Positions 1 through 64,000 of a DNA stretch of 64,000 nt are shown in pieces. This DNA is from Azolla caroliniana (Eukaryota > Plantae > Polypodiophyta): the NCBI GenBank assembly GCA_043228905.1, contig JBHGNT010000013.1, positions 12,028,001 through 12,092,000 on the forward strand, read 5' to 3'. Position 1 is the stretch's first letter. Every line of letters begins with the position of its first letter. Position numbers and translations under genes: made by a program. Below the pieces are notes generated by a model. The model saw only the letters and a list, made by a program, of their open reading frames with translations, was not told where the DNA came from and ran no database searches.

Positions 1-162
1 GATTCGAGCGATACCTAGAAGTATCTTCCGATGAGGTCCCATCGAAGAGATTGCAGTGGATCGCGATCGTGATGACGGTGATTGGTATCCGTTATCATCT
101 GCAGTGATCCGTCCCATCTCTCTCTGATTGCCGTGTTCGATAGAAGTAGCAGACCCTGTCAT
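1..162 (-). CDS. Possible start of a host gene CDS running off the left edge (MTGSATSIEHGNQREMGRITADDNGYQSPSSRSRSTAISSMGPHRKILLGIARI...)
   Basis: The minus frame is open from about 325 to position 1, with the first ATG at 162-160. It lies downstream of a leader-like CT-rich region. No recognisable domain, so it could be UTR. Confidence 0.25.
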   Translation of the reverse strand, partial: MTGSATSIEHGNQREMGRITADDNGYQSPSSRSRSTAISSMGPHRKILLGIARI

Positions 163-1182
163 CGATGAGCAAAAAGAGGCAGTTAACAGATCAAGCTCGC
201 CATTGATATAACCAGATGAAATGGTTCCTCTTATGATCGCATCAAAGTATGTATAGAAGGCTTCAATGAGGCTGCAAGTATAGTAGGCTTCAATGAATCG
301 CTCAGTGTAGCTAAGATTAAGAAGTTAATTGCCCTAGCTCTAAAAACATATTAATTAACTGCTATGGCGAAATATTGTGTAGGGTTTCCGATAATCTTGA
401 ATGCGAAAATCTTCCTTAGGAATCGCATAACAAAGGGCACGCAGGTTAACAGCAAAGCAATAAAGAAAGATGAATCAAACTGTGAAATAGACTGTGATTT
501 TCTGCATGATTTTTACAATAATAGTAAGCTCTCGCTCATTCATTACCTGCACCATGCTGAGGAAAGGCAAGGAGCCAAGCGAGGATGTAAATTCTCATTA
601 ACATGGTGGGATAAAGAAGGTGATTCGACACCATGATGGGCATTCGGTGGCTTGATTGAGTATGTACGTATGGATTAATTAGCGGAGTCCACCTCAGAGC
701 AATGAAATGGTAATCTACTGCCCTCTATTAACGCCTGTGAGAAATTATCATAGAAATTGAAAAACATGACCCCAAGAAAGTGAAGATGGAACGAAAAAAA
801 AAGGTGCTAATGAAAGGAAGGGCCAGCGGGGTGAATGGAAAGGCTGTGATGATTGTTTTATTCTGATTGTTTTATCTGATGACTTAGGGTGTTGGGAGGG
901 GGAGGTAAAAAGAAAGTAGTAGGACTCGGCAGTGGGAAGGTAAGGTAAGGTAAAGTTAGTTAGCAGTGGGGGTGATTGATTGATTAGCAGGGAATGGGAG
1001 ATGGATTAGGGAGTGCTGAGAGGTGATAATTAGGGTGGGTTGGGCTAGCTAAGCTGATGGGGGTTTAGGGTTTAATTAGGGTTTATCTTTCTCTCTTTGA
1101 TGCTCACTGAAAGATGGAGCAAGAAAGAAAGAAAGAAAGAAAGAAAGGGATAGAAGAAGCAGACTCAGAAGAGCAGAGCAGA

Positions 1183-1219
<37 letters not shown>

Positions 1220-1300
1220 CTGCAGACGCAGAGGAGAGGTGAGGAGAGGAGGTGATGATGATGACGATGATTTATTAGACTCATTAGTGGTAGCCGCCCC
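163..1300 (-). promoter_or_regulatory. Probable long 5' leader / proximal promoter of a minus-strand gene
   Basis: On the minus strand: pyrimidine-rich tracts, (CT)n at 1188-1218, (CTTT)n, two telo-boxes AAACCCTAA (1065-1073, 1076-1084), a CAG|GTAATG donor-like site near 546, and a short uORF MASLIC* at 203-183. Confidence 0.4.
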
Positions 1301-1301
1301 A

Positions 1302-1303
<2 letters not shown>

Positions 1304-1334
<31 letters not shown>

Positions 1335-1421
1335 GTCTCTCTCTAGTCTCTCTCTCTGTGTCTCTCTGCTTCTTCTGTGTTCTCCACCATTAATTTGCTC
1401 TTAAAAGTCCTCTCTTCACAC

Positions 1422-1469
<48 letters not shown>

Positions 1470-1580
1470 AGTCTCTGTGTCTTGCTATGTATGTATGTAT
1501 GTATGTATGTATGTATGTATGTATGTGTATGTATGTGTATGTATATGCATTATATGTATGTATGTATGTATGTATGTATA
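1304..1580. repeat. Compound microsatellite (CT)n, (CT)n, (TATG)n
   Basis: Directly visible at about 1304-1355, 1426-1467 and 1487-1578. Confidence 0.95.
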
Positions 1581-1856
1581 TAGATATTATTTACTGCTGC
1601 CATCTTTAGAGTATTAAATGATATGATATGCCTCAGGTTTTTATTTTTACATTACTACACATAACACTCACACACACACACACTTCTTCTTCTTCTTCTT
1701 CTAACTACTACAGTATGTCTCATGCATGAGTCATGAGCTAGTTATACATACATCATACATACATATATATGTATACTATATTTATATATATGTACACATA
1801 TATATGACAACACACTTAACATCCTTGGTATGTATGCTAACTAACTATATCGCCCA

Positions 1857-1966
1857 TCCATGCATGCACACATCCTCGTGATGTCATCATCCCTCTACCC
1901 ATGCATGCGTACATCTTCATGATGTCATCCCTCTACCCATGCACACATTCTCATGATGTCATCCAT
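1857..1966. repeat. Short tandem repeat, about 3 copies of a ~35-40 bp unit (CCATGCA...CATC..C.TGATGTCATC(C)CTCTAC)
   Basis: TGATGTCATC recurs at about 1879, 1920 and 1954, each preceded by CCATGCA. Confidence 0.8.
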
Positions 1967-4900
1967 GCACACACACACACACACCATCCTCTTCCCTAAG
2001 AGTCAGTCCGTCAGTTAGTCAGTCAGTCAGTCAAGTCAGTCCACTTATTTTCTTTCCTTTCACATCTACAAGTTAGAACCCCCACCCCCAAACATACAAA
2101 ACCCACCCCTAGCTCCACGGTCAAAAACTGCCCTTGTTGACATCAAACCTTCCGTTTCTCTCTGCTTCTTGCCCCAACCAAAATAACAACACTCATTTGT
2201 CGATGGGCAACGTAAGCGAAAGACGCTCCTTCATCTCTCAGATAGTATAAATATATATATACATGTACATATCACAATGTGTCTTGTATTTCTTTCTGAT
2301 ACACTTTGTGATAGGTTGATCTTCCTTGCATGAATAAGCTAATCAGAAAATATACCAATAATTATATAGGATTTTTGCATTTCTTTATGTTTCTATGTCA
2401 TATGCTATTTTGGTTCCTCCCTCTCAAAACATTATTGGATTTGGGTGGATCAGTGCACTCTTTCCAAACATATATGTATTGATCATGATAACTTTGAGCT
2501 TTACCATAGAAGTTTTCGCATTACTTAGCCTTAGCACAACTTCTTTAGGCGCGTCCAACCACGATTTCATCCTTAACACGTGTGCGAGATTTGGAGTGGT
2601 GTCAAAATCTTAATGTGATATACACGGGAGTAGGGAAACACGATGTTTGAGTTTTTTGAACATTATGTCTTGTTATAGGTGGCAATCATTGGACTATCTT
2701 TGTGGAAAAAACCTTAACCATCAAGAAATTGCAACTCTTGTTTGTAGATTGTATATGATGCAAGAGTGTAGTATATTGTATTAAACATGATCGAATGAGC
2801 AACATTTTAGTAGTAACTGTTGTTAGATCTAGCGCCAATACTCCAAAAGCTTCTTAATACTCAACACATACGTGAAGTCAAATGAGGTATAAAAAACAGG
2901 GTACAATGGGAGTAATGGCACACCTCTCTATCTTTCATTAAGAGGAGCGAGTGAAAACATGATTGACCACACAACTAGGGGCAAATGCCTAGTTGTTGAT
3001 GGTCTCGTGTGAGATTCTTTGAAATGACTAGGGTGAGTAATCTATTGGGCGGTATTGTTTCCCAGCACATATACATACCTTTTGCATTGTAGACTATGAT
3101 GGCCTTGCATAGTTTAGGTTATGATGTTGCCAATATAAATGAGAATCATAATGACTCCTTGCATGATATTTATATTCGATCCCTATGTGATATAATTGGG
3201 TATTATCCTACAATCATTGGCGATTCCATTAACATGATGGTCACCATGCCTACAAGTAGTTATGCCTCATGACTCACATTTGTATGAAGGCTCCACTATA
3301 TAACACACTTACTTACCTCAGAACTATCTAAAATATAGTCTTACTAAATGCACGTACCAGAGACTACCCGCACATGGGTACATTTTTAATATTTGTTTAG
3401 CCTCATGGACCATGATCCACAAACACCAATCTTGTTTAAGTACCGCATTGGGTACCCCCTACTGACATGACAAGCCTACCTTATCCTCTTTCTATTGCCC
3501 ATCTTTGTAGGCAAGTGTAAACCTCTTTCTTTGTGGCATATGTTATATATATGATGTTTGGTACAAACTTCTATTGTGGATATCTTCTACATTACCAAGG
3601 AATATTATGAACTTCCTTCCTTCGTGGAGTTGTTCATGAATATTTCCTCAATATTTGCCAACGTGTTATTGCTTTCGCTAGTTGGAACAATATTTTCCTC
3701 TTATATTGGATTATCAATGTATCTAGCAAGAGGTTAAATATAGCAAATTCGGGCCAATGTTATCTAAAGGAGTAATTCAATTCTATGGGATACGAATGGG
3801 GCAACTTAACGAGGTACGACTGAATTTGTTTCTTTGAGAAGATCTCATGTGAAGGCATTAAAGAAAGGAGTGCTAGATTTACTATCATCAAAGATGTGTG
3901 TGATTGACTATTCTATAAACAAAGAAAATCTCATAGAAAGTATAGTTAAAACAGTACATTGCAGGTTGGATTCACACAAGTTGGATGTGGAGGATGGAAA
4001 GAGCAAGTGGTCCAGTTAGAGTATGTGCAAACATGAATGCTCTTCAATTATAGTAGTTGACGACAAATTAAATAATTTTACGTGGAAGATAGTGTATTTC
4101 ATCTTATTGGCTCGTGGAGTTGAAATTGCACTCCTAGATTATGTTAGATATTGCTACTAACATGGCTTGGCTTGCTGCTCAAATTTGTTTTTATAATGCT
4201 AATTGTTGTTATCATTTTCATGATTGACTACTATCGTTTTCGACCATTGCCATCGTGGAAAATGTAGGTGTAGAGCATTTTCAATGACCATTTAAGCTAA
4301 GATAACCATATTCTACAATCTTGATGTCATAAAGCAATTGTTACCTGATCACACTTATATAATAACTTTAATCATGAAAATCAGCGAATCAAAAATTTGT
4401 GTGCAAATTTTCATTCGCTAGTGTTATTGCCACTATTTCCTATATCTCCACATGCCACATTGTGACACCCATCCGTAGGATGTTGATAAGATAAAGATAT
4501 AGGTTTGTAGACATAACAATGTTTTTAGATTGAATTGGTGGGTAAATAAAAAGACTCTTATATGATGCATAAAGAGCACACTCATAAATCATGTTTTAGC
4601 TCGTGATGTCTTCATCTTTATGAACCTTTCATTCCCATAGGCCAAACTAGTATTGTTATAATCATACCCTCTTCTACTACCTTGTGGATATGATACATCG
4701 GAGAGGTAGGATCATGTTTGAGATTGTCTTGCATTTGCATTGAAGTATGAAAAAATTCTCACAAAAGAAGTTTGTGTTTGCTCCCTATGGAAAAAAACAT
4801 CGTTTTTTGACTCCTCGAAAGAATTGTTCGACGAGCACAAATAATTATAGGGCAACTTTTACAAAGCGAGGAACAAACGGGGGTGGGAATGTATGAGGAC

Positions 4901-7900
4901 AAAGTGTGAAGACATCTAAAGTGCATATGAAAATAACCGACTTTGTCGATTCACTCAAACCCAAGCAAAAGAAAAAGTTTTAACTTTTTTTTTCATTCAT
5001 TCACTTTCAATCAAAAGATTTATTCAATCTTAAATCTCTTCCTAATGGTGTGCCTCATTTTATGAAGGAAAGGGAAGGAAGGGAAAAGGAAAACATCACA
5101 TAGAAAAAGAAAAAAGGCTTTTCATGATGAGCCTTTTCTCCATCACCATTTTATCTCTCCCATGACGTATTTATGTTTCAGACTCTCTTGTAGTAAGTAT
5201 TAACAATGGCATTATATGCATGACCAATGGTCATACTTCAATCTAACTAACCTACACATGTCTAGGTCTCACTCAAAGCTATATGGAATTGGTCAGCAAC
5301 ACCTCTCTCTTGGATCAAACCTCATCAATTCTTATTTTATGACAAGGTCTGTGGAATGTAGTGCTTCAACCTCATTTAAATGCTTGACATTCTATTCTCA
5401 AAGGGTAGCCTGGCCCAATTGCACCACATCCCCTCCGTGTTTCTCTATCTTCTCCTTTTCATAAAAGTCGTGCATATATTAATGCAACATGACAATCCTA
5501 AAGAAAACCCTTGTTTGACATGTGCCTACTACAATAGTAAGGATCTTATGGCAAGGTAAATCCCAGAAGGTATTTTGTTAGATTACTTGACATAAAGGAA
5601 ATTCTTATGAGGACTAGGTGCTTGCAGAGCTCAAATTTGTGAAAATTGTCAAATCAAATTGCATTGCAGCTTGCATACATACATGTAATACCCCAATGGT
5701 ACCATAGTCTGTAGACGCCAAAATCTATGGTAGTCAAACTCTACCTTATACAATGAGGATGGTAAAACTTTGATTGTTTTTAGTGAAATTCCATTGAGAC
5801 AATAAAAATGTTTCACTATTAACAATGTCCAAACTTTTGGCATGACCAAATGGCTTTAGTGATTTGGCATGGAAGGAACATGTGTCATAGTTTATCCCTT
5901 ATCAGAGTATGAGCAAAAATTTGCCCATGTTGAACATGTCAACATTTTTAAGTTATGATCAATGTCAAAAGACATGTTGTTGCCCATCAAAGAAACACTC
6001 TCACTCGAATTAGAAGATAAGATTGCCATCTCTGCATCCAAATCTTGTTGTCACCATCATACAGATAAGATAATGTCTCATGTAAGTGATTCCTTCACCA
6101 CTAACCAAGCTTCACCTTGAATGAACTTATGATGGACATTAATCATTTTTACAATAACTGTCAATATTTTGCTATCACGTTACAATTTTTCTTGTAATAT
6201 GTGTTGGCTATCCTGCAAGCTTTTGTAAAAAGGGCACATATGTAAATTAATTTAAGGAAAGAGAAAGAAGAATTTTGACAATTAGAAACTAGTCATCCCA
6301 TAAGATTTCAATAAATATATTTTACTCAATTGTAGCTCGATATAATTATATTATTAGAAGCCCTAAGTAAATATGTTGACCGAATAACCAATCAATGTAT
6401 TTTGCCATGTTTCTCTAAAACCGTGTAAAAGAAAACATCCATGAGTGATATTCCTTCATTGCAAAGCATCTCTTAGAAGTTGTAACCCACCAAGTAAATG
6501 CCTTGGCTCTAACAAGACAACATGGTTATAACCCTAATGGTGCCACAAATTGCTACTTGCTCATTAGAACCTTCCATTCCCCATTCTTCACGAACCTGTT
6601 CTACCACAAATGTCTAGCTAGTGGGTTACAAATACAAATGTTCAATCTACTTCACAAGTGTCATTGCTCAAAATTGGCACTAGGTATTTCCAACTGAAAT
6701 AATACAACTTCGTAATTTCTAGGAATATGATAGAGATTTTTGAAATATATTGTTCTTATTTTGGGATTCAACATGACATCCCGACCATTACCTAAACCCA
6801 AGAGTGCCATATATTTAAGCTAAAGCTCAAAAGAGTGTTTATTCTCCCATCCCAAAAGATGAGATGTTGCCAACACCGCTAAATGCAATGAGCAGTAGCC
6901 ACCCTCCCTCCTTCTCTCTCAATGCAACATTCATTAACAAATTTTCTTGAAATCAAGACTCATCTCTACACATATTGCATGAAAATGTTTAGCTTTTGGT
7001 TTCTATAGGTCATGTTTAGCCTTCAAGGATGATAATAAAATCCCTTCCCTCTTCATGGACACTATTACTAGTACAATATAATGATGGAGCATATAGGGCC
7101 CCATGAGCATTTAGGGAAAAGGCTCAACATCCAATGATTATTGGTAACATGTATTGAAAATGAAATATGTGTGATTTCATGGACCACAAAGATGCATATA
7201 TCCCTTCTCAGGTGTCCGTGATAGAGTACATGCAATGTGTAATGTTGTAAACTACCACAAGGAAAAGGCCTTTCAATGCATGAATGTGATTCCTTGTACA
7301 ACTAGTTGTTGCACATTCCCCAATATCCAAAGAAATAAAAAACAAATCCATGATCCACAACAATTGCAACATGTCTCTATAAGCAAAGAGCGATTAGGAA
7401 GGGGAGAGTTTAACGTGGTGTCTAAAAAGGCCCAAATAGATGAAAGTAACTTCAAATATGTTGAGCTACCAATATGGAAAGAACTCGTGCTCTAGAGTGA
7501 CTAGTTATGTATAGGCAATGGTTGGAAATTTTGAATCTTACGCTGAACTAAATCACAAACCTTTAAACCAACACCATTCAAACCTTTTCAGCGATGCCAA
7601 GATCAAACCGAACGATTAAAGAGAACTATAACTTGTTAAGCCATTAATCCAAAGTTTTGGTTCGAATGGGATTGTTAACTAAAACTTAAAAGAATTGTTA
7701 GTGTTTAAAGTTAAAATTTCATAATGCATATTAGATCATTTTATAAATTTAGTATATATATATAGAGCCAATACGATGACCTCATAGGCAGATCCGATGG
7801 AGTCGAAAGACAACAATGGTTGTCCTCTCCCTTTCTTGAGTCAGTGGGCCTCCGTATAAGGTGGAACTATTGCGTGCCTACTGGGACTTGTATATAACAT

Positions 7901-10900
7901 TCTCATCTGTAAAATTTTATAACTAATGGAAAGAGTTTTTTTTTTGGAATAAAATAAAATAAATCTAAGCCACAATTTGAATCTCTAAACCGAACTACAA
8001 TGTTTATAAAATTCTAAACCGAATTGATTAAGATATTAAGTTGTGGTTTCACGATTTTATTTGGCTCAAATGAAAATCCATTGCATGTTTCTATATATGA
8101 CTATCACAAAAGAAACCATTGTCATTCGTGCTATGTCTCGTATGCAAGTTTGTGATATGTGTAAAGTATTAACTAGTACTATCTACATAAGCATATATTC
8201 CTAGTAGGAAGCATGATGTGCTATTCCTTTTCAAACACTTCTCTCTAACACAACTTTGAGTATTAAATCGTCATCCTCACCATGCTCTCTCATGCCCTTG
8301 ACTCGATAGATGATAGACTACATTTGTAACAAACTTGGAGGAGCAATATATTTTCAAAGAATAACCAATCTAAGCATGGGGTGCCTAGAACTAGAAATGG
8401 GATGTTCCAACAAATACCTCAAAATCAATTCTTTCAAGTATATCAGAACAATAGTTCATTGTCTTGACCATTGAAGAGGAATCACATCATAGACTATCAT
8501 CCCCAATCTATCCATGTGATTGAACCGTCTATATAAAATTTACTTCGATTTTACTTTACTTCCTATGTCAAGAGTTCCGAAGAAGTTGATGCATATGTTT
8601 GCAAAGAACTCCCACATAATCCAATATGCATGTGATGCACTTTATGGACCCCTCATTTTATGACATTATTGACTTGACCAACAGTCTATGCAACAACAAT
8701 GTACACAAATTCAAAACCTAGCAATTTAGAAATGTTCAAACTTATTATGAATTATGCATGAAAACAAAATGATGGTGTTGTAAATAGTAATGATCGTGTT
8801 GCATCCAAAGTAACAATTTAGATACACGATATTGGGATGTCTTGGTAACAAAATGGACGGATTATGATCTAAACCTTCATAACCTCCAACAAGATGAGTG
8901 ACCATAATATAAACAACTTCTTTTTTTCTTCAAAGATTTTCCTCATTAGTATTAAGAAAAACATGTGAATGCTACAACTTAAGCTTATTTGCCCAAAAGC
9001 TTACAATTTTCATGTACAATGATATATGATAATCCTAAGACCAAAGCTAGAACTTTGTAAAAGGTAATTTTATTTTTATTTATTTTTTTGCATTCTGCCA
9101 TGCTTCACTGTTAATCAACTACTTATTTCAACCTTTCTTTGAAAACCCATCTCAATACTTGAATGGGTAATTTTATGTTTTATAATTCATTTTCACTCAC
9201 TCAACAATTTGTTGGCCTTGCAAGGGAATAATTATATTTCTTCATAATCATTTGTTTTTGTGTTTGATGAATAGTTGTCAGTTGATGTGAAATTGCTTAA
9301 TGTGGGAACTAATTGTTGTGCCGATGGCTCAAGATGGGGTATTATACCATTTTTATGGTTTTTAAATGCATACATGAATCAAGATAGTGTAGTTCTCCAA
9401 AACTTTGGAGTCACAATGATTCTTCAATGACATATCATATGTAGAAGTTATGGTGCGCCCCTGATACGTGGACATAGTCATGCAACATGAAACCTTGTAT
9501 AGGAATAGATGAGGAAAACCCAAGATAGCAAAAAACCACCTCTAAGTTTGAGTTGCAAGTAACATGAGGTGGTAGAAGTTGAATATATCACAATTCATGT
9601 ATACCACAAATTGTAAGCAATATCATACATCTCTATTCTGTAAGAAATGTCATGCACTTTATGTACCAATCTTAAGGTTCATCTCAACTAAAACAAGCAT
9701 GTCACACCTTCCTCGGAAAATGAAGCTACATTTATAAATTCAAAAAAACTAAATTGCCATTCACTACATAAGTGTTTTGACTATATTGTTATTGCAATTA
9801 GTGTGGCCATACTTAAATAAGCTGTCTTCATTCTTTTACTACCATTAATATTAAGGATATCTCATAGCATTTGGTCTATTAAAGATTGAATTACAAAGAT
9901 ACAAACATATGCTAGGGTCTATTGACTATAAGGTCATAAATAAACATAGATTCTATAAAATCTCATGGATTACTCGAATTTCGAGGTCTTGTCTTCAAAT
10001 CAAATAATGGCTCTTCAAGGTTCTTTGTTGTAGAGAAAGTAGGTTGTTCAAAAAATGATTGTCCATGTTGACGAGATAATAAGTGATGATTTATGGAATG
10101 CAGTTGTGAATTCTAAATGTGCATTTGGTGGAGCATTTTGCAATCTGTGCAAAAAGAGTAATATAGGCAACTAATTGTCATCGGATTAAACCGTCAATTG
10201 CCCTAAATCTATGGCTTGCAAAGATCAGGAATTTTGTGGAACCACAAACATATGCACATGTGCACACCTAGGATTGCAAATCATCTCAGGTTTACGTCAT
10301 TAATAACATGAATAAAATGCATGGAAACAAAATCATAAGTCGTAACTAGAACATTCTGTTGTACGTGTAGGAGATCTTAAGCAAAATACATTAAGCCAGA
10401 TTATCACAAAATAATTTGAAGGAGAAACCACATAAATAAAATATAAGTATGCAACCCATAGTATGGATTCAATACTGCCAAGTTAAAATTGAGTCGAGTG
10501 TCAGATCTCGGTTAAGGCTTTGTTCCATTGTGATATATCATTCATTGGTCAGGTCTTCGAAAGAGTGTTATGGCAATGTCCTTAGGAGTCATCATCGTAG
10601 AATTATATACTTTTTGGCATTGTACAATATGGTTAATTTATTGGTTATTTAAAGAGTGTACTGCAAGCAAACGCCTCCAAGAGAGGATGAGTTCTTTTAG
10701 CGACAACAAACACTTTTTGTGGGTACCTTTTAAAATTGATTTCAATTTAAGCCAATGATTTTTGCATATTCTATACGTCATTGATATGTACATCCACCCA
10801 TGGCTTTGGTTGTACACCAACATAAGGTTAACTAGCATGCATGGAAGAAAAGGAACCAACTAAATGGTCGCGAATCTTGAAGGCAATCTTGCTCATTTAA

Positions 10901-12639
10901 GTATGGCACATGGACACCGACGTCTACTAGACTTTTGGTAGCTCACCATTTAGATTGATGATGCAAACCAAGCCATGCCTTCTTCTCGCTCTCCAAAACA
11001 TCATCACATTTTCCATGAGAGTTGGTGGCATTTTCAATCATACATATACCCTTTTGCATCAATCACAAACAGTTACAAGATTAAATTCTCTAGTTATACC
11101 ACATTGCTACTATTTAGAATGCTAATAATAATATTAGCTATATCCTATTCTCCCATGTGATTCGTTCATGTTGTGAGTGATTGATTAGTTAGCTTATTGA
11201 TTATTAACTAGCCCGCTATTAATATTGAAGACCTATTAATACATCTCTCTTAATGATTGATCGACTCTGAATATATAAACAAATGAGTAAATAAAGTATT
11301 GAGATATGGTCGAGGCATTCAAAACGTGGGACTTTCAAGACCCCAAATGCCCCTTTAATTTTTGTTATCTTCTTCTATATGAGCATACTCAACCCCCAAA
11401 AGAGAGAAACAAGATGGCTAAGTAACATAGGATATAATTGCTCAAACATCATTTAATTGACCCCATAAAATCTCAAACTACAACATGTAGTCACTTGAGT
11501 CATGAAAATAGACTCAAAATGGTTATTTTAATTGAACCTCAAGACTAAGAAATAATCTAGTTCCCTTAGCTTTTTGTTATTTCTCGAAATACCATTTCTC
11601 AACCCTTGAAATAGAGACAAAATGTAGACATAGCGTATAGAATTGCTCAAGTAGAACACATTTCTAGCTAAAATGAGACATGTAGAGGTGATTAACGTAT
11701 GACGTTTATGGAGATAATGAAAACCTAGTACTATTGTGTTTGTCATAGTTCCTTTTACTTTAATCGTGGTAATGTCCGCTATATCCAAGTTTAATGGTTA
11801 AAAAATGGCTCTTTGATTGATGCATAATACTTAAATCCTAATCATTAATAGCTCGTGAAGGTTAGCATGAATTAGCATATGCTTAAACGAATTGTCAAAA
11901 GATGACAAATCAAAATCATCAAGCATGGTTTATATGATTAATGAAAAAACATTGTTAACTTTTAATTACCCATATACACACAACATATTCACAAGTGTTG
12001 TGGATGATGGAGGGGTGTTTTCATCTCGGTTGAGCTTTGTGTCTTGGAAACTCCAAAGTTTGAAAGTGCCATTATTGGAAATTTATGGTAAGCTAGGTTG
12101 GCATGCTAGGCATTGCATATGTATTGGGAAAAAAACTCGTAAAAACCTCAAGTTTTACTTTAGTTCATTAGAATGCCCTTATATTTCTTTATATCGCTAA
12201 ATGGCACCAACCAACTCTCATAATAGAGAGAAGGAAGGGGATGGACAAGGCATACATAGAATTGCTTATATAACGCGATGAATCTATGATAAGTTTCTCA
12301 AATAAATATCTTATTAAAAGATTTACTCGATTGAGGTGAGTGATGAGTTGGGGCCATCTTTAAATAGAATATAAGTTTTATAACCCATGAGGAGGCAAAC
12401 TTATTCCTTAGAATGGGATTTACTACTTTGCAGTAAAACCTCTGTGTGTGAAAATAATGCATGTACGTATTTGCTCACCCTTCTTGGTGGGGATTTCAAC
12501 GTGACACTTAAAAATTTATCATGTCTGTCTAATAAGTCATCATACTTCTCGCAAACTACCTTATATAGTGGGAATGGAGAGGATATTGCTCTTAATAGTT
12601 TTTTATACCTTGTATCATTTTAGCAATATGTGATCAAGC

Positions 12640-13317
12640 ATACCCTTAGCTTTTTGTGATATACTTAACTAGTACCTCTATAGCCAAGCACCTGTTTCTA
12701 GTATCATCACATGATAGGATGTTGAAGATTTTACTACCCATTGATTATGTAAGAACAATTTTGGATTTTGTCTATTTCATTCTATGCACTGAGTGAGATA
12801 GTGCTACCCCACAATTCCACTCCATAAAGCTACACTTGGATCACCATGGTCCATAACATTGAATATCATCAATCTCACTTCCCATCCTTGAATATCACTT
12901 TGGTTGCATATATTCTCAAACACATATTAACTATTTGAAGTCAGACCCATAGGATACACTCCACCTATTTGTTTGTCGATGGGACAATAATACCAAGATA
13001 TTTGAAGTTTTGCACCACTTGAATTGGTTCTCCCTTGTATGTAAAAAGGGAGCTAGTATCTTGGTTGTATTGCTTTTATTGCTATTCACTTTTGTTTTGT
13101 CCACGTTAAAAAATAGCCCGCTGATTTGACAAAATGTTTCCATATACGTCAAGCAAGTGTTGCATATCATCCAAAGCAAATGAGAATAAAACAACAAAAT
13201 TAACATACAGTAGCATAAAAATAAGCTATTGCATGAGTTTTGGGCCATCTAATCCTTCTTCTTTGGCATCCTTGTTCACTATTTCATCAAGCTTATCTGT
13301 TAGATCTTATGGTCTAA
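12640..13317 (-). pseudogene. Decayed non-LTR (RTE/L1-like) reverse transcriptase fragment
   Basis: Minus-strand motifs occur in the expected order: FCQISGLFFNVDKTKV (~13140-13085), KYLGII (~13003-12986) and LYGVELWG (~12830-12807). Frameshifted. It abuts the LTR of element B. Confidence 0.55.
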
Positions 13318-13750
13318 TGTAAGCATATGATAAGGATAAAAGATAAATAGATAGAAAGGAGAGAGAGAAAGAAGGGTGCCGATCCACCCGACCACCCCCG
13401 AGCGAAGGGATCGAGACAGACTTGTGCCTCGATCACCGTCCCATACCACCGTTGTGGTGTCGAGTCGTACCTAGTGCTGGCCACTCACTACAAGAGTTGA
13501 CCCACCACAATGTCAGAGTCTCAACATAGTCAAAAGATGATGAAATGAGGGTAGCTAGGCCTCATATTTATAGCAAGACCCAAGGCCCCCAGGCAAGTTC
13601 ACACTTGGCCTAATGGGTTGTCTCAATCCCGAGGATTAAAAGTAATCCTCCCCTTCTTTACACTCTTGTTTAACCCTCACACTTATCCACGTGTATAGAA
13701 TACTACGGTAAATTCTCACCACTGGATATTATATGGTCATGCCCGTAACA
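13318..13750 (-). repeat. 3' LTR of chromovirus B
   Basis: On the minus strand it starts TGTTACGGGC just after the PPT (plus 13753-13763). It probably ends at plus TGTAAGC (13318). No partner LTR is available to confirm this. Confidence 0.6.
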
Positions 13751-13812
13751 TACTCCCCCTCTTTAAAACATTGGACTCTTGCAATGGAAAGTTAGGGAAG
13801 TTAGTTCTAAGA

Positions 13813-14252
13813 TGAAAAGAATGGCGTGCGGAATCAATATAGAAAAACCGAACAACAGAAAATGCAGGTTTAATGGAAAGCTTAGGTTTGCACAGTACGC
13901 ATGGGAGAGACAGAGAGAGAGTAAACACAAGAACTTAATTCAAAAAATAATACTCAATCTGTACATAGGATGTGCTCAGTGAGCACTTTTATACAAGCCC
14001 TGACAATCGGGTTGGCACAAGTACTGACAGTACTTGACTGCTCATAAATGAGCCTCGACTCTTACTCCCAAAACTATTCCTTACGAGGAATATCTTTCTA
14101 ACGACCTTTCGTTTTACGCACTGATATGGCCTTCCTATGCACCGGTTTGCGTACTGGTTTACGCATCGGTCCGGCCTAACCGATCGGTCCCAACCGATCC
14201 GGTCCTCGGCTTGCTCAGCCGATCCGGCCGATGTTGAGCTTGTCTCTCAACA
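13813..14252 (-). repeat. 3' LTR of Copia A
   Basis: Direct repeat of 24522-24974, adjacent to the PPT. Confidence 0.97.
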
Positions 14253-17200
14253 CTCCCCCTCAAGCTCGATTTGAGGCTCTTCGGGATCTTCCGGATCACC
14301 ACTCCGGTTCCTCCTGGCTCCATGCCTCGCTCGAGCTCCTCGGCCTTTTCGACTCCGTGCGTTTCGACCCTTCTGGTCGGTACGACCCTTCACAGTTCCC
14401 TTGCTGTCGCAGTGTTGGCGCTTCTCCTGCTGCCTTCTTTTCCGCTTGGCCCTCGGTTGATTCAGTGTATTCGAATCAAACACTCGAACCGACTCGGCTA
14501 CCTCCGATTGGTTTTTGCTCTCGTCCGAGTTGGCTGTCTCCAACTCGTCTTCGGTCTTCTCGCCTGTGACGACATCATCTCCCCCATGCTTGGTTGACTT
14601 TGGCTCTTTCTTCCGGCTGCTTCCCTTATGTCTGCTTTCAGACTCTTCCACGGATCCACCCTCGGCTTCTTCAGCCGATCCAAAGTCGAATTCGTCATCC
14701 GACTCGGCGCCACGGTCTTTTCCGTTGCTTTCCTGCTCCCTTCTGTGGTCATTTGGGACGTCTCTCCCCCTCAAGTTCGGCACATCGAGGTGACGCAACC
14801 CAAGCGCACCCGAGAATTGCCGCAACTTTTCTAGACCAAGAGGCTTGGTGAAGATGTCGGCGGTCTGCCGATTCGTCGGAACATACTGAAGTTCGACTTC
14901 ACCAGAAAGGACACGCTCACGGACAAAATGGTAGTGCACCTCAATGTGCTTGGTCCGTGCGTGGAAGACGGGGTTCTTCGCGAGCTGGATGCTGCTGAGG
15001 TTGTCGCAGTAGATTGTCGTCGGATTGAACACCTCCACCTGCAGATCCTTAAGTAGCCGCTTCAACCATATGGCTTCGCCTGTCGCGACAACCGCTCCTC
15101 TATACTCGGCTTCAGTGCTCGACAGTGCAACTGTCGGCTGTTTCTTGCTACTCTACGCTATCACGACACTCCCAAGAGAGAACGCGTATCCGGACGTGGA
15201 TCGGCGATCGGCGGCGTTGCCAGCCCAATCAGCATCGGTGTAGCCAACCAACTACGGGGCTACACCGATCCGAAATAGCAGTCCCCGGTCCTTAGTGCCG
15301 GTTACATACTGTAGTACGCGTTGCGCACACTGAAGGTGCTCCTCGGAAGGTCGCGCCATAAACTGACTGATCACCCCGACCGGATAATTGAGATTGGGTC
15401 GGGTGATGGTCAAGTATATGAGGCTGCCGACTATCTGTCGGAACCTCGTTGGGTCGCATACGACTCGGGGCAAAGCTTGACAGTTCTATCCAGAGGAGTC
15501 GAGATGGACTTACAGTCTGCTATCCCGAATTTGAAGAGCATATTCAGCGCGTAATGACGTTGGCTGATCAGTATGCCTTCGGGGGTGCAGACCACTTCGA
15601 TCCCAAGGAAGTAATGAAGGTCCCCCAAATCCTTCATGTCGAATGATGCCGCAAGTTGGAGCTTCACGTGGTCGATTTCAACTAGGTCAGCGCTGGTGAT
15701 GACCAAGTCATCAACATATAGTAAAATACTAACCGGCCTGAGTCGACCTTTCCGGATGAACATGGAAGAGTCCGATTTTGATGTTGCAAAGCCCATCCGA
15801 CGCAGTTGCTGCGTGATCTTCGCGTTCCAAGCACGCGGGGCTTGCTTCAATCCGTAAAGGGACTTCTTCAATCGGCACATTGCCGAGGTGTTCGTTTCGG
15901 AGTGAAATCCGGGGGGCTGTACCATGTACACCTGTTCCTCAAGCTCACCTTGCAGGAACACATTCTTTACATCCATCTGATGTAAGTGCCACCCCTTTGC
16001 CGCAGCTACCGCGAGCAAAACACGGACGATCGTCATCTTCGCGACCGACGCAAACGTCTCATTGTAGTCGATGCCGTGTTTCTGCGCGTAGCCTTTTGCT
16101 ACTAACCGGGCCTTGTAGCGGTTGACCGAGCCGTCGGCGTTGTACTTGACCTTGTACACCCACCTACATCCGATCGGCTTCACACCCTTTGGTGCGTCAA
16201 CCAGGTCCCAGGTCTCGTTTTCCGCCAATGCGTGCATTTCTTCCTTCATCGCGGCGCGCCAGTTCGCATCCTTAACCGCTTTTGCGTGGCTCTCCAGCTC
16301 ACGCACTTCCGCTACACGGGTCATGTACGCATAATGATGCGCCATGTACTCGTTGTATCCGAACCACAGAACTGGGTTCTTCTGGCGGGTAGATCGGCGT
16401 AATCGGTCTTTAGCCGATGTCGAGGTCTTCTCGGCCAACGCGGACTTCGCTCTTGAAGACCCGTCACCGCTTTCCTCGGAGTTGGACTCGCGTCGGTCAG
16501 ACTCGTTTCTATCCGTGCCGGAATCTGACACCTTTTTCTTCCCTTTCTCTTTGCGTGTAAGCCGTCTCCTCGGCTTCCTGCGCGGGGAATGTACGGCCAA
16601 GTCTCCACTACTCGCCGGCTCTTCATCGGACTGGTCGAAACGACTCAGTCGTCCATTCGGTCCACTTAACCGAAACGAAATCGGACTCTCTTTGCGGGTC
16701 CCGATTTCAGGCTCATCTGGAGGCATCTCAGTCTCGCTGACCTCATCGTCAGAACCCAGATTGGAGGTGAGGTCCGGAGTCGGGGGCAAGTACCAGGATG
16801 CAGACTCATCAAACAGAACATCGCGGCTCACGCGCGCTTGTTTGGTACGCGGGTTATAGCACTTATAACCCTTCTGCTCGTTCGAATAGCCGACCAAGGT
16901 ACACTTCTCGGCTTTCGCGTCCAACTTCCTCCTTTTCTCCTTCGGCACATGCACATATGCAATGCTACCGAAAACTCGTAAGTGTCGCAAGTTCAGCTTC
17001 GTTTCGAAATATAGCTCGTGCACCGACACTTTATCTCCGATCCGATTCTGGATGTATACCGCGGTCCTTACCGCCTCGGCCCAGTAGAACTTGGGCAAGC
17101 TCTTCTCTTCCAGCATTGCCCGTGCCGCTGAATTCGCGTCGTGTATCTACAACTGAATTCGCGTCGAATTCCCATCTGTTGTAGATAACCATTGAATTGG

Positions 17201-17329
17201 CCGGAAAAGTACTCTTTTCCGCCATCCGACCGCAGGCACTTGATCCTTCTCCCTGTTTCCATTTCCACAAACCCTTTGAGGTCCCGTAAGTAGTCGAAGA
17301 CTTCGCTCTTCCTCTCGATGAGGTAGATC
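14247..17329 (-). pseudogene. Copia A pol 3' part: integrase C-half, RT (YVDD), RNase H and a charged C-terminal extension
   Basis: ORFs 15431-17116 (ARLVAKGY, QMDVKNVFL, LLYVDDL), 15252-15473 and 14247-15065 (KNPVFHARTKHIEVHYHFVRE). Frameshifts and stops are present. Confidence 0.95.
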
Positions 17330-17440
17330 TGTCATGAACACATGACCATTATGGCGTCACACGGATTGAACCTCGAACCTTGTAATCCATACTTGAAAAC
17401 CTCAACCATTAAGATAGCTTATTGTTATATGAAACAATAA

Positions 17441-17486
<46 letters not shown>

Positions 17487-17505
17487 TTGTAACCATCCTG
17501 AAACC

Positions 17506-18670
17506 ATGGCTGCCATTAACTCAGAAGAATATCTCACCCATGTTGCAGAAATGGAGAACCTTAAATCCAAGTTCGCATCTCTTGAAGTAGAGAATCAACG
17601 TCTACTTGGGGATCTACAAAAGGTTACTATAGAGAAGCAACAACAACAAGAGGAGTTCACGCGACGAGTGCAACAGTTAGAGTTGACAATCGTAGTGTTA
17701 CAACAACAAAGGGTTGAAGGTAAGGGACTTATCAAGGAGCCCAAAATTAGCCTCCTAGCTAAATTTGATGGGTCGAGGGCGCATTTCCGAGGTTTCTTGA
17801 ATCAAGTACGGTTGGTGATTCAAATGCATTCCGTGCGTTATCCAACAGATGCATCACGAGTCGGGCTAGTGGGCACCTTATTGACTGCCATAGCGTTGTC
17901 GTGGTTTGCTCCATTGCTAGAGACCAATTCTCCTCTACTGAATAATTTTGAGGAATTTATCAAGGAATTTAAGGCTTATTTCGGAGATACTGATGGGGCG
18001 AGAACAACTATCAACAAGATTCGTACACTTCGTCAAGGTGATCAACCAGCTTCGACATATGCTGCCAATTTCCGTCTCATCGCAAGCGATATTCCTTGGG
18101 ATGAACAAGCCCTAATGGAGCAATTCCGTTCAGGCCTTCGTAGTGATGTCAACGACTTACTTCTTACCTTCCCCGAGGATCCAAGGTCACTTACAAAAGC
18201 TATTAGTCGAGCAATACGGTGTGATAATCGCCTTTTTGAGCATCGATGTGAGCGACAACAACAAATAACAAGATCAAGATTCACACCAACTTATGCATCA
18301 GTAACGGCGCAATCATCCCCAAGGCAAATGTATAGCCCTGCTCCAACTCCAAGGCAAACACGTAGTCCAGTCCCTATGGATAGTCCTGCACCCATGGAGA
18401 TCGATATGACTCAACGACAAGGACCGTTGTCAGACGAAGAGAAGCAACGTCGTTGAGCAAACCATCTATGCTTATATTCCGGAGGTCCAGGACATATAGC
18501 CATTCATTGCTCCCGTAGGCCGAGACGTCAGGTAAATCAAATTCACTATGACAATGAAAATGAGTCCAACATTTTAGAAGCAGTTAGTGAATCTAATATT
18601 ATGAATAATCCACCCTTGTCCAATAAATTTGAAGTCCTAAGCCAATTAGAAGAGGAGTCAAACGAATAAG
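17506..18670 (+). pseudogene. Gag of the Tcn1-like element (premature stop at 18454, degraded zinc knuckle)
   Basis: MAAINSEE...EPKISLLAKFDGSRAHFRGFLNQ...LRQG....YAANFR; coiled-coil-like N-terminus. Confidence 0.9.
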
Positions 18671-18695
18671 TCCGGCCAAAATAGGAGCCATTTGG

Positions 18696-21600
18696 TTGGA
18701 CAACCCCAGATATGTACAACCTAGTGTGGGTTCCCTTTCTTCCAAGCATGTTAGTAGAGTCTTCTCAGCCCTAGTACAAGTTAGGACACCTAGTTGTCAA
18801 CTTCAAGTCCAAGCCCTCTTAGATACTAGAGCCAATTCTTGTTTCATGGATAGAGATTTTGCCCAAAAGCACCAAATATCCTTGCATACACTTCCTTGTC
18901 CAGTTTCCGTAGTAGTGATTGATGGACGCCCCATAGCTTCCGGGAAGATATTTGAAGAGTCTGAGCCAATACACATACTCTTGGGTGATTTAGGATGTGT
19001 AGTTTCCTTTAACATAATCCGTAGTCCTGAGCATCCAATTGTCCTCGGTTTGCCATGGTTCGAGCTACATAACCCTAGAATCGATTGGAGGAAGCGAGAA
19101 ATTAGGTGCCCTTTAGCAGAAAATATCATTGTCAAGAATTGAACTCAGGATTATCCTCCTAAAGTATATAGTTCTACCGATGCACCATATCCTTCTCATC
19201 AAATTTCAGCCATCACATTGCAACAATTGTGCCAAGTGGGAGGCAAGGAGGACCTTTTCTTATTTGCAGTATCAGTGACACCTTCTAGTGTCACTCAAGG
19301 GAATTCAGACATCCAAATTCCCAAAAAATATCAAGACTATGCCGATGTTTTCGACAAAGTCAAAGCTAGTGTTCTTCCAAAGCATCGACCGTACGACTGT
19401 CCTATTGATCCCCAACCAGGAAAAGAGCCACCGTGGGGTCCGATTTACAATTTATCTCCCATTGAGCTTGAGGTTCTTCGAGAATACATTGAGGAAAATC
19501 TTGCACATGGGTTTATTCGACATTCAAAGTGTCCAGCTGGTGCCCCTATCTTTTTTGTGAAGAAAAAGGACGGCTCCCTTCGTTTGGTCGTGGACTATCG
19601 AGGCTTAAATAAAGTCACCATAAGGAATAGGTATGCTTTACCTTTAATCTCCAATATTTTAGAATGCATTGGTGGGGCAAAGCATTTTACCAAAATTGAT
19701 CTAAGGGGTGCATATAATCTTGTTCGAATTCGGCCGGGAGATGAGTGGAAAACAACATTTCATACTCGGTATGGTCATTTCGAGTATACAGTCATGCCTT
19801 TCGGGCTCACAAATGCACCTGCAGTATTCCAACATATGGCAAATGCCATCTTCTAGGATTTCTTGGATATTTTTCTAATCATCTACCTAGATGATCTATT
19901 GATTTACTCTAAAACACAGGGGGAGCATGATATACATGTGCGGCAAGTACTTGAACGCCTAAGGATGTATGGTCTTTATGCCAAACTTGAGAAATGCAGT
20001 TTTGATTGCAAACAAGTCGAATTTTTGGGATACACTATTTCATCCCAGGGTGTTTTCATGGACCCGGCAAAAGTCCAAACAATATTGGAATGGAAACCCT
20101 CATGCTCAGTTCGGGATGTCCAATGTTTCCTCGGATTTGCGAGCTTCTATCGCAAATTCATACATAATTATTCAAGCATTGTGTTGCCCCTTACTCAACT
20201 CACCAAGAAAAATCAAGCATTTTTTTAGAGTATTGAAGCGGACAAGGTTTTACGCAGCTGAAAGAGGCATTCACATCAGCACCCATCCTAGCACATATTG
20301 ATCCTGAAAAGCCATTTACTATTGAGGCAGATGCATCAGACTTTGCATTGGGGAGTATCCTATCGCAACCAGGTGAGGATGGGCAGCCACATCCCGTCGC
20401 GTTTCACTCGAGAAAATTTATTGTTTCGGAGATAAACTATGAGGTGCATGCCAAGGAGTTACTAGCTGTGGTCGACTCATTTGAACAATGGCGTCATTTT
20501 CTAGAAGGATCACCTCATCAGATTATCATTTATAGTGATCACAAAAATCTCACATATTTTCAAACAGCTCGAGTATTAAATAGACGCCAAGCTCGGTGGG
20601 CCCAATTTCTAACGCGTTTCGATTTCAAGATCATTTTTCGCCCCGGAAAACAACAAGGGAAAGCAGATGCTTTTTCTCGACGTTCGTATCTAGCACTTCG
20701 ACCTGGAGATCCGGCCTTTGACAATCAAAAGCAAATTCTCCTCGGGCCATCAAAGCTACAGGTAACAACAATTTATGTCACGCCACTTGATTCTACCCTT
20801 CTTGACACTATTCGGCAACAACTTCATTTAGATGATTTCGCTAAGGATGTCTTAGCCCACTGTGGTTCAAGTCGTCCATCTTGCTCCACATTGCCAGGGT
20901 CATCTCAACATTATCAAGACTTCAAGTGGCAAGATGGCTTACTCTTCTACAAGAATCTCCTTTACGTCCCCAACGGATCACCCCGACTTCAAGTGTTGGA
21001 ACATTGTCATGATGCCCCCATGGCTGGACATTTTGGTATTTCCAAGACCATTGAGCTGGTGAAACGTTTGTTTTGGTGGCCTCACTTGCAAAAATTTGTC
21101 GAAGATTATGTTCGCACTTGTGACACTTGCTGTCGCGCCAAAATACCTCGACATCACCCTTATGGCTTACTACAACCATTACCCCCTCCCAACAAGCCAT
21201 GGCAGTCTATTTCTATGGATTTCATTACGGATCTGCCACCTTCCAAAGGCTTTGATACTATTTAAACAGTAGTGGATCGGTTCACCAAGATGGCACATTT
21301 TGTATCATGTGTAAAGACCATCAATAGTGAAGAAACTGCAGATCTCATTATGCGGGAAGTGTTTCGCCATCATGGTCTCCCGAATGATATTATTAGCGAT
21401 TGAGGTCCTCAATTTATCTCACACTTTTGGAAGCACCTATGGGCAGGCCTCAAAATCTCTTGCAAACTCTCTTCGGCTTATCATCCACAAACTGACGCAC
21501 AAACAGAGCGCACAAATCAAACGCTCGAGCAATATCTTCGATGTTTCATTAGTTATCAACAAGATGATTGGAGTAATATTTTACATCTTGCCGAGTTTGC

Positions 21601-22324
21601 ATACAACAACACGGTCCACTATTCTACCAAAGTTACACCTTTCTTTGCCTACATTGGCAACCACCCTCGATGGTGTCTATTGGATCTTCCAGAGGTGTCA
21701 CGAAACCCTAGTGCGGCGCATCACCTCCACTGACTACAACAAATCCAGTTCGAGTTATCGTCACATCTTCAGAAAGCGCAAGCACACCATAAGACCAATG
21801 CCGATCGATATCGTCTTAAGTCTCCGTTTAAGGTTGGTGACCGTGTATGGTTGCTTTGTTGTCACATCAAGACTACCCGACCGTGTGCTAAGCTTGACTA
21901 TCAACGCTTAGGTCCTTTTGTCATCACGGCGCAGATTAATGATGCAACATTTCGTCTTAACCTTCCTGCACATATGCGGCTTCACCCTGTCTTTCATAGC
22001 TCTCTTTTGGAACCTTGCAGCACCTCTTTAATTCCTAATCATGTCGTGCCACCACCGCCTTCTGTACAACTTGTGGACGGCCCCGAATACGAGGTAGCTG
22101 TTATTCTCGATTCTAAGATTGTGTGCAATAAGCTTTATTATCTAGTTGATTGGCTTGGCTATCCTCCAAGTGATTGCACTTGGGAACCCATTGATAATGT
22201 TTGTAATGTTGAAGCTCTGGTCAACGACTTCCATCGTCACTATCCAAACAAGCCCGGCCCAACAATGTTAACGCCGACTTCCACTTGGCGTTCTCGAAGG
22301 AGGGATAGTGTCATGAACACATGA
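18696..22324 (+). pseudogene. Pol (PR-RT-RH-INT-chromodomain) of the Tcn1-like element, broken by stops and frameshifts
   Basis: ORF fragments 18696-19142, 19218-19856, 19863-20228, 20348-21265 and 21851-22324 carry the canonical motifs. Confidence 0.95.
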
Positions 22325-22741
22325 CCACTATGGCGTCACTCGAACTTGAACCTCGAACCTTGTAATCCATACTTGAAAACCTCAACCATTAAGATAGCTT
22401 ATTGTTATATAAACAATAAAAGCTACTTCTTGTATTACATTACTTATTGTAAAACCTCTAGATTATTCTAGAATGTTCTAGAATGTCCTAGATCATTCTA
22501 GGTCTAGAACATTCTAGAAATCTCTAAGCTATTCTATAGGAACCTATAAATAAGGGCACACATGTATTCTCAAATCAATTCGAATCAACACCAATATTTA
22601 GCTCTCATTACATATCTTGTATCCATTCTCTTTCTTTCTCTATCTTATACATCCATTCTTCTCTTAGTATTTCGTTCCTTTCTTCTCGTGTTCTCTAATA
22701 TCCTTCTTCCATCACTCTATCTTTTATCCTTGGTTCTGACA
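22309..22741 (+). repeat. 3' LTR of the Tcn1-like element
   Basis: TGTCATGAAC...TCTGACA. The first ~115 bp match 17330-17443. Contains CTATAAATA. Confidence 0.93.
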
Positions 22742-22746
22742 AGATC

Positions 22747-24439
22747 CATGTGTGCCGCGTGTAGTCGTCGATGAAGGAGACGAAATATCGGCTCCCGCCA
22801 AGACTAACGTTTTGTGCCGGCCCCCACACGTCAGAGTGTATCAAGTCGAGCTTGTTCCGGCTCCGGTTACGCTCGTTGGGGAAGGGAAGTCAGTGTTGCT
22901 TCCCAAGCTGGCAGGCTTCACAAATTTGTGCCTTCCGGCCACTAAATTTGGGCAATCTGAACACCACCTGTTTCGATTGCAGGTCTTGAAGCCGCTGGTA
23001 GTTGACGTGACCTATCCGCTTGTGCCATAAGTCGATGTCCGACTGGACTTTTTGTCCCTTTGCGAACATTGCGGTGCCACCGTCAGTAGAGTCGAGGATA
23101 AACATCCTCCCATCTCTGCGCCCTTGCGCAATAACACGACCTTCTTCCTCAATGAAGCACCCGAGGTGTGTAAACCGGACCTCCATCCCTTAGTCGACGA
23201 TCTGCCCGATCGACACCAGATTCTTCGTGATGGTTAGGACGTGTAACATGTTCATAAGTTTCCCTTTCTGCCCGACATGGCTTAAGGGAACTTCACCGAC
23301 ATTCGTGATTGGATGCGGAGTGTCGTCTCCGGTTGCGACTACTCCTGGTTGCGTCGGTTTCTCAAGGTATGAGAACCACTCCTCGTGGCACGTCATGTGG
23401 TTTGACGTGCCGTAGTCGACGTACCACACCTCCTTCGACTTCGGGGTGATCTTCTTCATTGAGTTTGCTTCATGTCTCGTCACGAAGACTGTCCCTTTTC
23501 CGGCTTTTCCGGATCCTTCAGCGTAGTGCGATCGCTGCCGGTTTCCTTTGTCGGTATGTCCGGAACCAGATCCGGACCCGGTCCTCTCCGACTCGACGCA
23601 CTTTTTCCAACACTCGCTCTCCCTGTGGCCTTTCTTGCCAGAGTACTAGCATTCCGCGGTGGATTTCCCTTGCCGGTTCTCATCGCATCGACTCCCCCTT
23701 TTTCCGGAGGGTCCGGAATTGCTGTCGGCGCATCAGTTCGGTGCCTTCTTCCTTGATCCTGGCGGCCGCCTCCATTGCGTACCAACTCGCCTCGTCTGAC
23801 ACGACCACGGGGCCTATCTCCCTCCGTGTACAACATCTTGCTGTCGGTGTGCGTGCTCGTTGATGCACACACGTGGTTCTCCTCTACTAGGAGCATCGAC
23901 TGTAAGTCGAAAAAGGACAACGTATTCTCTCGGGTACACACAACAGTTCGGAACACACCGAACTTTGACGCCAAACCCCCGAGATAGACCTGGACCATCT
24001 CGCTTTCCTCGATGTTCACATCGATGGAAGCTAAGGATTCGCATATGTCCTTGATCTTCGAGGTATAGTCAGCCACCGACAAATCGCGTTGTCGTAGGTT
24101 GCTCAACTCCCGTTGGAGCTGAACCTTCCTAGCTGTGGTGGTCGCGGCGAAAATCTTCTTCATATTTTCCCACGCACCGTTCGGCGTTTTTGCATCCCGA
24201 ACGTAGCTTAATAGCTGTTCACCCACACAAGATGCGAAGCAGTACAACACTCTGCTCGCCGATTGTTCCCACGCCGGGAAGTCTTTGTGTGTCGAATCGG
24301 GTGCTGTGTCATTTGCACCATCAACATAGCTCCAGTAACCGTGTCCAAGCAGGCACTGGTGCATCTTGTAAGACCAAAACGCGTAGTTGTTTCTGTCGAG
24401 CTTCTCTATCAGAAGCGAGCTAGCCATTCCTCTGTCCAT
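22747..24439 (-). pseudogene. Copia A gag, protease and integrase N-part
   Basis: EKLDRNNY..W, WYVDYGTSNHMT, WHKRIGH, CEACQLGKQH. Confidence 0.95.
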
Positions 24440-24521
24440 CGGTTTTCTTGTTCTTCTTCGTTGGTTTTTCCTTCAAGCAAAGTTGGCTGCAGAGGTTCTC
24501 AACCCTTGCGTTCTGATACCA

Positions 24522-24974
24522 TGAAAAGAATGGCGTGCGGAATCAATATAGAAAAACCAAACAACAGAAAACGTAGGTTTAATGGAAAGCTTAGGTTTGC
24601 ACAGTACGCACGGGAGAGACAGAGAGAGAGTAAACACAAGAACTTAATTCAAAAAATAGTACTCAATCTGTACATAGGATGTGCTCAGTGAGCACTTTTA
24701 TACAAGCCTTGACAATCGGGTTGGCACAAGTACTGACAGTACTTGACTGCTCATAAATGAGCCTCAACTCTTACTCCCAAAACTATTCCTTACGAGGAAT
24801 ATCTTTCTAACGGCCTTTCGGTTTATGCACCATTACGACCTTCCTACGCACCAGTTTGCGTACCGGTTTACGCATCCGTTTTACGCACTGGTCCGGCTTA
24901 ACCGATCGGTCCCAACCGATCCGGTCCTCGGCTTGCTCAGCCGATCTGGCCGATATTGAGCTTGTCTCTCAACA
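24522..24974 (-). repeat. 5' LTR of Copia A
   Basis: Direct repeat of 13813-14252, followed on the minus strand by the PBS. Confidence 0.97.
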
Positions 24975-27863
24975 TAAGAGTATTTTCGCGTTCCCGTGTG
25001 GCATCTTTGATAGATTTATCCACCCATTTAATTTTAAATTCTCGGATTATTTTTGTACGGAGATTTCTTGTTTTAACATCGAGAATTCTTTCTGGTACAT
25101 GTGGTTTAGAAGATAATTCTTCAGAAGTAATTAGAGTTTCAGTTGTAACTGTATTGTTGCCAGAATCTAGAAGTTCTTTTAGACGACTTACATGAAAACT
25201 TGGATGGATTTCAACGCCATCGGGAAGAGCGAGACGATAGGCTGATGAAACAATGAGTTTGAGGACTTGAAAAGGTCCACAAAACCGTGGGACTAACTTA
25301 GCGCACTTACTCGTAGACGATGTCTTAGAATTGTGAGGTACACGTAAAAATACCTTCTGTCTAGGGTTGAATACACGAGGTTGCCTATTATGATCGGTGT
25401 AAAAACGCGCTCTATCTTGAGTTGTTTTTATATTATCTCGTGCAATGTGCCACATATCTTGCATATCCCAAAGAAAGTTTTGCGTACTTCACAACTCATC
25501 AGGATGTATATTAACATCAATTGGGGCTCGTGGCGGAAAACCATACATCAACATAAAAGGACTATATCTCGTCGACGTATGCTTGGAGCTGTTATAAACA
25601 AACTCCAAAATTGGGAGATAACGTTCCCATTTTGTTGGTTTTGCACCAACGTATCCTCGAAGCATGTCCTCAATAATTTGATTTACTCGTTTTGTGTGTC
25701 CATCAAATTGAGGATGATCCGTGGAGCTCATGCTCAACGTAGTTTCTAACTTCTTAAAGACTTGTGTCTAGAAGTCACTAGTAAACTTTGGATCTCGATC
25801 ACTCATGATATCCATTGGTAACCCATAAAAACGAAATAACTCGTCAACGAATTGGTAAGCCAATTCAGGAACTGTTACCGTGGTTTTAGTCGCAATAAAT
25901 CTAGCCATTTTAGCTAGTCTATCAACCACAACCCAGATGGCATCATGGCCTTTTTGGGTGCGGGAAAGGCTAATAATAAAATCCATGGATATACGTTCCC
26001 ACTTATTATTGGGAATGTCCAAGGGATGTAAAAGTCCTACGGCTTTAAGTCGCTCGGCTTTGTTAACCTAACATTGGTGACATTTTGTCACGTAGCTATG
26101 TATGTCCGGACGCATCTTAGGCGAATAGAATTGAGTGGAGATGAGAACGAGTGTATGATGTATTCCAGGGTGCCCTGCCGAGGGTGCATCATGGCATTAA
26201 AAAAGAATTCTCTTTTTGACCTCATGCAAATCTAGAACACAAACCTTCCCATTACGGTAGAGCAGACCATTAGCAATGTGGAAGTATTCCTTTGAGGATG
26301 TGGCGGTGTTTGTTCCAGACTCAACTCTTGACCAGTATTTCGCAAAATAACTGTCATTAGGATACTTTCCTCGAAGGTGATCATAAAGATCTAATGTTAT
26401 TTTAGTGAAGCTAAACATGTTAACTTCACGGATGCGACTTAGTGCATCAACGACAGTGTTCATGGAACCTTTACAATATCTTATGGAAAAATCAAAGTCC
26501 TGGATGAGATCAACCCATCATGCCTTACAACCTTTTAGGTCTTGTTGGTCACAAAAATATTTCAAGGACTCGTGGTCCATAGTTACCACAAAATGATTTC
26601 CATAAATATAATGGCGCCATGTTTTGAGTGCATGTATAACTGAAAATAATTACTTTTCTTGAACGGTATACTGACATTGAGCAGAATCAAGTTTCTTACT
26701 TTCGAATGCTATTGTTTACCATCTAAATATAAGACAACACCTATAGCATAATCTCTTGCATCGGTTTCAACTTCAAAAGGTTTTGAAGGATCGGGTAAAA
26801 GAAGCGAAGGAGCCTTGCAAACCAGGTCCTTGAGTTCCTTAAAGGCAAGGTCTAGTGTAGCATTCCACACAATAGGTTTTGTAGACTTTTAGAAGATCAG
26901 TAAATGGCGTCGTCAATTGGGAATAATTACGAAGGGATTTTCGCAAAAACCCGACAAAACCAAGGAATGATCGAACTTCTCGAATATTCCGAAGAGTGGG
27001 CCAAAGTTTGTTTTTCTCGATGCGAGAAGGATCAATTTCAACTCCTCGTTCGGTTATCAGATGTCCAAGATAAGTAATTGATTTCTTGAAGAACTCGCAT
27101 TTTGAGATCTTCGTGTAGAATTGCTTGTCGCGCAATGTTTGTAAAACAAAGCAGACATGTTTAACATGTTCTTCTAATGTATGACTATAAACTAGAATAT
27201 CATCCAAGAAGTAACGACAAATTTTCCAAGTTTTTCTCGGAAAATGTCATTCATTTCTTGTTGAAATGTGGCCGGAGCATTGGTCAAACCCAAAGGCATA
27301 ACCAAAAAACTCATAATGGTCATAACGTGTAGCAAATGCCGTTTTAGGAACATTGTCCTCACTTATACGAATTTGATGGTAGCTCGTACGAAGATCAAGT
27401 TTCGTAAAATATCGAGCTCCCTGGAGACGGTCAATTAGATCATCAGCCCAGGGCAACGGATATGAATTCTTGATCGGCACTTTATTCAGACGTCGGTAAT
27501 TAATACACAGACGCTGTGTGCCCTCTTTCTTTTTTACCAAGAGAAAAGGTGCACCCCATGGAGATTTACTATAACGTATATAACCCATTCGTAAATAGTC
27601 CTTGAGCTGCTTAGATACCTCATCCTCTTCGGATCGACTTAAGCGATAAGCAGGTATACTTATTGGTGCAACGCCAGGTACAATATCTATACAATGGTCT
27701 ATATTACGTTTAGGAGGTAACCCATGTGGTAGTTCACTCGAAAAAACATCACGAAAATCATTTAAGATTTCATTGAGTTGTTGTTGTTCAAAATATGATA
27801 ATTGACCCGAGACATTATCAATATTGTAAATGTGAATGTCCGAATCAAGTATACAATAAAATA

Positions 27864-28211
27864 AAGTAGAACAAGACAAAGATTCATTACATCAGTGGTA
27901 CAAAGATTCATTACATGGAAGTCTACTTCCTCTATATAAGTATCAATAGAAATTCCTAATGAATGAATCGTCCCGTTGATGTATTGTACTCTTCTATCAA
28001 CCAAGTGCACCCTATAGGTGTGATCACTTACGGTGGGAAGTAGAACAAGACAAAGATTCATTACATTAGTGGTACAAAGATTCATTACATGGAAGTCTAC
28101 TTCCTCTATATAAGTATCAATAGAAATTCCTAATGAATGAATCGTCCCGTTGATGTATTGTACTCTTCTATCAACCAAGTGCACCCTATAGGTGTGATCA
28201 CTTACGGTGGG
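27864..28211. repeat. 174-bp tandem duplication inside the element B protease
   Basis: 27864-28037 and 28038-28211 are near-identical (one substitution seen). The 58-aa block is repeated in ORF 27762-28337. Confidence 0.93.
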
Positions 28212-29786
28212 TTGGATTCCCCATATCTGAACCAAACGATCATTCACAAAATTGTGTGAGTTTCCCGAATCAAATAAAAATTGTACGGAAGATCCATTGA
28301 TATACCTGTTTGCACGTAGTAAATCATTGGGTCCCAATACATAGTGAGGGAAAGAACATTGTCAATTACTTAAATGATGTGTATAGACCTCAAGGACATT
28401 AGGAATCTGACCTTTATGGTATGCAACTTTTGCTTTGTTGTCGTGCTCTTTCCGTTGGAGCTTTTGACATTGTTCTTTTGTATGACCCTTCTTTTCGCAG
28501 AATACGCAAAAAGGATGTTGTCGCTTACAATCGTGATCCATGAATTCGTTGGGTGTCTTGTGTTTCCCAACGAATTGCGACTGCTTAGTCTCGGGTGCTT
28601 CGTTGGTTTTGTGATGGTTCTTCTTCGAAGTGTGTTGATAGCAAAGAACTATTTCAATGGCCTCTTCGAAGGATTTTGGATCCTTATCGTGCACTATCCA
28701 GTGATAGTCTGAATTGGGGATGCCATTGACAAAACAAGCTATCAACCAATTGTCCCCTTCGAGACCAGATTTTTGGATTTGGGTTCTAGCATGGTGAACA
28801 TAGTCTTCTAGCGAGGAAAATTTCCAACTAGAGAGGTTCATTAAAGCGTGTGTTGCCTCGGTTCCAAAGGGAGGTTGTAGAAATTGGCCCTTGAAAACTG
28901 TGACAAAATTTGTCAAGGTATCAAGCAATTTCCCCAAAGTTCAGAGTTCACATCACCAGGTGACGGCCTTACCCCCTAGTACTCGGCCGACATATGCAAT
29001 CTTCGTACTATCTAGCGTGGGATAGAGCTCAAAATGAGACTCCCATCGGCCCAGGCACGTGCAGATTGCTTCTTCGGTTCTTTCCTTTTTTTCTCCCGTA
29101 AATGGCTTTACGACAAATGATGGTTCACCTTGACGCTCATCGGGACTATTAGTGTCACGTTGTAAACTAATGACACATGCCTCGAGAGCACTTTGAGATT
29201 GCCAAAGTTCGACATCTGATGAACGATTGAACTAAGGAAATTTTGTATTTGTAAGAAATACGACTCAATGGAGATTGCTCCAGGAGGATTTCCTTGAGTT
29301 CCTTCCGCTTGAACGGATGACATTGGGTCGTTATTCTGAGCCATTGAACGATTATTTCTGGCAAAGAAATAAGATACTGTCAAACAAATAGTCATAACAT
29401 CAAGTCGTGATGTAAACATAACATGGGCCAACATTAATTGATATCATGATCTCACGTCAATACCCCTCTAGATGTATGAGATGAGGTTCAAGATCAGGTT
29501 ACTATGCTAACACAAAGGTGTTTTAAAAACCATGGGGGTGACAAATGAATGTCTTTCCCTAATCTCTATATGTATATCAATTTTTTCATGGCGGCTCCCC
29601 GAGGCTCAACCATGTATGTTTGCATGATGAATAGTTTATACACGAAAAAAATGTTAACAATAAACTATGTTTCTGTGCCCACGTATATGGTTTCGGCTCT
29701 TTAAGTCCTATTACGAGGACCCCGAAGTGCACTTAGACCTAAAGTCTAAACATGTATTATAGTCATATGTATCAACAATGTTGTAT

Positions 29787-29850
29787 GGTCTTGGTCATAT
29801 TTGAACTCGAGACCTCGAGAACAAATGCATTAAACACTTGAGCTAACCAC
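29787..29850 (-). ncRNA. Degenerate tRNA-like (A-box/B-box) remnant in the leader of element B
   Basis: The minus strand reads GTGGTTAGCTCAAGTGTTTAATGCA...GAGGTCTCGAGTTCAAAT. Box spacing is slightly short and there is no full cloverleaf. Confidence 0.35.
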
Positions 29851-30237
29851 ATAGATTACTCGTGTTGAATATTTAACATTTTATGCGTATAAGAGATATG
29901 CAAGGCATTTGCCCATATATGTTTTTTCAAAAGAAACGTATATGTCAAGAGTCCTTATTTCCCTCTCGTTTACCACAAACAATGTTGGTATGTTACCTAA
30001 CCTCAAGTCTTATAATTACGAGGGCATACGCCAAAGTGCAACCTAATGGTCAAGCCAAATGAGCCCTCTTTCGTAATAGGCCCACGTGGCCCATCACATG
30101 GTTACGTCATTACAAATGCCTTTCGTAAGAATGATCTCATGGTGGCATCTTATCCAGGTAATGAGGGAGGGATGTTGGATATGTGTGTCATAGGAGTGAC
30201 CTCACATGAAGTGGGTGTTGGGAACACCGCCATCTAA

Positions 30238-30544
30238 TGCGGAACAAGATCGACACTCTTGTTCTATAAGCTCCTATAAGATCGTCTGTAGATACAAGAT
30301 CATAACATCTATTGCAACAAAGATAAACAATACAAGTAGTACACCAAAGAGAGAGAGACAGTTAGGCCCAATGTAAAGAGTATATTACAACTTAAAGCAA
30401 CAACCCCTAAATGGGTTACAAATAAGTTTATGTATACTGACTGACTTAGAGCAACTCCTTCTCACTATTTACATAAATAGCCTAAGCCTAGTATGTACAA
30501 AAGGACACGGTGTGAATATGTCCATTAGAAGCCCGTATTCAACA
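30238..30544 (-). repeat. Probable 3' LTR of Copia C
   Basis: Ends ...GCCCGTATTCAACA next to a purine tract on the minus strand (ACAAGGAAG). The plus-strand start could be TG at 30238 or 30287. Confidence 0.55.
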
Positions 30545-30919
30545 CTTCCTTGTAATGGGCGTATACATCTGAAATCTGTAGATCGAAATGAATGTACAAT
30601 ACAGATTGATACAAGGTTTACGAACAATTGAGAATTCGTTCGAGTCGGTGAACTCCGAAGTGCAGAAGGCCGGATTGGCCGAGTTCGGAGAGACTGAAGC
30701 CAAAGTTCGAACTGTCAAGGTCTATTGGGGGTCTGTTGTCCGTGAAACGAACATCGATATGCTTGGAGGCGTTGTGATGAACCGGATTTTTCGACAGAGC
30801 AACAACACCTTGATTGTCACTGTAAACAATTGGAGCCGACCTAATTTCGGCTTGTCGGAACGCGCAGGCCAGCTGACCGAGCCATAAGGCCTCTTTCACC
30901 GCATCGGATGCGACTACGT

Positions 30920-31761
30920 TGTTGTGCCTTTCGGCGCTGGATCGTTGCGTGAGTCGGGTGAGAACCGTTGGGGTTTTGGATTAGGAGGAGGAAGAATATG
31001 AGACAAGTTTAGTTATGAATATGAATCGATTATAAGAAAGAGAGATAGAAACTTGTGAATCCCACAAGTATAGTTGTTTTAGTTTATCTTAATCGTAGTA
31101 ATAAATTTAAATAGTTTAGAATAGATTAAAGTAGATTGAGAAAAGAGATCAAAACTTGTGAATCCCACAAGTATTATATTAATCAATATTTAAGTAAGAA
31201 TATGAATGTAGATTGAAAGAGAAGGATATAGAAACCTCGTGAATCCCACGAATATAGTTTATTAATTGATGTTTTTAGAAATATATCCAATTTCCAAATA
31301 TTCCACACCCTATTACATTGTGCTCCCCATCCTTATATAGTGATGAGAGCGTCTTGGCAATCCATGCTTTTTCTCTAATTATGCCCTCCATGCTTTATCT
31401 ATAAATAGGCTATATGCTTTCTCTAACATGCTTTTTCTAACCTCATGCATTTTTATTGACTATAGTGTTCATGCATGCTAGATGTGCATGTGTAGCTTTT
31501 TTATATCATGCGTTTTTCTTCTAACTAAAGCTTTTTCCTAGAAAATATGCATGGAAAAAAAATGTCTATGTGGGATATCTTTTGTTTTTAAAATGTGTTA
31601 GTGTAATGGTAAGGCCTTTACATTATTAACATAGAGGTACAAGGTTCGAATCTTGCCCTCTGCATGTAATATATATTTTGATATTTCTTTCTTTTTCTTC
31701 ATATTTATTCAATTTGTTATTTTATACATTTTCCACGTAGTGTACAAAATACACTACGACA
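30920..31761 (-). mobile_element. Solo LTR (842 bp) of the Trp-primed Gypsy group, 4-bp TSD ACGT
   Basis: TGTTGTG...CTACGACA flanked by ACGT (30916-30919, 31762-31765). Removing it restores STTEAEYVVASDAVKEALWL of Copia C. GAACCGTTGGGGTTTTGGA resembles the reverse of the G LTR 3' end. Confidence 0.92.
31592..31680 (+). ncRNA. tRNA-like Pol III cassette inside the solo LTR
   Basis: A box TAGTGTAATGGTAAG at 31599 and B box GGTTCGAATCT at 31643 (44-nt spacing), followed by T-runs at about 31676-31696. Confidence 0.65.
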
Positions 31762-31878
31762 ACGTATTCGGCCTCGGTTGTTGATGTGGCGGTGCACTCC
31801 TGAAGTTTCGATTTCCATGAGGTCGCTCCATTGCCGAGTTTAAAACAATATCAGGTTGTTGATTTACGGTTCTCTATG

Positions 31879-32093
31879 TGTTGGGAAATCGGGCCCTCCG
31901 GATGGGATCCAGTGATGAATGAAGAGGACTCGGTGAGAACCGGAAGAGAAGACATATTTGTAAATATGTTATGAGTAAGCCTATTGAGGCTATATTTGTA
32001 AATAGCCCTAAGTTCATATAAGTATAAATATGACTTAGGGCAATCACTTTATATGAGTGTTGTAGCCATATTGTTGTATGTGCATAATTGTTG

Positions 32094-32130
<37 letters not shown>

Positions 32131-32388
32131 TAGCTACGAGCACTTTTTGTTGTAACCGCCGTCTGGCGAAGATCGTGAGCACGAGGTCATTGCCTCTATG
32201 TTTCCACTTTGTACTTCCTCTCATATAGTGATAGTTCGGAGTCCGTGGGCTCCCGTGGTTTTTTCTCGATTAGGGTTTTCCACACAAACTTCCTGTGTAC
32301 TCTCTACTTCCCATTTTTGTGTTTCATTCTCATTGAAGTGATTCAAGACTCGGTTGTGACCGAGCAGTATTACGCGCTATCCTCCACA
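31879..32388 (+). repeat. 5' LTR of Copia D
   Basis: TGTTGGG...CCTCCACA, matching 45091-45602. Confidence 0.95.
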
Positions 32389-32417
32389 ATCTAGTATTAG
32401 AGCTAACAACACAGGAA

Positions 32418-35279
32418 ATGGAAGAATCATTCGACGACATGTTCAAGCTCACCAGCTCCAACTACTCAGTGTGGAAGTCGACGATAAGGGATATGATGGT
32501 GGTTAAAGATCTTTGGTTGTCGGTTCAGTTCTGGGACGAGAGACCGGATAAGATCGACGCCATAGGGTGGGAGGTGATGCACATGAAGACGACGACATAC
32601 ATCTGGTGCTTCATCGACATGAGCTTGTACAACAACTTCAATGAAGAGAGCAAGGCTCATGAACTCTAGGAGAAGATCGGCATCATGTTCCAGAACAAGA
32701 ATGCCGTTAATCGGGTTTCGGTATTCCGGAAGCTAGTGAGGCTTTGGTACCAGGACGACTCCAGTATGCGGAGCACATGAATGCCTTCCAAGGGCTAATA
32801 CACCAAGCAACCTCATTTGAAGTACCTCTTTCCGATGAGGTACTCGCATTAGTCCTGCTCGGTTCCCTCCCGGATAGTTGGGAGATGCTAGTTGTCACAT
32901 TGGGCAACGCCGGGCCGGAAGGAAAGCAGTTGTCCCTAGCAAGGGTAAAATCAAGCTTGCTAGATGAAGAGGCTTGCTGGAAGGACCGGGAGTCCGGAAC
33001 CGATCTAAAGGCCTTGGTCACAAAAGATGACTACAACTGGGGAAGAGGCCAATATCGGAGTCCCCAAAACCAGGACAAGTTGGGGACGAGGTCGAAGTCA
33101 AGGGGGAGGCCTACTTGCTTCTATTGTGGGAAGCCGGGGAATTTCCAGAAGAACTGTTGGCATTTCCGGAAAGAGAAAGAAACCGACACTACCAATTCGA
33201 AGAAGAGTTCGGACCGAAACGGTTCGGACCGGAGAGGCCCGGATTGGAAAGGAACGTCGGCAATCGCGACAAGTGAAGAGGAACTGATGCTCATTACCGA
33301 GGAGAATGAGTTAAACCTTGTTGGCGACGAGACAACGTGGGTTGTCGATTCCGGAGCGTCGTTCCACTTGACACCGGATCGGAAATGCTTGTAATCCTAC
33401 ACAGTTGGTGATCATGGTTGTGTTCGGATGGGGAATGAAGGTACATGCCGAATTATCGGCATAGAAGATGTGTTGTTGACGACATCAACCGGATGCAAGT
33501 TGTTGCTGAAGAATGTCTGACACGTTCCGGAGGTTCGACTGAACCTAATATCAGCTGATCAGCTAGATGATGAAGGCTACACGGGTAGCATCCGTAATGG
33601 AGTCATGTTCTGCAAAGGGAGCCTAATAATGGCTCGAGCCCGGAAGGTCAACACATTGTACTTGATGAATGCCTGGATCTACCGGGAAGAAGTGAACGTA
33701 GCATCTGACACTGCCGGTGAGCTGTGGCACAAGAGACTGTGTCATATGAGCCAGAAAGGGATGAGAAGACTTGTCGAAGACAACCTCATTCCGGAGGTGA
33801 AAGACGTGCTCCTTGAGAAGTGCACCGATTTCTTGGCCGGCAAGCAAAACCGAACCTCCTTCCGGTCAAGACCACCGATGAGACGGAATGCACCACTGGA
33901 GTTGGTGCATACCGATGTGTGTCAAGTGGACATGAAGTCACATGCCGGATCGCAGTACTTTGTGACATTCATAGATGACCACCACCGGAAGCCGTGGGTC
34001 TCACCATTGAAGACGAATGATCAAGTGTTGTCTGTCTTCAAGGCACTCCACGTGAGAGTGGAAAGAGAAACCGGTCGGAAGCTGAAGGCGGTTCGAGCGA
34101 ACAATGGAGGAGAATATCTGGGGCAATTCGAGGAGTACTGCCGGTCGAAGGGAATCCGGCTCGAATTTACCGTGCTGAAGACGCTGGAACTAAATGGTTA
34201 GGCTGAACGGATGAACCAGACCATGATGGAGAGAGTCCGGAGCATGCTGGCACATGCAAAGTTACCCAAGACATTTTGGGCTAAGGCGCTGATGACGACA
34301 ACCTATGTGATAAACAGATCACCCTCAACACCCTTGGAAGAAGACTCACTGTAGAAAGTATGGACCGGTAAAGATGTATCTTACCGGCATCTGAAGGTGT
34401 TCGGGTGTCTCGTTTACGTGCATGTGGCGAAGGACAATAGAGCAAAGCTGGATCCGAAGTCCCGGCCATGCGTATTCCTTGGATACAACAATGATGAGTT
34501 CGGTTACCGGGTATGGGATCTGGTCGACAAGGAGGTGTTCCGGAGTTGGGACATAGTCTTCATGGAAGACAAGACCATTGTCGGCTGTGAGTCAGAGAAG
34601 AAGGTGATGAACTCTGGATCATCCAATGAAAACTGGCTAGAGGACACATCGACTTACCCGGTTGAAAACCGGATGTTAGCCGGTAACTGGATGAAAATCG
34701 ACGAACCAGTCGGATACGGACAAGAAACCAAACCGACCGAAGAAGAAAAAGAAGAAGAAGAAGAAGAAGAAGAAGAAGAAAAAGAAGAAGAAGAAGAAGA
34801 TGAAGAAGAAGAAGAAACCGGAACCGGACAAGATCCCGAATCGAACTCAGATGAGGAACAAACGGAGGAACCGGTAGTCAGAAACCAAGGACGGAGATAT
34901 CCTCTCCGAGAGAGAAGAGCCCCCCGGAGATTTCCGGATGGAGAGCATGTGTTGCTAACCGATGAGGGGGGGCGGAAAGCTTCGAAGAAGCAAAGAGAGA
35001 CACCCACAACCGCAAGTGGTTGAGTGTCATGCAGGACGAGATGGATTCCCTGCATGAGAACCACACTTATGAAATGACGGAGTTGCCGAAAGGGAAGAGA
35101 TCACTCTGGAACAAGTGGGTGTACAAGTTAAAACCAGGAGGCACCGGAAATCCACCAAGGTACAAAGCCCGGATCGTGGTGAAGGGTTTCCAACAGAAGA
35201 AAGGAGCGGACTTCGATAAGACTTTTGCCCCGGTAATTAAGATGACTTCCATTGAGACGGTGTTGAGCATAGCAACAAG
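32418..35279 (+). pseudogene. Copia D gag-PR-INT and RT start
   Basis: CFYCGKPGNFQKNC, WVVDSGASFH, LWHKRLCH, LVHTDVC, KARIVVKGFQQ. Several stops. Confidence 0.95.
34739..34816 (+). repeat. (GAA)n tract encoding poly-Glu in the Copia D INT-RT linker
   Basis: About 26 GAA-like triplets in frame. Confidence 0.95.
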
Positions 35280-35588
35280 TAGGGCCTGAATTTGACGGGT
35301 TGGTCTTTAAGTTTTTTGACGGGCACTTTTTAAAGATGTATGTCATATGACACGAGAGTGCCAAAACTAACATGTCATTTGACATACAAGTTTTAATAAT
35401 GAAAAGCATATGATGCTTGAACTATAGAAAGTATACAAATATACACAAATAAACATAACTACCTCACAAAGATAATGAAATCATACAAATTGAATATTTA
35501 AATCATCATATATTTCTTAAAACCCAAAAAACACAAAAAATGTTTATCATATTGTGACTCCTCATATTAAGCATTGTAAAATATGTGT

Positions 35589-37832
35589 CTACTTCAATGA
35601 TAATATCCTTCTCTCTTTTTCTTCATACCAAAGGTTAAATATATCCCTCCAACAAATGTTTGATGTATCTTGAGCATTCAAGGATATAAACATCAAAGCA
35701 TCTAAAGTTTCCAAAGATAAACCGTTTCTAATATCATTTTTTATGATATTTTGACGTGAAAAACCTCGTTCACATGTTGTTGTACTAATAGGAATAGTCA
35801 TGCATAGTTGCCACAATTGCATAATACCCGGAAATAATTGCCACCAAGATTGTGCTTTGCAACAAATATCCCATACATCATGCATTCCTCTTCCTTTAGC
35901 AATTCTAACAAGCATACCAACAAAATCTTCTCGTTCATTGAAGCATCTTTTCATGTCAACAATTTGCCTATCAATATTAAAATTCCCAATAAGTTTGTGC
36001 AACCATTCCGTTGTCTTTTTCTCTCTTTCATTTTCCTCAATGGGATATGAAGACGGATTAAACAACTTTACAACATTGAAAAATGTAACATCCGGGAGAT
36101 GATTGTTTAAGGCATCAATAACATGTTGGACAAAGTCCTTTCCAATGCTAATGCATTCATCCAAACTACCATTTTCCACATTACCATGAAACATATTCAA
36201 GTTGAAATCACTATCTTCATTCTCACTATCAAGACCACTTACTAGTCTTCTTGATCGTTTTGTTACCTCTTTTGGGTTTGGAATTGGTATAAACTTCAAT
36301 GGATGTGAATGAGTAAGATTATCACATCCAATATATGTGAGTATGCCATCTTTCACATGATCTAGAAAGTTTGCAAGAAACATAGACCCGGTACCAAATG
36401 TTTCACAAGATAAATATCGTCTTCGAAGTTTCTCATGGATGATATCCAAGTGAACACCAAGCATAATTACATCCATTAATTCCCTTTGGAACTGCTCATT
36501 TAATTTATTTAATTCCACAAGAATATCTGCCAATAGGTGTAACATAAATTGCACTTGGAATATAGTAGCATACTTGTACCATTTTTTCTCATGTTTTTCC
36601 AATTGTTCTAAAATTGCATGCATAAGTGTAACTAGTCTCTCCATTACTTGGCCTCGAGATAACCATCTTATGGAGTGAATTTTAAGCACCTTCAAATCAC
36701 CCTTACCATGTTGTTTCATTATTTCTTTTCGCTCCTTGTGTCTATTAGTTGACTTTCCCAACCAAGAGTATACTTTATTTGCAAATGCATCAAGGAAGCT
36801 AAACACATGTGCATGAGACATTATATATGCATCTTTTATGGCAAGTGCTTCACGATGTGCAATGCAATGCACTCCCAAAATATTAGGCATCATGGATTGA
36901 AACTTAGAAATTGCTCCATTGTTCTTACCTACCATAGATGATGCCCCATCACTTGCAAAAGCCACTAGTTTTTTTAAATCTAAATTGCTCTCCAAAATGA
37001 ATTCATTGATAGTATTATAGATACCTTCAACTTTCCCATTTTCCACCGGAAGAAGATGCACAAATTTACATTGTGGCTCCCCTTTGCCACCTTCACTTAA
37101 GTACAAGACATAGATAATGAGGTGTTTTTCCAATGTCCGATCGGTGCTTTCATCAATCAAGATGGAGAAAAATGGACTACCACGAATTTCATCATACAAG
37201 AGTTTTCTTGTGTGGTTCTTAATAGCCATTAAGAATTCTCTTGCAGATTTAGCATTAGCATAAGCACCATATTCATTTGAGGCAGGGGCATTTGGAGTAC
37301 CAAGTTCTCTTTGTAACTGACATTGTTTTACATATTTCTCTAACGGAATATCATTACAAGCATAAAAATGAACCAACTTCATGCATAAGATTATCCTCTC
37401 ATTTTCTAAATGCATGATTTCTGAAATTTTGTCATCCATTGAGCCTTTCACATTTGCATTTTCCTTTTGTATCTTTACATGATACATAGCACTTGCTATT
37501 ACATGGTCGGATGACTTAGAATGCTCATTCAATGATGACAATTGCATGCTAAGCGATCCACCATATGTAAAAACATTATTCCTTCTCGCATCTTCACACC
37601 ACATGCATTTTATTTTTTCATCACCTAATAAGGACTTTGTCAAATATGCCCATGGGTGGAGCAAAGTCCACTGGTTTCTCCACTTTCTTTTTGTTTTATT
37701 AGAAGACGTTGACACATTTACATTTGTGACTACCTCTTCATCATTATTTGGAGTATCATAAAGATGTGCTTTCTTGCAAAACACACTCTTAATAGAAGGT
37801 TGGTGTGATCTATGTTTTTTGGGGCAGGACAT
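35589..37832 (-). CDS. hAT transposase (ZNF862-like), 747 aa from MSCPKK, uninterrupted ORF
   Basis: TTF-like zinc finger (W..HPW...CMWC...H....H), D1 in SILIDESTD, D2 in FASDGAS, HCIAH, RWLS, E in CERGFS, and a C-terminal dimerisation region. Confidence 0.92.
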   Translation of the reverse strand: MSCPKKHRSHQPSIKSVFCKKAHLYDTPNNDEEVVTNVNVSTSSNKTKRKWRNQWTLLHPWAYLTKSLLGDEKIKCMWCEDARRNNVFTYGGSLSMQLSSLNEHSKSSDHVIASAMYHVKIQKENANVKGSMDDKISEIMHLENERIILCMKLVHFYACNDIPLEKYVKQCQLQRELGTPNAPASNEYGAYANAKSAREFLMAIKNHTRKLLYDEIRGSPFFSILIDESTDRTLEKHLIIYVLYLSEGGKGEPQCKFVHLLPVENGKVEGIYNTINEFILESNLDLKKLVAFASDGASSMVGKNNGAISKFQSMMPNILGVHCIAHREALAIKDAYIMSHAHVFSFLDAFANKVYSWLGKSTNRHKERKEIMKQHGKGDLKVLKIHSIRWLSRGQVMERLVTLMHAILEQLEKHEKKWYKYATIFQVQFMLHLLADILVELNKLNEQFQRELMDVIMLGVHLDIIHEKLRRRYLSCETFGTGSMFLANFLDHVKDGILTYIGCDNLTHSHPLKFIPIPNPKEVTKRSRRLVSGLDSENEDSDFNLNMFHGNVENGSLDECISIGKDFVQHVIDALNNHLPDVTFFNVVKLFNPSSYPIEENEREKKTTEWLHKLIGNFNIDRQIVDMKRCFNEREDFVGMLVRIAKGRGMHDVWDICCKAQSWWQLFPGIMQLWQLCMTIPISTTTCERGFSRQNIIKNDIRNGLSLETLDALMFISLNAQDTSNICWRDIFNLWYEEKERRILSLK

Positions 37833-38202
37833 GTTGAGAATCAAGCTCAACTTGGTCTAGTGTGTGAACTCACCTTGAGAGTGAAGAGACACCTCAACGG
37901 TCAAGAGTCACCATTATGTCACCACTTTGTATTCTAGCATTTAGTATGAGTCATAGAATCATATTCTATGACACATAACTTATGAGCTTTCACATTCCCC
38001 ATGCTCCATGAGCCTTGTAGTTAATGAAGAGAGAGGGTGACTACATAAAGCACCCTCCTCCCACCTTGTACAATGTTGTGTCTTTCTCCTTTGTCAATAT
38101 ACCTTTACTCTGCGTATTCCTTGTCTCTCTCTCTCTCTCTCATACACACACATAACTCATAACACTTCCGCTTCACAAGAATCAATCTCTTGATTCTTTT
38201 CA
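37832..38202 (+). repeat. 5' LTR of Copia E
   Basis: TGTTGAGA...CTTTTCA; its 3' part is repeated at 42762-42960. Confidence 0.95.
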
Positions 38203-38359
38203 TGGTATCAGAGCGATTTGGTAGCTCAATCTAGCCCATTCGCCTCATCGTGATTGTGTGTTGTGCTCCACGCCGACGACCAAGAACCGGCTCATCGCTA
38301 TTGTAGCTTCGCTACATAGCTCGCATTCGAAGAGAGAAGAAGAGAAGAAGAATCGACAT

Positions 38360-41300
38360 AATGAATACTCAAATGGGGAGCGCTCTCCCTACCGAGAAGT
38401 TGGATCGAAACAACTTCGCATCTTGGGAGTACAAGATGCACCAATACCTTGTCGGACAAGGCTATTGGAGCTACATCAAAGGAGCGCATGAAGATTGACC
38501 CGCCGAAGCGGCTCCCGGATACGCAACATGGGAGCAAGCCGCAAGCCGCGTGATGTATTGTTTGGCGACATGTGTTCACGACCACATGCTCGGTTACATT
38601 CGAGAAGCCAAGACGCCGAAGGAAGCGTGGGAAAACCTACAAAAGATTTTCGCCGCCAACACAACCGCGAGGAAGCTTCAACTCCGCCAAGAGTTGAACA
38701 ACATTCAACAAAGGGATATGTCCATCACGACATACACCTTGAAGATCAAGGGGCTTTGCGACTCGCTCGGCTCAATAAGCGTAAGTATAGATGATGATGA
38801 GATGGTGCAAATATGCCTCGGCGGCCTCGCACCACGGTTCGGCGCGATGCGAACTGCCGTTCTAGCACAGGAGAAATCTCCCTCCTTCTTCGAGCTCCAA
38901 TCAATGCTATTGGTCAAAGAAAACCACGTGCGTACAAGGAGCAATGAGTCGGAAGGCCACATGCTCTACACGTAGTCTAATGGAGGAAGAGGACGCGGAC
39001 GAGCGAGAGGCCGATTCGGCCAAGGACAAGGTGGACGAGGTCCGACCTACGACAACAACTCCCAATTTCAGCCGCAAAACGGAGGCCAACGAGGAACCTT
39101 CACAAGAAGGGGGAGCTTCCACTCCGGCCCGAGCCGTCAAAACGCAACCGAATGCGGATATTGCGGAAAGCTCGGCCACCACGAAGAAGAGTGCCGAAAG
39201 AAGATGCGTGAATCGGCTTCCACAAGCTGACAACTCACGAATTACGCGCACAATTCCGACTACGAAGAGCATAGCGGAATGTACGGGCACAACTCCGACT
39301 ACGAGGATCGTGGCGGAATATACGCATACAACTCCGACCGTGGCGGAATGTTCATGATGAAACATAGAGCAAAGTCTATGTCGGCCTCTACCTCAACTAG
39401 TGCCCTCAATCCGGAGGACGTATGGTTTGTTGACTTCGGAGCCTCAAACCATATGACATCCCACAAAGAATGGTTTCTCGAACTTTGAGAGCCGGAGCGA
39501 CCCGGTTATGTCGAAACCGGAGATGACACTACGCACCTGATTCGGCACATCGGCAACGTTCCGTTCGGCGAAAGAGGTAAGCAAACATACATTAAAAATG
39601 TCTTGCATGTACCCACCATCACAAAGAATTTGGTCTCGGTCGGCCAAATGGTTGAGCAAGGGACGCAAGTACGATTCGACCAAGAAGGGTGCTTCATTGA
39701 AAAAGAAGGCCGAATCATCGCACGTGGAAGAAGAGAGGGCCGGATGTTCATTCTCGATTCGCATGAGATGAAATCCGCCATGTTCACGAAAAGCACGAAA
39801 GCGGACTCCGACATAGAGCTATGGCATAAGAGAATCGGCCACATCAATCTCAACAAACTCAAAGCAATGAAATCGAAAGGAGTCGTCATCGGACTCCCGA
39901 CATTCAAAGAGAAGGAGATTGAAGGTGTATGCGAAGCGTGCCAATTCGGGAAGCAACACCGACACCCATTTCCGAAGGAGCGGAATGTGAGCAAAGGCGT
40001 ACTCGACGTAATTCATTCCGATGTATGGGGTCCGGCTCAAACGGCGACATTCGGCGGATGCCGCTATTACGTGCTCTTCATCGACGACTTTTCTAGGCAC
40101 ACTTGGATCTACCCGATGCGGCAAAAGAGCGAAGTGTTCGGACACTTCCAAAATTTCAAGAATGAAGTCAAGAAAGCCACGGGCCAACATGTACGATGCC
40201 TTCGATCGGATGGCGGCAAGGAGTACTTCTCGGACGATTTCACGGCGTATCTCCGAAAGGAAGGAATTCGGCGAGAATTCACTTGCCGACACACTCCGCA
40301 ACAAAACGGAGTAGCCGAGCGCAAAAACCGGCACATCCTCGAAGTAGCGTGGGCCATGATGAATGAGAAGCATATGCCCAAGTCATATTGGGCCAAAGCG
40401 GCAAATACGACCGTCTACCTAATAAACCGGTGCACAACATCCGGTGTGCACGAGGTCACTCCGCACGAAAGATTCTTTGGAAAGAAGCTGAACCTATCAC
40501 ATGTTCGGATATTCGGCTCCATTGCGTACGTACACATTCCCGACGAGAAGCGTTAAAAGCTCGACCCGAAGTTGGAGAAATGTATCCTCGTAGGATACTC
40601 ATTGGAGCAAAAGGGGTACAAGTGCTACAACCCCTCAACTCGACAATCTCGAGTAAGTCGAGACGTCATCTTTGACGAGTCTGCATCCTGGTACGCACCA
40701 GAGACAACTTTGACTCTGACCCCGCCGAACAAGAGATAGAGGATGAAGATCACCTTATGCGCATGTTCGAAGATGGACAAAGGCAAGGTGAAAATGGCGG
40801 AATACGAAGACGATCACTTCACTGACGATGAGTCAACTCACTCACTCGACAATGAGTTTGGCGGTTTCGAGGTACCAATCGGAGCAAAGAAAGCCCTCAT
40901 CTTTGCAAATGAAAAGCTCTGCCGATCCACTTGTGAAAAGAACCCCGTAAGTCGATTCGGCTACAACGATTACATGGCGTACCATTACGCCTTTATGATG
41001 AAGGTAGCGACAGTACCGGAGCCGGAAACCTTTTCGGAAGCCGCGAAGGACCCGTGATGGATCGAAGCAATGAACGAGGAGATGCAGGCACTACGGAAGA
41101 ACGAGACATGGGATCTCGTTCCCACCTCACAACACAAAAAGGCGATCCGATGCAGATGGATCTACAAGGTGAAGTATAACGCCGATGGTTCCGTCAACCG
41201 CTACAAAGCTCGACTCGTAGCGAAAGGATACGCTTAGACACATGGCATTGACTACGAAGAAACCTTTGCCCCGGTGGCAAAGATGACGACGGTGCGGACC

Positions 41301-42587
41301 GTAATTGCGATTGCCGCGGCGAAAGGGTGGCACCTCCATCAAATGGACGTCAAGAACGCCTTTCTACAAGGCGAATTAGAAGAGGAGGTGTACATGCTAC
41401 AACCACCCGGCTTCAACTCGAGCACCCATCCGAAAGCTGTATGTCGACTCAAGAAGCCACTCTACAGCCTCAAGCAAGCACTGCGTGCTTGGCATTCGAA
41501 GATAATGCAATATCTTCATCAAATCGGCTTCCGTATGTCAAAATCAGACAACTCCCTTTACATACGAAGTGATTCCGCAAGTCTGATCGTCATCATTTTA
41601 TATGTGGATGACCTAGTCATTGGAGGTGAGCATCTCGTCGAAATCAATAAGGTCAAATCCCTCCTTTCCGACAAGTTCGAGATGACGGACATGAAGGAGC
41701 TCCACTACTTCCTCGGCATCGAGGTAATTCGGACTCCGACCGGGATCATGATCTCTCAACGGCACTACATCCTCAACTTGTTATACAAGTTCGGGATGAC
41801 TGAGTGCAAATCCGTGGCAACCCCGCTCGATCGTAATCTCAAACTAGATGCGAACTCCGGCACCAAAGCGTGTGAGCCGACTCAGTATCGGCAACTCATC
41901 GGGAGTCTCATCTACCTCATGATCACTCGACCCGATCTCAGTTATCCGGTCGGTCTCCTTAGCCAATTCATGCAAACACCGCATGATACTCACTTGGATT
42001 GTGCTAAGCGAGTTCTACGGTACGTGAGCGGCATAATGGATTGCGGCATCCTCTACAAGACCGTGATGCCAATACGACTCGAGGGGTACACAGACGCCGA
42101 TTGGGCCGGCTACAAAGCCGATAGAAGATCAACCTCCGGATTTGTTTTCTCCCTTGGTAGCGGAGCAATATCCTGGAGTAGCAAGAAGCAGCCCACCGTC
42201 GCTCTTTCGAGTACGGAGGCGGAATACAGGGGCGCAGCCGTAGCTGCGTGTGAAGCCGTATGGCTCAAGAGGATTTTGAAGGATCTGGGCGTACCCATCA
42301 AGGATCCAACTTCCCTTTACTGCGACAACATGAGCAGTATCTATCTGGCTCGGAACCCGGTGTTCCACGCGAGGACAAAGCACATCGAAGTGCACTATCA
42401 CTTCATCCGAGAGCGCGTTCTGGCTGGCGATGTCGACCTACAACACATAAGCACCAATCTTCAAACGGCCGACATCTTCACTAAAGCCTTAGGAGCCGAC
42501 AAGCTATGGCAATTCATGACCGATCTCGGATTGACGATCCCTGATCTGCCAAGCTTGGGGGGGAGTACTGAAGAAACTACGCAATAA
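38360..42587 (+). pseudogene. Copia E gag-pol with scattered stops
   Basis: ORFs 38550-38975, 39603-40556 (integrase) and 41274-42587 (RT YVDD plus RNase H). Confidence 0.95.
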
Positions 42588-43242
42588 CGCGTAGATTTTG
42601 CAACCACACACCGTAGCAACAAAGAGCCGGTCTACCGCGCAAAGCCGCGAAGAAAGACGCAAGCTGAAGCACAGACTTCGTAACTATGCACAACGCAAGC
42701 TGGAGCACGGATTCCGCAACTCCGCATAAAGTGAGTCGACACGAGTCGACGCGGACTCCCGATGAGCCTTGTAGTTAATGAAGAGAGAGGGTGACTACAT
42801 AAAGCACCCTCCTCCCACCTTGTACAATGTTGTGTCTTTCTCCTTTGTCAATATACCTTTACTCTACGTATTCCTTGTCTCGCTCTCTCACTCTCTCTCA
42901 TACACACACATAACTCATATCACTTCCGCTTCACAAGAATCAATCTCTTGATTCTTTTCAGGACATACTCTTGAAATTGAGAGAATTCACAAACCAAGAA
43001 AAAAAACAAAGATGAATGGGCAATAAAGGATAGTCTCCACTCTAGATCTTCCAATCTATCAAAAAAAAGAAGAAGAAAGATGAAGGCTCACATTAGCTTA
43101 CACGCACATGCAAATCCGAAGTTACGGTAAGAGTTCTTAGGATGGGTGTGGGGAGTTGTTGCACTATTTGTGCCTCCGAAGTTCCATGGTATAGAAGTCT
43201 ACACAGAAACACTTTTGGTCCTCGAATTGCAAGACTATGAAG

Positions 43243-43860
43243 AAATGTCTAATCTGAAAGTCAGTAGCCTGTATAGTATCATGAAGAGGAGGCAATTGAA
43301 GTGGTTCACAGTTTCAAACACCTTAGTGTTGCCATACCTAGTCAACACACTTGGAATACATGGTGAATGGAAACCACACAGATTCATAGTATGAATTTGA
43401 GAGCATGTGGCACTTGCGCACAACCCAAAGATGGGAGATTCCAACAATGTCATTTGTATGCATGCATCACATAAACCAAGCATGCTCTTACACAGATTTA
43501 TGCAGACAATGTTGTATTTCAGACATGTTATCAACTATGATTGCAAACGCTTCCAGATATGATCATTCCTTTTTTGAGAATAGTGGCCTAGCAATCAAAG
43601 TGCCTAAAATCAAGTTCATGGTGAGAAGCAATGTCTAATTTGACAGCCAATAGCCTGTAGAGTATCATGAAGAGGAGGCAATTGAAGTGGTTCACAGTTT
43701 CAAACACCTCAGTGTTGCCATACCTAGTCAGCACACTTGGAATACATGGTGAAGGAAACTACATAGATTCATACTAGGAATTTGAGAGCATGTCGCACTT
43801 GAGCACAACCCAAAGATGGGAGATTACAACAATGTCATTCGTATGCATGCATCACACAAA
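43243..43860. repeat. ~230-bp direct repeat (period ~387 bp) in the hAT upstream region
   Basis: 43243-43474 versus 43630-43860, sharing TAGCCTGTA.AGTATCATGAAGAGGAGGCAATTGAAGTGG...GCATGCATCACA. Confidence 0.9.
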
Positions 43861-44315
43861 TTCTGCTTTACAAAAAAGGTATGGGAGGAAGCATTTCAGC
43901 AAGCTTGTGGAATGAAACAATGAAAGTATAAAAGAGATTTCATTGCCTTCATTTAGGGGGTTAAGAGCACAACCCCAGTACAACTAGAAACGGGAAGAAA
44001 GCCAATCAAGTGGTGTGAACTTCAAAGGGGTTATTCCAAGAAAATATTGAAAGTAAGGATGACCGCATGAGATTGTATCCTCAATGCATGAGATTAAATA
44101 TACTATATATAATATGTATTATGACATTATACAATGTCATATATATATGACATGGAAAATAAATTTTTTGCATGTCATTTGACTTGTATAAATTTTGGGC
44201 ACCTTTCACATGAAAAATGAAAATTGTAAGTTTATATGTCACTTGACGAACATTTTTATTGGGTGTGTGTTTTTGACGGGCATGACACCCGTCAAATTCC
44301 TGCCCTGGCGGCAAG

Positions 44316-45097
44316 CATGGACCTCGAGGTAGAACAACTAGACGTCAAGACAACGTTCCTTCATGGTGACCTCGAAGAGGAGATCTACATGCAACAACCA
44401 GAAGGATTTGAGAAGAAAGGGAAGGAGCACCTGGTGTGTCGGCTGAAGAAGAGCTTATACGGACTTAATCAAGCTCCCCTGCAATGGTACCGGAAGTTCG
44501 ATTCCTTCATGAACGACCAAGGGTACCACAAGACGCAGGCCGATCATTGCGTGTTTGTAGAAATTTGACGGAGGAGATTTCCTGATACTCCTCCTATATG
44601 TGGATGATATGTTGATCGTCAGACGAGACCAAGGCAAGATCCGGATGTTGAAGAAGGCTCTGAACCAGACCTTCTTAATGAAAGACTTGGGTCCAGCAAG
44701 ATAGATATTGGGAATGCACATAATCCGGGATTGGTCGAAGAAGGTGTTGTGGTTGTCATAGGAGAAGTACATGACAAAGGTGCTTCAATGGTTCAACATG
44801 TTGGAGGTGAAACCGGTCGGATCGACACTTCTGGCAAACTGCAAGCTATCCAGAAAACAAAGTTCGAGGACAAAGGTAGAGAAGACGGATATGATGAAGA
44901 TACCATATACCTCTGCCGTTGGAAGCTTGATGAATTCGTTGGTATGTACCCGGCCGAATATCGGATATGCAGTCGATGTGGTGAGCCGGTTCATGAGCAA
45001 TCCCGGAAGAGAGCACTGGAACGCGGTCAAGTGGATACTCCGGTATCTGAAAGGCACCTCGAGTATGTGTCTCCGGTTCGGCTCTGGTAACCGGTGA
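44316..45097 (+). pseudogene. Copia D RT remainder
   Basis: QLDVKTTFLHGDLEEEIYM, LYVDDML, TRPNIGYAV, HWNAVKWILRYLKGT. Confidence 0.95.
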
Positions 45098-45602
45098 TCA
45101 ATGAAGAGGACCCGATGAGAACCGGAAGAGATCTGGAAACTGGATCGGTGGACCTGGTGAGAGCCGGAAGAGAAGACATATTTGTAAATATGTTTTAAGT
45201 AAGCCTATTGGGGCTATATTTGTAAATAGCCCTAAGTTCATATAAGTATAAATATGACTTAGGGCAATCACTTTATATGAGTGTTGTAGCCATATTGTTG
45301 TATGTGCATAACTATTGTATATATAGAGAGAGAGAGCGTGAGAGTAGCTACGAGCACTTTCTGTTGTAACCGTCGTTTGGCGAAGATCGCGACCACCAGG
45401 TCGTTGCCTCTGTGTTTCCACTTTGTACTTCCTCTCATATAGTGATAGTTCGGAGTCCGTGGGCTCCCATGGTTTTTTCTTGATTAGGGTTTTCCACACA
45501 AACATCCTGTGTACTCTCTACTTCCCATTTCCGTGTTTCATTCTCATTGAAGTGATTCAAGCTTCGGTTGTGGCCGAGCAATATTCTGTGCTATCCTCCA
45601 CA
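45091..45602 (+). repeat. 3' LTR of Copia D, lacking its first ~30 bp
   Basis: Matches the 5' LTR from CC(A/G)GTGAT onward and has one extra internal repeat unit. Confidence 0.9.
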
Positions 45603-45675
45603 CTATGCAACCTGCAAAGTCCGAGTCGGTGTATCTGACTACACCTGAGATGTTGTTTGGACTGAACAGAATACC

Positions 45676-46386
45676 TGACGGGAACTAGTCGTTCCTTATG
45701 CTCAACGCTCAGCCACAACTGAGCTTAGAATTATACACAGAAAACGGGAAGTAAATGCACGACACAAAGGAGAGAAAAGGTACACAGGATGTTTACGTGG
45801 AAAACCCAAACTAAGGGACCAACCACGGCAACCCACAGGCTGCAAAATATCACTATGTTGGAATGTACAAATAGTGAGTTCACGGAGGCAACGACCTCGT
45901 GCTCACGATCTTCGCCACAGGCGGCGGTTACAACAGAGGCAGCGACCTCTCTCTCTCTCTCTCTCTGTACACTGTTACGCGCTCTAATCTCGTGCAAAAC
46001 AGGAATGACAACAACAACAACAGTCAACAACAATCAACAACAAACTAAAAGTTTACCCTAAGTCATATTTATACTAATATGACTTTTCGGCTATTTACAA
46101 ATATAGTCTCTTCATCCGGTTCTCACCGGGTCTGCACCATCCGGCTCTCCGTAGCCGGGTACTCCTCATCCGGTTCTCACCAGGTCTGCACCATCCGGTT
46201 CTTCGAAGCCGGGTACTCCTCATCCGGTTCTCATCGGGTCTGCGTCATCCGGCTCTCCGTAGCCGGGTACTCCTCATCCGGTTCTCATCGGGTCTGCACC
46301 ATCCGGCTCTCCGTAGCCGGGTACTCCTCATCCGGATCCGGCACTGTTCTTCTCTCTTCCTATCCGGAGGGACCTGTCTTCCAACA
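45676..46386 (-). mobile_element. Copia solo LTR (711 bp) related to the D LTR, TSD ATACC
   Basis: ATACC at 45671-45675 and 46387-46391. The reverse-complement start TGTTGGAAGACAGGTCCCTCCGGAT resembles D's TGTTGGGAAATCGGGCCCTCCGGAT. Removing it restores GTKDLGILF of Copia C. Confidence 0.93.
46111..46335. repeat. 54-bp tandem repeat x4 in the solo LTR
   Basis: Unit CTCATCCGGTTCTCACCGGGTCTGCACCATCCGGCTCTCCGTAGCCGGGTACTC. Confidence 0.95.
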
Positions 46387-47337
46387 ATACCAAGGTCTTT
46401 TGTGCCCACAGGATATCTAAACACATGCTTCACTGCATTCCAGTGCGATCGGCCGGGATTATGCATAAATCTATTGACGACTCCAACGGTGTGAGCGATG
46501 TCAGGCCGTGTCGCGAGCATCACGTACATTAGGGAGCCAACTGCCAGTGCATACGGTACCGACTTCATAATTTCCCGCTCCGGACCAGATATCGAGCAGT
46601 CTTGTTGAGATAACCGAGTATGAATAGGGAGTGGGGTAGAGGCAGATTTTGCCGATTGCATATTGAAGCGTTCGAGGACACGTTGTCGTGAAGAAAACCG
46701 TCCCTTAGCGCAATCAGTGCATAGAGCGCGTGAACCAGCTCTTCACGCGTGCGCGCCCTTTAATGTATATAATAGGGAATTAGGTACATAGATATATCCT
46801 GGGTAGTTAGATTCGGTAGGTAGGAAGTAAATGAGGGAGACGGCTCCCTTCTTGAAGCCATAAAAGAGAGGGAGACGCGGAGGGAAGGGGATCGCGCATT
46901 GAGGAGGACGAAGTGCTGTCAGACTGTAACCGAACGCTTCTCCTCTGTTTGTTCTCTATTGCTCTTCTCTGCAGGTTTTCGAGAGGCTCGCGCTGCTTCG
47001 AGGAACACCCGTGTGCTTCCGGCAGCACCTCCATCCTATCCCCTTTCGTGCGCAGACGAACAGGCATCGGCATCTGTTCGCCGGCCTGTTCGGTTGTAAC
47101 CGCTCGCGTTCTCTGTTGTTTTTGTGTCATTTGTTAATATACAAACATTCGTGTCTCTCTGTCTCTGTGTCCGTTCGTGTCTTCTGCGTTGCCGGGCCGT
47201 GTCCCTGTGTTTCTTTGCTCATACGTAACCGGTCGTCTCTCTCTTTCTTGTTCCCCTTCTATCACCTGCTCTTCGGTTCAAGACCCCGGTGGTCCCACCT
47301 CGTTTCTCCACGCACGCGCGTAGTAACGCGACATATT

Positions 47338-47354
47338 TGGTGAACCCGACGTGA
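47338..47354 (+). promoter_or_regulatory. Primer-binding site complementary to the tRNA-Trp 3' end (element F)
   Basis: The reverse complement is TCACGTCGGGTTCACCA, matching the 3' end of plant cytosolic tRNA-Trp as I recall it. Confidence 0.85.
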
Positions 47355-49328
47355 ACAAGGCGGCAGAGGAGCAGAAGATGAAGGGGTCGGATCTTGCAGA
47401 GGCCATGGCTTCGGCCGTGGACCGGATAGTGAGCGCGCGTGAGGGCACCGGCGCCCTTGACAAGGCTATTGAGGCGATCGTCGGTATGATCGGCCGGTTC
47501 AGTGGAAAGGATGCCATGAGTTATTTGGCGTCCTACCGGGCGGAGATGTTGATGAGGGATATTCCGGAAGAGAGGCGTCTTGCCGGATTCCCTCGAGTGG
47601 CGATGCCGGGCATCCATGCGGAGGTGCTCGAGGTCCGGGCGAAGAGCCGGACTTGGGAGGAGTTCGAAGGACGGCTCCTGGAGAAATACGGGCTGGATGA
47701 TGCGCTTCGACTTTCGAAGCGGGGCTTCATGGAGTGGGTGGAGTCCCCTGACAAAGGAAGAAATGCGTCGGTATTCCTCCGGGAGTTTGAGGAACGCTTT
47801 GCGCGCCTTTCGACGCTCGATTGGACCGTTCTGGACACAAGTCGTGTTCTATTGTTTGTCAAATCGATTGACGCACGGGATCGGGAGCAAGTGGGCTCCT
47901 TAATGGAAACCGAAGACGGGTTGACGACCGACTGGACCGCGGTAAAAAGAGTCTGTGGCCGTTTTGACAAACGGTGGGAGTGGGCTGATACAGGGGTGAC
48001 CGGGGCGGGTCCTGTCGCAGCAAAGAAGCTCGAACCAATACCGCAGGCGCGAAGGGAAGAGACCCGGGAGTGGCTCGAAACCGGTTCGGCTTCGACCAGC
48101 GTGGTCAGAGGCTCGTCCGGGGGAACAACTTTGGAGGAGTTGACACGGGCGGTAAAGGATCTCCAGATCGCCCAGGCTCGGAGGGAAGGTGGCGAACAGA
48201 CTCGTGACCGACGGCCTCCAGCAGGAAATAGGTGCATGTGGTGCGACGAGGTCGGCCACATTTGGAAAGACTGCGGGGACTTTGCGGAGGCTTTGAGAAG
48301 CCGGGTAGTGTACCTGTGGGAAGGTCGGGTGCACGCCAGTGATACCCGAAGGGCCCTGAACTGAAACGACGGGCAAGGAGAAATGAAAAGGCTGATGGAA
48401 GAGGCGGCGGCTCGGCACGCGGAGACCGTCCACTACTCAGCGTCATCCGGTATTCGGGTCGGAGGCAGCGAGGCCCGGAAGGAGAGCAAAGCCGGGTTTA
48501 GGTAAACGGGTAGGTAAAACCGGAGGGGCCGGACCCTCACAGAGATACGAAACCCGATTCGGTCCAAAATGGAACGAGGCCGGTGAGTCCAATGTCCGGG
48601 ATAACCACAAGAAGGGCGGATACCGTTTGGGCACGGAGATCGAAAGGACCACGGACCTACGAAAGGTCCTGGAAGAACGAATCCTCGACAGCAAGGTGGA
48701 ACTGTCGTTGCGAGAGGTGCTCGGAATCGCCAAGAAGGAGTTCCACGACTCCATCATAGACTTGGTGAAGAGGAAGAGGTTGTCGACGGAGGCAGAACCG
48801 GAAAGGCCGGTGGAGGTGCGGACGACGCACATAGAGGACATGGCGCTGGAAGACGAGTGGGCGGAGAGCCACAATTCGAGGCCACACTGGGCCCGAGCGA
48901 CCACGGAAACCCCGATGAAGATCGGAGATGTTCAGGAACCGGTGGTGGCGCTGGTGGACCACGGTTCGGAAATAAACCTGATGTCCATGGACTTCTACAA
49001 GAAGGGGAAATGGCCGATCTACACCAAGCACGGGTGGAAGATACGGGCAGTGACGCGCGCCACCGAGGAACTACACGGGGCCTGCCCGAACGTGCGAGTC
49101 AAGATCGGCGACGTCGAGATAGACCAGCACTTCTTTGTGCAGGAGACGTCCTCGCACCCGGTCATACTGGGAGAACTGTACATTACGGCAGCACGGATGG
49201 AGACCAAGGTGCTGGACAACGGGTCGGCTTACGCGAGGGTCAAGAGTCAGGACGGGCGTCATTCGGTCCAATTCCTGACGGTGCGAAACTGCGAATCCCT
49301 CGGTGGCGAGAACCGAGAGGATTTTTAG
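47351..49328 (+). pseudogene. Element F Gag (CMWCDEVGHIWKDC) and protease (LVDHGSEINLM), interrupted
   Basis: ORFs 47351-48364 and 48627-49328, homologous to element G. Confidence 0.9.
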
Positions 49329-49511
49329 AGAGGGCTGTCAAGGCGTGGGGCCACGAAACCGAAGAAACCTTGTACCATAAGTAGGAAGTTTTGTTTCTCC
49401 GACAACGGAGGGTGTACGATAGTCGGTGTCGTTGGCCGAGAAAAGACAAGGGCGGAAGAGCGACTCCGGGCGTGCGGAGTTCTCGGGCCCAACGAGGAAA
49501 TCAACGGAGCC

Positions 49512-51767
49512 GTGGAGGCGGTCTCCTTCGACGATACCTTGGGAATACTGCGAGAGGTGGTCGGAGAGGGCCTTAAAGAGGACTGGACGATACCGGTTTG
49601 TTCAGAGGAGATGTACGAAGTCATCGCGGACTTCAGTCGAGAGCTCGAGTCGGATCAGACGGCCTGGGTTAACACGAAGTACAAGACTGTGGACCGGAAG
49701 GTAAGACCAGTCGCGGCACCCTTACTAGAGGGCAACGAGTTGCGAATCAAGGGGGTCGCGTCGGACCCCAGTTTACGAGATCCGGCCTGCATAGGACACA
49801 CCTTCACCGACAGAACGCTACGGGAGCTCAAAATCGGTGGGGGCGGTTTCCTACTGCCGGCGGAAGAAGACCGGTTTCGGAGAATGCTCGGAAGGCACGG
49901 GAAAGCCTTCGCATTCTCACCGGGAGAGATCGGGTGCGTAGACCCGACAGTCGTGCAGCCGATGGTGATATTCACGGTACCGCATGTGCCGTGGAATCTC
50001 AAACCAATTCCGGTACCGAGAGCTCACATCCCGGAGCTGATGGAGTTGTTGAGGCAGAAAGTCGATATGGGCATCCTCGAACCGTCGAGTGCCCCGTACT
50101 CGAACCGGTGGTTTACCATACCGAACAAGAACGGGACGTTGCGCTTCATTCAAGACCTGCAACCGGTCAACAGAGTGACCATTCGGAACGCAGGGATCGG
50201 ACCAACGATAGAGGAGTTCGCGGAGGCCTTCGCCGGAAGGTCGATCTACTCGATCGGTGATCTGTACTTGGGGGCTTACGTAACAACCGAGGGGGGGAGC
50301 ACTCCGGCGCTTAACGATTTTAACGAGAGCAAGTACGACGGGGAGTGGCTGCAGATTGGAGGATTCTTAAGGACGATGACATCGGACGCGTCATGGACAA
50401 AGAACGAGGCCAACCGGATTCGGAAGAAAGCATACCGATTCTTTCTCCGGGGCGGATACTTGTGGAAGCACCCGAAGAGGAGAAACGGCATCCCGCTCCG
50501 AGTAGTGGCGATGAAGGAGGAACAGGAGGGGTTGCTGAAGACCTACCATGACAGCCCTTGGGCTGGACACCGTGGGACGTGGGCCACGTTCGAGAAACTA
50601 AAGGGGAAGTACTGGTGGCCGGGACTGTACCGGGACGTGCATCGGTTCGTGACAACTTGTGAGAGCTGTCAGATGCACTCCATAGTCCGACATCGGGACG
50701 AGCTTCACCCTACATACCCTCCGGCCATCCATTTCAAATGGATGGTAGATTTGGTGATGATGCCGATGGGCGTAGGGCAGATGCGATATCTGGTGCTGGC
50801 CCGGGAGGACCTGACGAACCAGGTGGAAGGCCGAGCCCTGCAGAACAAAATGACCGCGGCCGTGTGTCGGTTCCTGATCGAGGACGTGATATGCCGGTAC
50901 GGGTGCGTCGGGAAGATCGTGGCTGACCGCGGGGAGTTGGACGCCGAAGAGGCCGAGGAGCTGTTCGACCGGTTAGGGGTCAAGCTCTCGCTCACCACAA
51001 CGTACAATCCGGAGGCGAACGGGAAGGTGGAGCGTGGACACGGACCGATCGTCAAAGCGCTAGTCCGGGCATGCGAAGGCCAGGTCGGGAACTGGCCACG
51101 GCTGTTACCTTATGCCTTGTGGGCGGACCAGACAACGCACAGTTCGGTAACCGGGTTCATGCCGTCAGAGCTCATGTTCGGACAGAAGCCGATCATGCCG
51201 ATGGAACGGACGATCTCCTCTTGGGCGACAGTAGACTGGAGAGATGAGATGAGTCGGGAAGAACTGCTAGCGACGCGTATACGGCAGCTCGAGCGGAGGC
51301 CAGAGGATGTGGAACGAGCGGCGGAGAGACTTCGGACGGCGAGGATGAAGAACAAAGCCCGGTTCGACCGAACGCACCGGCTCCGACCAAAGAAAATCGA
51401 GGAAGGCGACTGGGTGCTAGTCTATGACAGCAGCCTTGACAACCAACACCGAGCAACACGGAAGTTTGCAAAGCGGTGGTTCGGGCCTTACGTGGTAACG
51501 AGCGCCAACGACAACGGGACGTATCACCTGGCGGAACTCGACAGTACGAGGATGGCGATACCGGTAGCAGGGAAGTGGATCAAAGCGTTCAAGAAGCGCC
51601 ACGATGGCGAACCGGATCTAAGAGGCCTGGACAGCGACGACGAACAATCCGAAACGGAGGACGAATCGATGGACGAAGAACCGGAACTCAGACCGGTTTT
51701 CTCCAACCAGAGCGCAATTTTGACGCATACCGGTGGATGCGCGGTTAGGTGGGGGTGGATGTCGTGA
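49512..51767 (+). CDS. Element F truncated-RT::integrase in-frame fusion ORF (751 aa)
   Basis: The RT N-part stops at GRSIYSIGDLY (~50267) and joins the pre-integrase linker. HHCC, D-D-E (WMVDL, VADRGE, VERGH) and GPY are intact. Confidence 0.85.
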   Translation: MEAVSFDDTLGILREVVGEGLKEDWTIPVCSEEMYEVIADFSRELESDQTAWVNTKYKTVDRKVRPVAAPLLEGNELRIKGVASDPSLRDPACIGHTFTDRTLRELKIGGGGFLLPAEEDRFRRMLGRHGKAFAFSPGEIGCVDPTVVQPMVIFTVPHVPWNLKPIPVPRAHIPELMELLRQKVDMGILEPSSAPYSNRWFTIPNKNGTLRFIQDLQPVNRVTIRNAGIGPTIEEFAEAFAGRSIYSIGDLYLGAYVTTEGGSTPALNDFNESKYDGEWLQIGGFLRTMTSDASWTKNEANRIRKKAYRFFLRGGYLWKHPKRRNGIPLRVVAMKEEQEGLLKTYHDSPWAGHRGTWATFEKLKGKYWWPGLYRDVHRFVTTCESCQMHSIVRHRDELHPTYPPAIHFKWMVDLVMMPMGVGQMRYLVLAREDLTNQVEGRALQNKMTAAVCRFLIEDVICRYGCVGKIVADRGELDAEEAEELFDRLGVKLSLTTTYNPEANGKVERGHGPIVKALVRACEGQVGNWPRLLPYALWADQTTHSSVTGFMPSELMFGQKPIMPMERTISSWATVDWRDEMSREELLATRIRQLERRPEDVERAAERLRTARMKNKARFDRTHRLRPKKIEEGDWVLVYDSSLDNQHRATRKFAKRWFGPYVVTSANDNGTYHLAELDSTRMAIPVAGKWIKAFKKRHDGEPDLRGLDSDDEQSETEDESMDEEPELRPVFSNQSAILTHTGGCAVRWGWMS

Positions 51768-52413
51768 AGAAAACCGTCCCTTAGCGCAATCGGTGCATAG
51801 AGTGCGTGAACCGGCTCTTCATGCGTGCGCGCCCTTTAATGTATATAATAGGGAATTCGGTACATAGATATATCCTGGGTAGTTAGATTCGGTAGGTAGG
51901 AAGTAAATGAGGGAGACGGCTCCCTTCTTGAAGCCATAAAAGAGAGGGAGACGCGGAGGGAAGGGGATCGCGCATTGAGGAGGACGAAGTGTTGTCGGAC
52001 CGTAACCGAACGTTTCTCCTCTGTTTGTTCTCTATTGCTCTTCTCTGCAGGTTTTCAGGAGGCTCACGCTGCTTCGAGGAACGCCCGTGTGCTTCCAGCA
52101 GCACCTCCATCCTATCCCCTTTCGTGCGCAGACGAACAGGCATCGACATCTGTTCGCTGGCCTGTTCGGTTGTAACCGCTCGTGTGCTCTGTTGTTTTTG
52201 TGTCATTTGTTAATATACAAACATTCGTGTCTCTCTGTCTCTGTGTCCATTCGTGTCTTCTGCGTTGTCGGGCCGTGTCCCTGTGTTTCTTTGCTCATAC
52301 GTAACCGGTCATATCTCTCTTTCTTGTTCCCCTTCTATCACCTGCTCTTCGGTTCAAGACCCCGGTGGTCCCACCTTGTTTCTCCACACACGCGCATAGT
52401 AACGCGACAACGT

Positions 52414-54710
52414 CCAATGTAGTCGGACTGGGACAGAAACAGTTGTCATTGATTACGATTCTGACTTATCTTCATACCAAGGATGTGTTGTGCTGGACTG
52501 AGATCCTTCATGGCAAACTTCAACCGCAGTTGCGGAACGAGTTCGGCTAGTTCGCCAGCATGGCGTCCAGATATTAGCATGTCTTCTACGTAGATGATGA
52601 GGAAGATGGTTGATCCATGTTGAGTTGTTTTCGTGAGAGACAATCGTCCTGATCGCTCTTTGAGAAGCCGATCGATCAGATGAAGTCATCGAACTTCCTG
52701 TACCACTGTCATGGCGCCTGTTTCAGGCCGTACAGACTCTTCCTGAGTCGGCAGACTAGATGTTCTTGGCCGGATGCCGCAAAGCCTTTCAGCTGCTCCA
52801 TATAAATTTCCTCCTCAAGATCACCATGGAGGATAGCCGTTTTGAAATCTAGTTGAATCAACTTCAAGTTTTTGGTTGCCGCTACGTCGAGCATTAATCG
52901 AAGGGTTGTCATTTTCACCACTAATGGAAATATTTCGTCGAAATCAATGCCGTGTTTCTATCGAAAACCCTTTGCTACTAATCTGGCTTTGAATTTTGGG
53001 TTGGCCGAGTCGGATGTCTCCTTAATTCGATAGACCCACTTGCATGGAAGAACACTTCGATTTTTTGGTAATTCGACCAAGTCCCAAGTCTTGTTTGCAT
53101 GAATGGAGTTCATTTCGGACTCCATTGCCAAATGCCAGGTGGCCGAATCAGCTAACGCCGATGCTTCTTCGTATGACGTTGGTTCTTCAGCGCTCGTAAA
53201 GAAGATACCAAGAGAGTATCTCTCCGTGGGTTGCGACAGTCTCTCGGATCTTCGAGGTATGACTAGACTAGTCGCATCGGGTGTCGTGGTCTGATGGTTC
53301 AAAGCTGAATCGTTCGGTTGTGCTGAGTCGAAATTCTCTTAGTTGGTGTTAGAAGGTTCAACTACCCGTGAAGCTGACCGTGTGTTGTGCGCTAGGCCTT
53401 CGTGAAGGGTTGGCACATCGGAAAAGATTACCCTTCGGACTTCGATCGGTTTTTCGATGGATTGATGCATGGCCAACTCATTGAACACGATGTCCGGACG
53501 ATATGTCTATGTTCGGGGTCCCAGAGTCGGTATCCCATTTCGCCATCTGTTCCATAACCGAGGAAAATACATTTCCTAGATCTTGGTGCAAGTTTGCGGC
53601 GATCATCTTTCGGGATGAGAGTGTACGCCTCGCATCCGAAAATCCTCAATTTGTCGTAATTCGACTTACTGCCGGTCCATAGTTCCTGAGGGATCCGAAG
53701 TCCTAGAGGCCTGCGCGGCGACATATTGATTATGTGTACTGCCCTAAGTAGGGCCTCTACCGAGAAGCCATCTGACAGTCCAGAGTGTTGGAGCATGGAA
53801 ACTATCCTTTCTTGAATTGTCCGATTCATTTGCTCGGCAATTCCATTTTGCTCCGAACTGTGGGGTGCTGTAAATTCACGTTTGATGTCGCGTTGTCGGC
53901 AAAATTTGATGAATTCCTTTGATTTGAACTCTCCCCTGTTATCGAACCGAAAGCTTTTCAGTTTTCAGCCGGACTTATTCTCAACCATGGCTAGCCAATC
54001 AGAAAAGATCGAGAAGACACAATTTTCTGTTTTGATCGGATAAGCCCACACCTTCCGAGTCAAGTCGTCAATGAAGCTGACGAAATACAGAGCGCCGCCG
54101 AGGGATTGATGTGGCATAGGACCACATATGTTCGAGTTGACCAAATCGAGTGAACTTGATTCTCTCGGGGCAGATGAGGGGTGTGTTACGGCTATCTGCT
54201 TGCCGTATTGACAATGCTCGCAGAACTGATGATTTGAGAAGGAGAGTTTGGGGATGAACCCGACACTAGATAAGTGCATGATGCTGACCTTGCTGAGGTA
54301 TCTGAGTCGTCTGTGCTAGAGTGATGACATAGGAATGTCAACCAAAAACAGGTCACCCTCTCTAAGTGTGACGTGCAAAGGATACAATCAGTGTATCTTT
54401 GGTCCTCGAGCAAGCAGGAGGTTCCCTCTGTGGAGCGTTCACCCTCTTGATGAGAAGCCAGCACAGATGCCTTCTTCATCCAATTGTCCGACTGAGATCA
54501 GTGGACTTGAGAGCTCAGGTACATGTCGGACATTGTGTAGTACTAATGTAGAGCCACCCGCAACGTTGAGCTCTATCGTGTCGATTCCAATTATGTTGTA
54601 GTGTTGCCAATTTCCTATTCGAACAGAGTTAGAATGTCGGGCCGTGTATTGCCGAAATTGGATCGACGAGGAGTCACATGAAAGCACGCACCCGAATCTA
54701 AGAGCCACAT
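52414..54710 (-). pseudogene. Copia C protease, integrase and RT segment
   Basis: ORF fragments 52709-52921, 52958-53302, 53428-53829 and 53965-54279. Confidence 0.93.
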
Positions 54711-54872
54711 TGTCGTGAAGATTTTCGGCAATAGTGTGAAAATCCATAAAACGTACAAAATCGAGTATAAATCACATAATACAATAATTGTGAAGATAAC
54801 ATTTTAAATAAATTTAATATCTAAGTACAAAATGATGGAGGTTTCGAATGCACTTTATTACACGAGAAACGG

Positions 54873-54999
54873 TGTCGCGTTGTTACGCGCGTGCGTGGAG
54901 AAAGGCGGGACCACGGGAGTCTTGGACTAGGGAGTGATGGAGCGTAGGAAGTCGTGCTTCACCGTTTCCGGGGCATCCCAGAAGCACACCGGAAGCAAC

Positions 55000-55048
<49 letters not shown>

Positions 55049-55743
55049 ACACCGACTCACGCACACACACTCACACACACGCACACACACTCACACACGC
55101 ACACACACACACACACACGCACACACACTCACACACTCACACACTCACACACACACACACAGGCAAACCTGACTCACAACCTTAAGTACAGGAAATGCAG
55201 GAAAGGGGAAGCACCCGACACCAACGAAGACGCGAATATACACAGACAGACGCAAACGTATATATATATATATATATATATAAGAAGAATACATCCTCGG
55301 CGTCAAGCCGGACCGAGGTAGGTTACAGTAGTCGTTAGCTGCCAAGCCGCCGGTCGGGGAGCTCACGGGCTCGTTGCGCCGAGCGGGGTCTTGCGCAGGA
55401 GATGAGCTGAAGCAAACCCTAAGCGAATACGAAGGGGGGAAGAAGAAGAAGAAGAAGAAGAAGAAACTAACTCTAAACCTAACGGTATACCCTCTAATGT
55501 AAAATGGCAACCCTTCACAAAGGGCGTTCCCTTCCTTTTATAGAACAAGGACAGGGATGCGTTACAATGTGGGATAAACCCCGACTTACATGGGACCGTC
55601 TGTCCTGACTTGACTACTCTTCGGCGCCATAAAGGCGCCCTCGTTATTCACACTAAATGTACATGGGTGTGTACACACGCTGCACCCCGCCGATGTAGCC
55701 AATGTTTCCCGGTTTCCGCCTTTGGCCGAAATTCTTCACGACA
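54873..55743 (-). mobile_element. Solo LTR (871 bp) of the F/G group inside the 5' LTR of G, TSD ACGG
   Basis: Absent from the 3' LTR of G. ACGG at 54869-54872 and 55744-55747. The reverse complement starts TGTCGTGAAGAATTTCGGC and ends like the F LTR. Contains (GA)n, (CA)n, (TA)n and (GAA)n tracts. Confidence 0.95.
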
Positions 55744-56215
55744 ACGGACAACTAAATGTCAAGATATGAGGGTGTAAAGTTTGTGAAAGGAAAAGAGAAA
55801 ATTGTGAGATATCCCACATAGGCACGACAAATACGACTCTCATCATATATAAGGTGGAGCAAAAGATATTATCTTTGTGTCTATGTGTGGAGCATAGAGA
55901 GTTCAAGGTAACTTGAACTAAGAGTGGAGGTGGGCTAGCTACTTGTAAAGGGTTTTGGCCAACCAAAACCGGACCGGCGATGGAGCCGGTGATCCGACGA
56001 CATCCGGCGCCAGTGAGACACCGGCATCCGACGGCAATCCGGCGACGACGAGGCGGCGGCATCCGGCACCAATAACCGACAGCATCCGACGAGGCACCGG
56101 TAACCAACGGCATCCGGCGGCAGCACCGGTATCCGGCGACGGCATCCGACGAACCGGTGTCCGGCGACTAGATAAATAAATATATAAATATATATACATA
56201 TACACATATACAAGG

Positions 56216-56287
56216 AGGGCAAGTAAGGATTCGAACCTTGCACCTCCAAGTTAAAAATCAATTGGCTTACCATTAAGCCATGTTATT
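56216..56287 (-). ncRNA. tRNA-like Pol III cassette in the G 5' LTR
   Basis: The minus strand reads TGGCTTAATGGTAAGCCAATTGATTTTTAACTTGGAGGTGCAAGGTTCGAATCCTTAC. It shows an A box with a D-stem (GCTT/AAGC), B box GGTTCGAATCC 43 nt later and a T-stem (AAGG/CCTT). The acceptor stem is degenerate. Confidence 0.7.
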
Positions 56288-56841
56288 TAGTTGAAATTAT
56301 ATTTCTATCATTGTACTTTTACATGTAAATTCTTATACATGAGAGCTAAAATGAGTGACATGGTTATCATGCACCACATGTAATACATAAGCACCAAATG
56401 GCAAACATGCAATTTATGCATGTCTTGTACCCTCACATGCATCATATGCATGAGAGTATCTATAAAAGAAGGAAGGGGGAGGAGAAAAAACACGTTTTTT
56501 TTTATGAAAATTAAGAGGAAGAAATTCGTTATGAAATTGATCGTGTAACTTGTTTCTTAAATCTAAAGTTAAAAGTTCAATCAATCTCTCTCAATCGTGT
56601 AATCTCAACTTCTCTCTTTCCCAATCTATCTTAAGTACTTTCTCGCTAAAGCTTGTACCGACTTTGAATCCTTCCGGTCCAGAACCCCGGCGGTTCCGCC
56701 TCACGATCCACGCGTAGTGACGGATCTTCACGACATAATTAAGTGGTGAACCCGATGTGAAAGAGGCGGTAGGAAGGATCAAGTCGAGATTAATACTTGT
56801 AGATGGCGTCCTGAAGAAACCAAGCAGGAGAGCTCGAAAGG

Positions 56842-59001
56842 ATGATGTTAATCGTCGAGCAAATGATGAGATCTCGGGACAACGACGCGAGCGTGGAGAA
56901 GGCTGTCGATCGTGTCGTAGAGCTCGAGGGCCAATTCGATGGAAGGAACGTTACGAAGTTCCTTGATGCATATAGAAGGGAGATGAATCAGAGGGACGTG
57001 TCCGAGGCACGTCAAATCGCAAGCTTCAAGAGAGTTGTCACCAGCAACATCCAAAGATGCGTCATCGAGCTTCAAGAAGGTAAGACAACATGGTCCGAGT
57101 TCGAGAAAACAATACTAGCGGAGTTCGTGACTGAAGACTCCACGAGAATGACTCGACATGCCCTGATGAAGTGGATAGAGAAGAAGAATAAGAAGATGAG
57201 CGTCTCGAGGGTGTACGACGAATTCGACCAGATGTTTAGTCGTCTCCCCAATACGGACCAAGTGTTGCTTGAAGAGGACAAGACTTTGTACTTCTTGAAG
57301 GCCGTGGACATAAAGGATAGACGGGAGTTGGGGACTCTTCTCGAAGATGATACCCAAGCAAATGGGCTCGTAGCGGACAGGATCGCGGTGAAGCGGGCAT
57401 GCAATAGGCTCGACAAGCGTCGCCAATGGGTTGATGACACCGACTTGACGGGATCGACTACCACGGAGAAAGCAAGACCGCCGAAAGTAGCTGAGCCGCC
57501 AAGACAAAGTAACGTGGAAGAAAAGAAGATTGATGACGACATCATTGAAGAGCTAGCGAAGAAGTTCGAGAAGGTCACGCTAGCCAACATGAATCGTCGG
57601 GGGCCTAAAGGAAAAGAACCCTTTAGATGCGTGTGGTGCGATAGCATGGACCACATGGGAAGGAATTGTGCGAGCCTTCGAGAGGCGATTCGACAAAATA
57701 TCATATACATAGAGGACAACATGATCTGCTCAAGCGAGACTAGAAGACCCCTACGGGTGAATTTCGGAAGAGGAGGAATGAAGAAATCTATGGAGGATGC
57801 CGATGCGACTCATGTGGATGCGATGCACTATGCTGCGTCGGCCGGAATAAGAGTCGGGAAAGACAAGACTGAAGCTGCTAGAGCGGGAGCAAAGTTTTGG
57901 ACTTCTGTTCTCGAATATGAGAAGAAGGGAAAAGTCACATCGAACGAGGTAGAGCTTGCGGACCGAAGCGTGCAAAGCATAACCAAGTGGTCGGATCCGG
58001 TGGACGACAACACCATACTCACAGAGGTGATGTGCGACAACCACGAGGTGTTCATCGAAGAAAAGAGAAAGAGAATAGAAGAGCAAGGCCCATCTAAAAG
58101 ACATGAAACAAGGAACGCGAAAAAGAAGGACGATGCGGAGACGAGTCGACCTTTACAATCGGAGGAACGAGAATCAAGCCGAAAAGGGGAGCCGAGCATA
58201 TGAGTTGAAGAAACGGTGCGGCTTGTGAAGGTTGGTGTCGAAGACCCCGCTCGGAGGACTAGGACTATACCTACCTATAAGCTAAGGTCGGACATAGAGC
58301 AGACAACGGACCTAAAGAAGATTCTCGAAGAACGAGTTCTTGATAGCCACGTAACTTTGTCCTTGAGGGAATTTCTTGGCATTACGAAGAAGGAGTTCCA
58401 TGACACGATCATGGACCTTGTAAAGAGAAAGAGACAACAATTGGACAAGGAAGAAGAGAAGCCGCAAAAAGCAAAAACGGATGCCATAATGATGGAAAGA
58501 GACGAAATCGACGAAGATATGGTGGACAGCCACTACACTCGACCTCATTGGGCACGAGCGACAACGGAGACGCCGGTGAAGATCGGGGAGAAGAAAGAGA
58601 CCGTGGTAACCTTGATCGACCACAGCTCGGAGATCAACCTCATGTCAACCGACTTCTACAAAAAAGGAAGATGGCCAATCAATACAAACCACGGATGGAA
58701 GATTCACGCGGCAACAAAGTCTACAGAGGATTTGTACGGAGCTTGTCCCAATGTCAAAGTCACGATCGGGGATGTGGAGATGGATCAACACTTCTTTGTA
58801 CAAGAATCGGCGTCGCATCCTGTCATCCTAGGGCAACCTTATATCACATCATCTCGGATGGAGACCAAAGTGTTCGATAATGGAGCAGCCTTCGCACGAA
58901 TAAAGAGTCTTGACAACCAAAGATCGGTCCAATTCCTAACGGTGCAAGCCAATCATGAAAGGAATCGAGATAGTCTCGGAGGCGAATCCTCGGATTTTTA
59001 G
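56842..59001 (+). pseudogene. Element G Gag-protease in one frame (single internal TGA at 58201)
   Basis: ORFs 56842-58203 and 58216-59001 share a frame. Motifs CVWCDSMDHMGRNC and LIDHSSEINLM. Confidence 0.9.
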
Positions 59002-59053
59002 AGCGGACTATTGAAGCATGGGGCACAAATAGTCCGAGCAATCACAAGACCCC
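58992..59053 (+). promoter_or_regulatory. Candidate -1 ribosomal frameshift element (GGATTTT + TAG + stem/pseudoknot)
   Basis: Heptamer at 58992-58998. Stem CGGACTATT/AATAGTCCG starts 5 nt later. The -1 frame is open into pol. The same heptamer and stop occur in F at 49319-49328. Confidence 0.75.
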
Positions 59054-62000
59054 ACAAGAAAGAAGAGTGCGTGGATTGCAAGGAGAAGCAACATGTGTCA
59101 CACCTAGTGGCGCATGTAAACTAGTACTACCCGACAAGAAGCACAAGCGCCGGATACAAGAATTCGAGAAGATGCTGAAAGAAGAAAACATAATAGAAGA
59201 AGGAGAGTTCGTGACTCATATTATGGAAGAAGCCTCATTTAACAACACCATCGGCGAAATCGAGGACGTCGTGGACTTGAGCTATCTTCACAACCAACGC
59301 GTGATTTCGGTTAACTCCGTCAACATGTACACTATCATCGATGAATACCGTTGTGGCATCTCGATGAAGGAAGCTGATATCAACACGAAATATAAAACGG
59401 TGGATAAGAAGATCAAGCCAATTGTGGTTCCGCTACCGGAAGATAGTTGGCAAAAGATGAAGGAAGTCGCTAACGATCCAAGCTTAAGAGATCCGAAGAA
59501 GATAGGTCATGTCTTCACCAAAGAGACGAAGGGGAAGCTTCGAGTTGGAAAGGAGGATTTCCTTCTCCCTGAAGAGGAGCGAATGTTTCGCGATATGCTT
59601 GAGAGACATGGGAAGGCTTTCGCATTCTTCCCACGAGAAATCGGATGCGCCGACCCAAAGGTTATAGAGCCCATGGTGATCTTCACAGTGCCTCATGTGC
59701 CTTGGAATTTGAAACCGATACCGGTTCCGAGAGCACACCTTCCGAAGCTGATCGAGCTCTTAAAGGAGAAGGTATGTATGGGAATTCTAGAACCGTCGAA
59801 TGCTCCTTATTCCAATAGGTGGTTCACGGTGCCGAAGAAGAATGGATCATTGCGATTCATCCAAGATCTTCAACCCGTCAACAAGGTGACAATTCGAAAT
59901 GCCGGAATCGGTCCGAGCATGGACGAATTTGCCGAAGCGTTTGCGGGCCGGTCCATCTACTCCATTGGCGATCTCTACTCCGGATATGACCAATTCCAAT
60001 TGGTGATCAACGGTCGGGACATTACAACCATGAGGACTCCGATCGGGCTTGTGCGGATGTGTACCTTACCCCAAGGCGCAACGAACTCGGTGGCTCATAT
60101 GGTGAATGCCATGAATAAAGTCTTGAAGGATTGCATTCCGGACATCACGATGCCATTCTTGGATGATATTCCGATAAAAGGATGTTCGGATGAGGAGAAA
60201 GATGAATCGAAAGATAAGGAAGGTTGTAGAAAGTTCGTTGCGGATCATATGAAAGATTGCGAGAAGGTGCTTCAAAGGCTCGAAGATGCGAATTTGACAT
60301 TTTTGGGAGAAAAATCCGCATTCGGGCAACTGGAGATCTTGGTGGTAGGTCACTTGTGTGGAGCATACGGCCGGAAGCCCTCGCCATCCAAAGTGAACGC
60401 AATCCAAGACATGAAAGAAGAATGCGAAAACCAAACGGAGGTTCGAAGGTTCCTTGGAGCGTGCGCATTTTATCATATATGGATTCCTCACTACGCTCAT
60501 GTTGTTGAACCATTATATGGACTACTAAAGAAAAGAATAAAGTTCGAATGGCTAGACGAGCACACAAAGGCAATGTGAAGATTAAAGAAACTGCTTCTTG
60601 AAGCTCCGGCACTAAGGAAGGCCGACTATGCCGAAGGGAAACCAATTTACGTGACCATAGATACGAGCCCAACCGGAATCGGGTGGGTCATCAATCAAGA
60701 AGGTGAAGATAATGCGCGATATGCCGTCCGGTTTGGAGCAAAGGTTCTCAACGAATGGCAACAAAGATATGCCCAAGTCAAGCGGGAACTTTGGGGTATT
60801 GTGTCCGCAGTGAAGACGGACAAAGATTACCTGATCGGGTCAGAAGTGATAATAGAGACAGATTGTCTCCCAATTCTCGGAATGGTCTCGGGATGTGCGA
60901 CCCCAGATCTTGCTATGCTAAGGTGGATCACCTGCATCAAGTCTTTAAACCCAGAGATCCGTCACATTGCAGGGAAGAAGAACGCCATGGCTGACATGCT
61001 GTCGAGGGCAAGATTTTCAAACGGAAGTAACATGGTTTCGGAAGATGAAGATGTCGCCCTCGACTTCTTCAAGATGGCTCGATTGTCGGCGGAAGACCGG
61101 GACACGCAAACCCTCCACGCCTTCAACGAGAACGAGTACGAAGGAGAGTGGTTACTCATCGGTAGATTCCTAAGAACATTGACGACAGATGCTTCGTTGA
61201 CAAAGGAGGAGGCCCTATGAATCCGAAAGAAAGCTTACCGATACTTCTTGAAGGGAGGATTCCTTTGGCGACATCCAAAAAGAAGGATAGGAATACCACG
61301 TCGAGTGGTGGTAAAGAAAGAAGAGCAAGAGACGCTGATGACCGAATTCCACGAGAGTGCTTGGGCAGGTCATAGAGGAACATGGGCGACGTTCGAAAAG
61401 TTGAAGGAGAAGTACTGGTGGCCAAGCATGTACAAAGATGTACTCCATTTCGTGTCCACATGCGAAACTTGCCAAGTATATTCAAATATACGTCATCGTG
61501 ATGAGTTAAAGCCGACATACCCACTCACCATACACTTCAAATGGATGGTGGATCTGGTCTCGATGCCAATGGGAGTGGGACAAATGAAGTACTTAGCGCT
61601 GGCAAGGGAAGACTTGACAAATCAAGTGGAAGGACGAGCCTTGACAAATAAGACGACTTCAGCCATTTGCAAATTTCTACTTGAAGATGTTGTTTGCCGA
61701 TATGGATGTGTAGGGAAGATAGTGGCCGACCGAGGGAGTTGGACGCGCACGAAGCGACGGAGCTCTTCGAAAGACTAGGCGTGAAGCTCTCCCTCACGAC
61801 TGCCTACAATCCGGAAGCAAATGGGAAGATCGAGCGAGGGCATGGACCTATCGTTAAAGCCATCGTACGGGCATGCAACGGTCGAGTCGGGAATTGGCCA
61901 CGACTATTACCCTATGCCTTGTGGGCCGATAAAACGACACATAGCTCGGTGATAGGGTATATGCCGACGGAGCTTATGTATGGACAAAAGCCGATTATGC

Positions 62001-62485
62001 CCATCGAAAGGACGATCGCCTCATGGGTAGCGATACCGTGGGAGAACGAGATGAGCCGAGAAGAGTTATTAGCGGCACGGATAAGGCAACTTGAAAGAAG
62101 ACCTGAAGATTTAGAAAAAGCGCGAAAGATGATGAAGGCAGCCCGAGTAAAGAACAAGGTTCGGTTCGACAACACGCATCAACTTCGTCCCAAGAAGATT
62201 GAAGAAGGGGATTGGGTTTTGGTTTACGACAACACTCTTGACAATCAACACAATACAACAAGGAAGTTCGCAAGAAGATGGTTTGGGCCGTATGTGGTGA
62301 CAAGTGCCAACGATAATGCCACATACCACCTTGCGGAACTAGACGGATCAAGGTTAGCCGTACCCATTGCGGGAAAAAGAGTAAAGATTTTCAAGAAAAG
62401 ACAAGACAAGGATCTTGACCCTGATTACCTCGACGATGAACATAACAGGGCGGATGAAAATGAAGACATGGAGGAATCTAATTGA
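58998..62485 (+). pseudogene. Element G RT-RNase H-integrase (few stops, one frameshift, no chromodomain)
   Basis: LPQG, FLDD, IDTSPTGIG, RELWG, ETDC, HHCC, DDE and GPY motifs in ORFs 59067-60578, 60651-61220, 61248-61778 and 61694-62485. Confidence 0.95.
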
Positions 62486-62557
62486 TCATCGTAGCCGAAA
62501 TCTCACTTTCTCTCTTCTTGGCACGTACCGGAGGACGTGCGGTTTGGTGGGGGTGGA

Positions 62558-63621
62558 TGTCATGAAGATTTTCGGCAATAGTGTGAAAATCCCATAAAAC
62601 GTACAAAATCGACTATAAATCACATAATACAATAATTGTGAAGATAACATTTTAAATAAATTTAATATCTAAGTACAAAATGATGGAGGTTTCGAATGCA
62701 ATTTATTACACGAGAAACGGACAACTAAATGTCAAGATATGAGGGTATAAAGTTTGTGAAAGGAAAAGAGAAAATTGTGAGATATCCCACATAGGCACGA
62801 CAAATACGGCTCTCATCATATATAAGGTGGAGCAAAAGATATTATCTTTATGTCTATGTGTGGAGCATAGAGAGTTCAAGGTAACTTGAACTAAGAGTGG
62901 AGGTGGGCTAGCTACTCGTAAAGGGTTTTGGCCAACCAAAACCGGACCGGCGATGGAGCCGGTGATCCGGCGGCATCCGACGCTAGTGAGACACCAGCAT
63001 CCGACGGCAATCCGGCACCGGTAACCGACGACATCCGGCGACTAGATAAATAAATGTATAAATATATATACATATATACATATACAAGGAGGGCAAGTAA
63101 GGATTCAAACCTTGTACCTCCAAGTTAAAAATCAATTGGCTTACCATTAAGCCATGCTATTTAGTTGAAATTATATTTCTATCATTGTACTTTTACATGT
63201 AAATTCTCATACATGAGAGCTAAAATGAGTGACATGGTTATCATGCACCACATGTAATACATAAGCGCCAAATGGCAAACATGCAATTTATGCATGTCTT
63301 GTACCCTCACATGCATCATATGCATGAGAGTATCTATAAAAGAAGGAAGGGGGAGGAGAAAAAACACGTTTTTTTTTATGAAAATTAAGAGGAAGAAATT
63401 CGTTATGAAATTGATCGTGTAACTTGTTTCTTAAATCTAAAGTTAAAAGTTCAATCAATCTCTCTCAATCGTGTAATCTCAACTTCTCTCTTTCCCAATC
63501 TATCTTAAGTACTTTCTCGCTAAAGCTTGCGCCAAAGCTTGTACCGACTTTGAATCCTTCCGGTTCAGAACCCCGACGGTTCCGCCTCACGATCCGTGCG
63601 TAGTGACGGATCTTCACGACA
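62558..63621 (+). repeat. 3' LTR of element G
   Basis: Direct repeat of 54711-54872 plus 55748-56735. Confidence 0.97.
63090..63161 (-). ncRNA. Second copy of the tRNA-like cassette (G 3' LTR), with the B box mutated to GGTTTGAATCC
   Basis: Same sequence as 56216-56287 with a CpG-type transition in the B box. Confidence 0.65.
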
Positions 63622-63945
63622 ACGTGCTCAATTCTTCAGTTGTAAGCAGGTCTTTTGATTTGCTTGAGTTCTCAATTGATAGTATATTTGGGTCGTTTGT
63701 CAATACTTTGGCCGAAGAACTGATGTAGTTGATCTCCTCTTGTCGGCCACTCTTCTGCTCGGCTCCCTAAGCCTTATCGTTTTTGGCCTTTAGTGCATGA
63801 CAATCGGCTTTTATGTGTCCGGGTTTCTTGTAGTAGTTGCAGACTTGATTATCCTGGGACTTGCTCTGACTTCGTTGATTATTCAACTACCATGAAGAAC
63901 TTCTTCCACGGTTGTTCGATCAGTCGATCGAACCTTGTACTACGT

Positions 63946-64000
63946 TGTCGTAGTGTAATTCGCACACTACGTGAAAATTTGCATTTTTGGTCTCTCCGGA
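63946..64000 (+). mobile_element. Start of another LTR of the same Gypsy group, preceded by ACGT
   Basis: TGTCGTAGTGTAATTCGCACACTACGTGAAAAT resembles the reverse-complement start of the 30920-31761 solo LTR (TGTCGTAGTGTATTTTGTACACTACGTGGAAAAT). ACGT at 63942-63945. It interrupts Copia C gag. Confidence 0.8.

Follow-up and report, generated by a model that had tools for sequence, protein, structure and literature searches.

An antisense tRNA-derived A/B-box cassette in the LTRs of Gypsy elements of Azolla caroliniana, a candidate TFIIIC-bound boundary

In the 64,000-nt stretch of Azolla caroliniana DNA analysed here (the window), a preliminary description placed a tRNA-like Pol III cassette in the U3 region of two divergent types of Gypsy LTR. 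Is this cassette a selected part of the LTR or the trace of a chance SINE or tRNA insertion, and does it act through an RNA or as DNA? The features concerned are as follows. Papers given by PMC number are cited from excerpts.

54711..56736, plus strand: 5' LTR of the Phygy-like element G, interrupted by a solo LTR that is nested at 54873-55743 (minus strand; ACGG duplication)
56216..56287, minus strand: tRNA-like cassette in U3 of the G 5' LTR, with the A box at 56270-56280 and the B box at 56228-56237, their starts 43 nt apart; internal T5 run
56460..56468, plus strand: TATA box of G; the A box lies 179 nt away, and the start site is putative
56744..56761, plus strand: primer-binding site (PBS) of G, the complement of the 3' terminus of tRNA-Trp(CCA) from this genome
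56815..62485, plus strand: gag-pol of G with RT, RNase H and integrase; several stops, no chromodomain found
62546..62557, plus strand: polypurine tract of G
62558..63621, plus strand: 3' LTR of G
63090..63161, minus strand: cassette in the G 3' LTR; A box 63144-63154 and, at 63102-63111, a B box whose invariant C has undergone a CpG C>T change
30920..31761, minus strand: solo LTR of the Phygy-like family S, ACGT/ACGT target duplication
31331..31340, minus strand: TATA box of S
31592..31663, plus strand: cassette in the solo LTR of S; A box 31599-31609, B box 31643-31652, 44 nt apart; T4 shortly downstream
17330..17445, plus strand: truncated 5' LTR of the Tcn1-like chromovirus C, cassette retained; A box 17406-17416, B box 17363-17372, both on the minus strand
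22309..22741, plus strand: 3' LTR of C; chromodomain upstream, TATA at 22544, self-priming complement 22578-22589
22332..22403, minus strand: second kind of antisense cassette, in U3 of the C 3' LTR; A box 22386-22396, B box 22343-22352
46684..52409, plus strand: Phygy-like element H, sister clade of G, with 650-bp LTRs without cassette; used for comparison

The A and B boxes are located in both G LTRs and in the solo LTR at a spacing of 43–44 nt, and the TATA boxes are found with the cassette facing away from the element transcript, in agreement with the preliminary description. Both LTR types named there were confirmed, but the distribution is wider, because a third unrelated element, the chromovirus C, has an antisense cassette of its own. 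In G, S and C, the cassette is antisense to the element, in U3 and upstream of the TATA box. The distance from the A box to the TATA box varies between families (about 113, 155–204, 179 and 206–271 nt), and a fixed nucleosome-length distance is thus ruled out. The G and S LTRs are alignable over the cassette only (93 nt, 74%). Among the fetched loci, the T5 run inside the cassette is confined to the G LTR pair of the window, and one further locus has T4. At 17330–17490, the 5' LTR of C is cut at about 116 bp and fused to the CT repeat normally located behind the self-priming site, and just the cassette-bearing portion is left. The tRNA position numbers used below are our assignment, anchored on the A and B boxes.

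The labels Phygy-like (G, S and H) and Tcn1-like (C, D and E) rest on the target site, the chromodomain status and the priming mode. According to the excerpt of Neumann (2019; PMC6317226), Phygy is a moss Ty3/gypsy clade marked by 4-bp NCGN targets and has no chromodomain. NCGN is present at 17 of 18 G 3' flanks. No chromodomain was found in G, S and H, and the internal region is filled by coding sequence, a Phygy trait. Family S is related to G and its PBS is identical in type (tRNA-Trp). The element C (17330–22741) is a chromovirus (Pfam Chromo, E = 2e-13) with a self-priming complement instead of a tRNA PBS, and these are marks of the Tcn1 clade (Novikova, 2010, PMC2864245; PMC6317226). Its RT is ~29% identical to the RTs of G's relatives. 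G, S, U and C carry gag-pol and are 5–8 kb in length; some shorter derivatives are also present. The excerpts of the two clade descriptions (PMC6317226, PMC2864245) do not mention a Pol III cassette in the LTR, whereas G, S and C have one. Trp-primed Phygy-like elements (window 54711–63621, L159–L238) are very abundant, with 5,527 exact PBS matches and CG-centred 4-mer targets, and they include several short, apparently non-autonomous groups. The window also contains a 755-aa frame (35589–37856, minus strand) with a C17orf113-type zinc finger and a hAT dimerisation domain, which corresponds to a hAT-like transposase. At 1150–1500, GA and CT microsatellite arms form a hairpin with sub-threshold matches to plant miRNA families; these are probably simple repeats.

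The paired boxes are not a chance occurrence: in 871 kb of fetched loci, 42 A+B matches were detected against 0–1 in five local shuffles, and about 3 of the 42 look like chance. The B-box pattern of G and S gave 2,373 matches in the genome and none in the control, and a generic A...B pattern gave 7,622 against 1. The first 30 places of each pattern along one contig were inspected. For the B-box pattern, 29 are inside LTRs. For the generic pattern, 28 are in Gypsy LTRs, either Phygy-like (G, S, T, U) or Tcn1-like (D, E), all antisense and some of them sister LTRs of one element, and the remaining two belong to a SINE-like family. These counts bear on the earlier proposal that the cassette be sought outside LTRs with target duplications of its own. 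Loci L255 and L258 (G000:C1:1649980 and 1890088) are SINE-like, with a tRNA-like head having perfect A and B boxes and a body of about 320 nt that is 80% identical; their flanks diverge right at the head, and they are not LTRs.

A sample of 170 LTRs was chosen by the far end (U5 or priming end) regardless of the cassette, and presence was scored at ≤3 mismatches. The cassette is antisense in 152 of them (26/30 G, 65/70 S and 61/70 Tcn1). Sense matches numbered 0, 1 and 0 for G, S and Tcn1, and the shuffled sequences gave 0. In 16 of the 18 negative LTRs, the family match ends before or inside the cassette; one of the other two has four mismatches, and one has a deleted middle. In a Tcn1 LTR at L345, deletion of the cassette middle has brought the A and B boxes close. 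The A–B spacing is 43–44 nt in 149 of the 152 (one 44 in S counted, two at 42 left out). The cassette therefore has the A and B boxes and the tRNA spacing of a type 2 Pol III promoter, with the box consensus drawn in part from excerpts of PMC4228148 and PMC10886601. Family U has a pair of antisense cassettes at a distance of 165 bp (L168:899–1996, LTR pair 99.9% identical), and their middles are unrelated. Similar doublets are located at G000:C1:8376349/8376519 and 9449937/9450097. A weak antisense A/B-like pair in the pol region of family C (L094:2744 and L096:4552) is probably due to chance.

The cassette is present in the 5' LTR window of just 10 of 80 elements anchored on the Trp PBS, and an 11th match is a nested Tcn1 LTR. 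The H clade is young, abundant and without cassette. In the RT tree, H is nested among cassette-bearing families as the sister of G (93/95), in a rough tree with distant outgroups, a bootstrap that is not settled and 24 of 39 Phygy RT rows. This position suggests that H probably lacks the cassette through loss. An early reading, that the closeness of H to G meant independent gains, was dropped because the rooted tree fits loss in H. No relatives were found in the viral contigs searched. One match was found in 56 kb of flanks, and enrichment that would indicate insertion beside other cassettes was not seen.

Trees were built from 149 distinct copies, with the 18 cassette-negative LTRs and three exact duplicates excluded. 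In every group, the boxes have fewer inherited changes per site than the middle and flanks have (p = 0.047, 0.004 and 0.0003). The earlier expectation that the boxes are more conserved than the neighbouring U3 is thus borne out. Six inherited changes occurred at the ten tRNA-invariant positions, and 40, mostly within the allowed letters, at the nine tRNA-variable box positions. Without CpG columns, the inherited and private changes are 13:39 in the boxes and 909:952 elsewhere (p = 6e-4 pooled). By group, the p values are 0.055 for G, 0.43 for S and 0.006 for Tcn1, so that this test is significant just in the pooled data and in Tcn1. Some box changes are shared: C56>T in five related S copies, and G19>A in seven.

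A second set of Tcn1 loci was chosen from metagenome contigs by protein alone. Among the 80 loci, 14 had too little downstream DNA; the cassette is antisense in 41 of the other 66 and sense in 0, with 1 match in shuffled sequence. The 56 loci with an LTR start represent 35 Tcn1 families (mean 59% amino-acid identity), and 28 of the 35 retain the cassette at ≤5 mismatches, compared with 3 of 200 shuffles. A clear cassette was not seen in the six most distant families (36–47%). The contigs are possibly from the same or a close host (best match 93%), so that families are added here, not necessarily hosts. In these protein-chosen copies, position 57 is A or G at 14:14, whereas C56 is still C in 24 of 28, though CpG decay strikes both equally. 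The invariant B-box C is required by yeast TFIIIC (excerpt of PMC4228148).

Identity among 16 Phygy and 27 Tcn1 representatives is 0.87–0.95 in the invariant columns and 0.40–0.46 in the middles and flanks. Between Phygy and Tcn1, the cassette middles are just 0.30 identical, which indicates no recent swap between the families. The RAGGT motif of the variable loop is kept in 15/16 Phygy and 17/27 Tcn1 representatives. No covariation was found in the D and T stems of the same representatives. The cassettes keep 1–2.9 of 7 acceptor pairs and 1.5–2.4 of 5 anticodon pairs, whereas real tRNAs have 7 and 5; the decay of these stems beside preserved boxes had already been noticed. A weak excess of pairing in the acceptor and anticodon columns of Tcn1 (p about 0.01, 26–43% paired) was attributed to relatedness. 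The cassette lacks the paired cloverleaf of a functional tRNA gene, and the proposed tRNA search of the window gave no tRNA with ARAGORN and no tRNA match with Rfam (RF00005) at E ≤ 10. Judged by its sequence, what is conserved is the promoter sequence read by TFIIIC (PMC4228148, excerpt), not the tRNA shape.

The cassette is very probably a selected Pol III-type element of some kind. Its frequency in antisense, the constancy of the invariant positions and the lack of stem covariation make a selected TFIIIC/Pol III DNA element the most likely reading, ahead of a tRNA or a SINE inserted by chance. The preference for a selected tRNA-derived LTR module over a chance SINE, expressed beforehand, is supported. 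A SINE should have a head, body and tail, its own target duplication and copies outside LTRs; such features were not found for the cassette, and nothing is common past the B box across families.

In S, T4 follows 20–37 nt after the B box in 63 of 65 copies. In G, the terminator is 13–323 nt away. The Tcn1 cassettes mostly end 11–63 nt from the LTR edge, and T4 lies within the LTR in just 3 of 60; this edge position and the rarity of T4 inside the LTR mean that no RNA is defined. Avoidance of internal T4 was not found (p = 0.43 and 0.19). An A4 deficit was seen in Tcn1 (0 vs 4.9, p = 0.003) as one of eight tests. Contigs from sequencing runs presumed to be of RNA span the G and C cassettes and give neither strand nor start, so that no conclusion is based on them. 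A defined RNA product of the cassette appears doubtful. The earlier suggestion of a small-RNA source keeps the S terminator in its favour and is weakened by the lack of a conserved fold, by the lack of a conserved terminator outside S and by the internal T4 result. A self-made primer was rejected, because the 3' end of the cassette does not match the PBS. In a comparison with 15 candidate donor tRNA types, some of them organellar, G agreed best with Arg(TCT), and the other families with various types.

Cassandra TRIMs, cited as a precedent in the preliminary description, are related in having a Pol III promoter in the LTRs, but the tRNA-derived Helenus elements are nearest. According to the excerpt of Kojima (2024; PMC10886601), the Helenus TRIMs/TRIMp3 resemble the cassette in tRNA-derived LTR sequence with conserved A and B boxes, no functional tRNA fold and no role as a primer. 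Helenus elements are non-autonomous, 311–1263 bp long and non-coding, whereas the elements bearing the cassette are 5–8 kb with gag-pol and a TATA box. In Helenus-1_SMo of Selaginella, the one plant family of Helenus, the tRNA part is in sense and is proposed as the element's own promoter, whereas the cassette is antisense in all 152 positive LTRs and thus cannot make the genomic RNA of the element. The G, S and C elements accordingly share the tRNA-derived A and B boxes in the LTR with Helenus, and neither the non-autonomous size below about 1.3 kb nor the sense orientation. In the same excerpt, it is argued that the autonomous partners of Helenus have to rely on Pol II promoters and do not have stretches of this kind in common with it; tRNA-like sequence is mentioned for 'not a few' Repbase LTRs, and the analysis is restricted to TRIMs. 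Some of the families seen here may be among those Repbase LTRs. Cassandra and Ajax (excerpts of PMC10886601 and PMC12786077) have an internal Pol III promoter with conserved motifs in the LTRs as well; unlike the cassette, they are 5S-derived (type 1) and non-autonomous, and the promoter drives their own transcript. The miRNA cassette of foamy virus (excerpt of PMC7693620) is also a Pol III unit that lies next to a Pol II promoter within the U3 region of an autonomous LTR element, and makes defined hairpin RNAs with shown function, whereas no conserved fold or terminator is seen here. The likeliest working analogues are yeast tDNA/ETC sites (PMC4228148) and mouse B2 SINE boundaries (PMC8136502), which in these excerpts are B-box sites acting on nearby Pol II or chromatin without a needed product. 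Those are host loci or SINEs, whereas the cassette is a built-in part of the LTR. The arrangement departs from Helenus in autonomy and orientation, and its boundary function is putative.

In the form proposed earlier, a protective role against silencing is not supported. Among the G copies, 3 of 21 have lost the B-box CpG to decay, compared with 9.8% at other CpGs; the loss affects 27 of 62 S copies and 16 of 61 Tcn1 copies. This CpG decays as fast as the others. The CG/CHH transition ratio of LTR pairs is 3.75 with the cassette (12 pairs) and 3.63 without it (30 pairs). This mutational footprint suggests no lasting protection from methylation and would fit at most a transient action. The CpG decay like that of other LTRs and the absence of the cassette from the largest Phygy clade argue against a general anti-silencing insulator.

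We presume that the cassette is a selected, tRNA-derived antisense A/B-box element that would serve as a TFIIIC-bound DNA boundary or roadblock before the Pol II promoter and not via an RNA product (probability roughly 0.45). TFIIIC, with or without TFIIIB and Pol III, would bind the cassette in active copies. The bound complex would position nucleosomes and stop Pol II read-through from neighbouring nested elements, and the 5' LTR could then fire from its own start site. In yeast, B-box complexes are roadblocks to incoming Pol II transcripts, barriers and nucleosome phasers (PMC4228148, in part). The benefit would be transient or confined to few copies, because host methylation still reaches most copies. 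Elements nest in each other throughout the window, and guarding of the start site would matter in the few progeny-producing copies, in agreement with selection acting along lineages and with the decay of inserted copies. The family U doublet with its different middles supports a product-independent action. Several points count against the boundary. The cassette is dispensable (10/80 Trp-PBS elements, and the H clade without it); a roadblock in the 3' LTR would also impede the element's own transcript; the distance from the A box to the TATA box is not fixed; and the fixed 43–44-nt spacing and the RAGGT motif would not be required under a pure TFIIIC model. With some reserve, we also consider that two deeply separate autonomous Gypsy lineages may each have domesticated a tRNA promoter as a backward TFIIIC boundary at the outer LTR edge, in convergent self-insulation within nested clusters, with >7,000 extra TFIIIC sites seeded.

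Other explanations have to be weighed against the boundary. If the cassette were a real Pol III gene, its antisense RNA could matter as a self-limiting antisense RNA, as an siRNA source or decoy, or as a tRNA-like RNA. This is rather unlikely: the scattered terminators of G, those outside the LTR in 57/60 Tcn1, the internal T4 runs that are not avoided and the failure to find a conserved fold or product sequence weigh against the S terminator, an A box kept as well as the B box, upstream DNA of 79–84% AT and CAA near +1 in 19/26 G and 52/61 Tcn1. The conserved RAGGT also corresponds to the m7G46 motif of tRNAs (excerpt of PMC10275265), and the foamy virus U3 cassette (PMC7693620, excerpt) is a precedent. 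TFIIIC/TFIIIB at the cassette might instead be an activator that opens chromatin or supplies TBP to the divergent Pol II TATA box. The layout is head-to-head with the TATA box 110–270 nt away in every family, and bidirectional Pol III/Pol II transcription was suggested for B2 boundaries (PMC8136502, in part). We consider an activator improbable, since this distance varies, the H clade is active with no cassette, and in yeast the usual effect of Pol III complexes on neighbouring Pol II promoters is inhibition (PMC4228148, in part).

A neutral relic of an old tRNA or SINE insertion, passed on with U3 or spread by LTR recombination between families, is largely refuted and has a small probability. 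G resembles tRNA-Arg(TCT) beyond the boxes, a SINE-like tRNA-headed family (L255, L258) is present in the genome, and a large clade has no cassette. However, the conservation tracks the promoter-invariant positions with the middle at the level of the flanks, and no SINE body, tail or duplication is shared between families. The sense copy in the genomic RNA might pair with a host tRNA, as a tRNA-fragment sponge or in a Ty3-like split primer-binding site. The element strand is complementary to the D- and T-arms of tRNA, such a duplex would suit the fixed spacing, and tRNA-Trp has the identical 43-nt spacing and RAGGT. Nevertheless, primer pairing is the least probable of these explanations, because self-priming Tcn1 families keep the cassette without needing a tRNA and the cassette is not fitted to tRNA-Trp. 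The longest tRNA-Trp match is 6–8 nt, Trp ranks 2nd to 15th of the 15 types by duplex energy, Trp has T at the positions where the cassettes retain G52 and A/G59, and the changes at G53, T54, T55 and G18 that wobble pairing would tolerate are not passed on along lineages.

In our literature search, to which subscription papers and Repbase entries were out of reach, no description of an antisense Pol III cassette in coding LTR elements was found, nor was a plant test of TFIIIC sites as boundaries. So far, small-RNA promoters in LTRs are known just in the sense orientation and from miniature elements that do not code. The retention of a Pol III promoter facing backward in full-length elements, and in two Gypsy lineages that are unrelated, suggests a second use, in which recruited Pol III machinery would govern the Pol II promoter of the element itself. 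For the question of TFIIIC boundaries in plants, material is available in thousands of natural copies, a cassette-free sister clade and single-base B-box variants. tRNA-pseudogene counts and TFIIIC maps of such genomes would be dominated by LTRs. tRNA genes are also present in long tandem arrays (G000:C1:25.11–25.15 Mb, C8:17.80–17.82 Mb, C5:17.99 Mb and C9:18.39 Mb), with Arg ACG/TCG pairs every 1.18 kb, Trp and Lys, and 506 Arg D-arm and 62 Trp pattern matches were found genome-wide.
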